From Squalus acanthias (lineage: Eukaryota): a stretch of DNA of 64,000 nt. Below are positions 1 through 64,000 of the stretch, one piece after another (the first letter of the stretch is position 1; the number at the start of each line of letters is the position of its first letter). The stretch is from positions 15,376,001-15,440,000 of the forward strand of contig CM059449.1 of NCBI GenBank assembly GCA_030390025.1, given 5' to 3'. The notes beneath the pieces were generated by a model. The model did not search any database. It was not told the origin of the DNA and was given only the letters and a program-made list of their open reading frames with translations. The position numbers and the translations under genes are program-made.

Positions 1-1290
1 CATTACGCTCAATCCCTTCATCCAAGTCATTAATATAAATTGTAAATAGTTGGGGCCCCAGCACCGATCCTTGTGGCACCCCACTAGTTACCTATTGCCA
101 ACCGGAAAATGACCCATTTACCCCGACTCTCTGTTTTCTGTTAGTTAGCCAATTCTCTATCCATGCTAATATATTACCCCCAATTCCGTGAGCTCTTATC
201 TTATGCAATAACCTTTTATGTGGCACCTTATCGAATGCCTTCTCGAAATTCAAATACACCACATCCACTGGCTCACCCTGCTCGTTACATCCTCAAAGAA
301 CTGCAGCAAGTTTGTTAAACATGATTTCCCTTTCCTAAAACCATGCTGACTCTGCTTGACTGGATTATGTTTTTCCAAATGCCCTGCTACTGCTTCCTTA
401 ATGAAGGACTGCAACATTTTCCCAACGACAGATGTTAGGCCAACTGGTCTATAGTTTCCTGCTTTCTGACTCCCTCCTTTCTTAAATAGGGGTGTTACAT
501 TTGCGGTTTTCTAATCCGCTGGGACCTCTCCAGAGTCCAGGGAATTTTGGTATATTGCAACCAATGCATCCACTCTCTCTGCAGCCACTTCTTTCCAGAC
601 CCTGGGATGCGGGCCATCGGGTCCTTTTGTTCTTTTTCCGAGCTCCTGAAGCTCTGCCTGAAGGACCTCAACACTTTTTCTACTTATGTCATAGGTTCCA
701 AAATGGACCCTGACCTCTGGCTGTTTCCCTTCCCCTGGCAGAATGTCCTGCACCCGCTCGGTGATATTCTGTACCCTGGCAGCAGGGTGGCAACGTACCA
801 TTCAGGAATCATGTTTGCGGTTACAGAAACACCTGTCTCTGCCCCTAACTATCGAATCCTCTCTATGACTACCGTATTTCTACTCTTTTTCCCAAGTGTG
901 CAGTCAAATCTCCCGTGCTGCCTGGGGTTTGATTCTTACTGCATCCCTCCAAGGAGTCATCACCCTCCCCGGTATTGAAAACTGAAAACCGGTTCGCGAG
1001 TGCCACTGGCTTGGGGGATTCCTGCACTACCTGTGCCTTCCTCCTACCCTGTCTGGTGGTCACGCACTCCCTCACCTCCTGTACCTTCTGTGGCAGTGGG
1101 GTGACCACCTCCTGGAACATACAATCCAGGAAACCCTCAGACTCCCGGACACACTGCAGCACCGCCAGCTTGAGCAACTGGCAGCACTTCATGTGTCCTG
1201 GATAACCATGTGTGCAGGAAGTGTCCTGGAGTTCCCACATAGTTCAGGATGTGCATGCAGCACGACCCCGCTGGCCTGCTATGGGAGTCA
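1..1290 (-). mobile_element. CR1-clade LINE remnant: ORF1 (zinc-finger/SGNH esterase-like) joined by an internal deletion to ORF2 reverse transcriptase
   Basis: Minus ORF 869-1240 (VVTP...QESP...LANRFSV) resembles CR1 ORF1. Minus ORF 511-801 has VHFGTYDI, then switches near 612 to GPDGPHPRVWKEVA (ORF2). Bases 1-500 are antisense RT sequence. Confidence 0.8.
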
Positions 1291-1689
1291 ATCCACTGAC
1301 CTCGAAATCACTGAGACCCTGACCATTAAAACACTTGACACTGAACTCTTAAACATTTAAGATACTGACGTGCTCACACTGAACTATAAAACTCTCCGAG
1401 ACTGACCTCTGAGAAACTGCCCTCTAAAAGACTGAGATACTAAAATAGTAAAGAAAAACATTAACTAAAAGTGCTGGAATTGATATCTATCAATCTAAAA
1501 CACAATGGAAATCACAATCAAAGGAATTATCAACACAAGTAGAAAAAATAATTTAATGAAACAAACTAAAACTTACCCGTTACCCACCAATCCGTTCCCT
1601 CCGCGACAGTGACATCACTTTTGAATCTCTTTGTCAGTGTTCCGTGTTCAGCTCGTGCTCTGACTCTGACTCGCCCTCAGGATCGCTCT

Positions 1690-2116
1690 CACTGACTCTC
1701 TGTCACTGGTTCTCCCCTTTTATCTGTTGTCCTCTCACTGTTTCCCCTCAGGCTCTCTCTCTCTCTCCACTCTCACTCTCTGCCACTGGTTCTCACCCTT
1801 TTATCTGTTGTCCTCTCACTGTTTCCCCTCAGGCTCTCTCTCTCTCTCCACTCTCTCTCTCTGCCAATGGTTCTCCCCTTTTATCTGTTGTCCTCTCACT
1901 GTTTCCCCTCAGGCTCTCTCTCTCTCTCCACTCTCTCTCTCTGCCACTGGTTCTCCCCTTTTATCTGTTGTCCTCTCACTGTTTCCCCTCAGGCTCTCTC
2001 TCTCCACTCTCTCTCTCTGCCACTGGTTCTCCCCTTTTATCTGTTGACCTCTCACTGTTTCCCCTCAGGCTCTCTCTCTCTCTCCACTCTCACTCTCTGC
2101 CACTGGTTCTCCCCGT
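1690..2116. repeat. Pyrimidine-rich minisatellite, ~80-84 bp unit, about 5 copies
   Basis: Unit ctctgccactggttctccccttttatctgttgtcctctcactgtttcccctcaggctctctctctctccactctc is repeated with variable (CT)n. It produces the repetitive ORFs at 1644/1727/1867. Confidence 0.95.
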
Positions 2117-2714
2117 TAATCTGTTGGGGGGCAGTTGGTGGTGATCAGTTGAAGGTCTCCTTGACCTTTTTTGACCTGTAGTCACGAGACTAAATGGGGT
2201 CTGGATATAATTCTGAGGAGTTCCAGGACCACACCCAGCTGATCTCTCACCGTTCTGCCCTGTTCAATAATCTGTTTGTGTTTCCCTGCCCTTTTATGGA
2301 CTGTGATATATAACCTTTGAGCTCGAATCAGGAACTGAAACTGAAAGAATTTCATTTTATATTGATCACCAATTTACTTGGAGCAAAGTTCAAGGTGGCC
2401 AGTCCTTCGAGATGGAAGGTGAACTTTCCTGTGCTGTGTGCCATGATCTGTATAAAGACCCTGTCTTACTCGACTGTGATCACAACTTCTGCCGATCCTG
2501 TATAACCCGGTACTGGGAGAGCGCTGTCACCGCCGCCTGTCCCCTCTGTAGAAAGGAGGCTTCCTCCAGGAACCTGAGACCCAACCGCACCCTCGCCAAC
2601 ATTGTGGAGACATTTGTAAAAAGTGATCAAAGTGCTAAAAGTCAGCAGGAATGCAGCCGCCACAAGGAGAAGATGAAGGTTTTTTATAAAACTGACAAAC
2701 AGCCCATCTGTGTC

Positions 2715-3578
2715 ATAACAACAGAAAACGCTGGAAAAAGCTCAGCAGGCCAGGCAGCATCCGTAGAGAGAGAAAGAGAGTTGACGTTTCAGGTCGATGA
2801 CCTTTCATCAGAACTGGGAAGAGCTGGAAATCAAATAGATTTAAGGCCAGGGTAAAGCTGGGAAAAGGGGGAGGGGATAAAGGAACAAAGGAGGAGATGA
2901 AGAGACATTAAGAGACATTAAGAGATATGCAAGGCTAGAGGTGGTGTTAATGTGACAGATTAAGGCTGAATGAAGTGTGAAATCCACTGGCAGAATGAAG
3001 GACAGCTGCCAGCTTCTAGGAGGAAAAAAAAAGGTGGGGGGGACAAATAAAAGGGTGGATAAAATAAAATATAAATGTGATTGGAGCTGAGGTTATGATC
3101 TAAAATTGTTGAACTCGATATTGAGTCCAGAGGGCTGTAGCGTGCCTAAACGAAAGATGAGGTGCTGTTCCTCGAGCTTACGCTGAGCTTCCGTGGAACA
3201 GTGTAATAGGCCGAGGACGGTGAGGTCAGAGTGGGAGTGAAGCGGTGAATTAAAGTGACAGGCCACCGGGAGCTCGGGGTCCCCCTTACGGACTGAACGG
3301 AGGTGTTCCGCAAAGCGGTCACCCAATCTGCGTTTGGTCTCCCCAATGTAGAGGAGTCCACATCGTGAGCAGCGAATACAGTATACTAAATTGCAGGAAG
3401 TACAAGTAAATCGCTGTTTCACCTGGAAGGGGTGTTTGGGGCCCTGGACAGTGGGAAGAGGGGAGGTATAAGGGCATGTGTTGCATCTCCTGCGCGTGCA
3501 CGGGAAGGTGCCGGGCGAAGGGGAAGGGGTGCTGGGGGTGGTAGAGGAGTGGACTAGGGTGTCGCGGAGGGACACCCT
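2715..3578 (-). mobile_element. 5'-truncated Penelope-like element (GIY-YIG endonuclease) with 14-bp TSD
   Basis: Uninterrupted ORF segment CNLVYCIRCSRCGLLYIGETKRRLGDRFAEH...GLN. TSD agcccatctgtgtc at 2701-2714 and 3579-3592. Confidence 0.93.
2779..2815 (-). ncRNA. Minimal type I hammerhead ribozyme in Penelope tail
   Basis: Minus strand reads AGTT-CTGATGA-A-AGGTC-ATC-GACCT-GAAA-CGTC-AACT. This gives stem I AGTT/AACT, core CUGAUGA, stem II AGGUC/GACCU, GAAA, palindromic ACGU and a GUC cleavage triplet. Confidence 0.85.
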
Positions 3579-4884
3579 AGCCCATCTGTGTCGTTTGTCA
3601 GATTTCAAAAATTAATCAAAACCTCGAGGTGCTGAAAGAAGCTGCCTTAGAGTTTAAGGTGAGACACCGTGTAAAATAAAATACAAACACAGGTAACAGA
3701 ATCCTGAACAGGGAGCGTTCACAGATTCGGGTTTGAGCGTTTCTCAATACTTAAAGCTCTTTAGATAATGGGTTTGTATTTATTTAATTACTCAGTCCTT
3801 ACACGGACTGCCATTTGTATCACTGCTGAAGGAATCAGGGACAGGAAGTGAGAGTTTCACTTTATTCTAAACACCATTTTAATAGATCAGTGTAAATTGA
3901 TCAGCCCTTGGAATGCAGAGTGAATTCTCTTGTACAGTATGTTATCAGATCGATACCGATCCTGTCTCCGTGACAAGTGATGATCTGTGGAACGTGTCTC
4001 CTATTTATATTCCAGATGTGAAGCGTTTAATGTCGACATGAACATGTTAAACTTCCTCCAAAGCCTCTCGAACAGCGTAAAGTTTCAACAATCTGGTAAA
4101 ACAACAGGGACCAGGAAACAGAAGCAGACCAATTACTCTCGGTATTTTCTTAAAGAATAGCAGAGGCAGATTCAACGGGAAAGCACTTGAGAAGTTAAGG
4201 GGAAAGGGATAGAGTGGAGGAGAAGTAAGGTGAAATAAAACCCCTGTGTGAATGAGGTGACACAGCACACCACCAGAGACCAGATACAGCAAAGAAAACC
4301 CCAGAGAAGTAAAAGGTTAAAATAGGGATAGTGGACAGAAGGAAAATTAAAAGGGAATGCTTGGAACTAAAATAAAGTATAAACTAAAGGGACAACAGGA
4401 GAAATAGAACAAGAAAGGGAAACAGCTGAGAAAATTATAACTAAGATGGAGTCCATGAGGTGTGGTTATTGTGCAATATTCATAAAGGAGAAAGAGGGAT
4501 ACAATACAAAGGTGAAGAGATATGAAAAGTGTCTGTTAATCAGCAGCTTAAAAAGGATTTCTGACCTTCGAGGTGCAGGAACTTACAGGGAGAGAAATCA
4601 AGAGATTTTCTGAGGCTGAGTGGATAGAATTCGATTCAGTCAGTGATAAGGCCAGGATAGGATCAGACCTGGAGAGGGAACCTTCAGGGACTGTAGCTGG
4701 AGACCAGTACAATCAGCAGCAGATTCTCATCATAGAGGGACACGTGCTGAAGGAAGCCAATGATAGGGGAATGCTGGATGGATTGAAGTTATTGAAAGAA
4801 GCCAGAAAGGTCAGAAACCCTGTGAAGCTACTCGAGATTATAATTAGTGAGCAGATACCAGGCTCTGCCCAGTTTTAAATTAAT

Positions 4885-5335
4885 TCTCAGGATGTGTGCA
4901 TTGCTGGAAAGGTAGCATTAATTGACCTGAGAAGGTGGTGGTGGACCTTGTGAGCCACTGTAGTCTTATTCTTTGTAGCAGTTTTTATACAACTGAGTGG
5001 CTCGGCCACTTCAAAGGACAGTTTAGAGTGAACCACATTGGTGTGGGATTGGAGCCACCTACAGGCCAGACTGAGCAAGGACAGCAATTAGATTTGTACC
5101 ACAATCTGACAACTTCATGGCTACTTTTACTGGTCATGATGCGGAGATGCCGGTGTTGGACTGGGGTGGACAAAATTGAGAGGTCGTACAACACCAGGTT
5201 ATAGTCCAACAGTTTTATTTGAAATCACAAGCTTTCGGAGCTATCGATCGCCCCTTCCTCAGGTGAAGTAGTCTGGTACCAGCTGGTACCAGCTTTTTAA
5301 ACTGAATTCAAATTCTCAAACTGACATAGTGAGAT
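4885..5335 (-). mobile_element. Degenerate tRNA-derived SINE (family 2) interrupted by a Penelope terminal fragment (~5138-5270)
   Basis: Similar to the SINE copies at 19225 and 52772. The inserted segment gatgcggagatgccggtgttggact...cctcaggtga belongs to a second Penelope family. Confidence 0.65.
5225..5266 (-). ncRNA. Minimal hammerhead ribozyme, second Penelope family
   Basis: Minus strand reads TCAC-CTGAGGA-A-GGGGC-GATCGATA-GCTCC-GAAA-GCTT-GTGA. Stem I is TCAC/GTGA, stem II has one G-U pair, and AAGCTT is palindromic. Confidence 0.75.
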
Positions 5336-7781
5336 ATGGGCCTAGAAATTCGCGTGGCCCGCTTGCCGTGGGGGTAAGGATCGCGCGCTCTTACCTACCG
5401 CGCCTGCCATTGTGTTTTGGGCCCACAGGAACTTCGGGTCCTGGGCCTCTCCCAAGAGCCGGCGCGCAGTGCTTGCGTGTCCCAGGGGCGCAGTTAGTGC
5501 GATGCGACCCCTGCGATCACGTGGGCCATGGAGAGCCAATGGCAGCAGACCATCTATCATTCATAGATTTGACAGGAGACCTTTCATATCTGTGAATTGA
5601 AATCAGCCCCAAAAGAACAGCTAAACTTAAAATAAATTAAAAAAAACCCCATCACATTTATAAAATAACTATTGTTAAATAAATTAACCACTTAACCAGC
5701 GAAGCCGACATCCCACAAAACAAATAATAAAAAAACTGGTCCATGCCGGTTTATGCTCCACACGGGCCTCCTCTCACCCTATCGCCGCAACCACTCTCTG
5801 TGGTAGCGAGGTCCACACCCCAACCCTTCTCTGGGTAAAGAAGTCGCTCCTGAACCCTCCCCATTGGATTTACTAGTGACCATCATACATACAAGACCAC
5901 CAGCCTTGAGCTCTCCCAAGTGGAATCATCCCCTTATTGTAATTATCTTGTAATTTGCGCTTTGGTGATCTTCAAATCGAGAGACACCATGACCATAAAT
6001 ATTTTACATCAGTAGATTTGGATTGTTCAAGAGTCTGGGTAATTTAGATAAAGTGCTTGGATTTTTGAAATGCTTCCCCTTTAACACAGGCTTGCGTTTG
6101 TATTGTTGTTGCGGAAGAAAGTGAGAGTTTCACGTTATTCTAAAAACCAGCTTACAGATCAGTACAAATTGATCGGCCCTTTCAATGCACGGCACACTCT
6201 GTAGTGCTGTAAAGATCCTGGTGTAGGTTGTTCACAGGGAGTAACAGGATATATTGTACACTGAGGGAGTTGGGTCACAAGACGTAGCAGCACTGGGCGA
6301 AGGATTTGCGGTTTGACAGTGCTGGGTTTAGGGAGCCATTCATGGGGAATACAGTATAGGCCCAGGAGTCCAGCAGCTGAAAACAATGCTGGTGCAACAG
6401 GTGAGGACAAAGGGCAAAGGGCAAAAACTGCCACGGCCACAACAGGGGCATCAATTGTAGATGTGGTCACACCAGATAACCAGAGAATGGCACATCAGGG
6501 CACAAAGTCATGGCTGCAAAAGGAGCACCAATACTAGCAGAAGACACACCAGAGGGGAAACCGAGCTACAACTGCACCAAGAGTAGAGATGAGTAAAGGA
6601 AATCTCAAACCCAGGCCCCTGAGAGAGGTTACGTGGAGAAAACTTACTGGATCTACATCCAACAGGAGTTGGGCCAATTTATGGGTAAATTTAACTATTG
6701 TTTGCGAACTATATCTTCGTGAATTTCAGGTGCGCCACGTCACGCATTTGGCTTGTACAGAGAAACTGCACCTCCCCCTCTCCATCAACAACAGAAAATA
6801 CTTCAACGTAGAATGATGGAACTGATAATAAAAACAGAAAATGCTAGAAATAAATAGCAAGTCAGTCAATATCTGTAAGGAGCAAAGGCAGGTTATAATG
6901 TTTTGGATAGATCCCCTTCACCAGTCAGTGCAAGGTTTCAGACCTCACAGCTAAATCTAACTTGCTTACAGCCATAGGGTCGTGTGGGCTTGATGCCTAC
7001 ACATATAAAACTGTAGCAGGGAAAAGTAGTATTGGTAAAGAAGCTGTCCTGTGCTTCAATGGCCAATATGGAAATCAGCTGATTTTTTAGAGCAAAGCTA
7101 CTTGACAATCAGGTGCTTCAGTCTCTCTTTTGTTCTGTGCCTGATTCAGAACAAACATTTGATCATTTTTAATCCTGTTGGAGAAGTGAGTTGAATTATT
7201 CTGGGTTCTATTGATATTTGTATATCAACCAAGCTTCGCACTTGCTGTTCAATTCAGGAGAAATGTGGAACTTGTTACCAGAATGAGTAGTTGAGGCAAA
7301 TAGCACAGATGCATTTAAGGGGAAGCTAGATAAGCACATGAGGGAGGAAGGAATAGACGGTTATGTTGATGGAGGTAACACTTTGAGATATGACCGACTC
7401 ACTAGATTAACGTTGTATTATAAAGCAGTGGAACTCCTGTGGCATTTACTCATGGGTGTAATGGCGTCTACGGCATGGTTGTTTATCAGTAAGAAGAGAA
7501 ATGGTTTCAACAACATGGGTTCAACAAGAGTAAGTACAGTAATAGTCGAGTTAATTTATGGCCAGTACTTCAAATTAGCTTGAAAAAAGCACCTCTCAAA
7601 TTCTCCATTAACTTCATATCTCGGATCAAACATTCATGAGGAAGGAAATGGAATCAGGTGGCTCCTGTAGCGGGCGGCCGAACCCTAATGTCAGTTTTAT
7701 GCCAGACAGCAAGCTGATAATCTATCTCAGAAACTGCTGAATGTGAAGAAAAAGGGGCCCCATAAAAGTCTGAGAGCAGTA

Positions 7782-8180
7782 CATAGGAGCAGGAATAGGT
7801 CATTCAGCCCATTGAGCCTGTTTTGCCATTCAGTTCGATCATGGCTGACCTGTATCTTAACTCCATCTAGCTGCCTTGGTTCTGTAACCCTTAATATGCT
7901 TGCTAACAAAAATCCTTCAGTCTCAGTTTTGAAATTTTCAATTGACCCCCAGCCTTACAGCTTTTTGGGGGAGAGAGTTCCAGATTTCCACTACCCTTTG
8001 TGTGAAGAAGGGCTTCCTGACATCACCCCTGAACGGCCTGGCTTTCATTTTAAGGTTCTGCCCCCTTGTGGACTCTCCCACCAGAGGAAATAGTTTCTCT
8101 CTATCTCCCCTCTCAACTCCTTTAATCATCTTAAACACCTCAGTTAGATCACTCCTTAATCTTCTATATTCGAGGGAATG
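7782..8180 (-). mobile_element. CR1 LINE 3' fragment
   Basis: Minus ORF FKMIKG...REKLFPL...TRGQNLK...FFTQRVVEIWNSLPQ plus a CR1 3' tail. Confidence 0.85.
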
Positions 8181-8275
8181 AATGCTCTGAGAATTTTCAT
8201 TGATTAAACTAAATGGTATTGAATTTTCAGCTGTTTATGGCACAAAAGTGTACAAATTAACTGATCTTTGTTCAG

Positions 8276-8371
8276 GAGGAACTGCGAACCTTACTGAAGC
8301 CGGTCCAGGACAAGAAGAAGGAATGTGACGCTGTAAAAAGTGATTATGTGAAAACATTAACCCACATTCAG
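8276..8371 (+). pseudogene. TRIM exon 2 (96 bp, coiled coil)
   Basis: ttcag|GAGGAA...ATTCAG|gtacat, translating EELRTLLKPVQDKKKECDAVKSDYVKTLTHIQ. Confidence 0.88.
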
Positions 8372-8717
8372 GTACATTTGATGTCACTTTGTTGTATATT
8401 TTCCAATCACGATGTGTTTTTCTTTGAACCGTTGAATGTCCATTACCAAAGTAAAATCTCAATTTAGCAAATCATTGAATTAGCACAGACACTTCCCTTG
8501 TGCTGGTGAAACCGGAGTTAAAGAAAATACAGCAGCTCGATCCTCAGTTAGAGCTCCCTCTTCTGAATAAATTATCATCTGGTCCCCATTAACTGGATTT
8601 CACTGCAGCAGAGAATGTTTTTCTCCAAAAGATTCTTGTATGAAGAGAACTGCACAGGCTGCACAACCTTTTTAAAATGCTCATTTGTTTTCTCAATCTC
8701 ACTATTCTTTTCCAAAG

Positions 8718-8951
8718 GACCAAGGCGTAAAGACAGAGAAACAGATTAAAGCAGAATTTGAAAAACTTCACCAGTTTCTCCGTGAGGAAGAGAGGATTGA
8801 GTTGGAAGATCTGAAACTGGAGAAGGAGAAAAACAGTCAGGAGATGAAGGGGAGGATTGAGAAGATAACGGAGGAAATCTCATCGCTTTCAGTCACTGTT
8901 CAGGATATTGAACAAGTGCTGAGTGAACAGGACAGCATCAAGTTTTTAACG
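8718..8951 (+). pseudogene. TRIM exon 3 (234 bp, coiled coil)
   Basis: caaag|GAC...TTAACG|gtagct, translating ...QIKAEFEKLHQFLREEE...IEQVLSEQDSIKFLT. Confidence 0.92.
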
Positions 8952-9039
8952 GTAGCTGTTAATTTATTTGTTTTTTGTTTCCTTCGTCCCTCTTTGACAC
9001 AGTCTTCAAGACCGTGCAGGGTGTGCCATCAAAACCTAG

Positions 9040-10430
9040 AATATTACATTGAATTACAGAGTATTTACAGCACAGAAACAGGCCTTTCGGCCCAACAGGT
9101 CCATGCTGGTGTTTGTGCTCCACACGAGCCTCCTCCCACCCTTCGTAGCCTAAGCCCATCAACATATTCTATTCCTTTCTCCCTCGTGTTTATCTAGCTT
9201 CCCCTTAAATACATTTATACTATTCACCTCAACCACTCCATGTGGTAGCGTGTTCCACGTTCTCACCACTCTCTGGGTAAAGAAGTTTTGTTACGTTAAA
9301 GGCACTATATAAATGTAAGTTGTTGTTGAATTCACTATTGGATTTATTAGTGACTTTCTTGTATTTATGGCCCCTAGTTCTGGTCTCCCCTGCAAGTGGA
9401 AACATCTTCTCTACGTCTATCAAACCCTTTCATAATCTTAAAGACCTCCACCAGGTCACCCCTCAGTCTTCTCTTTTCTAGAGAAAAGAGCCCCAGCCTG
9501 TTCACTCTTTCCTGTTTGGTACAACCTCTCAGTTCTTGTATCATTCTAGTAAATCTTTTGTGCACCTTCTCCAGTGCCTCTATCTTTTTTTTATAATATG
9601 GAGACTAGAACTGTTCCCAGTTCTCCAAGTGTGGTCTAACCAAGGTTCGATACAAGTTTAAGATAACTTCTCTGCTTCGTAATTCTCTAGAAATGAACCC
9701 CAGTGCTTTGTTTGTTTTTATGGCCTTATTAACCTGTGTCACTACTTCTAGTGATTTGTGTATCTGGTATCCCCAGATCCCTCTGTTCCTCTACCCCATT
9801 TAGACTTATTTTCCAAGGAGTATGTGGCCTCCCTTTCTTCCTGCCAAAATGTACCACCTCACACTTTTTATTAATGTCTTTCTGTATTTTATCGCAGTCC
9901 TCCTCAGTATTAACTATATCCCCAATTAGGTGTCATCCGCAAATTTTGAAATTGTAATTCCAATTGCCGAGTCCAAATGGTTTCTGTCAATGGTGAACAA
10001 CAGTGGTCCCAGCACCGATCCTTGTGGAACACAACTTTACACCTTTTGTCAATCTGAGTAACTATTTTTAACCCCTACTCTGTGTTTTCTGTTCTGTAGC
10101 CAGCTTGCTATCCATTTTGCTACTTGTCCCCTGACTCCACATGTTCTGACCTTAGTCACGAGTCTACTATGCGGTACCTTAACAAAGGCCTTTTGGAAAT
10201 CCAAATATGTTCCGTCGACTGAATTCCCCTTGTCTACCCTTTCTGTTACTTCAGAGAATTCAATAAGATTGGTCAAGCATGACCTTCCCTTTTGAAATCA
10301 GTGCTGACTATTCTTCATTATATTTTCAGATTCTAGATGTTTTTCTATTACATCTTTGAGTAAGGATTCCATTATCTTTCCTACTACCGATGTTCAGCTA
10401 ATTGGTCTGTAGTTCGCTGGACTTGTTCTA
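9040..10430 (-). mobile_element. CR1 LINE ORF2 3' part (degenerate), with a short L2-type tail nested at ~9287-9327
   Basis: Minus ORFs contain YLDFQKAF and RLGLFSLEKRRLRGDL. The nested sequence is gttaaaggcactatataaatgtaagttgttgtt. Confidence 0.85.
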
Positions 10431-11488
10431 TCTCACTCACTAATATAAAACTCACTCACTAACCAAAATAAGACCAATCACCTGTGTCATTTGGTTTTCT
10501 GTCTCACACCCAAGAGCACTAACGGCTGTCTTTAACATGGAAGTTCCTAAATCTGGAGCTTGTTTGCTGTGAAATATTATTATAAGGGGACAGTTTCATC
10601 AAATCAAACATTGAGGAAAATAAACTTCATCCAGAGTAAGAAACCCCTCAGAACGGTCAGACCATTCTCCCCCGAGAGTGCATTTACACTGCAGCTGCTA
10701 GTCAGAGAGCGGTAACTACAGTCTGGGATCAGCCAGGCAGGACCGTGTTCACATTGCTTGGCTCCTGCCTGGCTGGAACTGTAATGACTCTGTCCAGGAG
10801 AGAGCTCTGCACAGGGTCAGATACACAGATAGGCAGAGCTTTCTCCCAATAGTTCAATAGTTATATTCACACGCATTAAGCAAGTGTACTTTAACCTCTT
10901 TATGAATCTGATGGTAAAATGGTAAGATGAGAAGCAGAGTGTGCCAGTGTTTTGTAATTGTTGTGCGTGCTTTAATTCTGTGATTACTGATTGGTGAAAG
11001 ATGTTTGTTCAGTAAATATACACGTGCATTACCGATATTGTGTGAGTGTGTGAGGTGTTTTCTACTGAATTAGTTCACGTGGTTAAAACGGTGTCTCTCT
11101 GGTCACACCTGTGGCTAGTCAGCCATTTCTATTGGACAACACTGGTATCGATTCACAGATACATTCATCTCCTTTGGGCAAAGGACACATGCAGGTTACA
11201 ACTTGAATAGATTAAAGTGACTCTCTTTAAATAATATTTTAATTCTCAGAATTTGAGACTCTTCGGGATTTTACAATTGGATTGTAGCTCTGTGAGTTGT
11301 GTTGTGCAGTCAGATCGAGTCAGTTGTAATGTTGTGGAGTAACTCACAGTACAGTGAGGACAGGAAGAGACAGTCCAATAACTTTCCATATTTAGAATGT
11401 ACTTTTCTGTGGAATCCAGTCTGTTACTTTCTTTTTGTGATAAAATGTTCTCTAAACACAAATAGTAATAATTGTTCTTGTTCCACAG

Positions 11489-11511
11489 AAATTTCCATCA
11501 ATTGAGAACAG
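11489..11511 (+). pseudogene. TRIM exon 4 (23 bp)
   Basis: ccacag|AAATTTCCATCAATTGAGAACAG|gtataa, the characteristic 23-bp TRIM linker exon. Confidence 0.8.
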
Positions 11512-11609
11512 GTATAATTTACAACCTTGATTTGAGTCAATATTTTAATTTCTAACATCTCTCGCCCACCCTGGAATGATCCAACACTGACCTTTATCTC
11601 CTGTTCCAG

Positions 11610-11725
11610 AGCAAAGCGAACTCTCCCAGAGCCGCAGAAGGTTTACCCTTTAATAAATGTGGGGAAGTACATTGGGTCACTGCAGTACAGAGTGTGGAGA
11701 AAGATGCTGACGGTGATTAATACAG
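11610..11725 (+). pseudogene. TRIM exon 5 (116 bp, pre-PRY linker)
   Basis: ttccag|A GCA AAG...ACA G|gtgggt, translating AKRTLPEPQKVYPLINVGKYIGSLQYRVWRKMLTVINT. Confidence 0.88.
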
Positions 11726-12175
11726 GTGGGTGTGAGCTTCCTGACACCAGCTATTAAACAGCTCTCTCTATTAGTAGAAGAGACCTGTCTTTTTATAATA
11801 AATATATAATTGTATTTGTAACTGACTAGATTTTACTTGTCGGTTTTGTGTTACAATACATAATTGTCAGATCAGTTTCCATTTGACATTTTTGCTGAAT
11901 AATTAGCAGATATTCCAGTGGGAGCGTTTTCAGGGCAGATGTGGGCTGTGCTGAACTTCTGCCTGCCCCATGGATGTGTCCCTGTCCCAAATCCTGGAGT
12001 CTTGGGTATTTCCATATTGTGAGTCGGTGCCAATACTATTTCCCGCTTGAATAGGGAGCCAACTTTAGGTGAGAGTGGACTGGTCAGAAATGTAAGGGAC
12101 ATGAGGAGCTACATTTGAAAACTGAAAACTGCTGCTGCTGGAGGCCGGTTTTCTGAAAGCTCACGATCAATCAGC

Positions 12176-13220
12176 GATAAACGGGTCATTTTCCGGTTGA
12201 CAGACTGTAACTAGTGGGGTGCTGCAAGGATCAGTGCTTGGGCCTCAGCGATTTACAATCTATATTAATGACTTGGATGAAGGGACCGAGTGTAATGTAT
12301 CCAAGTTTGCTGACGATACAAAGCTAGGTGGGACAGCAAGCTGTGAGGACAACACAAAGAGACTGCAAAGGGATATAGAAAGGTTAAGTGAGTGGGCAAT
12401 AAGGTGGTAGATGGAGTCTAATGTGGAGAAATGTGAGGTTATTCACTTTGGTCGGAAGAATAGAGAAACAGATATTTTTTAAATGGTGAGAAACTATTAA
12501 ATGTTGGTGTTCAGAGGGATTTAGGTGTCCTCGTACAGGAAACACAGAAAGTTAGCATGAAGGTACAGCAAGCAATTAGGAAGGCAAATGGCATGTTGGC
12601 CTTTATTGCAAGGGGGTTGGAGTACAAGAGTAAGGAAGTCTTACTACAACTGTACAGGGCACTGGTGAGACCACACCTGGAGTACTGCATGCAGTTTTGG
12701 TCTCCTTATTTAAGGAAGGATATACTTGCATTGGAGGCAGTTCAGAGAAGGTTCACTTGATTGATCCCTGGGAGGAGAGGGTTGTCCGATGAGGAGAGAT
12801 TGAGTAGATTGGGACTATACTCTCTGGAGTTCAGAAGAATGAGAGGTGATCTCATTGAAACATATAATATTCTGAGGGGGGTTGACAGGGTCGATGCTGA
12901 GAGGTTGTTTCCCCTGGCTGGAGAGTCTAGAACTAGGGGGCATAGTCTCAGGATAAGTAGTCAGCCATTTAAGACCTTTCTTCACTCAGAGGGCTGTGAA
13001 TCTTTGGAATTCTCTACCCGAAAGGGCTGTGGATGCTGATTCATTGAGGATATTCAAGGCTGAGATAGAATGATTTTTGGACTCTAGGGGAATCAAGGGA
13101 TATGGGGATTGGGTGGGAAAGTGGAGTTGAGGTCGAAGATCAGCCATGATCTTATTGAATGGTGGAGCAGGCTCGAAGGGCTGTATGGCCGACTCCTGCT
13201 CCTATTTCTTATGTTCTTAT
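12176..13220 (+). mobile_element. CR1 LINE, 5'-truncated
   Basis: [16 protein letters not shown] and RPHLEYC motifs. 3' tail ...ctcctatttcttatgttctta. Confidence 0.9.
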
Positions 13221-13850
13221 TACATTTGGGAATTTCGCCTTTTAAATGTTAAATACCCCCCATGTCTTCAGCAACACTGAACACCAGGGATAGGGAAAAC
13301 GGAGTCAGTAAATTCTTTAAATGAAATTAGATAATTGCTTGAAATGAAGCATATTAAAGGGTGGGGGGTGTGAGTGGGACAGTGGAATTTGTTTGTCTGG
13401 ATTGGCCTATGATTTAATAATGGTCAATAACAATAGGTCATAGATTTAAAATCATTGGCAAAAAATCTAGTTGGGTGATGAGAAATTTATGATTCACCTC
13501 CCATTGTGGGGCAATAATCTGAGTTAAACAGGCAATAAGTGCGACTGCCTCAACTCAGCCGGTTTAAAATTACTCCACAATTGTCCTCAACACAAAGCGG
13601 CCTTTCCTGAATGTCCACCCAGAGCTTGCTCCACCACAATGTGCGTGGTCAACTCTTCCACTCTATTTTCCCCAACTTAAGCCCCAAACTCAACCCTAAT
13701 TAATCCCACCACCATTATATTGGGGTGGGGAGGATACTCGCTCACCAGGGTTGATGAACAAGAGGGCCGTTCACTTCATTTTCTTCCCAATGGAACCAGA
13801 AAATCAATGAGGACGAGCTGTCCAGTGCTACAGATTGTCTATTCTGACAA

Positions 13851-15272
13851 TGCGGAAAACTGCCCAAGTATGTCCTGTTCACAAAATGCAGGACAAATCC
13901 AATCCGGCCAATAACCGCCCCATCAGTCTATCCTCAATCATCAGCAAAGTGATGGAAGGTGTCATCGACAGTGCTATCAAGCGGCACTCATTTACCAATA
14001 ACCTGCTCCCTGATGCCCAGTTTGGGTTCCGCCAAGACCACTCGGCTCCCGACGTCATTACAGCCTTGGTCCAAACATGGACAAAGGAGCTGAATTCCAG
14101 AGGTGAGGGTGACTGCCCTTGACATCAAGGCAGCATTTGACCGAGTGTGGCATCAAGGAGCCCTAGTGAAACTGGCATCGGGGGGAGAAATCTCGAATGG
14201 CTGGAGTCATACCAAGCACAAAGGAATATTGTTGTGGTGGTTGAAGGTCAATCAGCACAGGCCCAGGACATCGTGGCAGGAGTTCCTCAGGGCAGTGTCC
14301 GAGGCCCAACCATCTTCAGCTGCTTCATCAATGACCTTCACTCCAACATAAGGTCAGAAATGGGGATGTTCGCTGATGCCTGCACAGTGTTCAGCGCCAT
14401 TCACAACTCATCAGATAATGAAGCACTCCATGCCCGCAAGCAACAAGACCTGGACGACGTTCAGACTTGGGTTGATAAGTGGCCGGTAACATTTGCGCCA
14501 CAGAAGTGCCAGGCAATGACAATCTCCAACAAACGAGTCTGACCACCGCCCCTTGACATTTAATGGTATTACCATCGCCGAATCCCCCACCATCAAAATC
14601 CTGGGAGTCACCATTGACCAGAAACTCAACTGGACCAGCCACATAAATACTGTGGCAACAAGAGCAGGTCAGAGGCTAGGTATTCTGCGGCGAGTGTCTC
14701 ACCTCCTGACTCCCCAAAGCCTTTCCATCATCTACAAGGCACAAGTAAGGAGTGTGATGGAATACTCTCCACTTGCCTGGATGAGTGCAGCTGCAGCAAC
14801 ACTCAAGAAGCTCGACACCATCCAGGACAAAGAAGCCCGCTTGATTGACACCCCATCCACCACCTTAAACATTCACTCCCTCCAACACCGGCGTACCGTG
14901 GCTGCAGTGTGCACCATCTACAAGATGCACTGCAGCAACTCGCCAAGGCTTCTTTGGCAGCACCTCCCAAACCCGCAAACTCTTCCACCTAGACAGACAA
15001 GGGCAGCAGGCGCATGGGAACATCACCACCTCCAAGATCCCCTCCAAGTCACACACCATCTTGATTTAGAAGTATATCGCCGATCCTTCATTGTCGCTGG
15101 GTCAAAATCCTGGAACTCCCTCACTAACAGCACTGTGGGGGTACCTTCACTGCACGGACTGCAGCGGTTCAAGAAGGTGGCTCACCACCACCTTCTCAAG
15201 GGCAATTAGGGATGGGCAATAAATGCTGGCCTTGCCAGCGACGCCCAAAACCCATAAACGAATAAAAAAAAA
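13851..15272 (+). mobile_element. Non-LTR retrotransposon, second CR1/L2-group family (family B), 5'-truncated
   Basis: RPISL, ALDIKAAFDRVWH, GVPQGS and FAD motifs across frameshifted ORFs. Tail gggcaataaatgctggccttgccagcgacgccc followed by poly(A). Confidence 0.9.
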
Positions 15273-15274
15273 TT

Positions 15275-15505
15275 ATAGGCCAGACCGGGTAAGGGCGGCA
15301 TATTTCCTTCCCTAAAGTACAATAGTGAACTAGCTGGGTTTTTACGACAATCCGGTACTTTCATGGTTTACCATTACTGATTCTAGCTTTAAATTCCAGA
15401 TTTGTTTTAATTTAATTAATTTATTTCGTTTGAACTCATGTCCCCAGATCATTACTCCAGGCCTTTGGATTACTCGTCCAGTAACATAAACATTATGCTA
15501 CCGTA
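15275..15505 (-). mobile_element. tRNA-derived SINE family 2 (5' part)
   Basis: Matches the head and body of the copy at 52772-53148. Confidence 0.7.
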
Positions 15506-16827
15506 GCCGCAACTTTGATGCCATCAGTCCAGCACAGACTGATGGCATCAAAGTCTCCTCTCTTTGCTGTAAGATTACCATAAGAAAGTAATCCCTAATT
15601 TGGTATTAATTGGTATTATATTGCATATCCTACTCAGAGATGCAAGAAGGATATATGGTATGAGAAATAAAAATGTCAGAGTGGTGCAGTGCCGTGTACA
15701 TCTTCGGGGGTTAAGACATGATACAGGAGGTCAGAAAGAGGGGTTGCTTGCGTCATATCTGCCCAGGAAGTGGTTAATGCTGAACCTAGATACCTCAAAT
15801 GGGAAAATGTCCCACTTCTCAAACCTAGTATTCCGGCCCTTCAGGAACAGGAAAATAACACCCAAGAATAAAAAAAAGTCGGAAAGTACAGTGTAGCAAA
15901 ACAGACATGATTTATGCGCAACCATTTTCCGATTTCTTACCAGACTCATCCTTTGCAACAACGTTACAGATTATGAGCGGCATAATTCAATCAAGAGCTT
16001 CATTCTCCAAATAAATGTAAGATATTCTTCCATACATGCAAGAGTTCCTTCATCTACATATTCCTCACAAAGCAATTTTCAAATGCAGAAAGATTAATAA
16101 CACACTGGGCAAACAACTGGAACATCTGTGCATACATTGCATGGGTCTGTAAAGCCTTCTGCTGTCTGTGTAATATAAGTGACGTGGTACTTGCGTTGCT
16201 GATCGGTGGCTTTAAGTGCGATAATAGAATTATTCAGGGCTCAACAGGAGATATCGAAAGTATTGATTGGAAGAGAGAAAGGACATCTGTTCCAACTGTT
16301 GATTCATATCCGTTCCTGGGGATCATGGTGGGCTTCAATTGGTCAATCCTTTGCTCGGAAGTGGCTAAATGCACTTTTTAATCATTTACTCGTCTTTATT
16401 GGCTCAGAGTTTCCATAAGACTTCGTGAAGTGCTTTGAGGCCATTTTTTATATTAAAGGCGTTATATAAAAGCATCGCCTGGGCTGAGCTAGCAGAAAAA
16501 TCTGGGGGAAGAGAAGCGCACACCCCTTACAGAACCTCATTCTTCCATTGGTTTTTGTGGAAGGAAAATCAGGCAAATTCGGTTCTGTTAGAGGCTTGAG
16601 ATGCTCTGCGCTTGATTTCCCATGCTGCGCTGGCTTAATCAATGATGGTAGAGATGAAAATCTAGCCGAGTCTCAGCATAGTTAAATATCCAACTAATAA
16701 TCCTACCAGTAAGTGTGATACAGAAAGATGAATTTCAGCTGCGAAATTCGGAGGGGCTATCACCAGTCACTCACTGTAACTTCCAAGGAAACGGCGTAAA
16801 ACACGGAAGAATCGCCGTTTATAACGT

Positions 16828-17192
16828 CCGTGCTATGGATATGGACTTTCAAAAGGCATTTGATCAGTTAGCAAATTTGAAGCCATGGGGTTAAAGGGCC
16901 AGTGGCAGCATGGATACGAAATTGGCTAAGAGACAGAAATCAGAGTGTAGTGGTGAACGGTTTGTTTTTCAGACTGGAGAGATGTATACAGTGATGTTCC
17001 CTAGGGGTCAGTATTAGGACCACTGCTCATTTTGATGTACTGTGACCTGGACTTGCTTATGCAGGGCACAATTTCAAAGCTTGCAGATGATACAAAACTT
17101 GGAAATGTAGTGAACAATGAGGAGGATAGTAGCAGACTTGAGGAAGACATAGACAGACTGGTGAAATGGGCAGGCACACGGCAGATGCAATT
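16828..17192 (+). mobile_element. Degenerate CR1 RT fragment
   Basis: MDFQKAFD-like and SKLADDTKLG motifs. Confidence 0.75.
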
Positions 17193-17993
17193 GTACACCA
17201 GGCTCAATTTTCTTATCCGTTGAAGTCGATGGACAGCGAATTTGAAATCGCCAACTGTAGACCTTCGGCCAAAGTTTAAATTACACTCAATGAGCAGCTA
17301 TCTGTAGAGATTCTAAATGCATTCGACACCCACCCCAGAACTCTCCCTTCATGAGATGTTGGTCTCTTCTGCATCCTGCCTCATTTCGCCCCACCACTGG
17401 CGTCCAGTCCCTCAGAATCCTTCAGGCATCACGCTCCGGATTTCTCTCCCTACCCCCGCCCCCCCGCCCCCCCCCCGCCCCGCAACTCCACTTCCCACTC
17501 CTCTAAGACAATCCTTCAAGCCCACCTCTTTGACTTACTTTTGGGCAACCCTCCCAATATCTCATTTTTGGCTCAGAGTTCCTTAAGACTTTGTGAAGTG
17601 CTTGGGGGCATTTTCGACATTAAAGGTAATGCAAGTAGTTATGAAGAATATTTTCTTTTGGCGATGGTGTAAGTCGTTGCATATCCTGCCCGATTTAACT
17701 TTCCTTTAACACCAATGAAAAGGGTGTATAACTTGTGGACGGTCCGTGGGTTTTACACCATCGCTGAAAGTAAAGATGACCCATAAATCGATTTCAATTA
17801 AAATAAGACGCTTTTTATAATGGGCGGATGATACACTGCTTCAGATTACTGCCCAGGCAGTGCAGATGAAAATTGCCCGCTACAAATCCCTCACACAACC
17901 TTCCTCACTCTTGCAGCCAGAACTAGAAGTGATTTGCAGGACAGATATGACTCAGTCAGTGGTTCTTAAGGTAATGGTAGCCATGAACTTTTA

Positions 17994-18889
17994 GGGGTAA
18001 AAATTCAGTTGGTTGCGCCTCCCGTTAGCGCCTTAAGAGGGCGCTAATGGGGCGCAAAGCCGCTAACGCCCGGGCGCAGCGATGTTTGCGCCTCTCGAGA
18101 ACTTAACTTGAGATTGTGCGGCGGCGCTAAAACTTACCGCTGCGACCACCTGCGCACGCAGATTGTGACGTCATTCCATGGTGCAACGCCCTTGGGGCGC
18201 CCCGTAGCGGAAATTGAGTGGCGCCCCCTGCCTTACCGCCTGGCGCTTCCAACGACCAGAAGACTGGAACGCTATCAATCGCTGTGGGGCTGGGGGGGGG
18301 GGCGCTATTTAAAGGGGGCCTCTTCCTGTCTTTTATTGTTGGTGGCATTTTTGAACTACGCATTCTGAGAGAGAGAGGGAGAGACTTCTGGAGAGATTCA
18401 ACGTTGTGTGAAGGAGTTTTGGGTACTGAGCAGCACTTTGCAGGTTCATTTTGATTTGCCATTCCTTGTATCGATTTAGCAGAGACCGTGGGAGCTGCAC
18501 TCTGAGCTCTTTGCCTGGTGCTCTCCATTGTTCTTTCCAGCACATTTGATGTGCAAGTCTCTCCAGGCCGAGATTCAAGGCAGCAATAAACAGGATGTGG
18601 ATGGAAAGCAAGATTAACCATCCCCTTTAAGAACTGGCCCGTGCCATTGTGTGTGTGTTCCATTGCTGACTGACATTACATGAGCTTCGCCAGCGCTCCG
18701 AGTTAGCGCCTCACTGCTCGGCCTTTGCGCCTTAAGAGAGGTGTGCAGCGCCTGCTTTAGCGCTCCACTCACCTCCCGGGGCGGTAAAAGTGAAGTTTCC
18801 CGTCAGTGCCGATAATTAGCGCCAGGCGCTAATATTTGCATCCGGACGATATTTGCGCCCCAAATGGGGCGCGACCTAATTTCTACCCC
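17994..18889. mobile_element. Non-autonomous PIF/Harbinger-type DNA transposon (MITE)
   Basis: Termini GGGGTAAAAATT and AATTTCTACCCC form an 11/12 inverted match. Flanked by TTA at 17991-17993 and 18890-18892. Subterminal GC-rich gcgcc repeats. Confidence 0.8.
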
Positions 18890-19224
18890 TTACACTACTA
18901 ACACCTTCCAAACAACAGTAGGAGGTCCCTGTCTAGTCTCCCAAACTGCAGTGCAACATTGCATTGTATATGTTACCCTTGTATTTCCAGGCCAGTAAAT
19001 TAAACTATTTCTCCATGGAAAAAAATACACAAGCCATTAACTTGCAAAGGGGCTATGCCATGAGCTTGAAAAGACAAGTAGCAGCACTCAACTAACAGAC
19101 AGTGACTACAACCAAGTGCACGAACACATCTGTGCACACCACACCAATCACATACCAAGAGTCTTAAACCTGGCTCTAATAGATAGCACATTCAATTACG
19201 TGCACGAAACATTCATGTTTAAAA

Positions 19225-19622
19225 ATTCTTTCACGGGATGTAGGCGTTACTGGCAAGGCCAGCATTTATTGCCCATCCCTAATTGCCCTTGAGAAGGTGG
19301 TGGTGAGCCGCCTTCTTGAGCCGCTGCAGTCCTTGTGATGAAGGTGCTCCCACAGTGCTGACTTTGTTGCAGCGGTTTGGTACAACTGAGTGGCTTGCTA
19401 GGCCATTTCAGAGGGCACAGTTAAGAATCAACCACATTGCTGTGGGTCTAGAGTCACATATAGGCCAGACCAGGTAAGGACGGCAGATTTCCTTCCCTGA
19501 AGGACATTAGCAAACCAGTTGGGTTTTTCCGACAATCCGGTAGTTTCATGGTCACCATTAGTGATACTAGTTTTTAATTACAGATTTATTTAATTAACTG
19601 AATTTAAATTCCCCAGCTGCCG
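19225..19622 (-). mobile_element. tRNA-derived SINE family 2 with LINE family-B 3' tail
   Basis: Tail is nearly identical to the family-B LINE end. Body matches 52772-53148. Confidence 0.75.
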
Positions 19623-20074
19623 TAGTTTAGTTTAGTTCAGTTTATTAAATAATGCACACAATAATTTTCATACATCACACTCGCCAAGTAAGTCATAGCA
19701 ATCATTGCTCATAGCATAGAAAAAAGCTTTCCCCAACTATCGCGTCCTGTTCCATCTCAAAATTAGAATTCCAATTATTGGAAAATTTATTTTTCCCATC
19801 AGCTTGTGGTGCTCATGTGTTCAGTGTGTTTACCTTCATGCTTCCCCTTTGTGACAGTGTATGATGCATGTCATTGTTGTCGCCCTGCACTTCTAATGTT
19901 TCCCCAGTAGGAGGAACAAGTGAGGTGGATGTCTGTTGCACGTCAGTGTCTGCCTCCAACGATAATCCATACCTCGTCGCCCTAGGTCAGTAGACGTTCC
20001 AGCAGCTACAGGCGCCATGGGCATTAATTCAGTATCTATCTGAGCCCGTACACCATTTGGAGCCATTTAAGCGG

Positions 20075-20680
20075 ACGCTGGGTATTCTGCAGCGAGTGTC
20101 TCACCTCCTGACTCCCCAAAGCCTTTCCACTACCTACAAAGCACAAGTCAGGAGTGTGATGGAATACTCTCCACTTGCCTGGATGAGTGCAGCTCCAACA
20201 ACACTCAAGAAGCTCGACACCATCTAGGACAAAGCAGCCCACTTGATTGGCACCCCATTCACCACCTTAAACATTCACTCTTCCACCACCGGCGCACTGT
20301 CGCTGCAGTGTGTACTATCTACAAGATGCACTGCAGCAACTCGCCAAGACATCTTCGAAAGCACCTACCAAACCCGCGACCTCTACCACTTAGAAGGACA
20401 AGAGCAGCAGGCGCATGGGAACACCACCACCTCCAGGTTCCCCATCAGGTCACACACCATCCTGACTTGGAACTATATCGCCGATCCATCATCGTCGCTG
20501 GGTCAAAACCCTGGAACTCCCTCCCTAACAGCACTGTGGGAGTACCTTCACCACACGGACTGCAGCAGTTCAAGTAGGGGGCTCAGCACCACCTTCTCAA
20601 GGGCAATTGGGGATGGGCAATAAATGCTGGCCTTGCCAGTAACGCCCACATCCCGTGAATGAATAACCCAAATTAAAAAG
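20075..20680 (+). mobile_element. LINE family B 3' fragment
   Basis: Near-identical to 14680-15270. Confidence 0.88.
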
Positions 20681-20946
20681 CTGCGACGTTGTAAAGCATT
20701 GATGTAACGTTATCCTGAACAACTTTTCCATTATCATTATCATTGTCATCTCCTGCCATTGCCTTACTATTAGGCTCACTGACAGCGTGATCAAAGATGT
20801 GTGTAGGAGCAGATTTCTGATAAACAATGAGGTTTTTGAAGCCTTGCACCTGAACTTCATTCCTTTACATGGTGGATCCAAGCATTAAAGAATACTGTGG
20901 AGCTCAAGGCATCGAGGGCTCCAGTTAAAACATGCATGACTGTTAG

Positions 20947-21388
20947 TGTCAGCCAAGGCTCAGTTGGTAGCACTCTCGCCTCAGAGCCAGAGGGGTTGTG
21001 TGGATCACAGTCCCACTTCAGCACAAACATCTAGGCTGACACTCCAGTGCAGTGCTGAGGGAGTGCGGCACTGTCTTTCGGATGAGATGTTAAACTGAGG
21101 CCCCGCTCTGCTCTCTCAGGTGGATGTAAAAGATCCTATCGGCACTATTTCGAAGAAGAACAGGGAGATATCCTGGCCAATATTTATCCCTAAATCCACA
21201 TCACTAAAACAGATTATCTCTTTTTTTAACACATTGCTGTTTGTGGGAGCTTGCTGTGCGCAAATTGGCTGCCACGTTTCCTACATTACAACAGTGACTA
21301 CACTTCAAAAGTACTTCATTGGGTGTAAAGCTCTTTGGGACGTCCGGTGGTTGTGAAAGGCGCTATATAAATGCAAGTCTTTCTTTTC
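20947..21388 (+). mobile_element. tRNA-headed SINE with Deu-domain-like core and L2-type tail (SacSINE1-like)
   Basis: A-box ggctcagttgg, core ggatgagatgttaaac...aaaagatcc...ggcactatt, tail gaaaggcgctatataaatgcaagt. Confidence 0.8.
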
Positions 21389-21768
21389 TTAGGACCTCAT
21401 CCAAGGAGGCCTCCACTGCTGAATGCTCTGGAATGTACCATCCTTTTCACGGTCTGGCCCTCAGTCATCTAGACCTGCAGCACCGCACAAATGTGTGCTG
21501 GGGAATTCTATAGACATTACCAAAGTGTACAGGCTACTTGACACTCTCTAAAATGATTGCGGGAGCTACTGATGCTCAGCTACCAAACTGCCTTTGTAGA
21601 TAGTCCTTGTGATTTGTAGGACCCGGTTAGGACGGTAATCCGCCGGGTTAGAGCTATCTTGTTGCTGTTGCTTACTGGGCAATCCCCCACGTTATCTTGT
21701 CGATGCCAGTGTCATAGCGGTGCTGGAACTGCTTGGCTAAGGGAGCGGCAAAGTAGCACAGGTCTATA

Positions 21769-21819
21769 GCGGGGCGGGGGGGGGGGGGGGGGGGGGGGGG
21801 GGGGCGGGGGGCGGGGGGA
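21769..21819 (+). repeat. Poly-G / GGGGC tract
   Basis: About 50 nt, almost pure G. Confidence 0.9.
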
Positions 21820-22411
21820 GATGTTGATTGTTTGTAACAAATTTGCAATTTACTAACTGTTCTGTAACATAATTATGCAATTATCAGAATTATGCGATTA
21901 GTTTGTTCAGACAACGTTGTTCCTTGTCCGGGTTGCCTCTTTTTATATTGCTTTATTTATTTTTATAATTTATTCATTAAATATGAAAATATATAAAAGC
22001 AAATCAGAAGTAGCAGCAAGCGCCTCTGAAAGCATCTTTATCAGATTCTCTGCAGAATAAATATTACCACATCTTAATTTGAGTTAAATATGGTATTTTT
22101 GGGCTATTGCTATTAGAATATAGTTTGATTATTATATGAATGGATAAAGTGATTATAACGCTAGCAGTGGGATGTATTTTTAGCATGCAACTACCAGTGG
22201 TCCACGGGGATTGCCCATAGAATGCAGTTACCTCTATCTCTTTCACCTTCTAACAAGGTCTCTCTCTGTTTTATCCTTACTGCCTCTCTCTCTCTTGAAA
22301 ACACAATCCCTCTATTTTTCAGAACAGCCACTCCCTCTCTCTCTCTCTCTCATCCTAGTAACAGATGCTCTATTTTCCCTTCAGCAAGCTCCTTCTAAGT
22401 GGGATAGCATC

Positions 22412-23233
22412 TGTAAGAATATGAGCATGTGCCGTAATCTTTTGCTGTAAAAGTTTGCTGCAACATAACCAAACTTAAAAAAGTTGACCAAATTTAATAT
22501 ACCAGCATGCTTCGGGAGGCTGAGCGGCTGGTTCCTGTGAGAACTTTGTACGAAAAGTCTGACAGATAAAGAAGGCCTTGAACAGGAACAGAGACTTTCT
22601 GCTCCAAATGTAAAATAGACTGCTACGGTTGTAAGATGTGAAGGCTGCCAGCTGCCTTCTAACAGATAAGGAAGACAGACATTGAGAGTTCTGTAAAGAC
22701 AAGCTATTGAACTGTGGAACCATTGCAAAAACAGGAACATCTTCTGACTTTGGGATGTAACCGGCCTTGAGGCCCACTGACTGACTGACCACTGATAAGA
22801 AGAAGAGAAAACAACTACTGACTATTACTCACATAGTTTGGGACACGTATGCAGTGGGCGGGTTGCCAAGTTTTAAGGTATAAAAGATGCTGTAAAAAGA
22901 CATTCGGGGCGGCAGTCGGGGGCAACTTGGTCGGTTGCCAGTTAAAGTCATACGTCTAGTCATCGCCGAACTGACCAGTCGTGCTAGTACATATGTAGTG
23001 TTGGCTTATTATCACTTGATCTTAAAGTCAGGGAATAAACCTGGGCATGCTTAGATATAATCATGAGTATTATATGCAACAGTTTTGCGTGAGCTTACTT
23101 GTAACCTCTTGCTGATTTTAAGTAAAGGAAGTTATTCTTGAATCCTTGGGTTTTGTGTTGTCTGTTCGACGGGTCTCAACTTTGGAAACTGTTTGACGGG
23201 TTAAAGGACAAGAGTGAATTTAAACGTCTTACA
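22412..23233 (+). mobile_element. Solo LTR (822 bp; Gypsy or ERV type)
   Basis: TGTAAGA...TCTTACA 7-bp inverted ends, 4-bp TSD CATC (22408-22411, 23234-23237), TATAAAA at 22879, AATAAA at 23034. Confidence 0.85.
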
Positions 23234-23309
23234 CATCTGTTCCAGCAGGATGTACAAACAGCTGAAAGCAGATTGCAGACTGGAGAATAGAGGAACCGTG
23301 TTAATATTA

Positions 23310-24010
23310 CTGGGGGTATATGTGCACAAATCGTTGAAGGCGACAGGGCCGGTTGAGAAAGCGGTTAAAAAAGCATACGGGATCCTATAAATAGTGGCAT
23401 AGAGTAAAAAAGCAAGGAAGTTATGATGAACCTGTATAAAACACTGGTTCGGCCTCAACTGGAGAATTGCGTCCAATTCTGGGCACCGCACTTTAGGAAG
23501 GATGTGAAGGTCTTAGAGAGGCTGCAGAACAGATTTACGAGAATTATTCCAGGGATGAGGGACTTCAGTTACGTGGATAGACTAGAGAAGCTGGGGTTGT
23601 TCTCCTTAGAGCAGAGAAGGTTGAGAGGAGATTTGACAGATGTGTTCAAAATCATGAGGGGTCTGGACAGAGTAGATAGAGAGAAACTGTTCCCATTGAC
23701 GGAAAGGTCAAGAACTAGAGGACACAGATTTCAGGTGATTGGCAAAAGAACCAAAGGTGACATGAGGAAAACCTTTTTACATAGGGAGGGGTTATGATCT
23801 GGAATGCACTGCCTGAAAGGGTGGTGGAGGCAGACTCAATTGTGGCTTTCAAAAGGGAATTGTATAAGTACCTGAAGGAAAAAAATTGCAGGGCTACGGG
23901 GAAAGGGCGGGGGAGTGGGACGAGCTGAAGTGCTCTTGCAGAGAGCCGGCACGGGCTCGACGGGCCGAATGGCCTCCTTCTGTGCTGTAACCATTCCATG
24001 ATTCCATGAT
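23310..24010 (+). mobile_element. CR1 LINE 3' fragment
   Basis: LYKTLVRPQLE.CVQFW and LEQRRLRGDL motifs. Tail ccattccatgattccatga. Confidence 0.88.
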
Positions 24011-24389
24011 TAGAGCCAGTAGTGGGAGAAGCTGGCTAGAAGCGGGCAATAATGAAAGAAAGAAATTAAATATATTGGGAATTGAAACAAAAATAAAAAA
24101 AAAGGAACAGAATAAAAGCAGAAACTGGAAAGAGATTTGTCGCTTGCAGACTGTCTTAATAGTACCGTCACTGTCTTGAGGAACAGGTTCGAACTTTCGA
24201 CAGTGTTTGAACCAATTGGAACCTGAACTCGGATTCGCTGTTTTGAATTGTCCTCATATTGGCAGGTAGCTATGAGATATTTGGCTAGTCCCAGGTTTGC
24301 GGTCTGTCAGCTCATCTTTAAGAGCAAGGCTTCAGCAGAGTTCACCGAAAAGTGCCTCAGCGTTGGTGTCACACAAGAGACCAATCAGA

Positions 24390-25185
24390 TCACAGAACCT
24401 GTATTACATTTTGGTAGGAAGAATAGGGAGGTCACTTGGAGGGTGCGAGTCTAGGTGGGGTAGAGGAACAAAGGGATCTCGGAGTACAAATACACAAATC
24501 ACTAAAAGTTGCGACACAGGTTAGCAAGGCCATAAAAAAGCAAACCAAGCACTAGGGTTTATTTCTAGAGGGTAGAATTGAAAGGTAGGGAAGTTATGCT
24601 AAACCTGTATCGAATCTTGGTTAGACCACACTTAGAGTACTGTGTACAGTTCTGGTTATTATAAAAAGGATATAGAGGCACTGGAGAGGGTGCAGAGAAG
24701 ATTTCCAAGGATGATACCAGGAATGCGATGGTATACATATCAGGAAAGGATGAACAGGCTGGGTCTCTTTTCTCTTGAAAAAAGAAGGCTGAGGGGTGAC
24801 CTAATAGAGGTCTATAGATTTATAAAAGGTTTTGATAGAGTGGATACAGAGAGAATGTTTCCATTTGTGGGGAAGAGCATAACTAGAGGCCATCAATATG
24901 AGATAGACACCAAGAAATCCAATAGGGAATTCAGAAGAAACTTCTTTACCCAAAGAGTGGTGAGAATGTGGAACTCGCTACCACAGGGAGTGGTTGAGGC
25001 GAATAGTATAGATGCATTTAAGGGGAGGCTAGACAAGCATATGAGGGAGAAGGGGATAGAGGGTTATGCTGATAGATTTAGATGAGAAAGATGGGAGGAG
25101 GCTCGAGTGGAGCATAAACGCCGGCATGGACTGGTTGGGCCGAATGGCCTGTTTCTGTGCCGTATATCCTATGTAATCCTATGTA
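24390..25185 (+). mobile_element. CR1 LINE 3' fragment
   Basis: ORF 24642-25085 encodes the CR1 C-terminus. Tail tatcctatgtaatcctatgta. Confidence 0.88.
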
Positions 25186-25754
25186 AAAGCTAAAACTCTT
25201 TGTCAAGTTTACCCAATGGACCGATGGCATGCAGAAATGGGACTTCATTGTTAAGTTTAGCTGACGGAACAATCTGATCCAGGAAATTGAAACATTTTTT
25301 TCTGTTAAAATGAACGTAATTGTTAAAAAAAAAATTATCCGGAAGAATTAACGTGCCAAGTTTAAAAAAATATTCTATTGTTATGTTCAATGGTCGCAGA
25401 TGATATTTCAGGCATTACTTTAATTTAACCGTATCACTGTTGGTTGTTTCTACTTCCATGTTATATATTAATAAAATACGAATCACCGGAATCAAAAGAG
25501 ACTGTAATGTCCAGAGTATGAATATGATTATTACCGCTAGAAAATTAATAATAAAACGCACAAAAAAAACAGAAAACGGTGGAAGCACTCAGCAGGTCAG
25601 TCAGAATCCGTGGTGGGAGCAGGATACATCAGCCTTTCTGAAAAGTTAAATCGTGTTCGGTCCCCTCGCAGCTACTGAACCGACCTGTTGAGTGTTGCCA
25701 GCATTTTCAGTTTCTGTCACGGATCTCCAGCATCTGCATTTTTCTTTCTTTAGT

Positions 25755-26024
25755 GGGGGGGGGGGGGGGGGGGGGCGGGGGGGGCGGGGGCAGAACGTTT
25801 CCAGCCCAGACAGACAGACACGTGCGTGGAAAAGGAGAGAGAATAAGTGAGAGAGGCAGTGTAGCAAAGCCAGGGCTAAAAAAAGAGACGGCGACCAAAT
25901 ATATAAGCAACTTCTTCCATTGCATCACATCCTGGGCCGGAGTTATCTTCACACTGAGAGGCAGTGGTCATTTTGCCTGCGTCCTTCCTTTTGAACATCG
26001 AATTTACCCGGGTTGCAGGCAGAA
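25755..26024 (+). promoter_or_regulatory. Putative proximal promoter of NCR3-like gene A
   Basis: G-run/GC boxes at 25755-25790 and TATATAA at 25900-25906, 125 bp upstream of the leader ATG. Confidence 0.45.
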
Positions 26025-26067
26025 ATGAATCCGAACATGACGATCTGGGCGGCGATAATTGTATCTG
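26025..26067 (+). CDS. NCR3: NCR3/NKp30-like gene A, leader exon
   Basis: ATG AAT CCG AAC ATG ACG ATC TGG GCG GCG ATA ATT GTA TCT G|gtaagg (MNPNMTIWAAIIVS). Phase 1. Resembles the gene B leader (TIW motif, same gtaagg donor). Confidence 0.75.
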
Positions 26068-26237
26068 GTAAGGTGTTTTAACTCGTTTTAATCTATGTTC
26101 AAGCCTATTGTCCACTATTAGATACCAGGAGGACTCCGTGCAATATAATCATGGGAAAGTTCACTCATTTTGGAAAATAGTATAAAAATGACAGCTGGAA
26201 ATATCAGTGGAGGAACGCCAATGTGCTCTCCCGTTCG

Positions 26238-26697
26238 TCCATCACCCCCTGTGCTCGCTGACCGACATTGGCCCCCGGTTAAGCAACGCCTCGATTTTAA
26301 AATTCTCATCCTTGTTTTCAAATCCCTCCATGGCCTCGCTCCTCCCTATCTCTGTAATCTCCTTCAGCCCCGCAACCCTCCGAGATAACTGCAGTCTTCC
26401 AATTCTGTCCTCTTGAGCATCCCCGATTATAATCGCTCCACCATTGGCGGCCGTGCCTTCAGCTGTCTGGGCCCTAAGCTCTGGAATTCCCTGCCTTAAC
26501 CTCTCCGCCTCTCTACCTCTCTTCCTTTAAGACGCTCCTTAAAACCTACCCCTTTGACCAAACTTTTGGTCACCTACCCTAATTTCTCCTTATGTGGCTG
26601 GGTGTCAAATTTTGTCTTCTAACACTCCTGTGAAGGGCCTTGTGACGTTTTATTACATGAAAGGCGCTGTATAAATACAAGTTGGTGTTGTTGTTGC
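26238..26697 (+). mobile_element. L2 LINE 3' end
   Basis: HWPPVKQRLDFKILILVFKSLHGLAPPYL motif. Tail aggcgctgtataaatacaagttggtgttgttg. Confidence 0.85.
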
Positions 26698-27352
26698 TGC
26701 TATTCCATTCCTGTCTGCTATATTTTAAATCGGTATTTTAATACATATACCACAAACGGGTTAACGTCTCCTTTTAAAGTAGAGGACAGAAGGCAGGAAC
26801 GCGGGGACGGCTTATCCCTAAAGTAGCCAACAATAATTTTGGAGCTGTGTTATGTTTAATACCAGATCACATTCTATAACCGCTGTGCCGAAAGGATATT
26901 TCAGGATTTGTTTACCACCATTAGACCGACCCTAAGCGGCACTATTTTCATATTTACAGACTGCAATGTTATAAAACAACGTGTCTGCTCCGCTCCGGCG
27001 TCATAACCGCCCGTGGAATGTATGCTCCGATATCCTTAAACCCCCAAAACTAAATATCAGTAGCATCGTCACTTAAATCTATATGTTTCTCTATGCATTT
27101 CCATTTGAACCTAAATATTTACCAAACGGAGGGATGCTGGCTCTGGTTAGTCATTATCAACATCACTCTAGGGCCAGGGACAGTAGGGTTCGAATGCAGA
27201 GTAAGGCTGTTTTGCCCTAAAGCTGTCTTTGTAAAATCACAACATTTAAAGTACCTAAATAGACTACAGTTCTAACAGCTACCCCATATTTACAACGTTA
27301 ACTCTATACATTCTGATATCCAGAGCATGTTAGATAGCCCGTGTCTGTGTTA

Positions 27353-30050
27353 TCATAGAATCATAGAACCATAGAATGGTTACAGCACAGAAGGTGGACA
27401 TTCGGCCCGTCGAGCCCGTGCCGGCTCACTCATAGAAACATAGAAAATATAGAAACATAGAAAAATAGGGGCAGGAGTAGCCCATTCGGCCGTTCAAGCC
27501 TGCTCCGCCATTCAATATGATCATGGCTGATCCTCTATCTCAATACCATATTCCTGCTCTCTCCCAATACCCCTTGATGCCTTTTGTGTCTAGAAATCTA
27601 TCTATCTCCTTCTTAAATATATTCAGTGACTTGGCCTCCACAGCCTTCTGTGGTAGAGAATTCCACAGGTTCACCACCTTCTGAGTGAAGACATTTCTCC
27701 CCATCTCAGTCCTAAATGTCCTACCCCGTATCCTGAGACTGTGATCCCTCGTTCGAGACCCCCCAGCCAGGGGAAACATCCTCCCTGCATCCAGTCTGTC
27801 TAGCCCTGTCAGAATTGTATACGTTTCAATGAGATTCCCCGTCATTCTTTAAAACTCTAGTGAATACAGGCCTAGTCGACCCAATCTCTCCTCATACGAC
27901 AGTCCTGCCATCCCAGGAGTCTGGTGAACCGTCGCTGCACTCCCTCTATGGCAAGTATATCCTTTCTTAGGTAAGTAGACCAAAACTGCACACAGTACTC
28001 CAGGTGTGGTCTCACCAAGGCCCTGTACAACTGTAGTAAGACATCCTTGCTCCTGTACTCAAATCCTCTTGCAATGAAGGCCAACATACCATTTGCCTTC
28101 CTAACTGCTTGCTGCACCTGCAAGTTTGCTTTCAATGACTGGTGTACAAGGACAGCCTGGAACCTTTGTACATCAACATTTCCCAATCTATCACCATTTA
28201 AATAATACTCTACTTTTCTGTTTTTCCTACCGAAGTAGATAACTTCACATTTATCCACGTTATACTGGATCTATCATGTATTTGCCCACTCACTCAACTT
28301 GTCTAAATCGACTTGAAGCCACTTTGCATCCTCCTCACAACTCACAATCCCACCTAATTTCGTGTTGTCAGCAAACTTGGAAATATTACATTTGGTTCCC
28401 TCATCCAAATCATTGATATATATTGTGAATATCTGGGACCCAAGCACTGATCCCTGCGGTACCCCACTAGTCACCGCCTGCCACCCCGAAAAAGACCCAT
28501 TTGTTCCTACTCTCTGTTTCCTGTCTGTTAACCAATTTTCAATCCATGCCAGTATATTACCCCCAATCCCATGTGCTTTAATTTTGCACACTAACCTCTT
28601 AAGTGGGGCTTTATCAAAGGCCTTCTGAAAATCCAAATACACCACATCCACTGGTTCTCCCTCATCTATTCTATCAGTTACATCCTCAAAAAACTCCAGT
28701 AGGTTTGTTAAACACAATTTCCCTTTCATAATTTCATGTTGACTTTGTCTAATCCCGTTGATATTTTCTAAGTGTCCTGTTAATACATCCTTTATAATAA
28801 ACTCTAGCATTTTCCCTACTATAGATGTTAGGCTAACCGGTCTGTAGTTCCCTGTTTTCTCTATCCCTCCTTTTTTAAATAGTGGGGTTACATTTGCCAC
28901 CCTCCAATCTGCAGGAGCTGTTCCATAATCTATAGAATTTTGGAAGATGACAACCGATGCATCCACTGTTTCCATGGCTACCTCTTTTAGTACTCTGGGA
29001 TGCAGCTTATCAGGCCCTGGGGATTTATCAGCTTTCAGTCCCATTAATTTCTGCAGCACTATTTTTTTTAACTAAAACTAATTTCCTTTAATTCCTCCTT
29101 CTCACTAGACCCTTGGTTTCCTCGCATTTCTGGGAAGTTATTTGTGTCCTCTTCCGTGAAGACAGAACCAAAGTATCTGTTTAATTGATCATCCATTTCC
29201 TTGTTCCCCATTATAAATTCTCCCGTTTCTGGCTGTAAGGGACAAAAGCAGCTCAGCTAGTCCCACTCCCCCGCCCTTTCCCCTTAGCCCTGCAATTTTT
29301 TTTCCTTCAGGCACTTATCCAATTCCCTTTTGAAAGCTTGATTGGCGCTCCATCCACCACCTCAAACATTCACTCCCTCCACCACCGGCGTACTGTGGCT
29401 GCAGTGTGCACCATCTACAAGATGCACTGCAGCAACTCGCCAAGGCTTCTTCGGCAGTACCTCCCAAACCAACGTCCTCAGCAGGCGCATGGGAACAGCA
29501 CCACCTCCAAGTTCCCCTCGAAGTTACACACCATCCTGACTTGGAAGTGTATCGCCATTCCTTCATTGTCGCTGGGTGAACATCCTGGAACTCCCTCCCT
29601 AACAGCACTGTGGGCGTATCTACACAACACGGACTGCAGAGGTTCAAGAAGGTGGCTCACCACCACCTTCGCAAGGGCAATTAGGGAAGGGCAATAAATG
29701 CTGGCCTTGCCAGCAAAGCCCACATCCCATAAATGAATTTTAAAAAATCTGCCTCCACCATCCTTTCAGGCAGTACATTCCAGATCATAACAACTCGCTG
29801 CGTAATTTTTTTTTTCCTCATCTCGCCTTTGTTTTTCTGCCAATCAATTTAAATCTTTGTCCTCTAGTTCTCGACCCTTCTACTAATGGGAACAGTTTCT
29901 ATCTATCTACTCTGTCTAGACCCCTCATGATTTTGAAAAACTCTATCAAATCTCCTCTCAACCTTCTCTGCTCTAAGAAGAACAACCCCAGCTTCTCCAG
30001 TGTATTCACGTAACTGAAGTCCCTCATCCCTGGAACCATTCTTGTAAATC
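27353..30050 (-). mobile_element. Nested cluster: old CR1 3' end (27353-27430, 29244-29337, 29747-30050) interrupted by a CR1 (-, 27431-29243) and a family-B LINE (+, 29338-29746)
   Basis: The host CR1 sequence resumes collinearly after each insert (compare reverse complement of 23500-24010). The inner CR1 carries RT ORFs 28274-29059 and 27872-28258. Confidence 0.82.
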
Positions 30051-30860
30051 TGAATTTAGAGTTCATTTGTCCTGGTAATTTATTAATTATTGTAAAGGTT
30101 TAGTGATGTCAATAACACACAGGGGCGGGTATGCCCCAGGGCCTGCGCCATCGGCCAGAACTTGCGTGCTATCAAACCAAATGGTGGTAAATCCAAAGAT
30201 ACTGAAATGGCAGAGGATTTGGAGGTTAATTGTCCACACCTACTGGCTGGGGTGGAACCCGATGCGGAATATTAATGGAATGTTTTTAGAACAATATTAA
30301 ACAGGTGGAAGTCAGGTAAGTGACCAAAGTCATAAAAAAGGGAGTGTGGTAAGAGAAAAACAAGATGGCTGCCTGGTCAAGTACAAAGGCAAATAAGACA
30401 TAAGTAAAAATGTGTTTTTGAATATAAATTAAAGGCACCTAATGCACAACAAGACAAAGGCAGGTACCGGGACCAGGGTAGAAAAGCCATTAAAACAGCT
30501 AAACGATTAATGGAAAAGCGGATGGTGGACCACTGTAGTAGTCGTGGAAAATGTCATTCATCTATGTGAAGAGTCAAAGGATCGTCAAAGACTATATTGG
30601 GCTTCTGAAAGATTCACAAGAACAGGTTGGAAAGGTCTCTCAGGGTCCGGCGGAGATACTAAATTAATACTTTGCACCAGTCTTCACTCAGACACGGCTA
30701 AATGGCGTTGTTAGCAATAACGTTGTTAATATTGATACCGTTTTAGACTGCAATGGAACTGAATATCAGGCGCTGCATATAACGGGCGGCCGATTTGATA
30801 CCGCCCGTTTTGCGCCACAATCTGAGATGGATTTCTAGGCCAATGAAACAGAATATCAGG

Positions 30861-32880
30861 TAGCAAAAAATATAAAAACAGATAGTAAGAGTTTTTATAG
30901 TTATATAAAAAGAAAAAGGGTGGCTAAAGTAAATGTTGGTCCCTTAGAGGATGAGACCGGGAAATTAATGGTGGGAAATATGGAGATGGCAAAAACACTG
31001 AATGAATATTTTGTATCAGTCTTTACAGTAGAGGACACTAAGAATATCCCAACACTGGACAAACAGGGGGCTATAGGGGGAGAGGAGCTAAACACGATCA
31101 AAATCACTAAGGAAGTGGTACTCGGTAAAATAATGGGACTCAAGGCGGATAAATCACCTGGACCTGATGGCTTACATCCTAGAGTCTTGAAGGAAGTGGC
31201 GGTAGGGATTGTAGATGCATTGGTAATAATTTTTCAAAACTCCCTGGATTCCGCTAAGGTCCCGGCAGACTGGAAAACTGCTAATGTAACACCCTTATTT
31301 AAAAAGGGCAGTAGACAGAAGGCTGGTAACTATAGACCGGTTAGCCTAACATCTGTGGTAGGTAAAATTTTGGAGTCCATTATTAAGGAAACAGTAACAG
31401 GACATTTGGATAATCATAATTTAATAGGACAAAGTCAGCATGGTTTTACGAAGGGGAAGTCATGTTTGACAAATTTGCTGGAGTTCTTTGAGGAAGTAAC
31501 ATATAGAGTGGATAAAGGGGAACCAGTGGACGTAGTGTATTTAGACTTCCAAAAGGCATTTGACAAGGTGCCACACAAAAGATTATTGCTTAAGGTAAAA
31601 AATCACGGAATTGGGGGTAATATTCTGGCATGGATAGAGGATTGGCTATCTAACAGAAAGCAAAGAGTTGGGATAAATGGTTCATTCTCAGACTGGCAAT
31701 CAGTAACTAGTGGTGTTCCACAGGGGTCAGTGCTGGGTCCCCAACTCTTCACAATCTATATTAACGATTTGGAGGAAGGGACCAAGTGTAACATATCAAA
31801 ATTTGCAGATGATACAAAGATGGGAGGGAAAGTAGTGAATGAGGAGGACATAAAAAACCTGCAAGGGGACATAGACAGGCTAAGTAAGTGGGCAGAGATT
31901 TGGCAGATGGAATACAACACTGGAAAGTGTGAGGTGATGCACTTTGGCAGGAAAAATCCTAGAGCAATTTATTATCTTAATGGCAAGAAACTGGAGAGTA
32001 CTGAAGTGCAAAGGGATCTGGGGGTCCTGGTGCACGAAACTCAAAAGGTTAGTATGCAGGTGCAGCAAGTGATTAAGAAGGCAAATGGAATGTTGGCTTT
32101 CATTGCTAGGGGGATAGAATATAAAAATAGGGAGGTATTGCTTCAGTTGTACAAGGTATTGGTGAGACCGCACCTGGAATACTGCATACAGTTTTGGTGT
32201 CCTTACTTAAGGAAAGACATCCTTGCTCTCGAGGCAGTGCAAAAAAGGTTCATTCGGTTAATCCCGGGGATGAGGGGGTGGTCATATGAGGAGAGGTTGG
32301 GTAGATTGGGACTCTACTCATTGGAGTTCAGAAGAATGAGAGGCGATCTTATTGAAACATATAAGATTGTGAAGGGGTTGGATCGGGTGGATGCGGGGAG
32401 GATGTTCCCGATGACGGGTGAGACGAGAACTAGGGGACATAGTCTTAGAATAAGGGGCTGCTCTTTCAAAACTGAGATGAGGAGGAACTACTTCACTCAG
32501 AGGGTGGTAGGTCCATGGAATATGCTGCCACAAAAAGCTGTAGAAGCTACAACATTAATTAAATTTAAAACAGAAATAGACAGTTTCCTAGAAGTAAAGG
32601 GCATTAAGGGTTACGGGGAGCGGGCAGGAATTTGGACATGAGTCTAGGTTCGGATCGGTCATGGCCCTGTGGGTAGTGGAGCGGGCCCAGGGACTGTGTA
32701 GCCTGATTCTGCTCCTATTTCGTGTGTGCAATTCTGTTAGATGCAGGAGATGGTTCTGTGATAGATAGTAGATTGGCGGTTAGGATGAGATCAGCCATGA
32801 TCTTATTGAATGGCGGAGCAGGCTCGAGGGGCCGATTGGCCTACTCCTGCTCCTATTTCTTATGTTCTTATGTTCTTATG
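30861..32880 (+). mobile_element. Young 5'-truncated CR1 LINE with uninterrupted 573-aa RT ORF
   Basis: ORF 30920-32641 contains [29 protein letters not shown] and FADD. Tail (ttcttatg)n. Absent from the paralogous site at ~35600. Confidence 0.95.
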
Positions 32881-33018
32881 ATGGCCGATTTGATACCGCC
32901 CGCTTTGCGTTGCCGCCCAAGATGAATTTCTAGCAACGCGTTTCCCATATTTCTGTTTTTATTTCAGATTTTTATCATTGGAGGTTTTTTTTAAAGTCAG
33001 ATATTTTCTATTTTATAG

Positions 33019-33360
33019 CAAGACAAACTTTTGGAAACATCACAGTGATCCAAAGCCCAGCCTCGATTATTACAACTGAGGGCGAGTCTGTGGTCCTAAA
33101 CTGCACGTATAATGGGCCAACCGGGATAGCCGCATACAAATGGTATCGAAACAGCCAAGGTGGGACTGAAGTGTCCAACAAAACATCACAGTACACAGGA
33201 CGTGTGATTCTACCGGATCAGAAGGCCTTCTTAGCAAGCAAAGACGCTTCACTACAAATAGCAGACACAAAGCTGTACGATTCAGGAACCTATTATTGCA
33301 AAGTGGAACACGTGGCATGTGGGGAAGCATATGGCCCGGGGACAAAACTTACTGTAATAA
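33019..33360 (+). CDS. NCR3: NCR3/NKp30-like gene A, VJ-type Ig exon copy 1
   Basis: ttatag|CA...ATA A|gtgagt, 342 bp, phase 1-1. V-set hallmarks LNC, W, DSGTYYC and germline J-like GPGTKLTV. EVSNKTSQYTGRV aligns by eye to NKp30 EVRNGTPEFRGRL. Confidence 0.88.
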
Positions 33361-33489
33361 GTGAGTATCGCTCCCTAGTTTTGGCGAAACAATTTGTAAG
33401 TGTGAAAGTGACCCCGATCATAATGAAATGCATGATTACACCCAGGTCTTTTTAATTGGAAATAGCTTTGTGATTTTTAAATAGAAAAG

Positions 33490-33838
33490 AAAAAGAAAGA
33501 CTTGCATTTATATAGCGCCTTTCACGACCACCAGACGTCCCAAAGTGCTTTACAGCCAATGAAGTACTTTTTTTTTGAAGCGGAGTCACTGTTGTATTGT
33601 AGGAAACGCGGCAGCCAATTTGCGCACGGCAAGCTCCCACAAACAGCAATGTGATAATGATCAGGTAATCTGTTTTAGTGATGTTGATTGAGGGATAAAT
33701 ATTGGCTCAGGACACCGGGAAGAACTCCCCTGCTCTTCTTCGAAATAGTGCCATGGGATCTTTTACGTCCACCTGAGAGAGCAGACGGGGCCTCGGTTTA
33801 ACATCTCATCCGAAAGACGGCACCTCCGACAGTACAGC
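33490..33838 (-). mobile_element. Deu-type SINE truncated at the tandem-duplication junction
   Basis: Same as 36215-36565 but lacks the tRNA head and is fused at 33838/33839 to a family-B LINE. Confidence 0.82.
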
Positions 33839-36565
33839 TGGACCAGCCACATAATTACTGTGGCAACAAGAGCAGGTCAGAGGCTAGGTATTCTGCGGCG
33901 AGTGTCTCACCTCCTGACAACCCAAAGCCTTTCTACCATCTGCAGGGCACAAGTAAGGAGTGTGATGGAATACTCTCCACTTGCCTGGATGAGTGCAGCT
34001 CCAACAACACTCAAGAAGCTCGACACCATCCAAGACAATGCAGCCCGCTTGATTGGCACCCTATCCACCTCCTTAAACATTCACTCCCTCCACCACCGGC
34101 ATACCGTGGCTGCAGTGTGTACTATCGACAAGATGCACTGCAGCAACTCGTCAAGGCTTCTTCAGCAGCACCTCCCAAACCCACGTCCTCCTCCACCTAG
34201 AAGGGCAAGGGCAGCAAGCGCATGGGAACACCACCAGCTCCAAGTTCCCCTCCAAGTTACACACCATCCTGATTTGGAAGTATATCGCCATTCCTTCATT
34301 GTCGCTGGGTCAAACTCCCGGAACTCCCTCCCTAACAGCACTGTGGGAGTATCTACACCACACGGACTGCAGCGGTTCAAGTAGGCGGCTCACCACTACC
34401 TTCGCAAGGGCAATTAGGGATGGGCAATAATGTAGGCCTTGCCAGCAATGCCCACATCCATCCCATAAATTAATTTAAAAAAATCTGCCTCCACCACCAT
34501 TTCAGGCAGTACATTGCAGATCATAACAACTCGCTGCATAAAAAAGTTTTTCCTCATGTCGCCTTTGGTTCTCCTGCCAATCAACTTAAATCTGTGTCCT
34601 CTGGTTCTCGACCATTCCGCCAATGGAACAGTTTCTATCTATCTACTCTGTCTAGACCCCTCATGATTTTGAACAACTCTTATCAAATTTCCTCTCAACC
34701 TTCTCTGCTCTAAGGAGAACAATCCCAGCTTCTCCAGTCTATCCATGTAACTGAAGTCCCTCATCCCTGGAACCATTCTTCTAAATCTGAATTTAGAACC
34801 AGTTCATTTGTCCTGGTAATTTATTAATTATTGTAAAGGTTTAGTGATGTCAATAACACACAGCGGGCGGGTATGTCCCAGGGCCTGCGCCACCGGCCAG
34901 CCCTTGCGTGCTATCAAACCAAATGGTGGTAAAACCAAAGATACTGAAATGGCAGAGGATTTGGAGGTTAATTGTCCAAACCTACTGGCTGGGGTGGAAA
35001 CCGATGCGGAATATAAATGGAATGTTTTTAGAACAATGTTAAACAAGTGGAAGTCAGGTAAGTGACCAAAGTCAAAAAAAGGGAGTGTGGTAAGAGAAAA
35101 ACAAGATGGCTGCCTGGTCAAGTACAAAGACAAATAAGACGTAAATAAAAATGTGTTTTTGAATATAAATTAAAGGCACCTAATGCACAACAAGACAAAG
35201 GCAGGTACCGGGACCAGGGTAGAAAAGCCATTAAAACAGCTAAACGATTAATGGAAAAGCGGATGGTGGACCACTGTAGTAGTCGTGGAAAATGTCATTC
35301 ATCTATGTGAAGAGTCAGAGGATCGTCAAAGACTCTATTGGGCTTCTGAAAGATTCACAAGAACAGGTTAGAAAGGTCTCTCAGGGTCCGGCGGAATACT
35401 AAATTAATACTTTGCACCAGTCTTCACTCAGACACGGCTAAATGGCGTTGTTAGCAATAACGTTTTATAATATTGATACCGTTTTAGACTGCAATGGAAC
35501 TGAATATCAGGCGCTGCATATAACGGGCGGCCGATCCGATACCGCCCGTTTTGCGCCACAATCTGAGATGGATTTCTCGGCCAATGAAACAGAATATCAG
35601 GTGCTGATGGCCGATTTGATACCGCCCGCTTTGCGTTGCCGCCCAGGATGAATTTCTAGCAACGCGTTTCCCATATTTCTGTTTTTATTTCAGATTTTTA
35701 TCATTGGAGGTTTTTTTTAAAGTCAGATATTTTCTATTTTATAGCAGGACAAACTTTTGGAAACATCACAGTGATCCAAAGCCCAGCCTCGATTATTACA
35801 ACTGAAGGCGAGACTGTGGTCCTAAACTGCACGTATAATGGACCAACCGGGATAGCCGCATACAAATGGTATCGAAACAGCCATGGTGGGACTGAAGTGT
35901 CCAACAAAACATCACAGTACACAGGACGTGTGATTCTACCGGATCAGAAGGCCTTCTTAGCAAGCAAAGACGCTTCACTACAAATAGCAGACACAAAGCT
36001 GTACGATTCAGGAACCTATTATTGCAAAGTGGAACACGTGGCATGTGGGGAAGGATATGGCCCGGGGACAAAACTTACTGTAACAAGTGAGTATCGCTCC
36101 CTAGTTTTGGCGAAACAATTTGTAAGTGTGAAAGTGACCGCGATCATAATGAAATGCATGATTACACCCAGGTCTTTTTAATTGGAAATAGCTTTGTGAT
36201 TTTTAAATAGAAAAGAAAAAGAGAGACTTGCATTTATATAGTGCCTTTCACGACCACCGGACGTCCCAAAGTGCTTTACAGCCAATGAAGTACTTTTTTT
36301 TTGAAGCGGAGTCACTGTTGTATTGTAGGAAACGCGGCAGCCAATTTGCGCACAGCAAGCTCCCACAAACAGCAATGTGATAATGATCAGGTAATCTGTT
36401 TTAGTGATGTTGATTGAGGGATAAATATTGGCCCAGGACACCAGGGAGAACGCCCCTGCTCTTCTTTGAAATAGTGCTATTGGATCTTCTATGTCCACCT
36501 GAGAGAGCAGACGGGGTCCTCGGTTTAACATCGCATCCGAAAGACGGTACCTCCGACAGTGCAGC
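33839..36565 (+). repeat. Tandem segmental duplication unit (~2.73 kb): LINE-B fragment, CR1 fragment, unique intron, V exon, SINE
   Basis: Collinear with 29338-33838 once the 2020-bp CR1 is removed. V-exon offset is 2726 bp. Confidence 0.92.
35745..36086 (+). CDS. NCR3: NCR3/NKp30-like gene A, VJ-type Ig exon copy 2
   Basis: ttatag|CA GGA...ACA A|gtgagt, 342 bp, phase 1-1, open. Seven substitutions versus copy 1. Confidence 0.88.
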
Positions 36566-36690
36566 GCTCCCTCAGTACTGCACTGAAGTGTCAGCCTAGA
36601 TATTTGTGCTGAAGTCTCTAGAGTGGGAATATGAACCCGCAATTTTCTGACTCAGAGGTAAGGGTGCTACCAACTGAGCCACTGGCTGAC
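36215..36690 (-). mobile_element. Full-length Deu-type tRNA SINE
   Basis: Head gtcagccagtggctcagttggtagc on the minus strand, with core and tail present. Confidence 0.85.
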
Positions 36691-38049
36691 CTAAAATGCT
36701 AAAACTATTTGTTATGCCAACACCTACAGTGCAGAAGCGTCCCAACATCGGACTGAGGAAGATGGAAGACGGGATGAATTAAGCAGTATTGAAGGACTAC
36801 TTCCAAGCTTGGGCTTTAACAGTCTGTCGATTGTAGGGGAAAATGGACTGGATGGAGTGAGCAGTTCCTCATTTGTAACGTCTTGCATAGGAATGAGGTG
36901 GATTAGGGCACTATGGATGGAGATTTGATTTCAACGCAGTTACAATGGAGGGAAGAGCCATGGCTGATAGGCAGACGTGCTTGGAGCTTAGAAGAAAGAA
37001 GGAGAAAGTTAATCACCATGGCAGTCGAGATAAATATAAAATAAAGTTGGAAAGTAGAGAGAGGTGTTAGAGGCCATTGTGGGGATGGGGTAGGTGAAGA
37101 ATGGCGTATCTGACGACAAGCTTCTTGCATGTTAAATTGTTCATCTGCAGAAAGAAATGTGCCAGTAAAGCGGCGGACAGGGAACCGCAGAGGAAATCCA
37201 CATTAGTGTTGATATCATGCAGACATGCGGCGCAGGGTTCGGATCACTTTGCAGATTGACAAGGGATTACCAAGAAAAAGGAATATTACAACTACCTTGA
37301 GTTAAAACATAGATCATGGGAACCGGTGAACTAGAGCAATGTTAGGAAGCAAACGAGAGTTAGAAAAAGCGCGAGACTTGCAAGCAGCGACAGTTAACTA
37401 AATAAGTACTTTATTGGCTTAGAGAAAGAAATGAGCTAAAAATAGCGTTTATATAACCTCATGACGTTGATCAGAAACGGCTCAAAGCGCCTCACGCCCG
37501 ATGAGTAACTGAGAAGTGCAGTGGTTGCTGTGACGTAGGGACACCCTGCAGCCAATCTGCGCACAGCAAAAAAAAACCCGAACTGCGATGAGATGGGACT
37601 TTTGCCATTGGCTGAGGAAGGCTAGGAACCTCCTTCTAATCGAGCAGTGCTACAACCAGGCAGTGAATCAAGGCAATGCCCCTAGTGTAGGGCCTTCATG
37701 TTCAATGTCTCATCCCAAGGATAACACCTGCGACAGTGCACCTCGCCTTGATTACCACATGCCAGTGTAAACCCACATAATATCCTTCCGTTCCGATGTT
37801 TTGGCCCAAACATTCATGACTCGGAGGCAAGCTGACAAATAGAACAACTGACAAATGGACAGCAATGCGATTTCTGGGGAATGAACAAAGAAAATAGCTC
37901 TTTCAAGTCTTCAAGTTAAATTAATTATACGAACTTCATTATCGTTTTTTCAAACAGTGCGAGTTCGATATTCACCAAATCACAGAAATGACAGAGAAGC
38001 ATGGCTTGTAGAAGTACAAAGAATAATTATTTTTTTCAAATCTCCTCAG

Positions 38050-38163
38050 CTCGAGGATACGCCACGAGGAACTCGCGGATTCTTTGGTACATCAGAACGT
38101 GGATAATGGTTGCACTGATCCTTACGGGGATCGTCCTCTCTCAGCGCATCTGCCCCATCAGAG
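38050..38163 (+). CDS. NCR3: NCR3-like gene A, stalk/transmembrane exon with intramembrane Arg
   Basis: ctcctcag|CT CGA...AGA G|gtactg, translating RGYATRNSRILWYIRTWIMVALILTGIVLSQRICPIR. Phase 1-1. Confidence 0.82.
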
Positions 38164-38349
38164 GTACTGACATTGAAGTTAAATTTACAGCATTTCACAT
38201 ACATAAAAGATGAAATCATAGAATTGCACTTGCAATGCGCACATCCTCATTTTATATATAAGTATTGATTACAGAAGTAGATGCTTTCAGAATATCAAAC
38301 TATGTCTTAAATTCAGTTTAATCTTTTTTTTCTCTCTTTCTACTGTCAG

Positions 38350-38383
38350 TTCATTGCACATTTGGCCCACTTCCAGAGTCAAG
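38350..38383 (+). CDS. NCR3: NCR3-like gene A, cytoplasmic mini-exon
   Basis: Long pyrimidine tract + cag|TTCATTGC...TCAAG|gttggt, translating VHCTFGPLPESR. Phase 1 to 2 fits both neighbours. Confidence 0.55.
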
Positions 38384-38485
38384 GTTGGTAAATGGAAACA
38401 TTACCGATTTTAAGTGAAGTCTATTTCGTCCCTGAAACACTTGCAAGTGATTAATTTATCTTCTTCTGGTTTTTTTCCCCGGAAG

Positions 38486-38528
38486 GGTCGAGTCCATCTA
38501 CGAAGACATTGATTTTACTGGTGGGTGA
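38486..38528 (+). CDS. NCR3: NCR3-like gene A, cytoplasmic exon with tyrosine motif
   Basis: ttttcccccggaag-type acceptor, then G GTC GAG TCC ATC TAC GAA GAC ATT GAT TTT ACT G (VESIYEDIDFT). Followed by either donor gtgggt at 38521 or read-through to TGA at 38526-38528. Confidence 0.55.
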
Positions 38529-38814
38529 CCAATCCTCAGGTCAAGTTTGCTTCCTTTAGCTTTCGTTAAAGTTACTACATTTTGCTTCGTTACACCAGGA
38601 ACGTCTCCTTGATTTATTGTTCCCTTCAATGTTTTTGTATCTGTTACTAAACGCTAATTATATACAGGAATAAGTTTGGAGTTGAGACACATTTTCGGGG
38701 AGGCGGCATTTCTCTGTATTTAATCCGCTGCATATCCGCCCTCTGAATAATTGATGGGGCATTGCAGAGTGTTACTTTTTGCCTACCTATTCTACACCTA
38801 GCATGACAATATTT

Positions 38815-39395
38815 ATAGGAACGTAGGAACAGAATGAGGCCATTCAGCCCCCCAGCCCATTCCGCCATTCAATTAGATCGTGGCTGATCTGTATCAGAAC
38901 CCCATTTACCCGCCTTGGTTCCGTAACCCTTAATACCCTTACCCAACAATAATCTATCAATCTCAGTACTGACGTTTTCAATTGACCCCCCAGCCTCAGC
39001 AGCTTTTTGGGGGAGAGAGTTCCAGATTTCCACTATCGTTTGTGTGAAGAAGTGCTTCCTGACATCACCTGAACGGCCTAGCTCTAATTTTAAGGTTATG
39101 CCCCCTTGTTTTGGACTCCACCACCAGAGGGAATAGTTTATCTCTATCTATCCTATCAAATACTTTACTAATCTTAAACACCTCGATGAAATCACCCCTT
39201 ATTCTTCTATATTCAAGGGAATAGAAGCCTAGTCTAAGCAACCTGTCCTCATAATTTAACCCTTTTTGCGCCGGTATTATTCTGGTCAATCTGCGCTGCT
39301 CCCCCTCCAAGGCCGATATATCCTTCCTGAGGTGCGGTGCCCAGATCTGAATACAGTTCTCCTGATGGGGTCTAACCACAGCTCTGTACAGCCCA
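38815..39395 (-). mobile_element. CR1 LINE 3' fragment (followed by a SINE head fragment to ~39482)
   Basis: Minus ORF with SLEYRRIRGDFIEVFK plus a CR1 tail. Confidence 0.82.
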
Positions 39396-39513
39396 GATTT
39401 TGTGCTCCAGTCTCTGGGATGGGAATTAAACCCACAACCTCCTGACTCAGAGGCGAGAGGGCTACCAACTGAGCCTTGGCTGAGACTGTGAGCAGAGATA
39501 TAGGTCTTTATGT

Positions 39514-39980
39514 ATTGTCGTATGAGGAGAGATTGGGTCGACAAGGCCTGTATTCACTAGAGTTTAAAAGAATGAGAGGGGACCTAATTGAAACGTATAA
39601 CATTCTGACAGGGCTAGACAGACTGGATGCAGGGAGGATGTTTCCCCTGGCTGGGGGGTCTAGAACGAGGGGTCACAGTCTCAGGATATGGGGTAGGACA
39701 TTTAGGACTGAGATGAGGAGAAATTTCTTCACTCAGAGGGTGGTGAACCTGTGGAATTCTCTACCACAGAAGGCTGTGGAGGCCAAGTCACTGAATATAT
39801 TTAAGAAGGAGATAGATAGATTTCTGGACACAAAAGGCATTAAGGGGTGTGGGGAGAGAGCGGGGATATGGTATTGAGATAGAGGATCAACCATGATCAT
39901 ATTGAATGGCGGAGCAGGCTCGAAGGGCCGAATGGCCGACTCCTGCTCCTATTTTTCTATGTTTCTCTGTGTTTCTTATA
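39514..39980 (+). mobile_element. CR1 LINE 3' fragment
   Basis: LSYEERL...WNSLPQKAVEA...ERAGIWY plus tail. Confidence 0.88.
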
Positions 39981-40114
39981 ACTATTTATTGTTAATCAAT
40001 ATTAAACTTCCTCGAATCTGGAGACTGCGTCTGTGCCATTCAACTAATCAAAATCAGTCTTACTGAAATATTTTAACAATATATGTTCTAATGTACATAT
40101 TTTTATTGAATTAG

Positions 40115-40245
40115 AAACAGGAGGAAGGTGGCAACTGTTCAGCATAGGAACTGTTGAAGTCGAATTAATAAAAATAGAGGACACCTCCAGACAAACAGCC
40201 GTGTGGAACCAGTGTGCTCCCGACGTTACTGAAGGCAGCGCTTAG
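40115..40245 (+). CDS. Possible terminal exon of NCR3-like gene A (tentative)
   Basis: ttag| with phase-1 open frame ETGGRWQLFS...EGSA*. The acceptor is weak and there is no homology support. Confidence 0.2.
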
Positions 40246-40637
40246 CAATTCTGCAGACTCTGCTGAATACAACGTTCTGGCTGCAGATGTCCGCGTTCCC
40301 GGGCACCACTGGAGCCGCACAGGCAGCCAGCCACTATTTGGAACGTCACTGATACACTGACGAAGCTTTTCTGTCCGTTGGGTCTCGTGATTTTCCGGTA
40401 AACCAGCCATTAGGTGGCAGAGGGCCATGGTAAATCCCGCCCCTATTTCCGACAAACACACAAAAGAATAACGGTTGTATGCGAATATTAGGGTAGGGAA
40501 GCTTATTGGTAAATTCTGTTATTTTAAAGAGTCCATTATGTTTGCAAAGACAAGGGCCTAGAAATTCCTCTCGGATGGTGGCGCAGAACGGGCAGTATCA
40601 GATCGGCCACGCGGCACCTGATATTCAATTCTGTTGC

Positions 40638-41343
40638 AGTCAAGGGCCCCAAACACTCCTTCCAGGTGAAACATTGATTTACTTGCACTTCTTTCAAACT
40701 ATTAAACTTTATTCGCTGCTCACAATGCAGTTTCCTCTACATTGGGGAGTCCAAACGCAGATTGGGTGATCACTTTGCAGAACACCTCTGTTCAGTCCGT
40801 AAGCGTGACCCCGAGCTTCTGGTCACCTGTCACTTTAAATCTCCGCTCCACTCCCCCTCTGACGTCTCTGTCCTCGGCTTCCTACACTGTTCCAATGAAA
40901 CTCAGTATAAGCTCAAGGAACAGCACCTCATCTTTCGATTAGGCACTTTACAGCCTTCTGGACACAACAATGAGTTCAACAATTTCAGATTGTCCCCATT
41001 TTTTCGGATGGCAGCTGTTGATGATTCTGCTATTCCCATTTACACCTATCCTAGAACCATATTTTGTTTCTTTACTCGTCCCATTACCATCTCCTTTCGT
41101 TTTGCACCATCATCCCTTTTGTCATTTAATCTCTCCTGCCCTCCACCCTATCACAGACCTTCCCTTTTGTTCTTTGCTCCCCTCTCCCCTTTCCCTGCCT
41201 CTGCACCTGCTTGAAATCGATTACATCTCCAGCTTTTTCCAGTTCTGATGAATGGTCATCGACCTGAAACGTTAACTCAGTTTCTCTCTTCACTGATGCT
41301 GCCTGACCTGCTGAGTATTTCCAGCATTTTCTGTTTTTATTTA
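40638..41343 (+). mobile_element. Penelope-like element 3' fragment (frameshifted GIY-YIG)
   Basis: Homologous to the reverse complement of 2715-3450 (GDHFAEH, EQHLIFRLGTLQPSG). Confidence 0.9.
41241..41277 (+). ncRNA. Minimal hammerhead ribozyme (slightly degenerate)
   Basis: AGTT-CTGATGA-AT-GGTC-ATC-GACC-T-GAAA-CGTT-AACT. Confidence 0.7.
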
Positions 41344-42879
41344 ACATTATATTTCATATCAACTAATCTGATATTTAATTAGTATCAGGATAACATCCCT
41401 AAAGTCACAAGGTATTTATATTTAATTGAGTATTGACGTATTTCGTTAATGCACATTTGATACCCTAATATTAATGATGTAATTAAAAGTGGCCTTTCAC
41501 TACTGGAACCTAGATTCAAATGCAACCCGCCTAATGGCACGATCACCTCATCTATCACCTGGCTGTATGCATTCTATGCAACATTTAGGTACCGGTGGTC
41601 AGGGGCCCGTAGCAGAAGTATGCCCAAAATCAGCACACCATATTTTTTGTAACAATATAGAGCGGAATTGACACTGGATGGAACAAATCGATTAAAATAT
41701 GTATGGGCTGGAAGATTTGTCATCATCTATATAAGGAGAGGCAAGAACACGACTTTCTACAGCGAGCAATGGAACTAAGTGACTGCATGTAAAATGTGAA
41801 AAGAATAAAATTAGGTTGCAGTGGGATCTCCCGGTCCATGTTCTTGTGCCGATAAGCTGTGCATAGACTTTGTAATTAATAAGTAACATCTTCTTACTAT
41901 TAAACCAATCTGTTGCATTTTATTCAATATACACGATGTCATCCTGAAGTTGATATACGTTTGAAATGATGACCACCACACATGCAATAGTCACATTTTT
42001 CCATTAAATTGGGGCTTCCCAAAATAATAGGGTCCCGCCCTCACCCGACTTTTCACTAGAGGTCATCCGGTAGCCACCAGGAGTGTCAGATTTAGCATAT
42101 TGCTCATTCCTCGTCCGGGGTTTCCAACACCAATTATAGTGACACTTGTTCATCCGGCACAGAGCGGGGCTCCAAACAGGGAATTTATAGCCCGGATGGC
42201 TCAATATATCTCGATCTTTGTCCAAAGGAAGATTCCATTAATTCCGGTCATTTCCAATGCGTTGTCAAAAGCGAGAAGACAGTCAGCACACTGAATGCTG
42301 CTCACGTGGTGGTTAAACCATGACTTTCATGTGATTGTTATACAGTTCTTTTAAAGTCAATCGGCACTGCAAATTGTCACTCTGAAACAGACAATTGTCA
42401 CTTAAATGCAAGCATAAAATTAATAGTCCGATATTGGCATTCTGTATTGGGTTGGTTTTCTGCGTCGCTGATCTGAAGGGTTTGAAGTAGAGGCTCAGAA
42501 GTGAACTACAGTCCGAAATAAAGCTTTGCCAACATGAAATTCCACAACAGATATTATAGAGTCTTGCTCCAAGCATTTCCCTCCGTGATATTTAGAACAC
42601 ATTTCATTCGACTCCAAATAAACATAACAGAACTTCAATTAAAACGGAACGCTCTCTAAATATGATACTATTAGGCTGTCAGCGGTCTATGTTATTAAGC
42701 AGCAAATCGGACACCAACTTCCGGCGTCCGCACAGGCGCAGTTAAAGCGGAAATTGTAAAGTTGCTATCCGAGTTTTCCTTCTCCGACTGTTTGCTATAA
42801 CAGGACCTCGCCGAGAGACTCGGCGTTCATTTACATTGTCGTAAGAAGCCATCTGGTTCACTAAATTCCTTTAGGCTCG

Positions 42880-45800
42880 AAGAGTGGTGTGGGAGGAAGG
42901 GGTTTCAGTTCATGGGGCACTGGCACCGGTACTGGGGAAAGAGGGAGCTGTTCCGTTGGGACGGGCTCCACTCAAACCGGGCTGGGACCAGTGTCCCAGC
43001 GAACTGAATAACTAGGGCAGTAGACAGGGCTTTAAACTAATGAAGGGGGGAGGTGGGGGGGGGGGGGTGCGGGAGGATTCAGGAAAGAGTACATTTAAAA
43101 GCAGTGAGAGAAATGTCAAGGTTCTAGAGCAGAGTAGAGTTTTGGGTAAAAATAATCAGAGTGGGTCAGGAAAGGGCAGAGAGAGTGACAAAGGTAATAA
43201 GGCATCAGTGACTAAGATGACATCAGGGAAAAAGAGAAATAAGTCAAAGGTGAAGGCACTATATCTGAATGCGCAAAGCATTTGCAACAAAATAGATGAA
43301 TTAATAGCGCAGATAGAAATTAACAGGTTTGATCTGATAGCCATAATGGAGACGTGGTTTCAAAGTGGCCAAGGTTGGGAACTAAATATTCCAGGATACT
43401 TAACTTTTAGAAAGGATAGTCAAAACGGAAAAGGAGGAGGGGTAGCCCTGATATTAAAGGATGGAATAAAGACAGTAGAGAGAAAGTATCTTAGCTCTGA
43501 AAATCAAGAAGTAGAATCAGTTTGGGTGGAGCTAAACAACAGCAAGGGGCAGCAAACATTGTTGGGAATTGTTTATAGGCCCCCAAGCAATAGTTGTAAT
43601 GTAGGGCAGAGTATAAATCAGGAAGTTGTAGGCACATGTAACAAGGGTAATACAGTAATCATGGGCGACTTTGATCTAAATATAGAGTGGGCAAACCGAA
43701 TTTGCAGTAATAGTGTGGAGGACGATTTCATGGAATGTATGCAAGATAGTTTTCTAGATCAGTATGTTAAGGAACCAACTAGGGAAGAGGCTATTTTAGG
43801 TCTAGTATTGTGCAACGAGCAAGGGTTAATTAATAACCTTGTCGTAAAGGGGCCTTTAGGGAAGAGTGACCATAATAGGGTAGAATTTTATAGTGAGTTT
43901 GAAAGTGACTTAGTTAAATCCGAAACTAGTGTCTTAAATCAAACAAGGCAAACTACATAGGTATGAGGGGCGAGTTGGCTAAGGTAGATTGGGAAACTAC
44001 ATTAAAATGTATGACTGTGGACGAGCAATGGCTAGCATTTAAAGAATTAATACATAATTTACAACAGATATACATTCCTTTAAGGCACAAAAACCCCACA
44101 GGAAAAGTGGTCCAACCGTGGCTAACAAGAGAATTTAAAGATAGTATTAGATCAAAGGAAGAGGCTTATAATGCTGCCAAAAAGAATAGTAAGCCTGAGG
44201 ATTGGGAGGATTTTAGAATTCAGCAAAGGAGGACCAAGAAATTGATACAGAAAGGGAAATTAGAATATGGGAGTAAACTAGCGAGAGACATAAAAATAGA
44301 CTGTAAAAACTTCTATAAGTAAGTAAAAGGAAAAGATTAGCGAAAGTAAATGTGGGTCTCTTACAGGCTGAGACAGGAGAAATTATAATGGGGAATAAGG
44401 AAATGGCAGGGAAATTAAACAAATACAAGTGTCTGTCTTCATGGAAGAAGACACAAACAATTTCCTGGAAATAGTAGAAAACCAAACGTCTAGCGAGAAT
44501 GAGGAACTGAAAGATATTAGTATTAATAAAAATGTAGTACTGGAGGAATTAATGGGACTGAAAGCCGATAAATCCCTTGGACCTGATGGCCTACATTCTA
44601 GGGTTTTGAAAGAGTTGGCTATAGAGGTAGTGGATGAATTGGTTGTCATTTTCTGAAATTCCATAGATTCTAGAACGGTTCCTGCGGATTGGAAGGTAGG
44701 AAATGTAACCACACTATTTAAGAAAGGTGGGAGAGAGAAAATAGGGAACTACAGACCAGTTAGCCTGACATCAGTAGTAGGGAAAATGCTAGAATCTATT
44801 ATTAAAGACGTGGTAATAGGGCACTTAGAAAATAATAATAGGATTGGGCAGAGTCAACACGGATTTATGAAAGGGAAATCGTGTTTGAGAAATTTATTAG
44901 AGTTTTTTGAGGTTGTAACTAGCAGACTAGATAAGGTGGGACCAGTGGACGTGGTTAATTTGGATTATCAGAAGGCATTCAATAAGGTGCAACACAAGAG
45001 GTTATAAACAAAATTAGGGCTCATGGGATTGGCGGTAATATACAAGGATGGACTGAGAATTGGTTAACGGACAGAAAACAGAGTAGGAATAAACGGGTCA
45101 TTTTCGGGTTCGCAAGCTGTAACTAGTGGGGTACCGCAAGGATCAATGCTTGGGCCTCAGCTATTCACAATCTACATCAATGATTTGGATGAGGGGACCA
45201 AATGTAATATATCAAAGTTTGCTGATGACACAAAGCTGGGCGGGAATGTAAGTAATGAGAAGGATGCAAGGAAGCTTCAAGGGGATATAGTCAGGTTAAA
45301 TGAATGGGCAAGAACATGACAAATGGAATATAATGTTGAGAAATGTGAAGTTATCCACTTTGGTAGGAAAAACAGAAAAGCAGAGTATTTTTTATATGGT
45401 GAGAGATTGGGAAATGTTGGTGTTCAGAGGGACCAGGATGTCCGTGTACAAGAAAGTTAACATGCAGGTACAGCATGAAACTAAGAAAGCAAATGTCGGC
45501 CGTTATTACACGAGGATTTGAGTATAAGAGTAAAGACCTCTTTCTGCAATTATATAGGGCCCTGGTGAGGCCAGACCTGGAGTATTGTGTACAGTTTTCG
45601 TCTCCTTACCTAAGAAAGGATATACTTGCCATACAGGGAATGCAACGAAGGTTCACCAGACTCGTTCCTGGGTCGGTGGGATTGTCCTATGAGGACAGAT
45701 TGAGTTGACTAGGCCTATATTCTCTGGAGGTGATCTCACTGAAACATACAACATTCTTACAGGGCTTGACAGGGTAGAACGAGGGATGGATGTTTCCCCT

Positions 45801-46127
45801 GGCTGGGGAGTCTAGAACTAGGGGTCACAGTCTCAGAATATAAGGTCGGCCATTTAGGACTGAGATGAGGAGAAATTTCTTCACTCAGAGGGTGGTGAAT
45901 CTTTCGAATTCTCTACCCCCAGAGGACAGTGGAGGCTCAGTCGTTGAGTATATTCAAGACAGAGATCGATAGATTTTTGAATATTAAGGGCGTGAAGGGA
46001 TATGGGGATAGTTCATAAAGTGGAGATGAGGTAGAAGATCAGCCATGATCTTATTGAATGGCGGAGCAGGCTGGTAGGGCCAAATGGCTTACTGCTGCTC
46101 CTATTTCTTATGTTCTTATGTTCTTAT
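42880..46127 (+). mobile_element. Long CR1 LINE: ORF1 C-terminus plus complete but disrupted ORF2 (APE endonuclease + RT)
   Basis: Endonuclease motifs LYLNAQSI, IMETW, VYRPP, MGDF and SDH in 43040-43960. RT pieces lie downstream with stops and frameshifts. Tail (ttcttatg)n. Confidence 0.92.
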
Positions 46128-46342
46128 GAAATCTGCCGTCCTTACCCGGTCTGGCCTACATGTGACTGCAGGCCCACAGCAATGTGGTTGACTCTTAACT
46201 GCCCCTCTGAAATGGCCTAGCAAGCCACTCAGCTATATTCAAGAAGACGGCTCACCACCACCTTCTCGAGGGCAATTTGAGATGGGCAATAAATGGTGGC
46301 CTTGCCAGCGATGCCCACATCCCAGGAACGAATAAAAAAAAA
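46128..46342 (+). mobile_element. SINE family 2, 3' half
   Basis: aaatctgccgtccttacccggtctggcc body plus family-B tail. Confidence 0.72.
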
Positions 46343-47685
46343 TACATGCAACGACGTGAAGCTGTGGTACTTACCCACTCCATCTCTCGTTTAAGGTTTC
46401 CAGTTCTAAGTATTATTAATAATCAACAAATATCTCCAAATTGCATGATTAAATTGCATTTTGTGAAGCAAAGCACTCTGGTGGATTGCGGACTTGATGC
46501 AGCTGATTCTCGTTTCTTCATTTACCGGTTTCTGCCGGACGGTACCGATCGGAAATGCAGCGGGATTGGACCCTACCCACTTAACGTCGTTTCCCGGAGG
46601 CCAGAGTGATTATCCAGTGGCAGAGAGCTCAGGATATGGATGTGGCGCTGTCCTTAGATGGGCACACAGGACTGGATTTATCGTGGGATGACTTCTAACA
46701 GTCCATGGGCGTGACATTGTTCATGGGCGATAGGGCAAAATGGGCTCTAGTGGATGGAAAGCACATTTTACACCCCGCCCAATTTCCTATTCCATTTATG
46801 GCTGTTTCACTATCGACCGTTTTGTGCTAGCGCCCATGCTCTCTTTGGCTTTCACCAGCCCTTTGTCCACATTTATGCTGTTTTTACACCGACTTTTATT
46901 TATTGGCACCGGGAGTTTGGCAATAAATAGCTCAGAGCTGGCATCTGGGGGAAAGGTTGGAAATTGGTCTTCATTACGCCCATTTTCTGCGTGGAAAATG
47001 GGGACAAAAATTACCAGTTTCGCAGGACTATGCCCTGCGCCCCAACGACAGCTGAAATATGTCCAGAGCCATATTGGCCTCATGGTTTTTCCGGCGGCCT
47101 GGGCGGCCAACTTGAACAGGCGTTAGCTACCTTGAATATCTTTATACCCTTTTCCCCAATGTTTCCTTCGAAGTCACGGTGGATGATCATGTAAACCCTC
47201 ATAGAAATTCAACCCCTAACTGTATAATGAATAGTTCGGAGGCAAGAAACAATGTGTTAAAATAACACTATTTAATTGAAATCGATTAGTAATTAACCTT
47301 AAAGTATTTCTCCATCGAACGCTGGACAGGTAAGTAAGGAATATAACAACGCTATAAGGCTCCTGAGCTATTGCAGAGATCTGTCTCTGTGCCTTTGAGC
47401 TTACTTATTTTCAGAGAGGCCTACATAAGATGCTTTTGGAAAATATGTCACACGGTGCGGGGAGTCTATGCCATGGTGTACTCCTTTGTGTTGAGGATCC
47501 CGACCGCACGGTGTAAAGCTGCTTGCAATGTTTTCAATCATATTTTAAATGATTGTTTTGACAGTTAAGTGAAATTCTACAACTAATGTTAATTTAATGC
47601 GTAGTCCCAAATATTTCCTTGGGAATGCAAGGAAAGTTTAGCAAGTTATCAAAGGCAAACATATTTACTTAGAAACTGAAACATA

Positions 47686-48078
47686 ACAACAACAACAACT
47701 TGTATTTAAACAGCGCCTTTAACGTAGTAAAACGTCACAAGGCGCTTCACAGGAGCGATTATTAAACACAATTTGACTCCGAGCCACATAAGGAGATATT
47801 AGGACAGGTGACCAAAAACTTGGTCGAAGAGGTAGGTTTTAAGGAGCGTCTTTATGGAGGAAAGAGAGGTAACGAGGTGGAGAGGTTTAGGGAGGGAATT
47901 CCAGAGCTTAGGGCCCAGGCAGCTGAAGGCACGGCCACCAATAGTTGAGCGATTGAAATCGGGGATACTCAAGAGGGCAGAATTAGAGGAGCGCAGATAT
48001 CTTGGGGCTGGAGGAGATTACAGAGATAGGGAGGGGCGAGGCCATGGAGGGATTTGAAGACAAGGATGACTATTTAAA
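47686..48078 (-). mobile_element. L2 LINE 3' end
   Basis: Reverse complement of the 26238-26697 family, with an (aac)n tail. Confidence 0.82.
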
Positions 48079-49257
48079 GAACACATTTTCAAATCTAAGA
48101 CGGACCGAAGTAATTAAACAGCAGGATAACCAGTGGTCCACACTGCAGCTATTTAATGCAGCAGCTCACCAACATGAAAATATTAAAGAGTCTTCGTGCT
48201 AAAGGTCTATAATGTAAGTGTCTTTGAATGTTTCGCAAATATGGAACTGCCAACTTGATCAAGTTGCCGCACTGAGACTTGTGTATTGCCAAGAATGACT
48301 TGCAGGGACTTGGTCTGGACGGAAGACAATTTAACACGGCAGTCTTCGTATTACAGTGAGTCTTTGTATCGGAGTGAGTCTGTGCTTTCCATCCATCCGC
48401 CCAGCTTCACTGTGCCATCATTATCTTCTTCCTGCTGAAGTCAAAAGAAGTGAAGGCACATGCCGAATTAGTAAAACATAATTTGGGAAATCTCCGAACG
48501 GTTATTCAGTAAGCAATAGTTCCAGATTGGTGGAGAATAGAATTCACTTTAGTATCAGGAATAGGATTTTTGGCAAGTCAAGCTCTTCACTTTATGAAGG
48601 AAACATTGAAGATTTTAAAACCTGTTCTAAATTCCGAGAGACTTGAAGTAAATGAGCAGAGGAAAATGTGCTATTCCAAACACAATCCTAAATTCTTCTG
48701 ATCAATAACCAGTGTTTCTTCTTCGTCCTGTTTATTTTAATTTCACTCCAGATGTTTTGACTTAACGGTACTCTTGAAACTTCTATACGAACTGTTGCCA
48801 ATGTTTTATCTTGAAATGCGTGATACAGTGGTTTTTTGACCACCAGTTAATGAGCAAAATGCTTGATTCGCTTTATTTTACTTGACTAAATGAGTTTGAC
48901 TCCCAATTTGGCTTAGAAATAAGTAGTTATGTACAATTTAATCTTACTCAAGCGCGCTACATAGAGTAGAACAAGGCAGCACCTACTGGAACATAACATG
49001 GCTTAGCATTGTTTTTCCTACGGACCAAGATGGGGAGGCTAATTGTTCATCGTACTGATCACTCTGAGGTGGATGGGGTTTATTTTACAAGGATACAAGC
49101 GTTATGCCATGTAAGACACGGTATATTATTCTGCTACTAAGGTAGGAAAGCATCTCCTTAAAGCCACACAATACTATTATTGCTAAGTAAACACAGACTC
49201 AGGTCAATCTGAAAATGTCCAACATCAAACAATTAAACTCCGATGGAAATGTAGTCA

Positions 49258-49517
49258 GTAGGAACAGCCGAGGTGCATGGGAGCAGCATCACCTCCAAGT
49301 TCCCCTCCAAGTCACACGCCATCCCAAATTGGACATATATCGTCTTTCCTTCAATGTCGCTGGGTCAAAAATCCTGGAACTCTCTACCTCACAGCATTTT
49401 GGGAGTACCTTCACCCCACGGACTGCAGTGACTCAAGGAGGGGGCCCACCCCAACTTCTCAAGGGCAACTAGGGATGAACTAGCGGCGCCCACTTCCCCA
49501 GAACGAATAAAATAAAA
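49258..49517 (+). mobile_element. LINE family B 3' fragment (degenerate)
   Basis: GAWEQHHLQVPLQVT homology plus tail. Confidence 0.75.
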
Positions 49518-50804
49518 GTTTGCATGCATCCCATGGGGAAGCCTTATTTCTCCTGAATGCATTGAGTCGAAAGATGGCCCTGCGAGAAGACCGTAAGGAA
49601 ATGGAAAATCACTATTATCATAGGAAGTGGGCAGTCTGAGGTCGGCGTTAGATACAGTATTTGGGGGAAGAGAAAAAGGTCCCACATGGCTTGAATGTTA
49701 AGTACTTCCATTGCCTCCTTGATGAGGAAACAGATTCACCAAAATAAAATTTCAAAAGTTAATTTCAGTAGTAAAAGAGGTAGCTGGCAATCACATTTAT
49801 TGTAAATCACAATCATAGTGTAAAAATCTGGTGCGTTTGTAACCACCTTATTCAGATTTCCAGTTCGAGTATTACCGTGGTTTAGCCTTTCAGCAATAGT
49901 ACCAGATATTCATCTTTACTGCCACTATTATGACCTCAAATTAGATGTAAATGACGGAAACAATTATTTATTTTATGCAAATTTGTGCCAGATTAGAATG
50001 ATTGAAACATAACATATGGGCTCCACTGCTTTACCCGAAAATATTGCATTTATTGATGGGTTTATGAGTGGATACTTGACAAAAGCAAGACATTACGCTG
50101 TCGGAGACGAGGATACCAGCTCTTTACATGTTTACCTGAAAATGTGCTCTTTGTTTTAGCTTTATATAAAACGCGGGTTAGTTCTTCCTCAAAAATAACA
50201 GAGAAATGAATTTCAGAGCAAGTTATTACCATTTGTAGATTACTTGTCAACTGATGGATTTGGGTGTTGGTGACGATGGGGCAGGGGCACCGTACACTTA
50301 TTTCCCGTGAGGAGATATCGCATATGAACATTTTGCAGGGGGAGAAACACCAGTTCTGGTTTTCGGTATAATTCTTAACAGCAACACTTACAGCAGTTCA
50401 CGATGCTCAATGATAAACATGCATTAGAAAATGAAATAATGAAACACAGTAACAAATCTCATCACAAGGAAAATAGAAAGTGTGAGGATAAATAGGACAA
50501 TGGGAAAAAGACCAGCATTTAATGAAGCATCATACCCTTACATGGGGAACAGTACCTTAACTGTACCGCAATTAATACAACAGTGAATTGGTAGAGTTTC
50601 CGACAGAAATGGGTTAAAGATTGCATAAATTATGGGCTGTACATAATGTTTGTGCTACGCTACATACCCTATTTTAAACATTCGCTCGAGACCTTTGATC
50701 ATGTAGTTCTGTACAACACGATTTAAGAGAAATATATCCTAGAATGTCCAAAACAATCTTGGGCTACAGAGTAAAAATCAAATAACAATTGATATCATAT
50801 CGGC

Positions 50805-51266
50805 GTCAGCCATGGCTCAGTTAGTAGCACTCTCGCTTCTGAGTGAGAAGATTGTGGGCTCATGTCCCACTCCAGAGACTTGAGCACAAAAATCTAGGCT
50901 GACACTCCAGTGTCCTACTGAGGGGGTGCTGCACTATCGGAGGTGCCGTCTTTCGGATGAGATGTTAAACCGAGGCCCCGTCTGCTCTCTCAGGTGGCGG
51001 TAAAAGATCCCATGGCACTATTGCGAAGAAGAGCAGGGGAGTTATCCCCGGTGTCCTGGCCAATATTGATCCCTCAATCAACATCACTAAAGCAGATAAT
51101 CTGGTCATTATCACATTGCTGCTTGTGGGAGCTTGCTGTGCAGAAATTGGCTGCTGCGTTTCTTACATTACAACAGTGACTCCACTTCATAAGTTCTTCA
51201 TTGGTTGTAAAGCGCTTTGGATGTCCGGTGGTCGTGAAATGCGCTATATAAATGCAAGTCTTTTTT
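50805..51266 (+). mobile_element. Full-length Deu-type tRNA SINE
   Basis: Head gtcagccatggctcagttagtagc, core, and tail gcgctatataaatgcaagtc. Confidence 0.85.
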
Positions 51267-51999
51267 GTAGTTTAGACTGGCTTATAAACCTTTGGATCAT
51301 TTATTTCTGCTAATTTGTCACTGTCCTTCAATTATATAACTGACTATTGCAGGATTCTCAAAGAATTCCCATGCGGGAAACACGACTGTGTTATCTGTTG
51401 CGTCCGTAGCAGTTTAATTAAATAACTCTGAACTGCAGGTTACAAACACTAGGGGAGAATTTTCGCTGGGGTATCTCCCGCCGTAACGTCGGCAGAAGTC
51501 GGCAGAAATTCCAGGCGACCCGGCAGAAACTATCAAGCGGTGTCAATCCAGCTCTGCTTCATTTTTTTTTAATTGCGGTATTTCAAAATTGTTAATATCA
51601 CCCTTATGAGACTCGGAAAGTGTATTAGTCCTGCTGTCATGTGTTAAGTAGTAATTAATTATGGTAGCACTTAATTGGACTTTGCAAGAACTGATGAATA
51701 TAAATATCCCTCAACACAAAGATGCAGTATTGCGTTTACGGCCTTCTTTAAGAATGGCCAAATTAATTATTTGGAAATGTGCTATGGAGCTCAAAGTAGA
51801 TTCAGTTTTCAGACACACAATAAGTTAGTTACCGCACGATACAATCCTACAATTTTCCCCTTGTAAGTGGAATCGCCTAGAATTTCCGCGGAGGTGCAGA
51901 GAAATCTTGGGAAAGCAGTGATAGTGTACAGCGAAAGCTCAAACTGAAACTGCTTTGCAGTCAGCAGTTTTCAGTAAAATAACAGATAACAAATAAAGT

Positions 52000-52445
52000 A
52001 TACATATCAAGAAAGGATGAACAGGCTGGGTCTCTTTTCTCTTGAAAAGAAAAAGGCTGAGGGCTGAACTAACAGAGGTCTTTAAAATTATGAAAGGTTT
52101 TGATCGAGTGGGTACAGAGAGAATGTTTCCACTTGTTGGAAAGAGCAAAACTAGAGGACATCAATATGAGATAGTCACCAAGAAATCCAGTAGGGAATTC
52201 AGAAGAAACTTCTTCAGCCAGAGAGTGGTGAAAATGTGGAACTCGCTACCACAGGGAGTGGCTGAGGCGAATAGTACAGATGCATTTAACGGGAGGCTAG
52301 AGAAGCATATGAGGGAAAAGGGAATAGAGGTTTATGCTGATAGATTTAGATGAGGAAAGACGGGAGGATGCTCGAGTGGAGCATAAATGCTGGCATGGAC
52401 TGGTTGGGCCGAATGGCCTGTTTCTGTGCCTTATGTCCTATGTAA
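52000..52445 (+). mobile_element. CR1 LINE 3' fragment
   Basis: Same subfamily as 24390-25185. Confidence 0.85.
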
Positions 52446-52771
52446 CTGGATGCTTTGGAGGAATTATCTTCCCCTGTGTTTCCTTGGACATCCCGAGCAC
52501 TTTGCAAACCCATATCATCTCAATTTATGTGTTTTGAGAGTAGGTGTTCTCCTCTCCCGGCTTTAGAAACACTTAACGTTGGGGGAGAGGGAGCGAGCCT
52601 TTATCAAACGTGCTCGCAGCTCAGTCTTGAACTGAGACTGTTACAGAGCCAGACTTAAAGAAGCCAGACATTGTCTGTGCGGTTCTGCTTGGCTGGAAAC
52701 CAAGTGCAGCTACTGGTATCTTCAGTGTGACTGCATTCTACATTCGTTAAACAATAAACTTTTCTTTTTCT

Positions 52772-53148
52772 TCATTCACGGGATGTGGGCATCGCTGGCA
52801 AGGCCCGCATTTATTGCCCATCCATAATTGCCCTTGAGTGGCTTGCCAGTCCATTTCAGAGGGCAGTTAAGAGTCAACCACATTGCTCTGGGTCTGGAGT
52901 CAAATATAGGCCAGACCGGGTAAGCACAGCAGATTTCCTTCCCTAAAGGACATCAGTGAACCAGATGGTTTTTTACGACAATCCGGTAGTTACATGCTCA
53001 CCATTACTGATGCTGGCTTTTTATTCCAGATTTATTTAACTGAATTCAAATTCCCCAGCTGCCGTGGTGGGATTTAAACTCTTGTCCTCGGATAATTAGT
53101 CCAGGCCTCTGGATTACCAGTCCAGTAACATTACCACTATGCTACCGT
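52772..53148 (-). mobile_element. Near full-length tRNA-derived SINE family 2
   Basis: Minus-strand head cggtagcatagtggtaatg...gagtttaaatccc (A/B-box-like). 3' tail shared with family-B LINE. Confidence 0.78.
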
Positions 53149-53259
53149 TCGCTCATTTTATGGAACCAGAGTTTAACCGTTGTGCTAAATAATTATAAAA
53201 TAGTTTTACATGCGTCCCAAACAGTAAATAATACATATATTGACATTCACTACCAGTAC

Positions 53260-53407
53260 CTCTTCTGACGGAAGCAGATAGCGACGATGATTCCAAAAAC
53301 GACCAGTAAAGCTATCACTGCAGCACGGACACACCATAGTGTCCGGACGTCTCTGAAGAAGCTTGTAGTCTCTTCGTTGCTCGTTATCTTAAATTCCGTT
53401 TCGGCAC
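53260..53407 (-). CDS. NCR3: NCR3/NKp30-like gene B, stalk/transmembrane exon with intramembrane Arg
   Basis: ccatag|GT GCC...AAG AG|gtactg, translating AETEFKITSNEETTSFFRDVRTLWCVRAAVIALLVVFGIIVAICFRQK. Phase 1-2. Confidence 0.85.
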
Positions 53408-53914
53408 CTATGGAATAACAGGTCTAAAAAATCTCCATATCGCTTTCTGGACCAAGGCAACGAGTACGGCAAGGGGGCTGAGACGCCTTCCGGGCTGGAT
53501 GTTCGTCTTCACCAGCCTGGGCGGTAAACTGGCAGGGCACACCTCTCGCACTTTAAATAACCCGTCTACTTTTCATTCAATTAATTACCGCCCAGGCGGT
53601 AAAAGCGAAAATCTGTCCCATTTATTTTATTACCACGGGTCGCATTTTCCTCAACAGTACTCAAATATGAAGACTTGTTTCTTGGTGCCTTGTTTATTGT
53701 CCCACTCTTTGCAGTTTCCTCTTCCCTTCACCCCTTCCCGCTGTCTCTCACGAACACTACCCATACATCAGAGATAGACAGAAACATCTGCGCCAGTACC
53801 TGTTCAGATTAACAACGGACAAAGTAAAGGCAATTGCACAACTTCATATCAGTCACCTATGGTGGAAAATAAACAACCTTATGTTTGCAGATGATGTCAT
53901 CTACGCATCGAGCG

Positions 53915-54320
53915 AGATTATTGGGTGCAATTCTGGCACTACACTTTAGAAGTTGCGCCAGGGTCTTGGAGCGGAGGCAGAGGAGATTTATTAGAAATGT
54001 ACCAGGAATTAGGCTATTTCGGTTATCAGGAGAGACTTGAGAAGCTGGGATTAGATCAGAGCAGATAAGGTTCTGGGTAGATTTAATAGAGGTGTTCAAA
54101 ATTATTTAAAGGTTTTGATAGAAAAGATAGGGAGGATCTATTTCCCATGGCAGGAGGGTTGGTAACCAGAGGACACAGATTTAAGGTGATTGACAAAAAA
54201 GCCAGGCATGAGATTGGGAGCATTTTTTGTTATGATGTGGAATGCACTGAGTGAAAGGGCGATGGAAGCAGATTCAATAGTAACTTTCAAAAGGGAGTTT
54301 GATAAATACTTAAAAATAAA
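53915..54320 (+). mobile_element. Degenerate CR1 3' fragment
   Basis: Homology to 23460-23880. Confidence 0.7.
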
Positions 54321-54450
54321 GCTTTGGGCTGCTTATAATAACCAGGCTAAGACTCGTGCTCAGCAATCTCACCAACAACGCGGTCAGGGTTCGCAGGTTA
54401 ATGCCGCCAAGAGAAGCTTCTAGACTATAAATGTTCAGTATCAAACTTAC

Positions 54451-54792
54451 CCCGTTTCACGGTCACTGTTGTCCCGGGTCCGTCTGCTGCAGGGAATCCC
54501 ACGAGCTGCACTTTGCAGAAATAGAACCCGGTATCTTCCGGTTTCAGCTGGATTATTCTAATGGACGCGTCTCTCCTCTGTCTGAAATCCTCTTCACTTG
54601 CACCGAACACCCTGCCTCTGTATTCCGCTGTATTGTTGGAAACTTCATTTCCCTGTTTGGTGCCTCGGTGCCACGTGTAGCTGCCGATTCCTGTGGGACC
54701 CTCATATCTACAGAGCAGGTCCGCTGTCTGTCCCGCGGTTTTGGTGAGTGATAGCGGGCTCTGAATTACGGCGATGTTTCCAACAGTAACTG
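54451..54792 (-). CDS. NCR3: NCR3/NKp30-like gene B, VJ-type Ig exon
   Basis: ctacag|CA GTT...CGG G|gtaagt, 342 bp. Translates NIAVIQSP...LLCRYEGPTGIGSYTWHRG...GNEVSNNTAEYRGRV...DTGFYFCKVQLVGFPAADGPGTTVTV. IGSYTW and GNEVSN.T.EYRGR match NKp30 IGSVTW and GKEVRNGTPEFRGR. Confidence 0.9.
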
Positions 54793-56148
54793 CTGTAGAT
54801 GGGTGAAGTCAATACAATACACAGTGGGGTGAGATCTTTTGCCCTGGAAAGTACTGCTTCCTAAATTAGGCAGAAATGCTCAGCCTTTAATGGAGTCCTT
54901 AACCCTTTAAAAATTATCAGTATTGTTACAGTTGAGCGAGGCGTGCGCGCCGCCACTCTGCCGAATGGCAATTTTCAGGATACATTGTTCAAATATATTC
55001 AGAAAAAAATCGGATATTAATGCAGTGACATTGACTGTATATAGCCCGTGTTGTTAGTTGGTGCAATAAAACATAGCACTAAAGGGAGTTAAAAAAGCCT
55101 GTGACGAGAAAATGTCCCTCAACCCATCAAAGATCAACACTAACTCCCACCACGGCATTTAATTGTATTTTGAGTAGCCCCAATATTTACCTCGATTGCT
55201 CGCTGTATACATTCCTCCAAGTTTTAGACAAACACGTTGTTCTTGCTTTTAGTTTAAAATTTCATTTTTCGCTAATTTCCATTGATGGATCTGATTCTAC
55301 TTTCATGGCTTCGAAGGAATAATTGGGGCGCACTTTATCTATACCATTTATGATGAAGTTCTCCCCCCCCCCACCCCACCCCCGCGCCCCGCCGCTCCCG
55401 GCACTTAACTGCCTTATTTAAGATTGAAACACTTACGCTTCGCTTATCTTTTCTCACGTCTCATCTCTTTACACTTCGGAAGGGTTTTGCTGCTCCTCTA
55501 TGCACCCTTTCCAGTCCAGATATATTTTTGTGTCATCGATAGGAAAGCTGAAGTTCGGATTCTAAGAATGGTTGACCCGTGCATTTAGAAGCTTAGCTCA
55601 GTTCTCTGACACTATCATGTCTTTATATTCTAACACACTGTGAGCGCTTTTTAAAAAACTGCTTCGTTACATCCTTTATATATCGGCTGTTAATCATCTT
55701 ATTATCACGTCAGAACTAAGAAATAAAAGGATTGGGAATAAATTATATTAGGAAATTGCTCGGATCTGTATTATTTCAAAATGTTGATTCAATTCCTTGC
55801 AATTTTGGGCCATTGACTTAAGATGGGCTCCAGGTTTGATTGTCGGCGGGGGTTGCTAAACAATACTGGATCAGTGATCATTGCGCGTGTATGTATTTGA
55901 AATCGGCACATTTCTCAGTCACGTCAACCATTTCAAGTTTGGAAAGATGTCCTTTCGGTACCATTGATTTTTTTTTAATGCTCAACGCCCTATTTATTTA
56001 TCCGCGTGCGCATCATAAATATCTAAGAGTACTTGAATTTAACAAATGAAACAATATAAGAATGCGCTACAAGAGGAGGTTGCTATCTTTCCGGTTTGTA
56101 CTCTCATCTTGCAATTGGAAACCGACATAACATAAAATAGTTCCTTAC

Positions 56149-56200
56149 CGGCGATCATGGCCGTTACCCAGATTGTTCCAATAACATGGCTAAAGTTCAT
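56149..56200 (-). CDS. NCR3: NCR3/NKp30-like gene B, leader exon
   Basis: gacaccATG (good Kozak context), MNFSHVIGTIWVTAMIA, then G|gtaagg. Phase 1. Confidence 0.82.
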
Positions 56201-56310
56201 GGTGTCGGCACAGTTCTGGGCATGAAGTCAGTTGAGGAACAGCAGTGCAGGATCAGAGGAGAGAATTAACAATCGAATTCTACTTGTGGAGACGCGCATG
56301 ATACAGTATG

Positions 56311-56336
56311 TGACGTAACGGACCCAATCGCCCAAT
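56311..56336 (-). promoter_or_regulatory. Putative promoter elements of gene B (CRE/ATF-like TGACGTAA and two CCAAT boxes)
   Basis: Motifs lie 110-136 bp upstream of the ATG. Motif match only. Confidence 0.3.
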
Positions 56337-56869
56337 TAACATTCTCTGTTTTCATTTCTTCCCGCCTCTGCAGGGACATAGATGCCAGAATACCAGGCAC
56401 AAGCTGTGGTTTCGAATCCACTTCAGTTGTACTTCAGTGTCCTTTAGTATACCTCGGTACCATGGTAACTGAAATTAACTGCGCGGAGAACTTGCAAAAT
56501 CAAACTCTTCCGCAGAAAAGGAAAGCGTGGGAGACAATTCTGGCTTAAAGCTGCTAAACCAGATGTCTGGCCGACCTATTAATGAAGAGACTGCGCATTC
56601 GGAGATAAATCAGAACAGGTCAGGCGTGATAGATATAGAGACAGCAATGAAGAATGCGGGGTTTATCGCGAACTGTTGACTAAGTATTGTTTTATTAAAA
56701 TGCGGAGGAAAAGATAAAGAACTTCAGATTTTTATTTCACGGCCTTGCTTTCAGGCAGATCTCCAAAGTAATCTTTTCACTCGGCACGTTGTATAGGATT
56801 GGAAAAATATACAAAAGAACACAGCTGCCGCACCGAATCTTTGGTGGACTGCATATTACTGTCAGGATG

Positions 56870-58132
56870 ATAGGAACATAGAAACAAAGAAACATAGGAG
56901 CAGGAGTAGGCCATTCGGCCCTTCGAGCCTGCTCCGCCATTCAATATGATCATGGCTGATCCTTTATCTCAATACCATATTCCCGCTCTCTCCCCATACC
57001 CCTTGATGCCTTTTGTTTCTAGAAATCTATCTATCTCCTTCTTAAATATATTCAGAGACTTGGCATCCACAGCTTTCTGTGGTAGAGAATTCCACAGGTT
57101 CAACACCCTCTGAGTGAAGAAATGTCTCCTCATCTCAGTCCTAAATGTCCTACCCCTATCCGGAGACTGTGACCCCTCATTCAAGACCCCCAGCCAGGGG
57201 AAACATCCTCCATGCATTCAGTCTGTCTAGCCCTGTCAGAATTTTATACGTTTCAATGAGACCCCCTCTCATTCTTCTAAACTCTCGTGAATACAGGCCT
57301 AGTCGACACAATCTCTCCTCATACGACAGTCCTGCCACCCCAGGAATTAGTCTGGTGAACCTTCGCTGCACTCCCTCTATGGCAAGTATATCCTTTCTTA
57401 GGCAAGGAGACCAAAAATGCACACAGTACTCCAGGTGTGATCTCACCAAGGCCCTGTATAACTGTAGTAAGACATCCTTGCTCCTGTACTCAATTCCTCT
57501 TGTAATGAAGACCAGCATACCATTTGCCTTCCTAACTGCTTGCTGCACCTGCATGTTTGCTTTCAGTGACCATTTAAAAATACTCTGCCTTTCTGTTTTT
57601 CCTACCGAAGTGGATAACTTCACATTTATCCTCGTTATAATGCATCTGCCATGTATTTGTTCACTCACTGAACTTGTCCAAAACTCCTTGAAGCCTCTTT
57701 GCATCCTCCTCACAACTCACAATCCCACCTAGTTCCGTGTCGTCAGCAAACTTGGAAATATTACATTTGGTTCCCTCATCCAAATCATTGATATATATTG
57801 TGAATTACTGGGGCCCAAGCACTTATCCCTGCGGTACCCCACTAGTCACCGCCTGCCACCCCGAAAAAGACCCATTTATTCCTACTCTCTGTTTCCTGTC
57901 TGTTAACCAATTTTCAATCCATGTCAGTATATTACGCCCAATCCCATGTGCTTTAATTTTGCACACTAATCTCTTATGTGGGACTTTATCAAAGGTCTTC
58001 TGAAAATCCAAATACACCACATCAACTGGTTCTCCCTTATCTCGTCTACCAGTTACATCCTCAAAAAACTCCAGTAGGTTTGTTAAACACGATTTTCCTT
58101 TCATAAATCCATGTTGACTTTGTCTAATCCCG
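56870..58132 (-). mobile_element. CR1 LINE, 5'-truncated
   Basis: RT ORFs 57823-58104 and 57177-57713. Same subfamily as 27431-29243. Confidence 0.9.
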
Positions 58133-59452
58133 ATTGGGGATTAGATGGTAATCTCTTTATCACAATGACAAGTGTCTGCACCAGAAGGGAGGAAGAATAC
58201 AGCATTTAATAAATATATGCTACCGCAGGTCTGTCTAATTGCACTATCTTAACACAACCGTGGTACCTCTTGGCAACTGAGGTCCATTTCAATCAATTTG
58301 ATTTTCGAAACGCGCAGATTGTGTGTCATGCTACTGGTTGAACACCCAACAAATGCTTCCGAAAAGTACTCCTTCAGTATGTAAAGCAAACTGAGACTGC
58401 TCAATCGAATTTCGTACACGAATTTGCAACCATGAAGCAGATGAAACCTCCATAGAAATAGAGTGGGAAATGTTGACGACAAATTGTGAAACGATGAGCG
58501 AGGTGCAGCAGGGTCCGCTCAAAAGCTGAGACCCGGGCTGAATTGTAACCAGCGTTGACAGGACGGAAATCTTCCTTTTTTAAATGGGCGAGTTTAGCAA
58601 AATACTCGTGCAAACTCCCAATCACTATTCAACAGAATAGTTTGAATTGAAATTGCAGAGACTGTGATGCCGAACCACACATTTACAAATGCACATTTAT
58701 AAATGGAGGCGTATAAAAAAAATATTCCAACATATGCGTCAGAAGTAATATAAAAGAGCAACTTGCAGTTTCCGTCGATCTCAGCTGAAGTTACGGTGAA
58801 ATTTCGGCCGCGTTAGAAATATTGAGCTAATATTTTGCAACTGTTTGCGATAGATTTGATCAAAATAAAGCACATTATTGTCTGCTATTTTCCTCTTACG
58901 CGCAAGATTTTAGAACTCGTTGCAACTGGCCCACGGGAGAAAATATATGGGCTTGTATGACAAATGGCTTGCGTTATACCTACGGGTTGAAGGTGAAATC
59001 ATTTTCAACTGTATTGCAGTATGGGCAACGCTGCATTCAAGGACATTTTAGCCGCTGGCTCTATGTGTCCGAGTCTTCTGTCTCTGTGCTCTACATCTAC
59101 ATGTACTATGTATATTTATATATATATGTGTGTGTACCTTTATCTATATGTGTGTGTGCGTGTGTGTGTGTACGTGAATTCGCAAATCGTCCGTTTCTAT
59201 ATCAAATAGAATTACACATGGTAACTTCTATTCCGCTTCTGCCTTTATATCTTGACAGGATCACTGCTGGAAGCACCACTACAGTTCAAATCTCACCCTT
59301 CACAGCCGCAACTGAAGGGCATACTCCAGCCTTTAGGGGTCGGAAGATGCAAATGGCGCGAATGCATTAAAAACATAAGATACAGGACATGGCGGACGGA
59401 TGTTACGCGAAGTACAGAGGATTTAATCAGAAATGTTGATGTTTTGCTTAGT

Positions 59453-59780
59453 TAAGGCTTTTTCGGCAGCACCTCCCAAACCCGCGACCTCTTCCACCTA
59501 GAAGGACAAGGGCAGCAGGCGCATGGGAACACCACCACCTCCAAGTTCTTCTCCAAGTCACACACCATCCTGACTTAGATGTATATCGGCCGTTCCTTCA
59601 TTGTCGCTGGGTCAAAATCCTGGACCTCCCTCCCTAACAGCACTGTGGGAGTACCTTCACCACACGGGCTGCAGCGGTTCAAGAAGGCGGCTCACCACCA
59701 CCTTCTCAAGGGCAATTAGGAATGGCCAATAAATGCTGGCATTGCCAGCGACGCGCACATCCCATGAATGAATTAAAAAT
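59453..59780 (+). mobile_element. LINE family B 3' fragment
   Basis: Homology to 14945-15270. Confidence 0.85.
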
Positions 59781-60254
59781 AAGTATGTGCCTGATTCTCC
59801 TGTTGCTGCGCATGGGACTATTGAAACCCCTGAGCGCAGCGAATGCAGCAACATCGGACAGGATGCTATTAGGGGCGTCTGCTGCTGTCCGCCCGATTTT
59901 CCTGCATTGGTGCGCCTAGGAGATTCAAGAGTCCAGGCACAGGAACGGGGAAAGCCTGCCCCTTAAATTTTTATGCGTTCACTCTCATTTCCACCGAATC
60001 GCTCCACAATTCCAACTGCTGGTTTATGTCCAAATGAATTAGTTGTTTTCTTCTTTTATATGCCTGGTTCATTTTTAAACCATTCGATAAAGTTTTGGAT
60101 GCTTTCATACTGTACAACCTGCCTGAGAGTGGCAGCGACACAATATGGGTGCAGGCAGATAGAATCTTGTCTATACCATTTGGCTCCAAGTCGAATTCAC
60201 CTCACCAAAAGTGAGCTCAGAACTGCATACTTATGGGCCCAGGTAAAAGACTAA

Positions 60255-60832
60255 AATAAAGACTTGCATTTATAGAGCGCCTTTCACGACCAACCGACGT
60301 CCCAAAGTGCTTTACAGCCAATGAAGTACGTAAGAACATAAGAAATGGGAGCAGGATAAGGCCATTCGGCCCTTCGAGCCTGCTCCGCCATTCAATGAGA
60401 TCATGGCTGATCTTCTGCCTCAACTCCATTCACCGGCCCTATCGCCATATCCCTTGATGCCCTTACTAGTCAGAAATCTATCGACTTCTGTTTTGAATAT
60501 ACCCAATGACTGAGCCTCCACAGCCCTCTGGGGTAGAGAATTCCAAAGATTCACCACCCTCTGTGTGAAGAAATTTCTTCTCATCTCAGTCCTGAATGGC
60601 CTACCCTTTATCTTGAGGCTATGGCCCCTGGTTCGAGACTCCCCAGCTAAGGGAAACATTCTCCCAGCATCCATCCTATCAAGCCCTGTAATAATTTTGT
60701 GTGCTTCAATCAGATCCCCTCTCATTCTTCTGAATTCAAGAGAATACAGGCCTAGTTTACTCAACCTCTTCTCATACGACAGTCCCGCCATCTCAGGAAT
60801 CAATCTCGTGAACCTTTGTTGCACTCCTTCAT
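60255..60832 (-). mobile_element. Deu-SINE tail (60255-60328) adjoining a CR1 3' fragment (60330-60832)
   Basis: Minus ORF 60420-60824 encodes the CR1 C-terminus. Tail taagaacataagaa. Confidence 0.85.
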
Positions 60833-61087
60833 AGGCGTGAATCGAAGTCTGCCAGGAGTTGGTTACTTATGGGTATAACTATGGCGAACTCCACTGTGCT
60901 CTGCTACTTCGGCGAATGTGGTTCATTCCCTATTGATTGCCTGGGCCAGCAGAGGTCTCCCGGATCTTTCTTTATGATCTGTTACGAGTGGGTTGCATCG
61001 CTTTTGTATATCGCTGCATACGTACTTTCCTATAGGTTATGTGGACTTTGGACTTAAATAAAGTGATACAAAAATATATAAAGTGTT

Positions 61088-61895
61088 GAGATACCATGAA
61101 CACTTTTTAAATTCGTTTTTAAGAGACGTGGGTGCCGCTGGCAAGGCCAGTATTTATTGCTCATCCCTAATTGCCCTTGAAGGTAGTGGTGAGCCGCCTT
61201 CTTGAACCACTGCAGTCCGTGTGGTGAAGGTACTCCCACAGTGCTGTTAGGGAGGGAGTTCCAGGATTTTGACCCAGCGACGATCAAGGATGGGGTGTGA
61301 CTTGGAGGGGAACTTGGAGGTTCCCATGCGCCTGCTGCCCTTGTCCTAGGTGGAAGAGGTCGTGAGTTTGGGAGGTGCTGGTGAAGAAGCCATGGCGAGT
61401 TGCTGCAGCGCATCTTGTAGATGGTATACACTGCAGCCACGGTGGAGGGAGTGAATGTTTAAGGTGGTGGATGGGGAACCAATCAAGCGGGCTGCTTTGT
61501 CCTGGATGGTGTCGAGCTTCTTGAGTGTTGTTGAAGCTGCACTCATCCAGGCAAGTGGAGAGTATTCCATCACACTCCTGACTTGTGCCTTGTAGATGGT
61601 GGAAAGGCTTTGGGGAGTCAAGAGGTGAGACACTCGCCGCAGAATACCTAGCATCTGACCTGATCTTTTTGCCACCGTATTTATGTGGCTGGTCCAGTTA
61701 AGTTTCTGGTCAATGGTGACCCCCAGGATGTTGATGGTGGCTGATTCGGCGATGGTAATGCCATTGAATGCCAAGGGGCGGTGGTTAGACGCTCGCTTGT
61801 TGGAGATTGTCATTGCCTGGCACTTGTGTGGCGCGAATGTTACCTGCCACTTATCAGCGCAAGCCTGAACGTCGTCCACCGGGTCTTATTGCATG
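61088..61895 (-). mobile_element. LINE family B 3' fragment
   Basis: Minus ORF 61346-61879 is homologous to 14553-15209. Confidence 0.88.
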
Positions 61896-62024
61896 CGGGC
61901 ACGGACATACCGGCTGAACACACGCACTCAGGCCAAACACTTACCAAACTGTTTCCTAAAGAAATCAAGTGGCATTAAGATAATAATGAAACAGCGACCG
62001 CACTGGAACAAAAACGCAAAAACA

Positions 62025-62240
62025 AAGCGCTGCGGATTTTTAGAAATCTGAAATAAAACAGGAAATGGTGTGGAAACGCTCAGCGGGTCAGGCAGCATCT
62101 GTGGAGAGAGAGGAGAAACAGAGTTAATGTTTCAGGTCGATGAGCTTTCATTAGAACTGGTTGATTTTCGAGCTGAATAGCATATAAGCAAGTACAGAGC
62201 CAGGGAAATTTAAAAAAATGGTGAAATGTCTGTGGTAGGG
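62025..62240 (-). mobile_element. Degenerate Penelope terminal fragment with mutated hammerhead (62122-62158)
   Basis: Homologous to 2715-2870. The core reads CTAATGA instead of CTGATGA. Confidence 0.7.
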
Positions 62241-63057
62241 TGGCGGGCACCCAGTGGAGGGCACGAAGTGTACTAGATTGGGACTTGTGAGATTCATGAC
62301 AATATATGACTGACCACGACTTTCAACGCCAGCAACTGCATGACCATTCTTTTCGTTGGAGCCTCATCACGAGACATATTACTGGCTACACCGCCGATGA
62401 TGCTATCTGATGGACTGCACTGATACATTTTTGACTGTGCCAAGATGTCTCCTTCATTTTGGTTACATGCTGGAATGAATGAACTGATTTATTCGAAATG
62501 CAGCCTTTCGGTTTAGTGTACGTTGCCTGAATTTGAACCTGTAAATATATGCCTTTCCTGGAAGGGACGGAACGCTGCTTTAAAGGCATATCTCCTATTG
62601 GAGATGGTAAATAGATTCTGCAAGGAGATTCGAATGACCACCTGGCGTTTCTTAACATGCACACCGAAAAAGACAACAGCAGCGCCGCATAAATAGAATC
62701 TACAACAAAAACACCTGAACATTCTGCAAATAGACAGCAGGTCAGTCAGCATCTGTGGAGAGAGAATATGGGTGAACATTTCGAGCGGGAGCGTTCTTCA
62801 GAATTGAAAAAAATGAGAGGGGTTGGAAAAATAGTTGCCGATACCTCAATACGCGGAGGCTAATGGGTTGGATGATCTGTTAGCTGCTCCAAACAAGAAT
62901 AGGGGATTGTTAAATGCTACAAAGCATTGAAATGTTAGAAGCACGCAAACATTGCCTCAAGGGGAAAAAACACAAAATAGGCCGTCATTAAAGATCCAGT
63001 CCTGTCCCTCCAGAGCTGTGTTCCGACTAGAAGTCAACCCGCCACTTCAGAACTCTC

Positions 63058-63402
63058 AAAGCAACAGTAGCTTGTATCTGCATAGCACCTTCAATGTAAA
63101 AAAAATCGTCCCAAGGTGCTTCATAATGGTACAAGGAAAGATCCACGCCAAGCCAGAGAAGGAGTTCTTAGAAATGACCAAACGCTTGATGAAAGTGGCG
63201 GGTTTTAAGGAAAGTCTGAAAGGAGAAGATGGTGGAAAGGCGGAGGGGTTTAGGGAAGAGGTTCCAGAGAATGAGGCCTGTAGGGCTGAAAGCACAGCCA
63301 ATGATGGTGATGTAGAGGGGGGGAAACACAAGGTGGGAATCAGAGAAACCGAGGTCTAGGGCTGGGGGGGCTTTGTACGGATGGAGGCGCTTCGAGGCCA
63401 TG
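63058..63402 (-). mobile_element. Degenerate L2 LINE 3' end
   Basis: Homology to 47686-48078. Confidence 0.7.
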
Positions 63403-64000
63403 CAGGACTAGCATGTGTGTTTTTCCAACATTTCACTTTTCATTTTAGGCCCACATCTGCCGGAAGTCTCTCTTTTTTGTAAGTTCCTCCATTTTCTAAT
63501 TATCTAATGGCCCGTTGGTTTGTTTCTTGCATAACTTCCTGACTGAGATGCTCTTAAACTCGCCTGACAATCTCCTACTTTTCTATTCAGCAGGATTGTC
63601 ATTCCATTAACTTGCTCTGGAGCATCTGTCGTTTCCTCTTCTCCCTTTTGCTGATTCTATTAAGATGATTAGTTATCTTTTATCTCGGTTCTGCAGAAGA
63701 GTCCGGTACGAAATGTTCATCTCTCTTTTTATTTCTACAGATGTTGACTGCCCTGCTGTGCACTTTCAACATTTCCTGTTTATGTTTCGCAATAGCAGCA
63801 CTCCTCTGTAAGGAAGTGTAGCACTTGGATTCAAGTCAAGAATGATCGTCCTGCAGCTCGTTAAAAATCGATGTGCTTGACATAATCAGGACCATCCCTC
63901 CTCCTTCGCAAACATAGGCTTCTTATAATCATAGACGTTTATGGCACAGAAGGAGGCCATTCGGCCCATCGCGTCCGTGCTATCCAGCCTAATCCCACTT

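What the first reader, a model, noticed from the sequence alone, without database searches (positions are those of the whole stretch)
26025..38528. NKp30-like receptor gene with two tandem, intact V exons sharing one leader and one TM exon
Seen: one leader (26025-26067), two open 342-bp VJ exons (33019-33360, 35745-36086), both phase 1-1 with canonical splice sites, then a single TM exon (38050). I see no second leader or TM between them. Known: mammalian NKp30 has a single V domain. Inference: the locus can encode L-V1-V2-TM (a two-domain, possibly bivalent NKp30) or choose V1 or V2 by alternative splicing. Either would be RAG-independent diversification of an NK receptor at the exon level.
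Basis: partly seen in the sequence, partly recalled or inferred. Interest (0 to 1): 0.85.

Follow-up and report, generated by a model that had tools for sequence, protein, structure and literature searches.

The report
Duplicated V exon in shark NKp30-like gene
A shark-type immune receptor gene of the NKp30 family carries a recent in-gene copy of its binding-domain exon, an arrangement that gene models of many fishes and amphibians also show, and whether both copies are used in the RNA is still untested.

Summary
One leader exon (26025-26067), two open 342-nt VJ exons (33019-33360, 35745-36086; phase 1-1, AG/GT sites) and one TM exon (38050-38163) lie on the + strand, and I found no second leader or TM between them. 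The V exons are V-set domains. Their best solved relative is human NKp30.

They sit in a ~2.5-kb tandem duplication, about 2% diverged in its unique core. A LINE inserted later into copy A. The 7 exon differences (5 replacement, 2 silent) look neutral, with dN/dS 0.79, and both copies would stay open by chance about 73% of the time.

No RNA evidence could be obtained.

Public gene models of sharks, rays, bichir, newts and frogs include NKp30-like proteins with 2-5 V domains in series. All 3 Heterodontus isoforms keep all three V domains. A two-domain L-V1-V2-TM product is therefore the most likely reading, and the architecture is not unique.

First-stage notes report similar multi-V genes elsewhere in this genome; these notes are unchecked. 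Interest is modest.

The parts
26025..26067 (+). Leader exon (14 codons plus 1 base, phase 1), donor CTG|GTAAGG
   Evidence: It resembles the leader of the neighbouring minus-strand family member (MN...TIW..., donor G|GTAAGG). No other copy in the window.
29336..33838 (+). Duplication copy A, interrupted by a LINE
   Evidence: Self-blastn: 29336-30861 matches 34047-35602 (92.2%) and 32879-33838 matches 35605-36565 (97.3%). Divergence profile.
30862..32878 (+). 5'-truncated LINE inserted in copy A only, sense strand. It holds a 573-aa open RT ORF (30920-32641) and ends 140 nt before the V1 acceptor.
   Evidence: Absent at the matching site of copy B. Pfam RVT_1 E 3.3e-31.
33019..33360 (+). V1: VJ-type V-set exon, 342 nt, phase 1-1
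   Evidence: Pfam V-set 2e-14. Best PDB hit is human NKp30, 5.5e-13. J-like YGPGTKLTV lies within the same exon.
33839..34046 (.). 208-nt spacer between the two copies, made of high-copy repeat
   Evidence: Not part of the A/B alignment. Depth bins 33400-34799 are of the order of 1e5 in run X2.
34047..36565 (+). Duplication copy B, without the LINE
35745..36086 (+). V2: VJ-type V-set exon, 342 nt, phase 1-1. Differs from V1 by 7 nt and 5 aa.
38050..38163 (+). Short stalk plus TM exon, with an Arg in the N-terminal part of the hydrophobic stretch (WYIRTWIMVALILTGIVL)
38350..38383 (+). Probable cytoplasmic micro-exon (phase 1 to 2)
   Evidence: Read, translated. Splice sites AG/GT. Not supported by RNA.
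38486..38528 (+). Probable last coding exon with ITIM-like SIYEDI and a stop at 38526-38528. An alternative donor at 38521 cannot be excluded.

Best explanation
This is a member of the elasmobranch NCR3 (NKp30) receptor family. A ~2.5-kb piece of intron plus the single VJ exon was duplicated in tandem inside the gene. The duplication is recent (about 2% divergence in the unique core), and a LINE was later inserted into the upstream copy.

Both V exons keep the same acceptor region and the same GTGAGT donor, and both are phase 1-1. Ordinary exon definition should therefore splice them in series. The predicted product is a type I membrane protein: leader, V1, V2, short stalk, TM with an Arg, and a short tail with an ITIM-like SIYEDI.

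Shown: the exon anatomy, the duplication, the family assignment, and the existence of multi-V relatives in other species.

Inferred: that both exons are included in the mRNA; that the TM Arg pairs with an ITAM adaptor as in human NKp30; and that the tail motif is inhibitory.

The two V domains are near-identical. Any functional gain would be valency or reach, not new specificity.
For: - Anatomy.
- Only one leader and one TM.
- Duplication. The unique core has 33 mismatches in 1560 columns (2.1%); the repeat-derived edges have 75 in 961 (7.8%). The LINE is in copy A only.
- Family: Pfam V-set. The top 4 of 3033 PDB matches are human NKp30. The Phe equivalent to human F85 is at least 90% conserved in a 35-row family alignment. 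The neighbouring minus-strand V exon is 73% identical to nurse-shark NCR3.
- Relatives: all 9 representatives with E <= 1e-30 have 2-6 matched V stretches. Six models have 2-3 V domains followed by a TM, four of them with a signal peptide, and none of the 17 V-V junctions examined has a hydrophobic segment. 3 of 3 Heterodontus isoforms keep all three V domains and differ only in the tail.
- Age of the architecture: membrane-proximal and membrane-distal V domains of Heterodontus and Scyliorhinus models, and of two Mobula models, group by position (98/93*, 100/99*, 100/100*). Some multi-V architectures are therefore old and maintained.
- The predicted V1-V2 linker is as short as those of the relatives.
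Against: - No RNA evidence at all. The three runs guessed to be RNA have zero depth on V1, V2 and TM, and hold only repeats.
- The gene's own product is not in the protein collections searched.
- All multi-V relatives are genome-derived predictions seen on one contig each. At least one (P0003) looks like a read-through fusion of two complete genes.
- The 7 exon differences are neutral in pattern, and intactness is expected by chance in about 73% of simulations. Nothing therefore shows selection on both copies.
- In another individual (X2), nothing was laid on V1 at 98% or more. The single 710-nt contig on V2 is a V1/V2 mosaic, so copy number there is unresolved.
Confidence: 0.55

Rival explanations
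1. The duplication is real, but only one V exon is used and the other is constitutively skipped. The product is then an ordinary single-V NKp30-like receptor, and the second exon is a young, neutral, possibly copy-number-polymorphic passenger.
For: The substitution pattern is neutral, and intactness is expected by chance. A sense-strand LINE ends 140 nt upstream of V1. The V1 donor has T and V2 has C at position -3. X2 shows no separate V1 contig at 98% or more. A precedent is recalled from memory and was not checked: an in-frame Ig exon skipped in some human KIR2D genes.
Against: The acceptor regions are identical and both donors are GTGAGT. Related models include all their V exons.
Confidence: 0.2
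2. Alternative choice: transcripts carry either V1 or V2, giving two receptor variants from one gene.
For: Phase 1-1 symmetry allows any combination. First-stage notes describe other one-leader, many-V genes in this genome (unchecked).
Against: I saw no sequence feature that would enforce exclusivity. The V1-V2 intron is 2384 nt, so there is no steric block. The variants would differ by only 5 residues, none at positions aligned to validated human contact residues. The Heterodontus isoforms vary in the tail, not in V usage.
Confidence: 0.15
3. Assembly artefact: two haplotypes of a single V exon region were placed in tandem.
For: Individuals differ by about 1.4% just downstream (24 substitutions and 9 gap letters over 36661-38399), which is not far from the 2% between the copies. 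X2 shows one mosaic V contig. No read spanning the junction could be examined.
Against: There are no N or gap in the window. The flanks outside the two copies differ on both sides, and a 208-nt spacer separates them. The edges are 6-12% diverged and one copy holds a 2-kb LINE. In X2 the region 34801-36235 is broken into short contigs (141-178 nt, plus one of 710 nt), those up to 35355 overlapping by 30 nt, and carries an alternating mix of copy-A and copy-B letters at depth 10.4 against 6-10.5 beside it. That is what a collapsed two-copy graph would give.
Confidence: 0.07
4. Two separate genes, each V with its own leader or TM that I did not recognise.
For: Leaders are short and hard to detect. 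One 'two-V' database model (P0003) is really two genes fused.
Against: The 4 candidate leader ORFs between V1 and V2 have poor donors and no likeness to either family leader in the window. No TM-like or tail-like sequence lies between them, at either protein or DNA level.
Confidence: 0.03

Closest known systems
Human NKp30 (NCR3; PDB 3NOI, 3PV6)
   Same: It has a V-type Ig domain with a J-like G-x-G-T motif in a single exon, and it is the best solved-structure match (E 5.5e-13). The Phe-Leu of helix alpha2 that binds B7-H6 aligns to F-L here. It has an Arg at the TM; its role in CD3-zeta pairing is recalled, not checked. The exon order is leader / V / TM.
   Different: The human gene has one V exon; this gene has two. 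Identity is only about 30%. The tail here carries an ITIM-like SIYEDI. Ligand and adaptor are untested.
Shark NCR3 family (Kinlein et al. 2021, Immunogenetics 73:333; nurse-shark NCR3, protein P0025)
   Same: Same family and same type of host. The minus-strand neighbour in this window is 73% identical to P0025 and groups with it at 100/100*. V1/V2 fall in the same elasmobranch clade, but with weak support (80/82).
   Different: V1/V2 are only about 46-48% identical to P0025 and form their own branch. I could not read the paper. I saw only its citation, so whether it describes multi-V members is unknown to me.
Multi-V NKp30-like gene models in public annotation. Examples: Chiloscyllium XP_043533794 (V-V-TM), Heterodontus XP_067865773 (3 V), Mobula XP_062903898 (5 V) and XP_062903900 (2 V), and Xenopus tropicalis A0A803JGU9 'NCR3' (2 V).
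   Same: Signal peptide, 2-5 VJ domains joined directly by short linkers, then a TM. In 7 of 12 such proteins the V domains are each other's closest relatives, so they arose by in-gene exon duplication as here.
   Different: These are predictions under varied names (SIRP-beta-like, pIgR-like, turtle-like). Most duplicates are older than the 2% seen here.
Domain-number variation by exon duplication or skipping in other Ig-type immune receptors (KIR, LILR, CEACAM, pIgR) - recalled, not tested
   Same: Symmetric phase-1 Ig exons allow gain, loss or skipping of whole domains without breaking the frame.
   Different: Different families. These are mostly C2- or I-type domains, not VJ-type.

Membership tests
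NCR3 / NKp30 family | Non-rearranging VJ-type V-set domain: V and a J-like (F/Y)GxGTxLxV motif in one exon | tested here: met
   Pfam V-set 2e-14 and 1.6e-14. YGPGTKLTV lies inside each 342-nt exon. The motif is as quoted in PMC11599192 (passage seen).
NCR3 / NKp30 family | Closer to NKp30 than to other V-set proteins | tested here: met
   The top 4 of 3033 PDB matches are NKp30 (5.5e-13 to 1.1e-12), and the next is a TCR at 2e-11, so the margin is small. Database relatives include proteins named NCR3 or NCR3-like in Ginglymostoma, Heterodontus, Scyliorhinus and Stegostoma.
NCR3 / NKp30 family | Helix-alpha2 Phe/Leu used by human NKp30 to bind B7-H6 | tested here: met
   Human RFL aligns to AFL in V1 and V2. 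The contact residues are named in PMC3135353 (passages seen). F70 is at least 90% conserved in 35 rows.
NCR3 / NKp30 family | Basic residue in or at the TM for adaptor pairing | tested here: met
   There is an Arg in WYIRTWIMVALIL, and the neighbouring gene's TM has one too. Pairing itself is not testable here.
NCR3 / NKp30 family | Single Ig domain in the ectodomain (mammalian definition) | tested here: inconclusive
   There are two V exons in the gene, and their usage in RNA is unknown.
NCR3 / NKp30 family | Linkage to the MHC (class III region) | not testable with these tools
   No MHC marker gene was seen among the 10 of 37 ORFs of 110 aa or more that I scanned. First-stage notes place the cluster in the shark MHC, unchecked.
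NCR3 / NKp30 family | Binds a B7H6-type ligand | not testable with these tools
   Needs a binding assay.
Multi-V NKp30-like receptors (annotation-level group) | Two or more same-strand VJ exons between one leader and one TM, in-frame when joined | tested here: met
Multi-V NKp30-like receptors (annotation-level group) | V exons co-included in one mRNA | not testable with these tools
   No RNA run covers the exons. The joined model was not searched, by rule.

The most novel reading that the evidence does not exclude
Elasmobranch NCR3-family genes use in-gene arrays of VJ exons as a cassette system. Single cells or cell types would choose among V exons (here V1 or V2; four in another gene noted by the scan), producing germline-encoded receptor variety from one promoter and one signalling module. 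This would occur in the MHC-linked, non-rearranging VJ family regarded as close to the ancestor of antigen receptors. Exchange between the V copies by gene conversion (low-divergence core, mosaic letters in a second individual) would keep feeding variation into the array.
Probability: 0.1. Interest if true: 0.75.

Novelty: new member of a known kind. Interest (0 to 1): 0.3.

Why it matters
NKp30 is one of the few NK receptors conserved from sharks to humans, and its VJ domain is used in arguments about the origin of antigen receptors. This locus by itself is a young, apparently neutral exon duplication.

Its value is as a fresh example of a process that the comparison here suggests is recurrent in the family. 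In 7 of 12 multi-V models the domains are within-gene duplicates, while in 4 of 12 the positions are conserved between species or genes. This suggests that two-or-more-V NKp30-like receptors are a normal and sometimes long-maintained form outside mammals, although they are annotated under misleading names.

That pattern, rather than this single gene, would merit an RNA-level check.

Tried and rejected
- **RNA evidence.** My one sequencing-run run used kind 'any' on a 6-kb stretch. No listed holder is on record as RNA, and the tool itself notes that kind 'rna' on one gene looks further. This choice may have cost me RNA runs. The three 'RNA?' runs I laid (X19, X20, X21) cover only repeats.
- **Likeness threshold.** I set min_likeness to 98 to keep V1 and V2 apart. 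This may have dropped a diverged V1 contig of X2.
- **Own gene product.** A search with V2 alone found nothing. A search with a profile of P0004, V1 and V2 found only other species' proteins.
- **Hidden leader or TM.** ORF scans, peptide scans and DNA scans were all negative.
- **Selection test.** It is uninformative with only 7 differences.
- **Literature.** Six searches found no paper in the held library that describes multi-V NKp30. The key primary papers were not held: Kinlein 2021, Flajnik 2012 and Ohta & Flajnik 2015. I therefore cannot say the architecture is unpublished. Supplements were not consulted.
- **Many X2 'joints' from about 32870 to 33492.** I rejected them as low-complexity matches, because the matching sides are only 20-25 letters.
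- **Unequal crossing-over between flanking repeats as the origin of the duplication.** I considered it, but the self-comparison shows no overlap between the left and right repeat pieces, so the mechanism is left open.


Full report
**What is there**

On the + strand I confirm five elements:

- A leader exon at 26025-26067: ATG, 14 codons plus one base, donor CTG|GTAAGG.
- Two 342-nt exons at 33019-33360 and 35745-36086. Each has an AG acceptor, a GTGAGT donor and phase 1-1, and each gives 113 open codons.
- A stalk/TM exon at 38050-38163.
- Two probable tail exons at 38350-38383 and 38486-38528. The second ends in ...SIYEDIDFTGG-stop.

The window has no N.

A tblastn of the V translations on the whole window finds only three V-like exons. 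These are the two above (E 1e-72 to each other) and a third on the minus strand (E 2e-31). Everything else has E >= 1.9.

**Is there a hidden leader or TM?**

I scanned for phase-1 ATG-to-GT ORFs with a hydrophobic core. This gave 13 rows upstream of V1 and 4 rows between V1 and V2. Only 26025 has a consensus donor.

The minus-strand neighbour has a similar leader at 56200-56149 (MN...TIW..., donor G|GTAAGG), which supports the leader call. Searches with both leaders found no further copy. Peptide and DNA searches with the TM exon and the tail found no copy between the V exons. The only other TM-like hit, 53354-53280, belongs to the minus-strand gene.

**The duplication**

Self-blastn shows two matching segments:

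- 29336-30861 matches 34047-35602 at 92.2%.
- 32879-33838 matches 35605-36565 at 97.3%.

Copy A is interrupted at 30862-32878 by a sense-strand LINE fragment. It has an open 573-aa reverse-transcriptase ORF (RVT_1 3.3e-31) and is absent from copy B. It was therefore inserted after the duplication, and it ends 140 nt upstream of the V1 acceptor.

Divergence is uneven:

| Part | Mismatches | Divergence |
|---|---|---|
| Unique core around the exon | 33 in 1560 columns | 2.1% |
| Edges | 75 in 961 columns | 7.8% |

The edges coincide with high-copy repeats, where depth is of the order of 1e5 in run X2. Either the repeats decay faster, or the core has been homogenised by gene conversion.

The exons differ at 7 sites, 5 replacement and 2 silent. 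dN/dS is 0.79, not different from neutral (P 0.68). In simulation, a copy stays open after 7 random changes in 73% of trials. Intactness of both exons is therefore not evidence that both are used.

**Family**

- Both exons are V-set domains (2e-14 and 1.6e-14).
- Of 3033 PDB matches, the top four are human NKp30 (5.5e-13 to 1.1e-12), narrowly ahead of a TCR at 2e-11.
- The J-like YGPGTKLTV sits in the same exon, which is the VJ type (motif quoted in PMC11599192, passage seen).
- The human contact residues named in PMC3135353 are I50, G51, S52, V53, F85, L86, E111 and L113 (passages seen). They align to positions that are identical in V1 and V2, and the F-L pair is conserved. That Phe is at least 90% conserved in a 35-row alignment.
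- The minus-strand V exon is 73% identical to a nurse-shark NCR3 protein and groups with it at 100/100*.
- Best hits are all elasmobranch. This agrees with the scan's notes that this is a cartilaginous fish with a large NKp30-like cluster (unchecked).

**Exon usage**

No direct evidence was obtainable. No run on record as RNA holds the stretch. The three guessed RNA runs have zero depth on V1, V2 and TM.

DNA run X2 comes from another sample and study, so I take it to be another individual. It gives one 710-nt contig on V2 with 13 differences. Of the 10 differences listed, 6 are the V1 letter and 4 are new, while 4 other V1/V2 differences keep the V2 letter. Upstream contigs show the same mix.

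The alternating pattern, the contigs up to 35355 overlapping by 30 nt, and a depth of 10.4 against 6-10.5 beside it all fit a collapsed two-copy graph. They do not exclude a single hybrid exon in that animal.

**Relatives**

HMMER against 1.84 billion representatives gave 989 hits at E <= 1e-3. All 9 hits at E <= 1e-30 have 2-6 V stretches. Named examples:

| Species | V stretches or layout |
|---|---|
| Mobula | 5 V and 2 V |
| Heterodontus | 3 V |
| Chiloscyllium | V-V-TM |
| Scyliorhinus | 2 V |
| Pristiophorus | 2 V |
| Polypterus | 2 V |
| Lissotriton, Pleurodeles | 2 V |
| Bombina, Leptodactylus | 3 V |
| Mixophyes | 2 V |
| Xenopus tropicalis ('NCR3') | 2 V |

Acipenser and Protopterus models each showed 2 matched stretches. 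My local re-mapping gave only one V domain for each.

- The 17 V-V junctions I printed are direct, with short linkers and no leader-like segment.
- All 3 Heterodontus isoforms keep all three V domains.
- In a tree of 42 V domains, 7 of 12 multi-V proteins have their domains as an exclusive clade, which indicates in-gene duplication.
- In 4 of 12, the domains group by position across species or genes.
- One of 12 (P0003) is a fusion of two different genes.
- All of these are genome-derived models seen on one contig each.

**Verdict**

The most likely product is a two-V receptor, but this is inferred from splice-site equality and from relatives, not from RNA.

The duplication is young and looks neutral, and the architecture is common in non-mammalian annotation. 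The locus is therefore an ordinary new member, not a new principle.

Noticed in passing
window 56200-53280, minus strand: A second, single-V NCR3-family gene. It has a leader at 56200-56149, a 342-nt V exon at about 54792-54451 and a TM-like exon around 53354-53280 with an Arg. Its V is 73% identical to nurse-shark NCR3 and groups with it and a Scyliorhinus model.
   Followed up: partly
window 38050-38528: The same gene combines an Arg in the TM (activating-type feature) with an ITIM-like SIYEDI close to the C-terminus. An alternative donor at 38521 could extend the tail into further micro-exons.
   Followed up: partly
window 33019-33360 and 35745-36086: Each V domain has a third Cys in the FG (CDR3-like) loop (VACGE), besides the canonical pair. 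This unpaired Cys could make inter-domain or inter-chain disulfides.
   Followed up: no
window 29336-36565: Divergence between the two copies is about 2% in the unique core but 6-12% in the repeat-derived edges. This is compatible with gene conversion around the V exon.
   Followed up: partly
window 34801-36235 (run X2): Another individual's contigs carry an alternating mix of copy-A and copy-B letters plus private variants. Just downstream (36661-38399) the individuals differ by about 1.4%.
   Followed up: partly
window 27546-29246 (minus), 30862-32878 (plus), 43040-43960 (plus): LINE fragments. Two have reverse-transcriptase ORFs (RVT_1 1.8e-22 and 3.3e-31) and one has an endonuclease ORF. 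The one at 30920-32641 still has a 573-aa open ORF.
   Followed up: partly
window 8685-9197 (plus) and 3093-3608 (minus): There are weak Pfam hits to a TRIM coiled-coil (23.8 bits, below the 30-bit cut-off) and to a GIY-YIG nuclease. The GIY-YIG hit suggests a Penelope-like element, which is my recall.
   Followed up: no
protein P0003 (Scyliorhinus canicula XP_038671257): This public model reads V-TM-tail followed by a second V-TM. Its two V domains belong to different clades, so it is probably a read-through fusion of two neighbouring NCR3-like genes.
   Followed up: partly

Follow-up and report, generated by a model that had tools for sequence, protein, structure and literature searches.

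A stretch of the Squalus acanthias genome raises the question of whether a shark receptor of the activating type, with an arginine in its transmembrane (TM) segment, carries in its own tail a tyrosine motif for signalling, and of what kind such a motif would be. The stretch analysed (the window) comprises 64,000 nucleotides, C26:15376001-15440000 of the 3.7-Gb genome. An earlier note had read in it a receptor combining activating and tyrosine-based signalling in the manner of KIR2DL4 or NKp44, with the tail sequence SIYEDI as an ITIM-like motif; the layout of arginine plus tyrosine stands, but the identification of the tyrosine as an ITIM found no support. We regard it as an evenly balanced proposition that the gene encodes an adaptor-coupled NCR3-family receptor whose single YEDI tyrosine is a co-activating docking site, not an ITIM. 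The features on which this reading rests are collected in Table 1.

Table 1. Features of the studied gene and of its candidate 3' ends (window coordinates).
Feature	Position	Strand	Remarks
Leader (signal peptide) exon	26025..26067	+	phase-1 donor CTG/gtaagg; from leader scan of 9000-33020
First VJ-type IgV exon	33019..33360	+	open, phase 1 to 1; Pfam V-set E 1.9e-14
Second VJ-type IgV exon	35745..36086	+	Pfam V-set E 1.6e-14
Stalk and TM exon	38050..38163	+	phase 1 to 1
Cassette exon A (spacer)	38350..38383	+	34 nt, phase 1 to 2
Cassette exon B	38486..38520	+	35 nt, phase 2 to 1; motif SIYEDIDF
Exon B donor read-through to stop	38520..38528	+	two Gly, then TGA (38526-38528); candidate protein end
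Candidate last exon with AEYNVL	40257..40361	+	AEYNVL at 40262-40279; probably not a real exon

By the evidence of its sequence, the studied gene is a receptor gene of the shark NCR3/NKp30 family. Its VJ-type IgV domain lies in a single open exon of 342 nt (V-set coverage 1-109), and this single-exon, non-rearranging domain, a feature of the NCR3 family, is closest to NKp30, the four best PDB matches of the second V exon all being NKp30/NCR3 (E 2.8e-13 to 5.1e-13). The best single-domain database matches are shark proteins, several of them NCR3 or NCR3-like and others SIRP-like or unnamed; the best single-V identities are 46-52%, with 52% between the second V exon and the horn shark NCR3-like protein P0001. 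The V family is common to the nurse shark proteins QTT61898.1 and QTT61904.1 and to horn shark models such as XP_067865363.1. A quick tree was built with 86 V rows, of which the S. acanthias genome supplied 62 and databases 24; in it the V exons of the studied gene form a separate branch (SH-aLRT 99) within an unresolved group that includes three other shark subfamilies. The lineage shares only about 50% identity with the nearest subfamilies, and none of the 24 database rows is its orthologue. Orthologue searches returned one match among 101 longer candidates and none among two near-length candidates, no sequence above 52% identity was present among the best 150 representatives, and a search of the ESM Atlas gave generic V-set clusters only. 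Because orthologues in other species were not found in the searches made, selection on YEDI cannot be claimed.

The two V exons are about 97% identical, the first showing two synonymous and five non-synonymous codon changes, and the second has an alternative acceptor 3 nt further on, at 35748. The V tandem duplication spans 30259-33838 and 35000-36565, and a reverse-transcriptase element with a 600-codon open frame (30839-32641; Pfam RVT_1) lies within the first duplicated copy. The studied gene may encode a two-V receptor; with the last donor read through, the protein models have 191 residues with one V or 305 with two. We infer that the leader exon, which is similar to the leaders of shark NCR3-like proteins and shows 0/43 differences from its counterpart in the duplicate of the gene, belongs to this transcription unit.

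As far as sequence relationships indicate, the gene is one member of a large shark NCR3-like (NKp30-like) cluster, a conclusion drawn jointly from the V matches on C26, the shark database relatives, the NKp30 structures and the MHC exons. With its V exon as query, 106 matches were obtained in the genome, 70 of them on C26 at 13.47-17.14 Mb. The same contig holds 15 of the 46 MHC class I-family exon matches, at 30.7-38.4 Mb, and the MHC linkage that characterizes the NCR3/NKp30 family is here seen at the chromosome level only, over a distance of at least 15 Mb. Near C26:14.95 Mb (about 14.93-14.97 Mb) lies a duplicate of the block 13838-54913 that is 97-99% identical to it and has one V exon only. 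This segmental duplication is recent and contains the studied gene and a neighbouring gene with a TM arginine. DNA searches found two copies, those of the studied gene and the duplicate, of the stretch from the TM exon to exon B, and likewise only two of the stretch 40060-40520. Pieces of a TRIM-like gene, with a RING domain and a TRIM coiled-coil, were also observed on the plus strand of the window at 2370-2855 and 8676-8960.

The TM segment (ILWYIR..., 38079-38138) has an arginine near its N-terminal end, as the earlier note had observed. The codon (38094-38096) specifies position 6 of the best 21-residue hydrophobic window, and in relatives the arginine is at position 7 (possum), 6 (newt, bichir and catshark) or 5 (bamboo shark). 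Its place in the N-terminal third of the helix is a feature of the NCR3 family that is shared by position only; nine of the 15 database proteins examined have a basic residue in this window and six have none, and with BLASTP no alignment between the TM exon and the newt protein was obtained. The DNA of the TM exon does align with the Arg-TM exon of the neighbouring gene (53260-53407, minus strand; z 6.7, 0/200 shuffles). Adaptor TM exons with Asp, one CD3zeta-like and one FcRgamma-like, are both encoded in the same genome; we take them to be those of CD247 and FCER1G. The TM arginine of the studied gene would be expected to pair with the TM Asp of such CD3zeta or FcRgamma adaptors, with which that of NKp30 is described in a review as associating (PMC6514059).

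Exons A and B, which the earlier note had recognised as phase-compatible mini-exons, join in frame and are homologous to a two-exon tyrosine cassette that recurs in the cluster. SIYEDI occupies 38493-38510, with the Tyr codon at 38499-38501, and the intron between the two exons measures 102 nt, compared with 89-112 nt in other cassettes. A DNA profile built from nine cassette units of other genes, the studied gene being left out, gave a single match in the window; with bias correction it extends over 38447-38529 (E 8.7e-7), covering exon B and its acceptor only, and without correction over 38324-38529 (E 1.2e-9), spanning both exons. The best decoy, in the reversed window, reached E 0.85, and a profile from inhibitory-type copies alone missed exon B (E 0.71). 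Pairwise comparison with the L042 unit, which has a 35-nt NEPIYDEP exon, a 102-nt intron and a near-identical acceptor, gave z 6.8; four other cassette comparisons gave 4.1, 3.6, 2.0 and 0.6, the last two weak, and controls 1.3 and 0.0. Exon A is supported by the uncorrected profile run, its phase, the intron length and a donor context identical to that of the cassette exons of L042 and L076, which are 22 nt long. Neither exon differs from the duplicate, a comparison that is uninformative at a background of about 2%. Exon B appears well supported and exon A moderately so, and we infer that YEDI is translated.

A search of 542 kb for such units yielded 23 matches at E < 1e-3, of which 21 could be parsed and two could not. 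Two parsed units lack the tyrosine and 19 have it, 17 of the latter belonging to neither the studied gene nor its duplicate. The isoleucine at +3 is kept in 14 of these 17 homologous tyrosines. The earlier note had looked to conservation of the YEDI exon among other elasmobranch NCR3 genes: in the homologous exons the cassette and its Ile at +3 do recur, but the ITIM position -2 is not kept. Genes of the inhibitory subfamily have one cassette unit after the TM exon, with Y-(A/S/T)-x-I in the same exon. Within the part of the cluster that was fetched, a TM arginine and the tyrosine unit occur together only in the studied gene and its duplicate.

The closest cassette copies, in L042 and L076, carry YDEP, YDEI, YEGI and YADI. 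The tail of L042 is made of repeated units. Each starts with a spacer exon of 22 nt (phase 1 to 2), which an intron of roughly 100 nt separates from a tyrosine exon of 35-50 nt (phase 2 to 1). L042 falls in one clade with horn shark P0156, a predicted RefSeq protein that has YDDI, YDEI and YHDI on a neutral TM and no LQYATL-type exon. Both P0156 and the nurse shark protein P0026, which ends NPLYADM plus five residues, read through cassette units in frame. The tail cassette is thus common to these two proteins and the studied gene, but they have a neutral TM in place of the Arg-TM, and the fetched shark proteins with a charged TM, unlike the studied gene, have short tails without such a motif.

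Several other tail types were observed in the cluster. L042 (6400-1880, minus strand; G000:C26:15453880-15458400) and L076 show an NCR3-like gene type with a neutral TM and a tail of tandem two-exon units, four of which have acidic tyrosine motifs, and a receptor of this type looks like its own multi-tyrosine adaptor. The Arg-TM genes at window 48250-56200 (minus strand), with copies in L038, L039, L040 and L043, have V domains in the clade of the ITIM-bearing neutral-TM genes and a TM exon resembling that of the studied gene; to judge from these resemblances, the Arg-TM and ITIM-bearing genes are likely to be paired activating and inhibitory receptors that arose by the swapping of exons. Four extra nucleotides in the TM exon of L038-L040 shift the frame. 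A last exon bearing a pair of ITIM-type motifs (LQYATL and VLYASV types) was seen in eleven copies in neutral-TM NCR3-like genes, the loci being L044, L045, L049, L056, L062-L066 and L083-L085. NCR3-like genes with a TM lysine, matching nurse shark P0072, are present at L041:8805-8903 and L054:6413-6502 and possibly couple to a different adaptor. At L037:3243-3690 an NCR3-like gene has an arginine just before the TM core and a two-exon unit whose 29-nt second exon is without tyrosine.

The exon B donor may splice onward, since its 9 nt are identical in eight of 19 other parsed copies. A scan of 38580-46200 gave 34 candidate phase-1 acceptors, but no exon of the family could be recognised behind any of them. 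The simplest option for the protein end, which we presume here, is that the donor at 38521 is read through as far as the stop (38526-38528); nurse shark P0026 probably has an equivalent ending. Most likely only a few residues follow YEDI in the tail. A decayed inhibitory ITIM exon starting at 40115 was considered and rejected as unsupported: its acceptors are in register, but the alignments gave z 1.2 and 1.6, scores reached by 19/200 and 16/200 shuffles, and profiles from 11 inhibitory and five Arg-subfamily last exons gave no match there.

What the YEDI tyrosine would do can be read in four ways. SIYEDI meets the consensus (S/I/V/L)xYxx(I/V/L), and to this extent its description as an ITIM was correct; however, about 6% of tyrosines fit that consensus, both in the window (237 of 3725 Tyr codons, counted over all six frames) and in the fetched proteins (280 of 4678), so the match alone is near chance, and only two of the 17 homologous cassette tyrosines fit, these copies coming from two subfamilies and not being independent. 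SHP-2 SH2 domains, according to two studies, favour hydrophobic side chains at -2, +1, +3 and +5 and tolerate acidic ones at +2 and +4 (PMC12151841, PMC8007070). SIYEDIDF fits at +2, +3, +4 and +5, where D-I-D-F matches the ITIM region of PD-1 and natural ligands of the SHP-2 N-SH2 domain, but misses with Ser at -2 and Glu at +1, both outside the SHP-2 library preferences (PMC12151841). The clear ITIM pairs of the cluster lie in a different terminal exon, in neutral-TM genes; a profile from 11 inhibitory last exons detected no copy of it for the studied gene, which is without a second ITIM. A dual activating and inhibitory receptor like KIR2DL4, with SIYEDI as a single weak ITIM recruiting SHP-2 or SHP-1, has a precedent in the TM arginine and one ITIM of KIR2DL4 itself, but the inhibition exerted by that receptor is described as very weak (PMC3422731) and the NKp44-1 motif recruited no SHP-1, SHP-2 or SHIP in a study cited by a review (PMC6514059). 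The ITIM label for SIYEDI appears weak, and we think this reading improbable. Far more doubtful still is the notion that YEDI supplies the first half of an ITAM divided by an intron. AEYNVL does lie downstream where the earlier note had placed it, and a phase-compatible join of 38520 to 40257 would bring it in frame as YxxI-x7-YxxL, with canonical ITAM spacing and an acidic residue at -3; an AATAAA follows at 40701. The frame is obtained only via a weak acceptor (40255-40256; 10 of 18 pyrimidines, with an AG 11 nt upstream), however, and all 16 family acceptors examined are stronger (11-17 of 18). In the 97%-identical duplicate the acceptor AG is AA and YNVL is YKVV, the stretch differs at 5 of 102 positions, with four of the five changed codons non-synonymous, against 1.7-2.2% in introns, and 7 of the 569 AGs in 38600-46000 would produce the spacing of an ITAM by chance. 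AEYNVL is probably non-coding, and it is very hard to credit that a reusable cassette tyrosine was completed by a newly recruited exon into a split ITAM (YEDI-x7-YNVL). Were it so, the gene would encode an NK-type receptor that carries an ITAM itself in addition to the Arg through which it binds an adaptor, and would offer an evolutionary snapshot in which the second half is present in one duplicate and absent from the other.

The gene could also be no more than an activating receptor of the NCR3 type, or a duplicate that is silent, in which YEDI is a passenger from the family ancestor that is skipped, frameshifted or functionless. The alternative donor to which the earlier note had pointed is real: it lies at +4 (38388), has a good consensus and by frameshift removes the tyrosine, as do all exon-skipping forms. 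The profile found no cassette match in the neighbouring Arg-TM subfamily, and the tyrosine has been lost in two of ten parsed copies of the inhibitory subfamily, so the cassette can be dispensable. The V exon differs from that of the duplicate by five non-synonymous and three synonymous changes. RNA for the studied gene was not found in four of 20 candidate runs, whose matches fell for the most part on SINE/LINE repeats while the V, TM and exon B bins had no coverage, a result uninformative either way. Yet the four splice sites of the cassette, both phases and Y-x-x-I are all intact despite the roughly 50% divergence of the V lineage, and both gene copies retain open frames. We judge a passenger unlikely, if slightly less so than a weak ITIM, and rank the co-activating docking site above both, because motifs of the acid-acid-aliphatic type bind activating adaptors and the case for SIYEDI as an ITIM is weak. 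In its Tyr-acid-acid-aliphatic core YEDI resembles ADAP YDDV/YDDI and Src-type pYEEI, and it would seem more like ligands of Src, SLP-76 and Nck; those motifs belong to cytosolic adaptors or synthetic ligands, whereas YEDI is a putative docking site in a receptor tail. In pull-downs with an ADAP pYDDV peptide, SLP-76, Nck and PLCgamma were recovered, and the partners of pYDDI were the same (PMC2908683); the c-Src SH2 domain is reported to bind a pY-EEI peptide with a KD of 160 nM (PMC10065799).

With YEDI as a co-activating docking site, ligand binding would cluster the receptor, whose TM arginine would be paired with the TM Asp of CD3zeta or FcRgamma for signalling. A Src-family kinase would then phosphorylate the ITAMs of the adaptor together with the tyrosine of YEDI, which lies some 23 residues from the membrane on its inner side, and pYEDI would bind an SH2 protein that prefers acids (a Src-family kinase, SLP-76/BLNK or Nck), tuning the activating signal.

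The likeness to mammalian NKp30 (NCR3) extends to the single-exon VJ-type IgV, the arginine at the same TM depth and the presence of MHC class I-like exons on the same contig. The studied gene departs from mammalian NKp30 in its tyrosine cassette, its possible second V exon and its membership of a cluster with 70 V matches. Among the literature titles and abstracts searched, which did not cover Kinlein 2021, the main shark NCR3 gene paper, none was found that describes shark NCR3 tails; that paper reportedly describes the shark NCR3 family. The tails of human NCRs other than NKp44 are stated in a review to have no inherent signalling capacity (PMC6514059). KIR2DL4 and NKp44-1 are similar to the studied gene in having a charged TM for an ITAM adaptor and one tail tyrosine within the ITIM consensus, and the sources consulted describe both as mainly activating receptors (PMC3422731, PMC6514059); they are unrelated genes with ITIM-type motifs (ILYHTV in NKp44-1), whereas YEDI is acidic at +1 and +2. 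The principle is not new, since a charged TM and a tail tyrosine already occur together in KIR2DL4 and NKp44. If the preferred reading is true, a shark receptor of the NKp30 type supplements adaptor-based activation with a tyrosine docking site of its own, and a family linked to the MHC assembles its activating, inhibitory and multi-tyrosine tails out of common exon blocks, namely an Arg-TM exon, a tyrosine cassette and an ITIM exon, which would add detail on the evolution of paired NK receptors.
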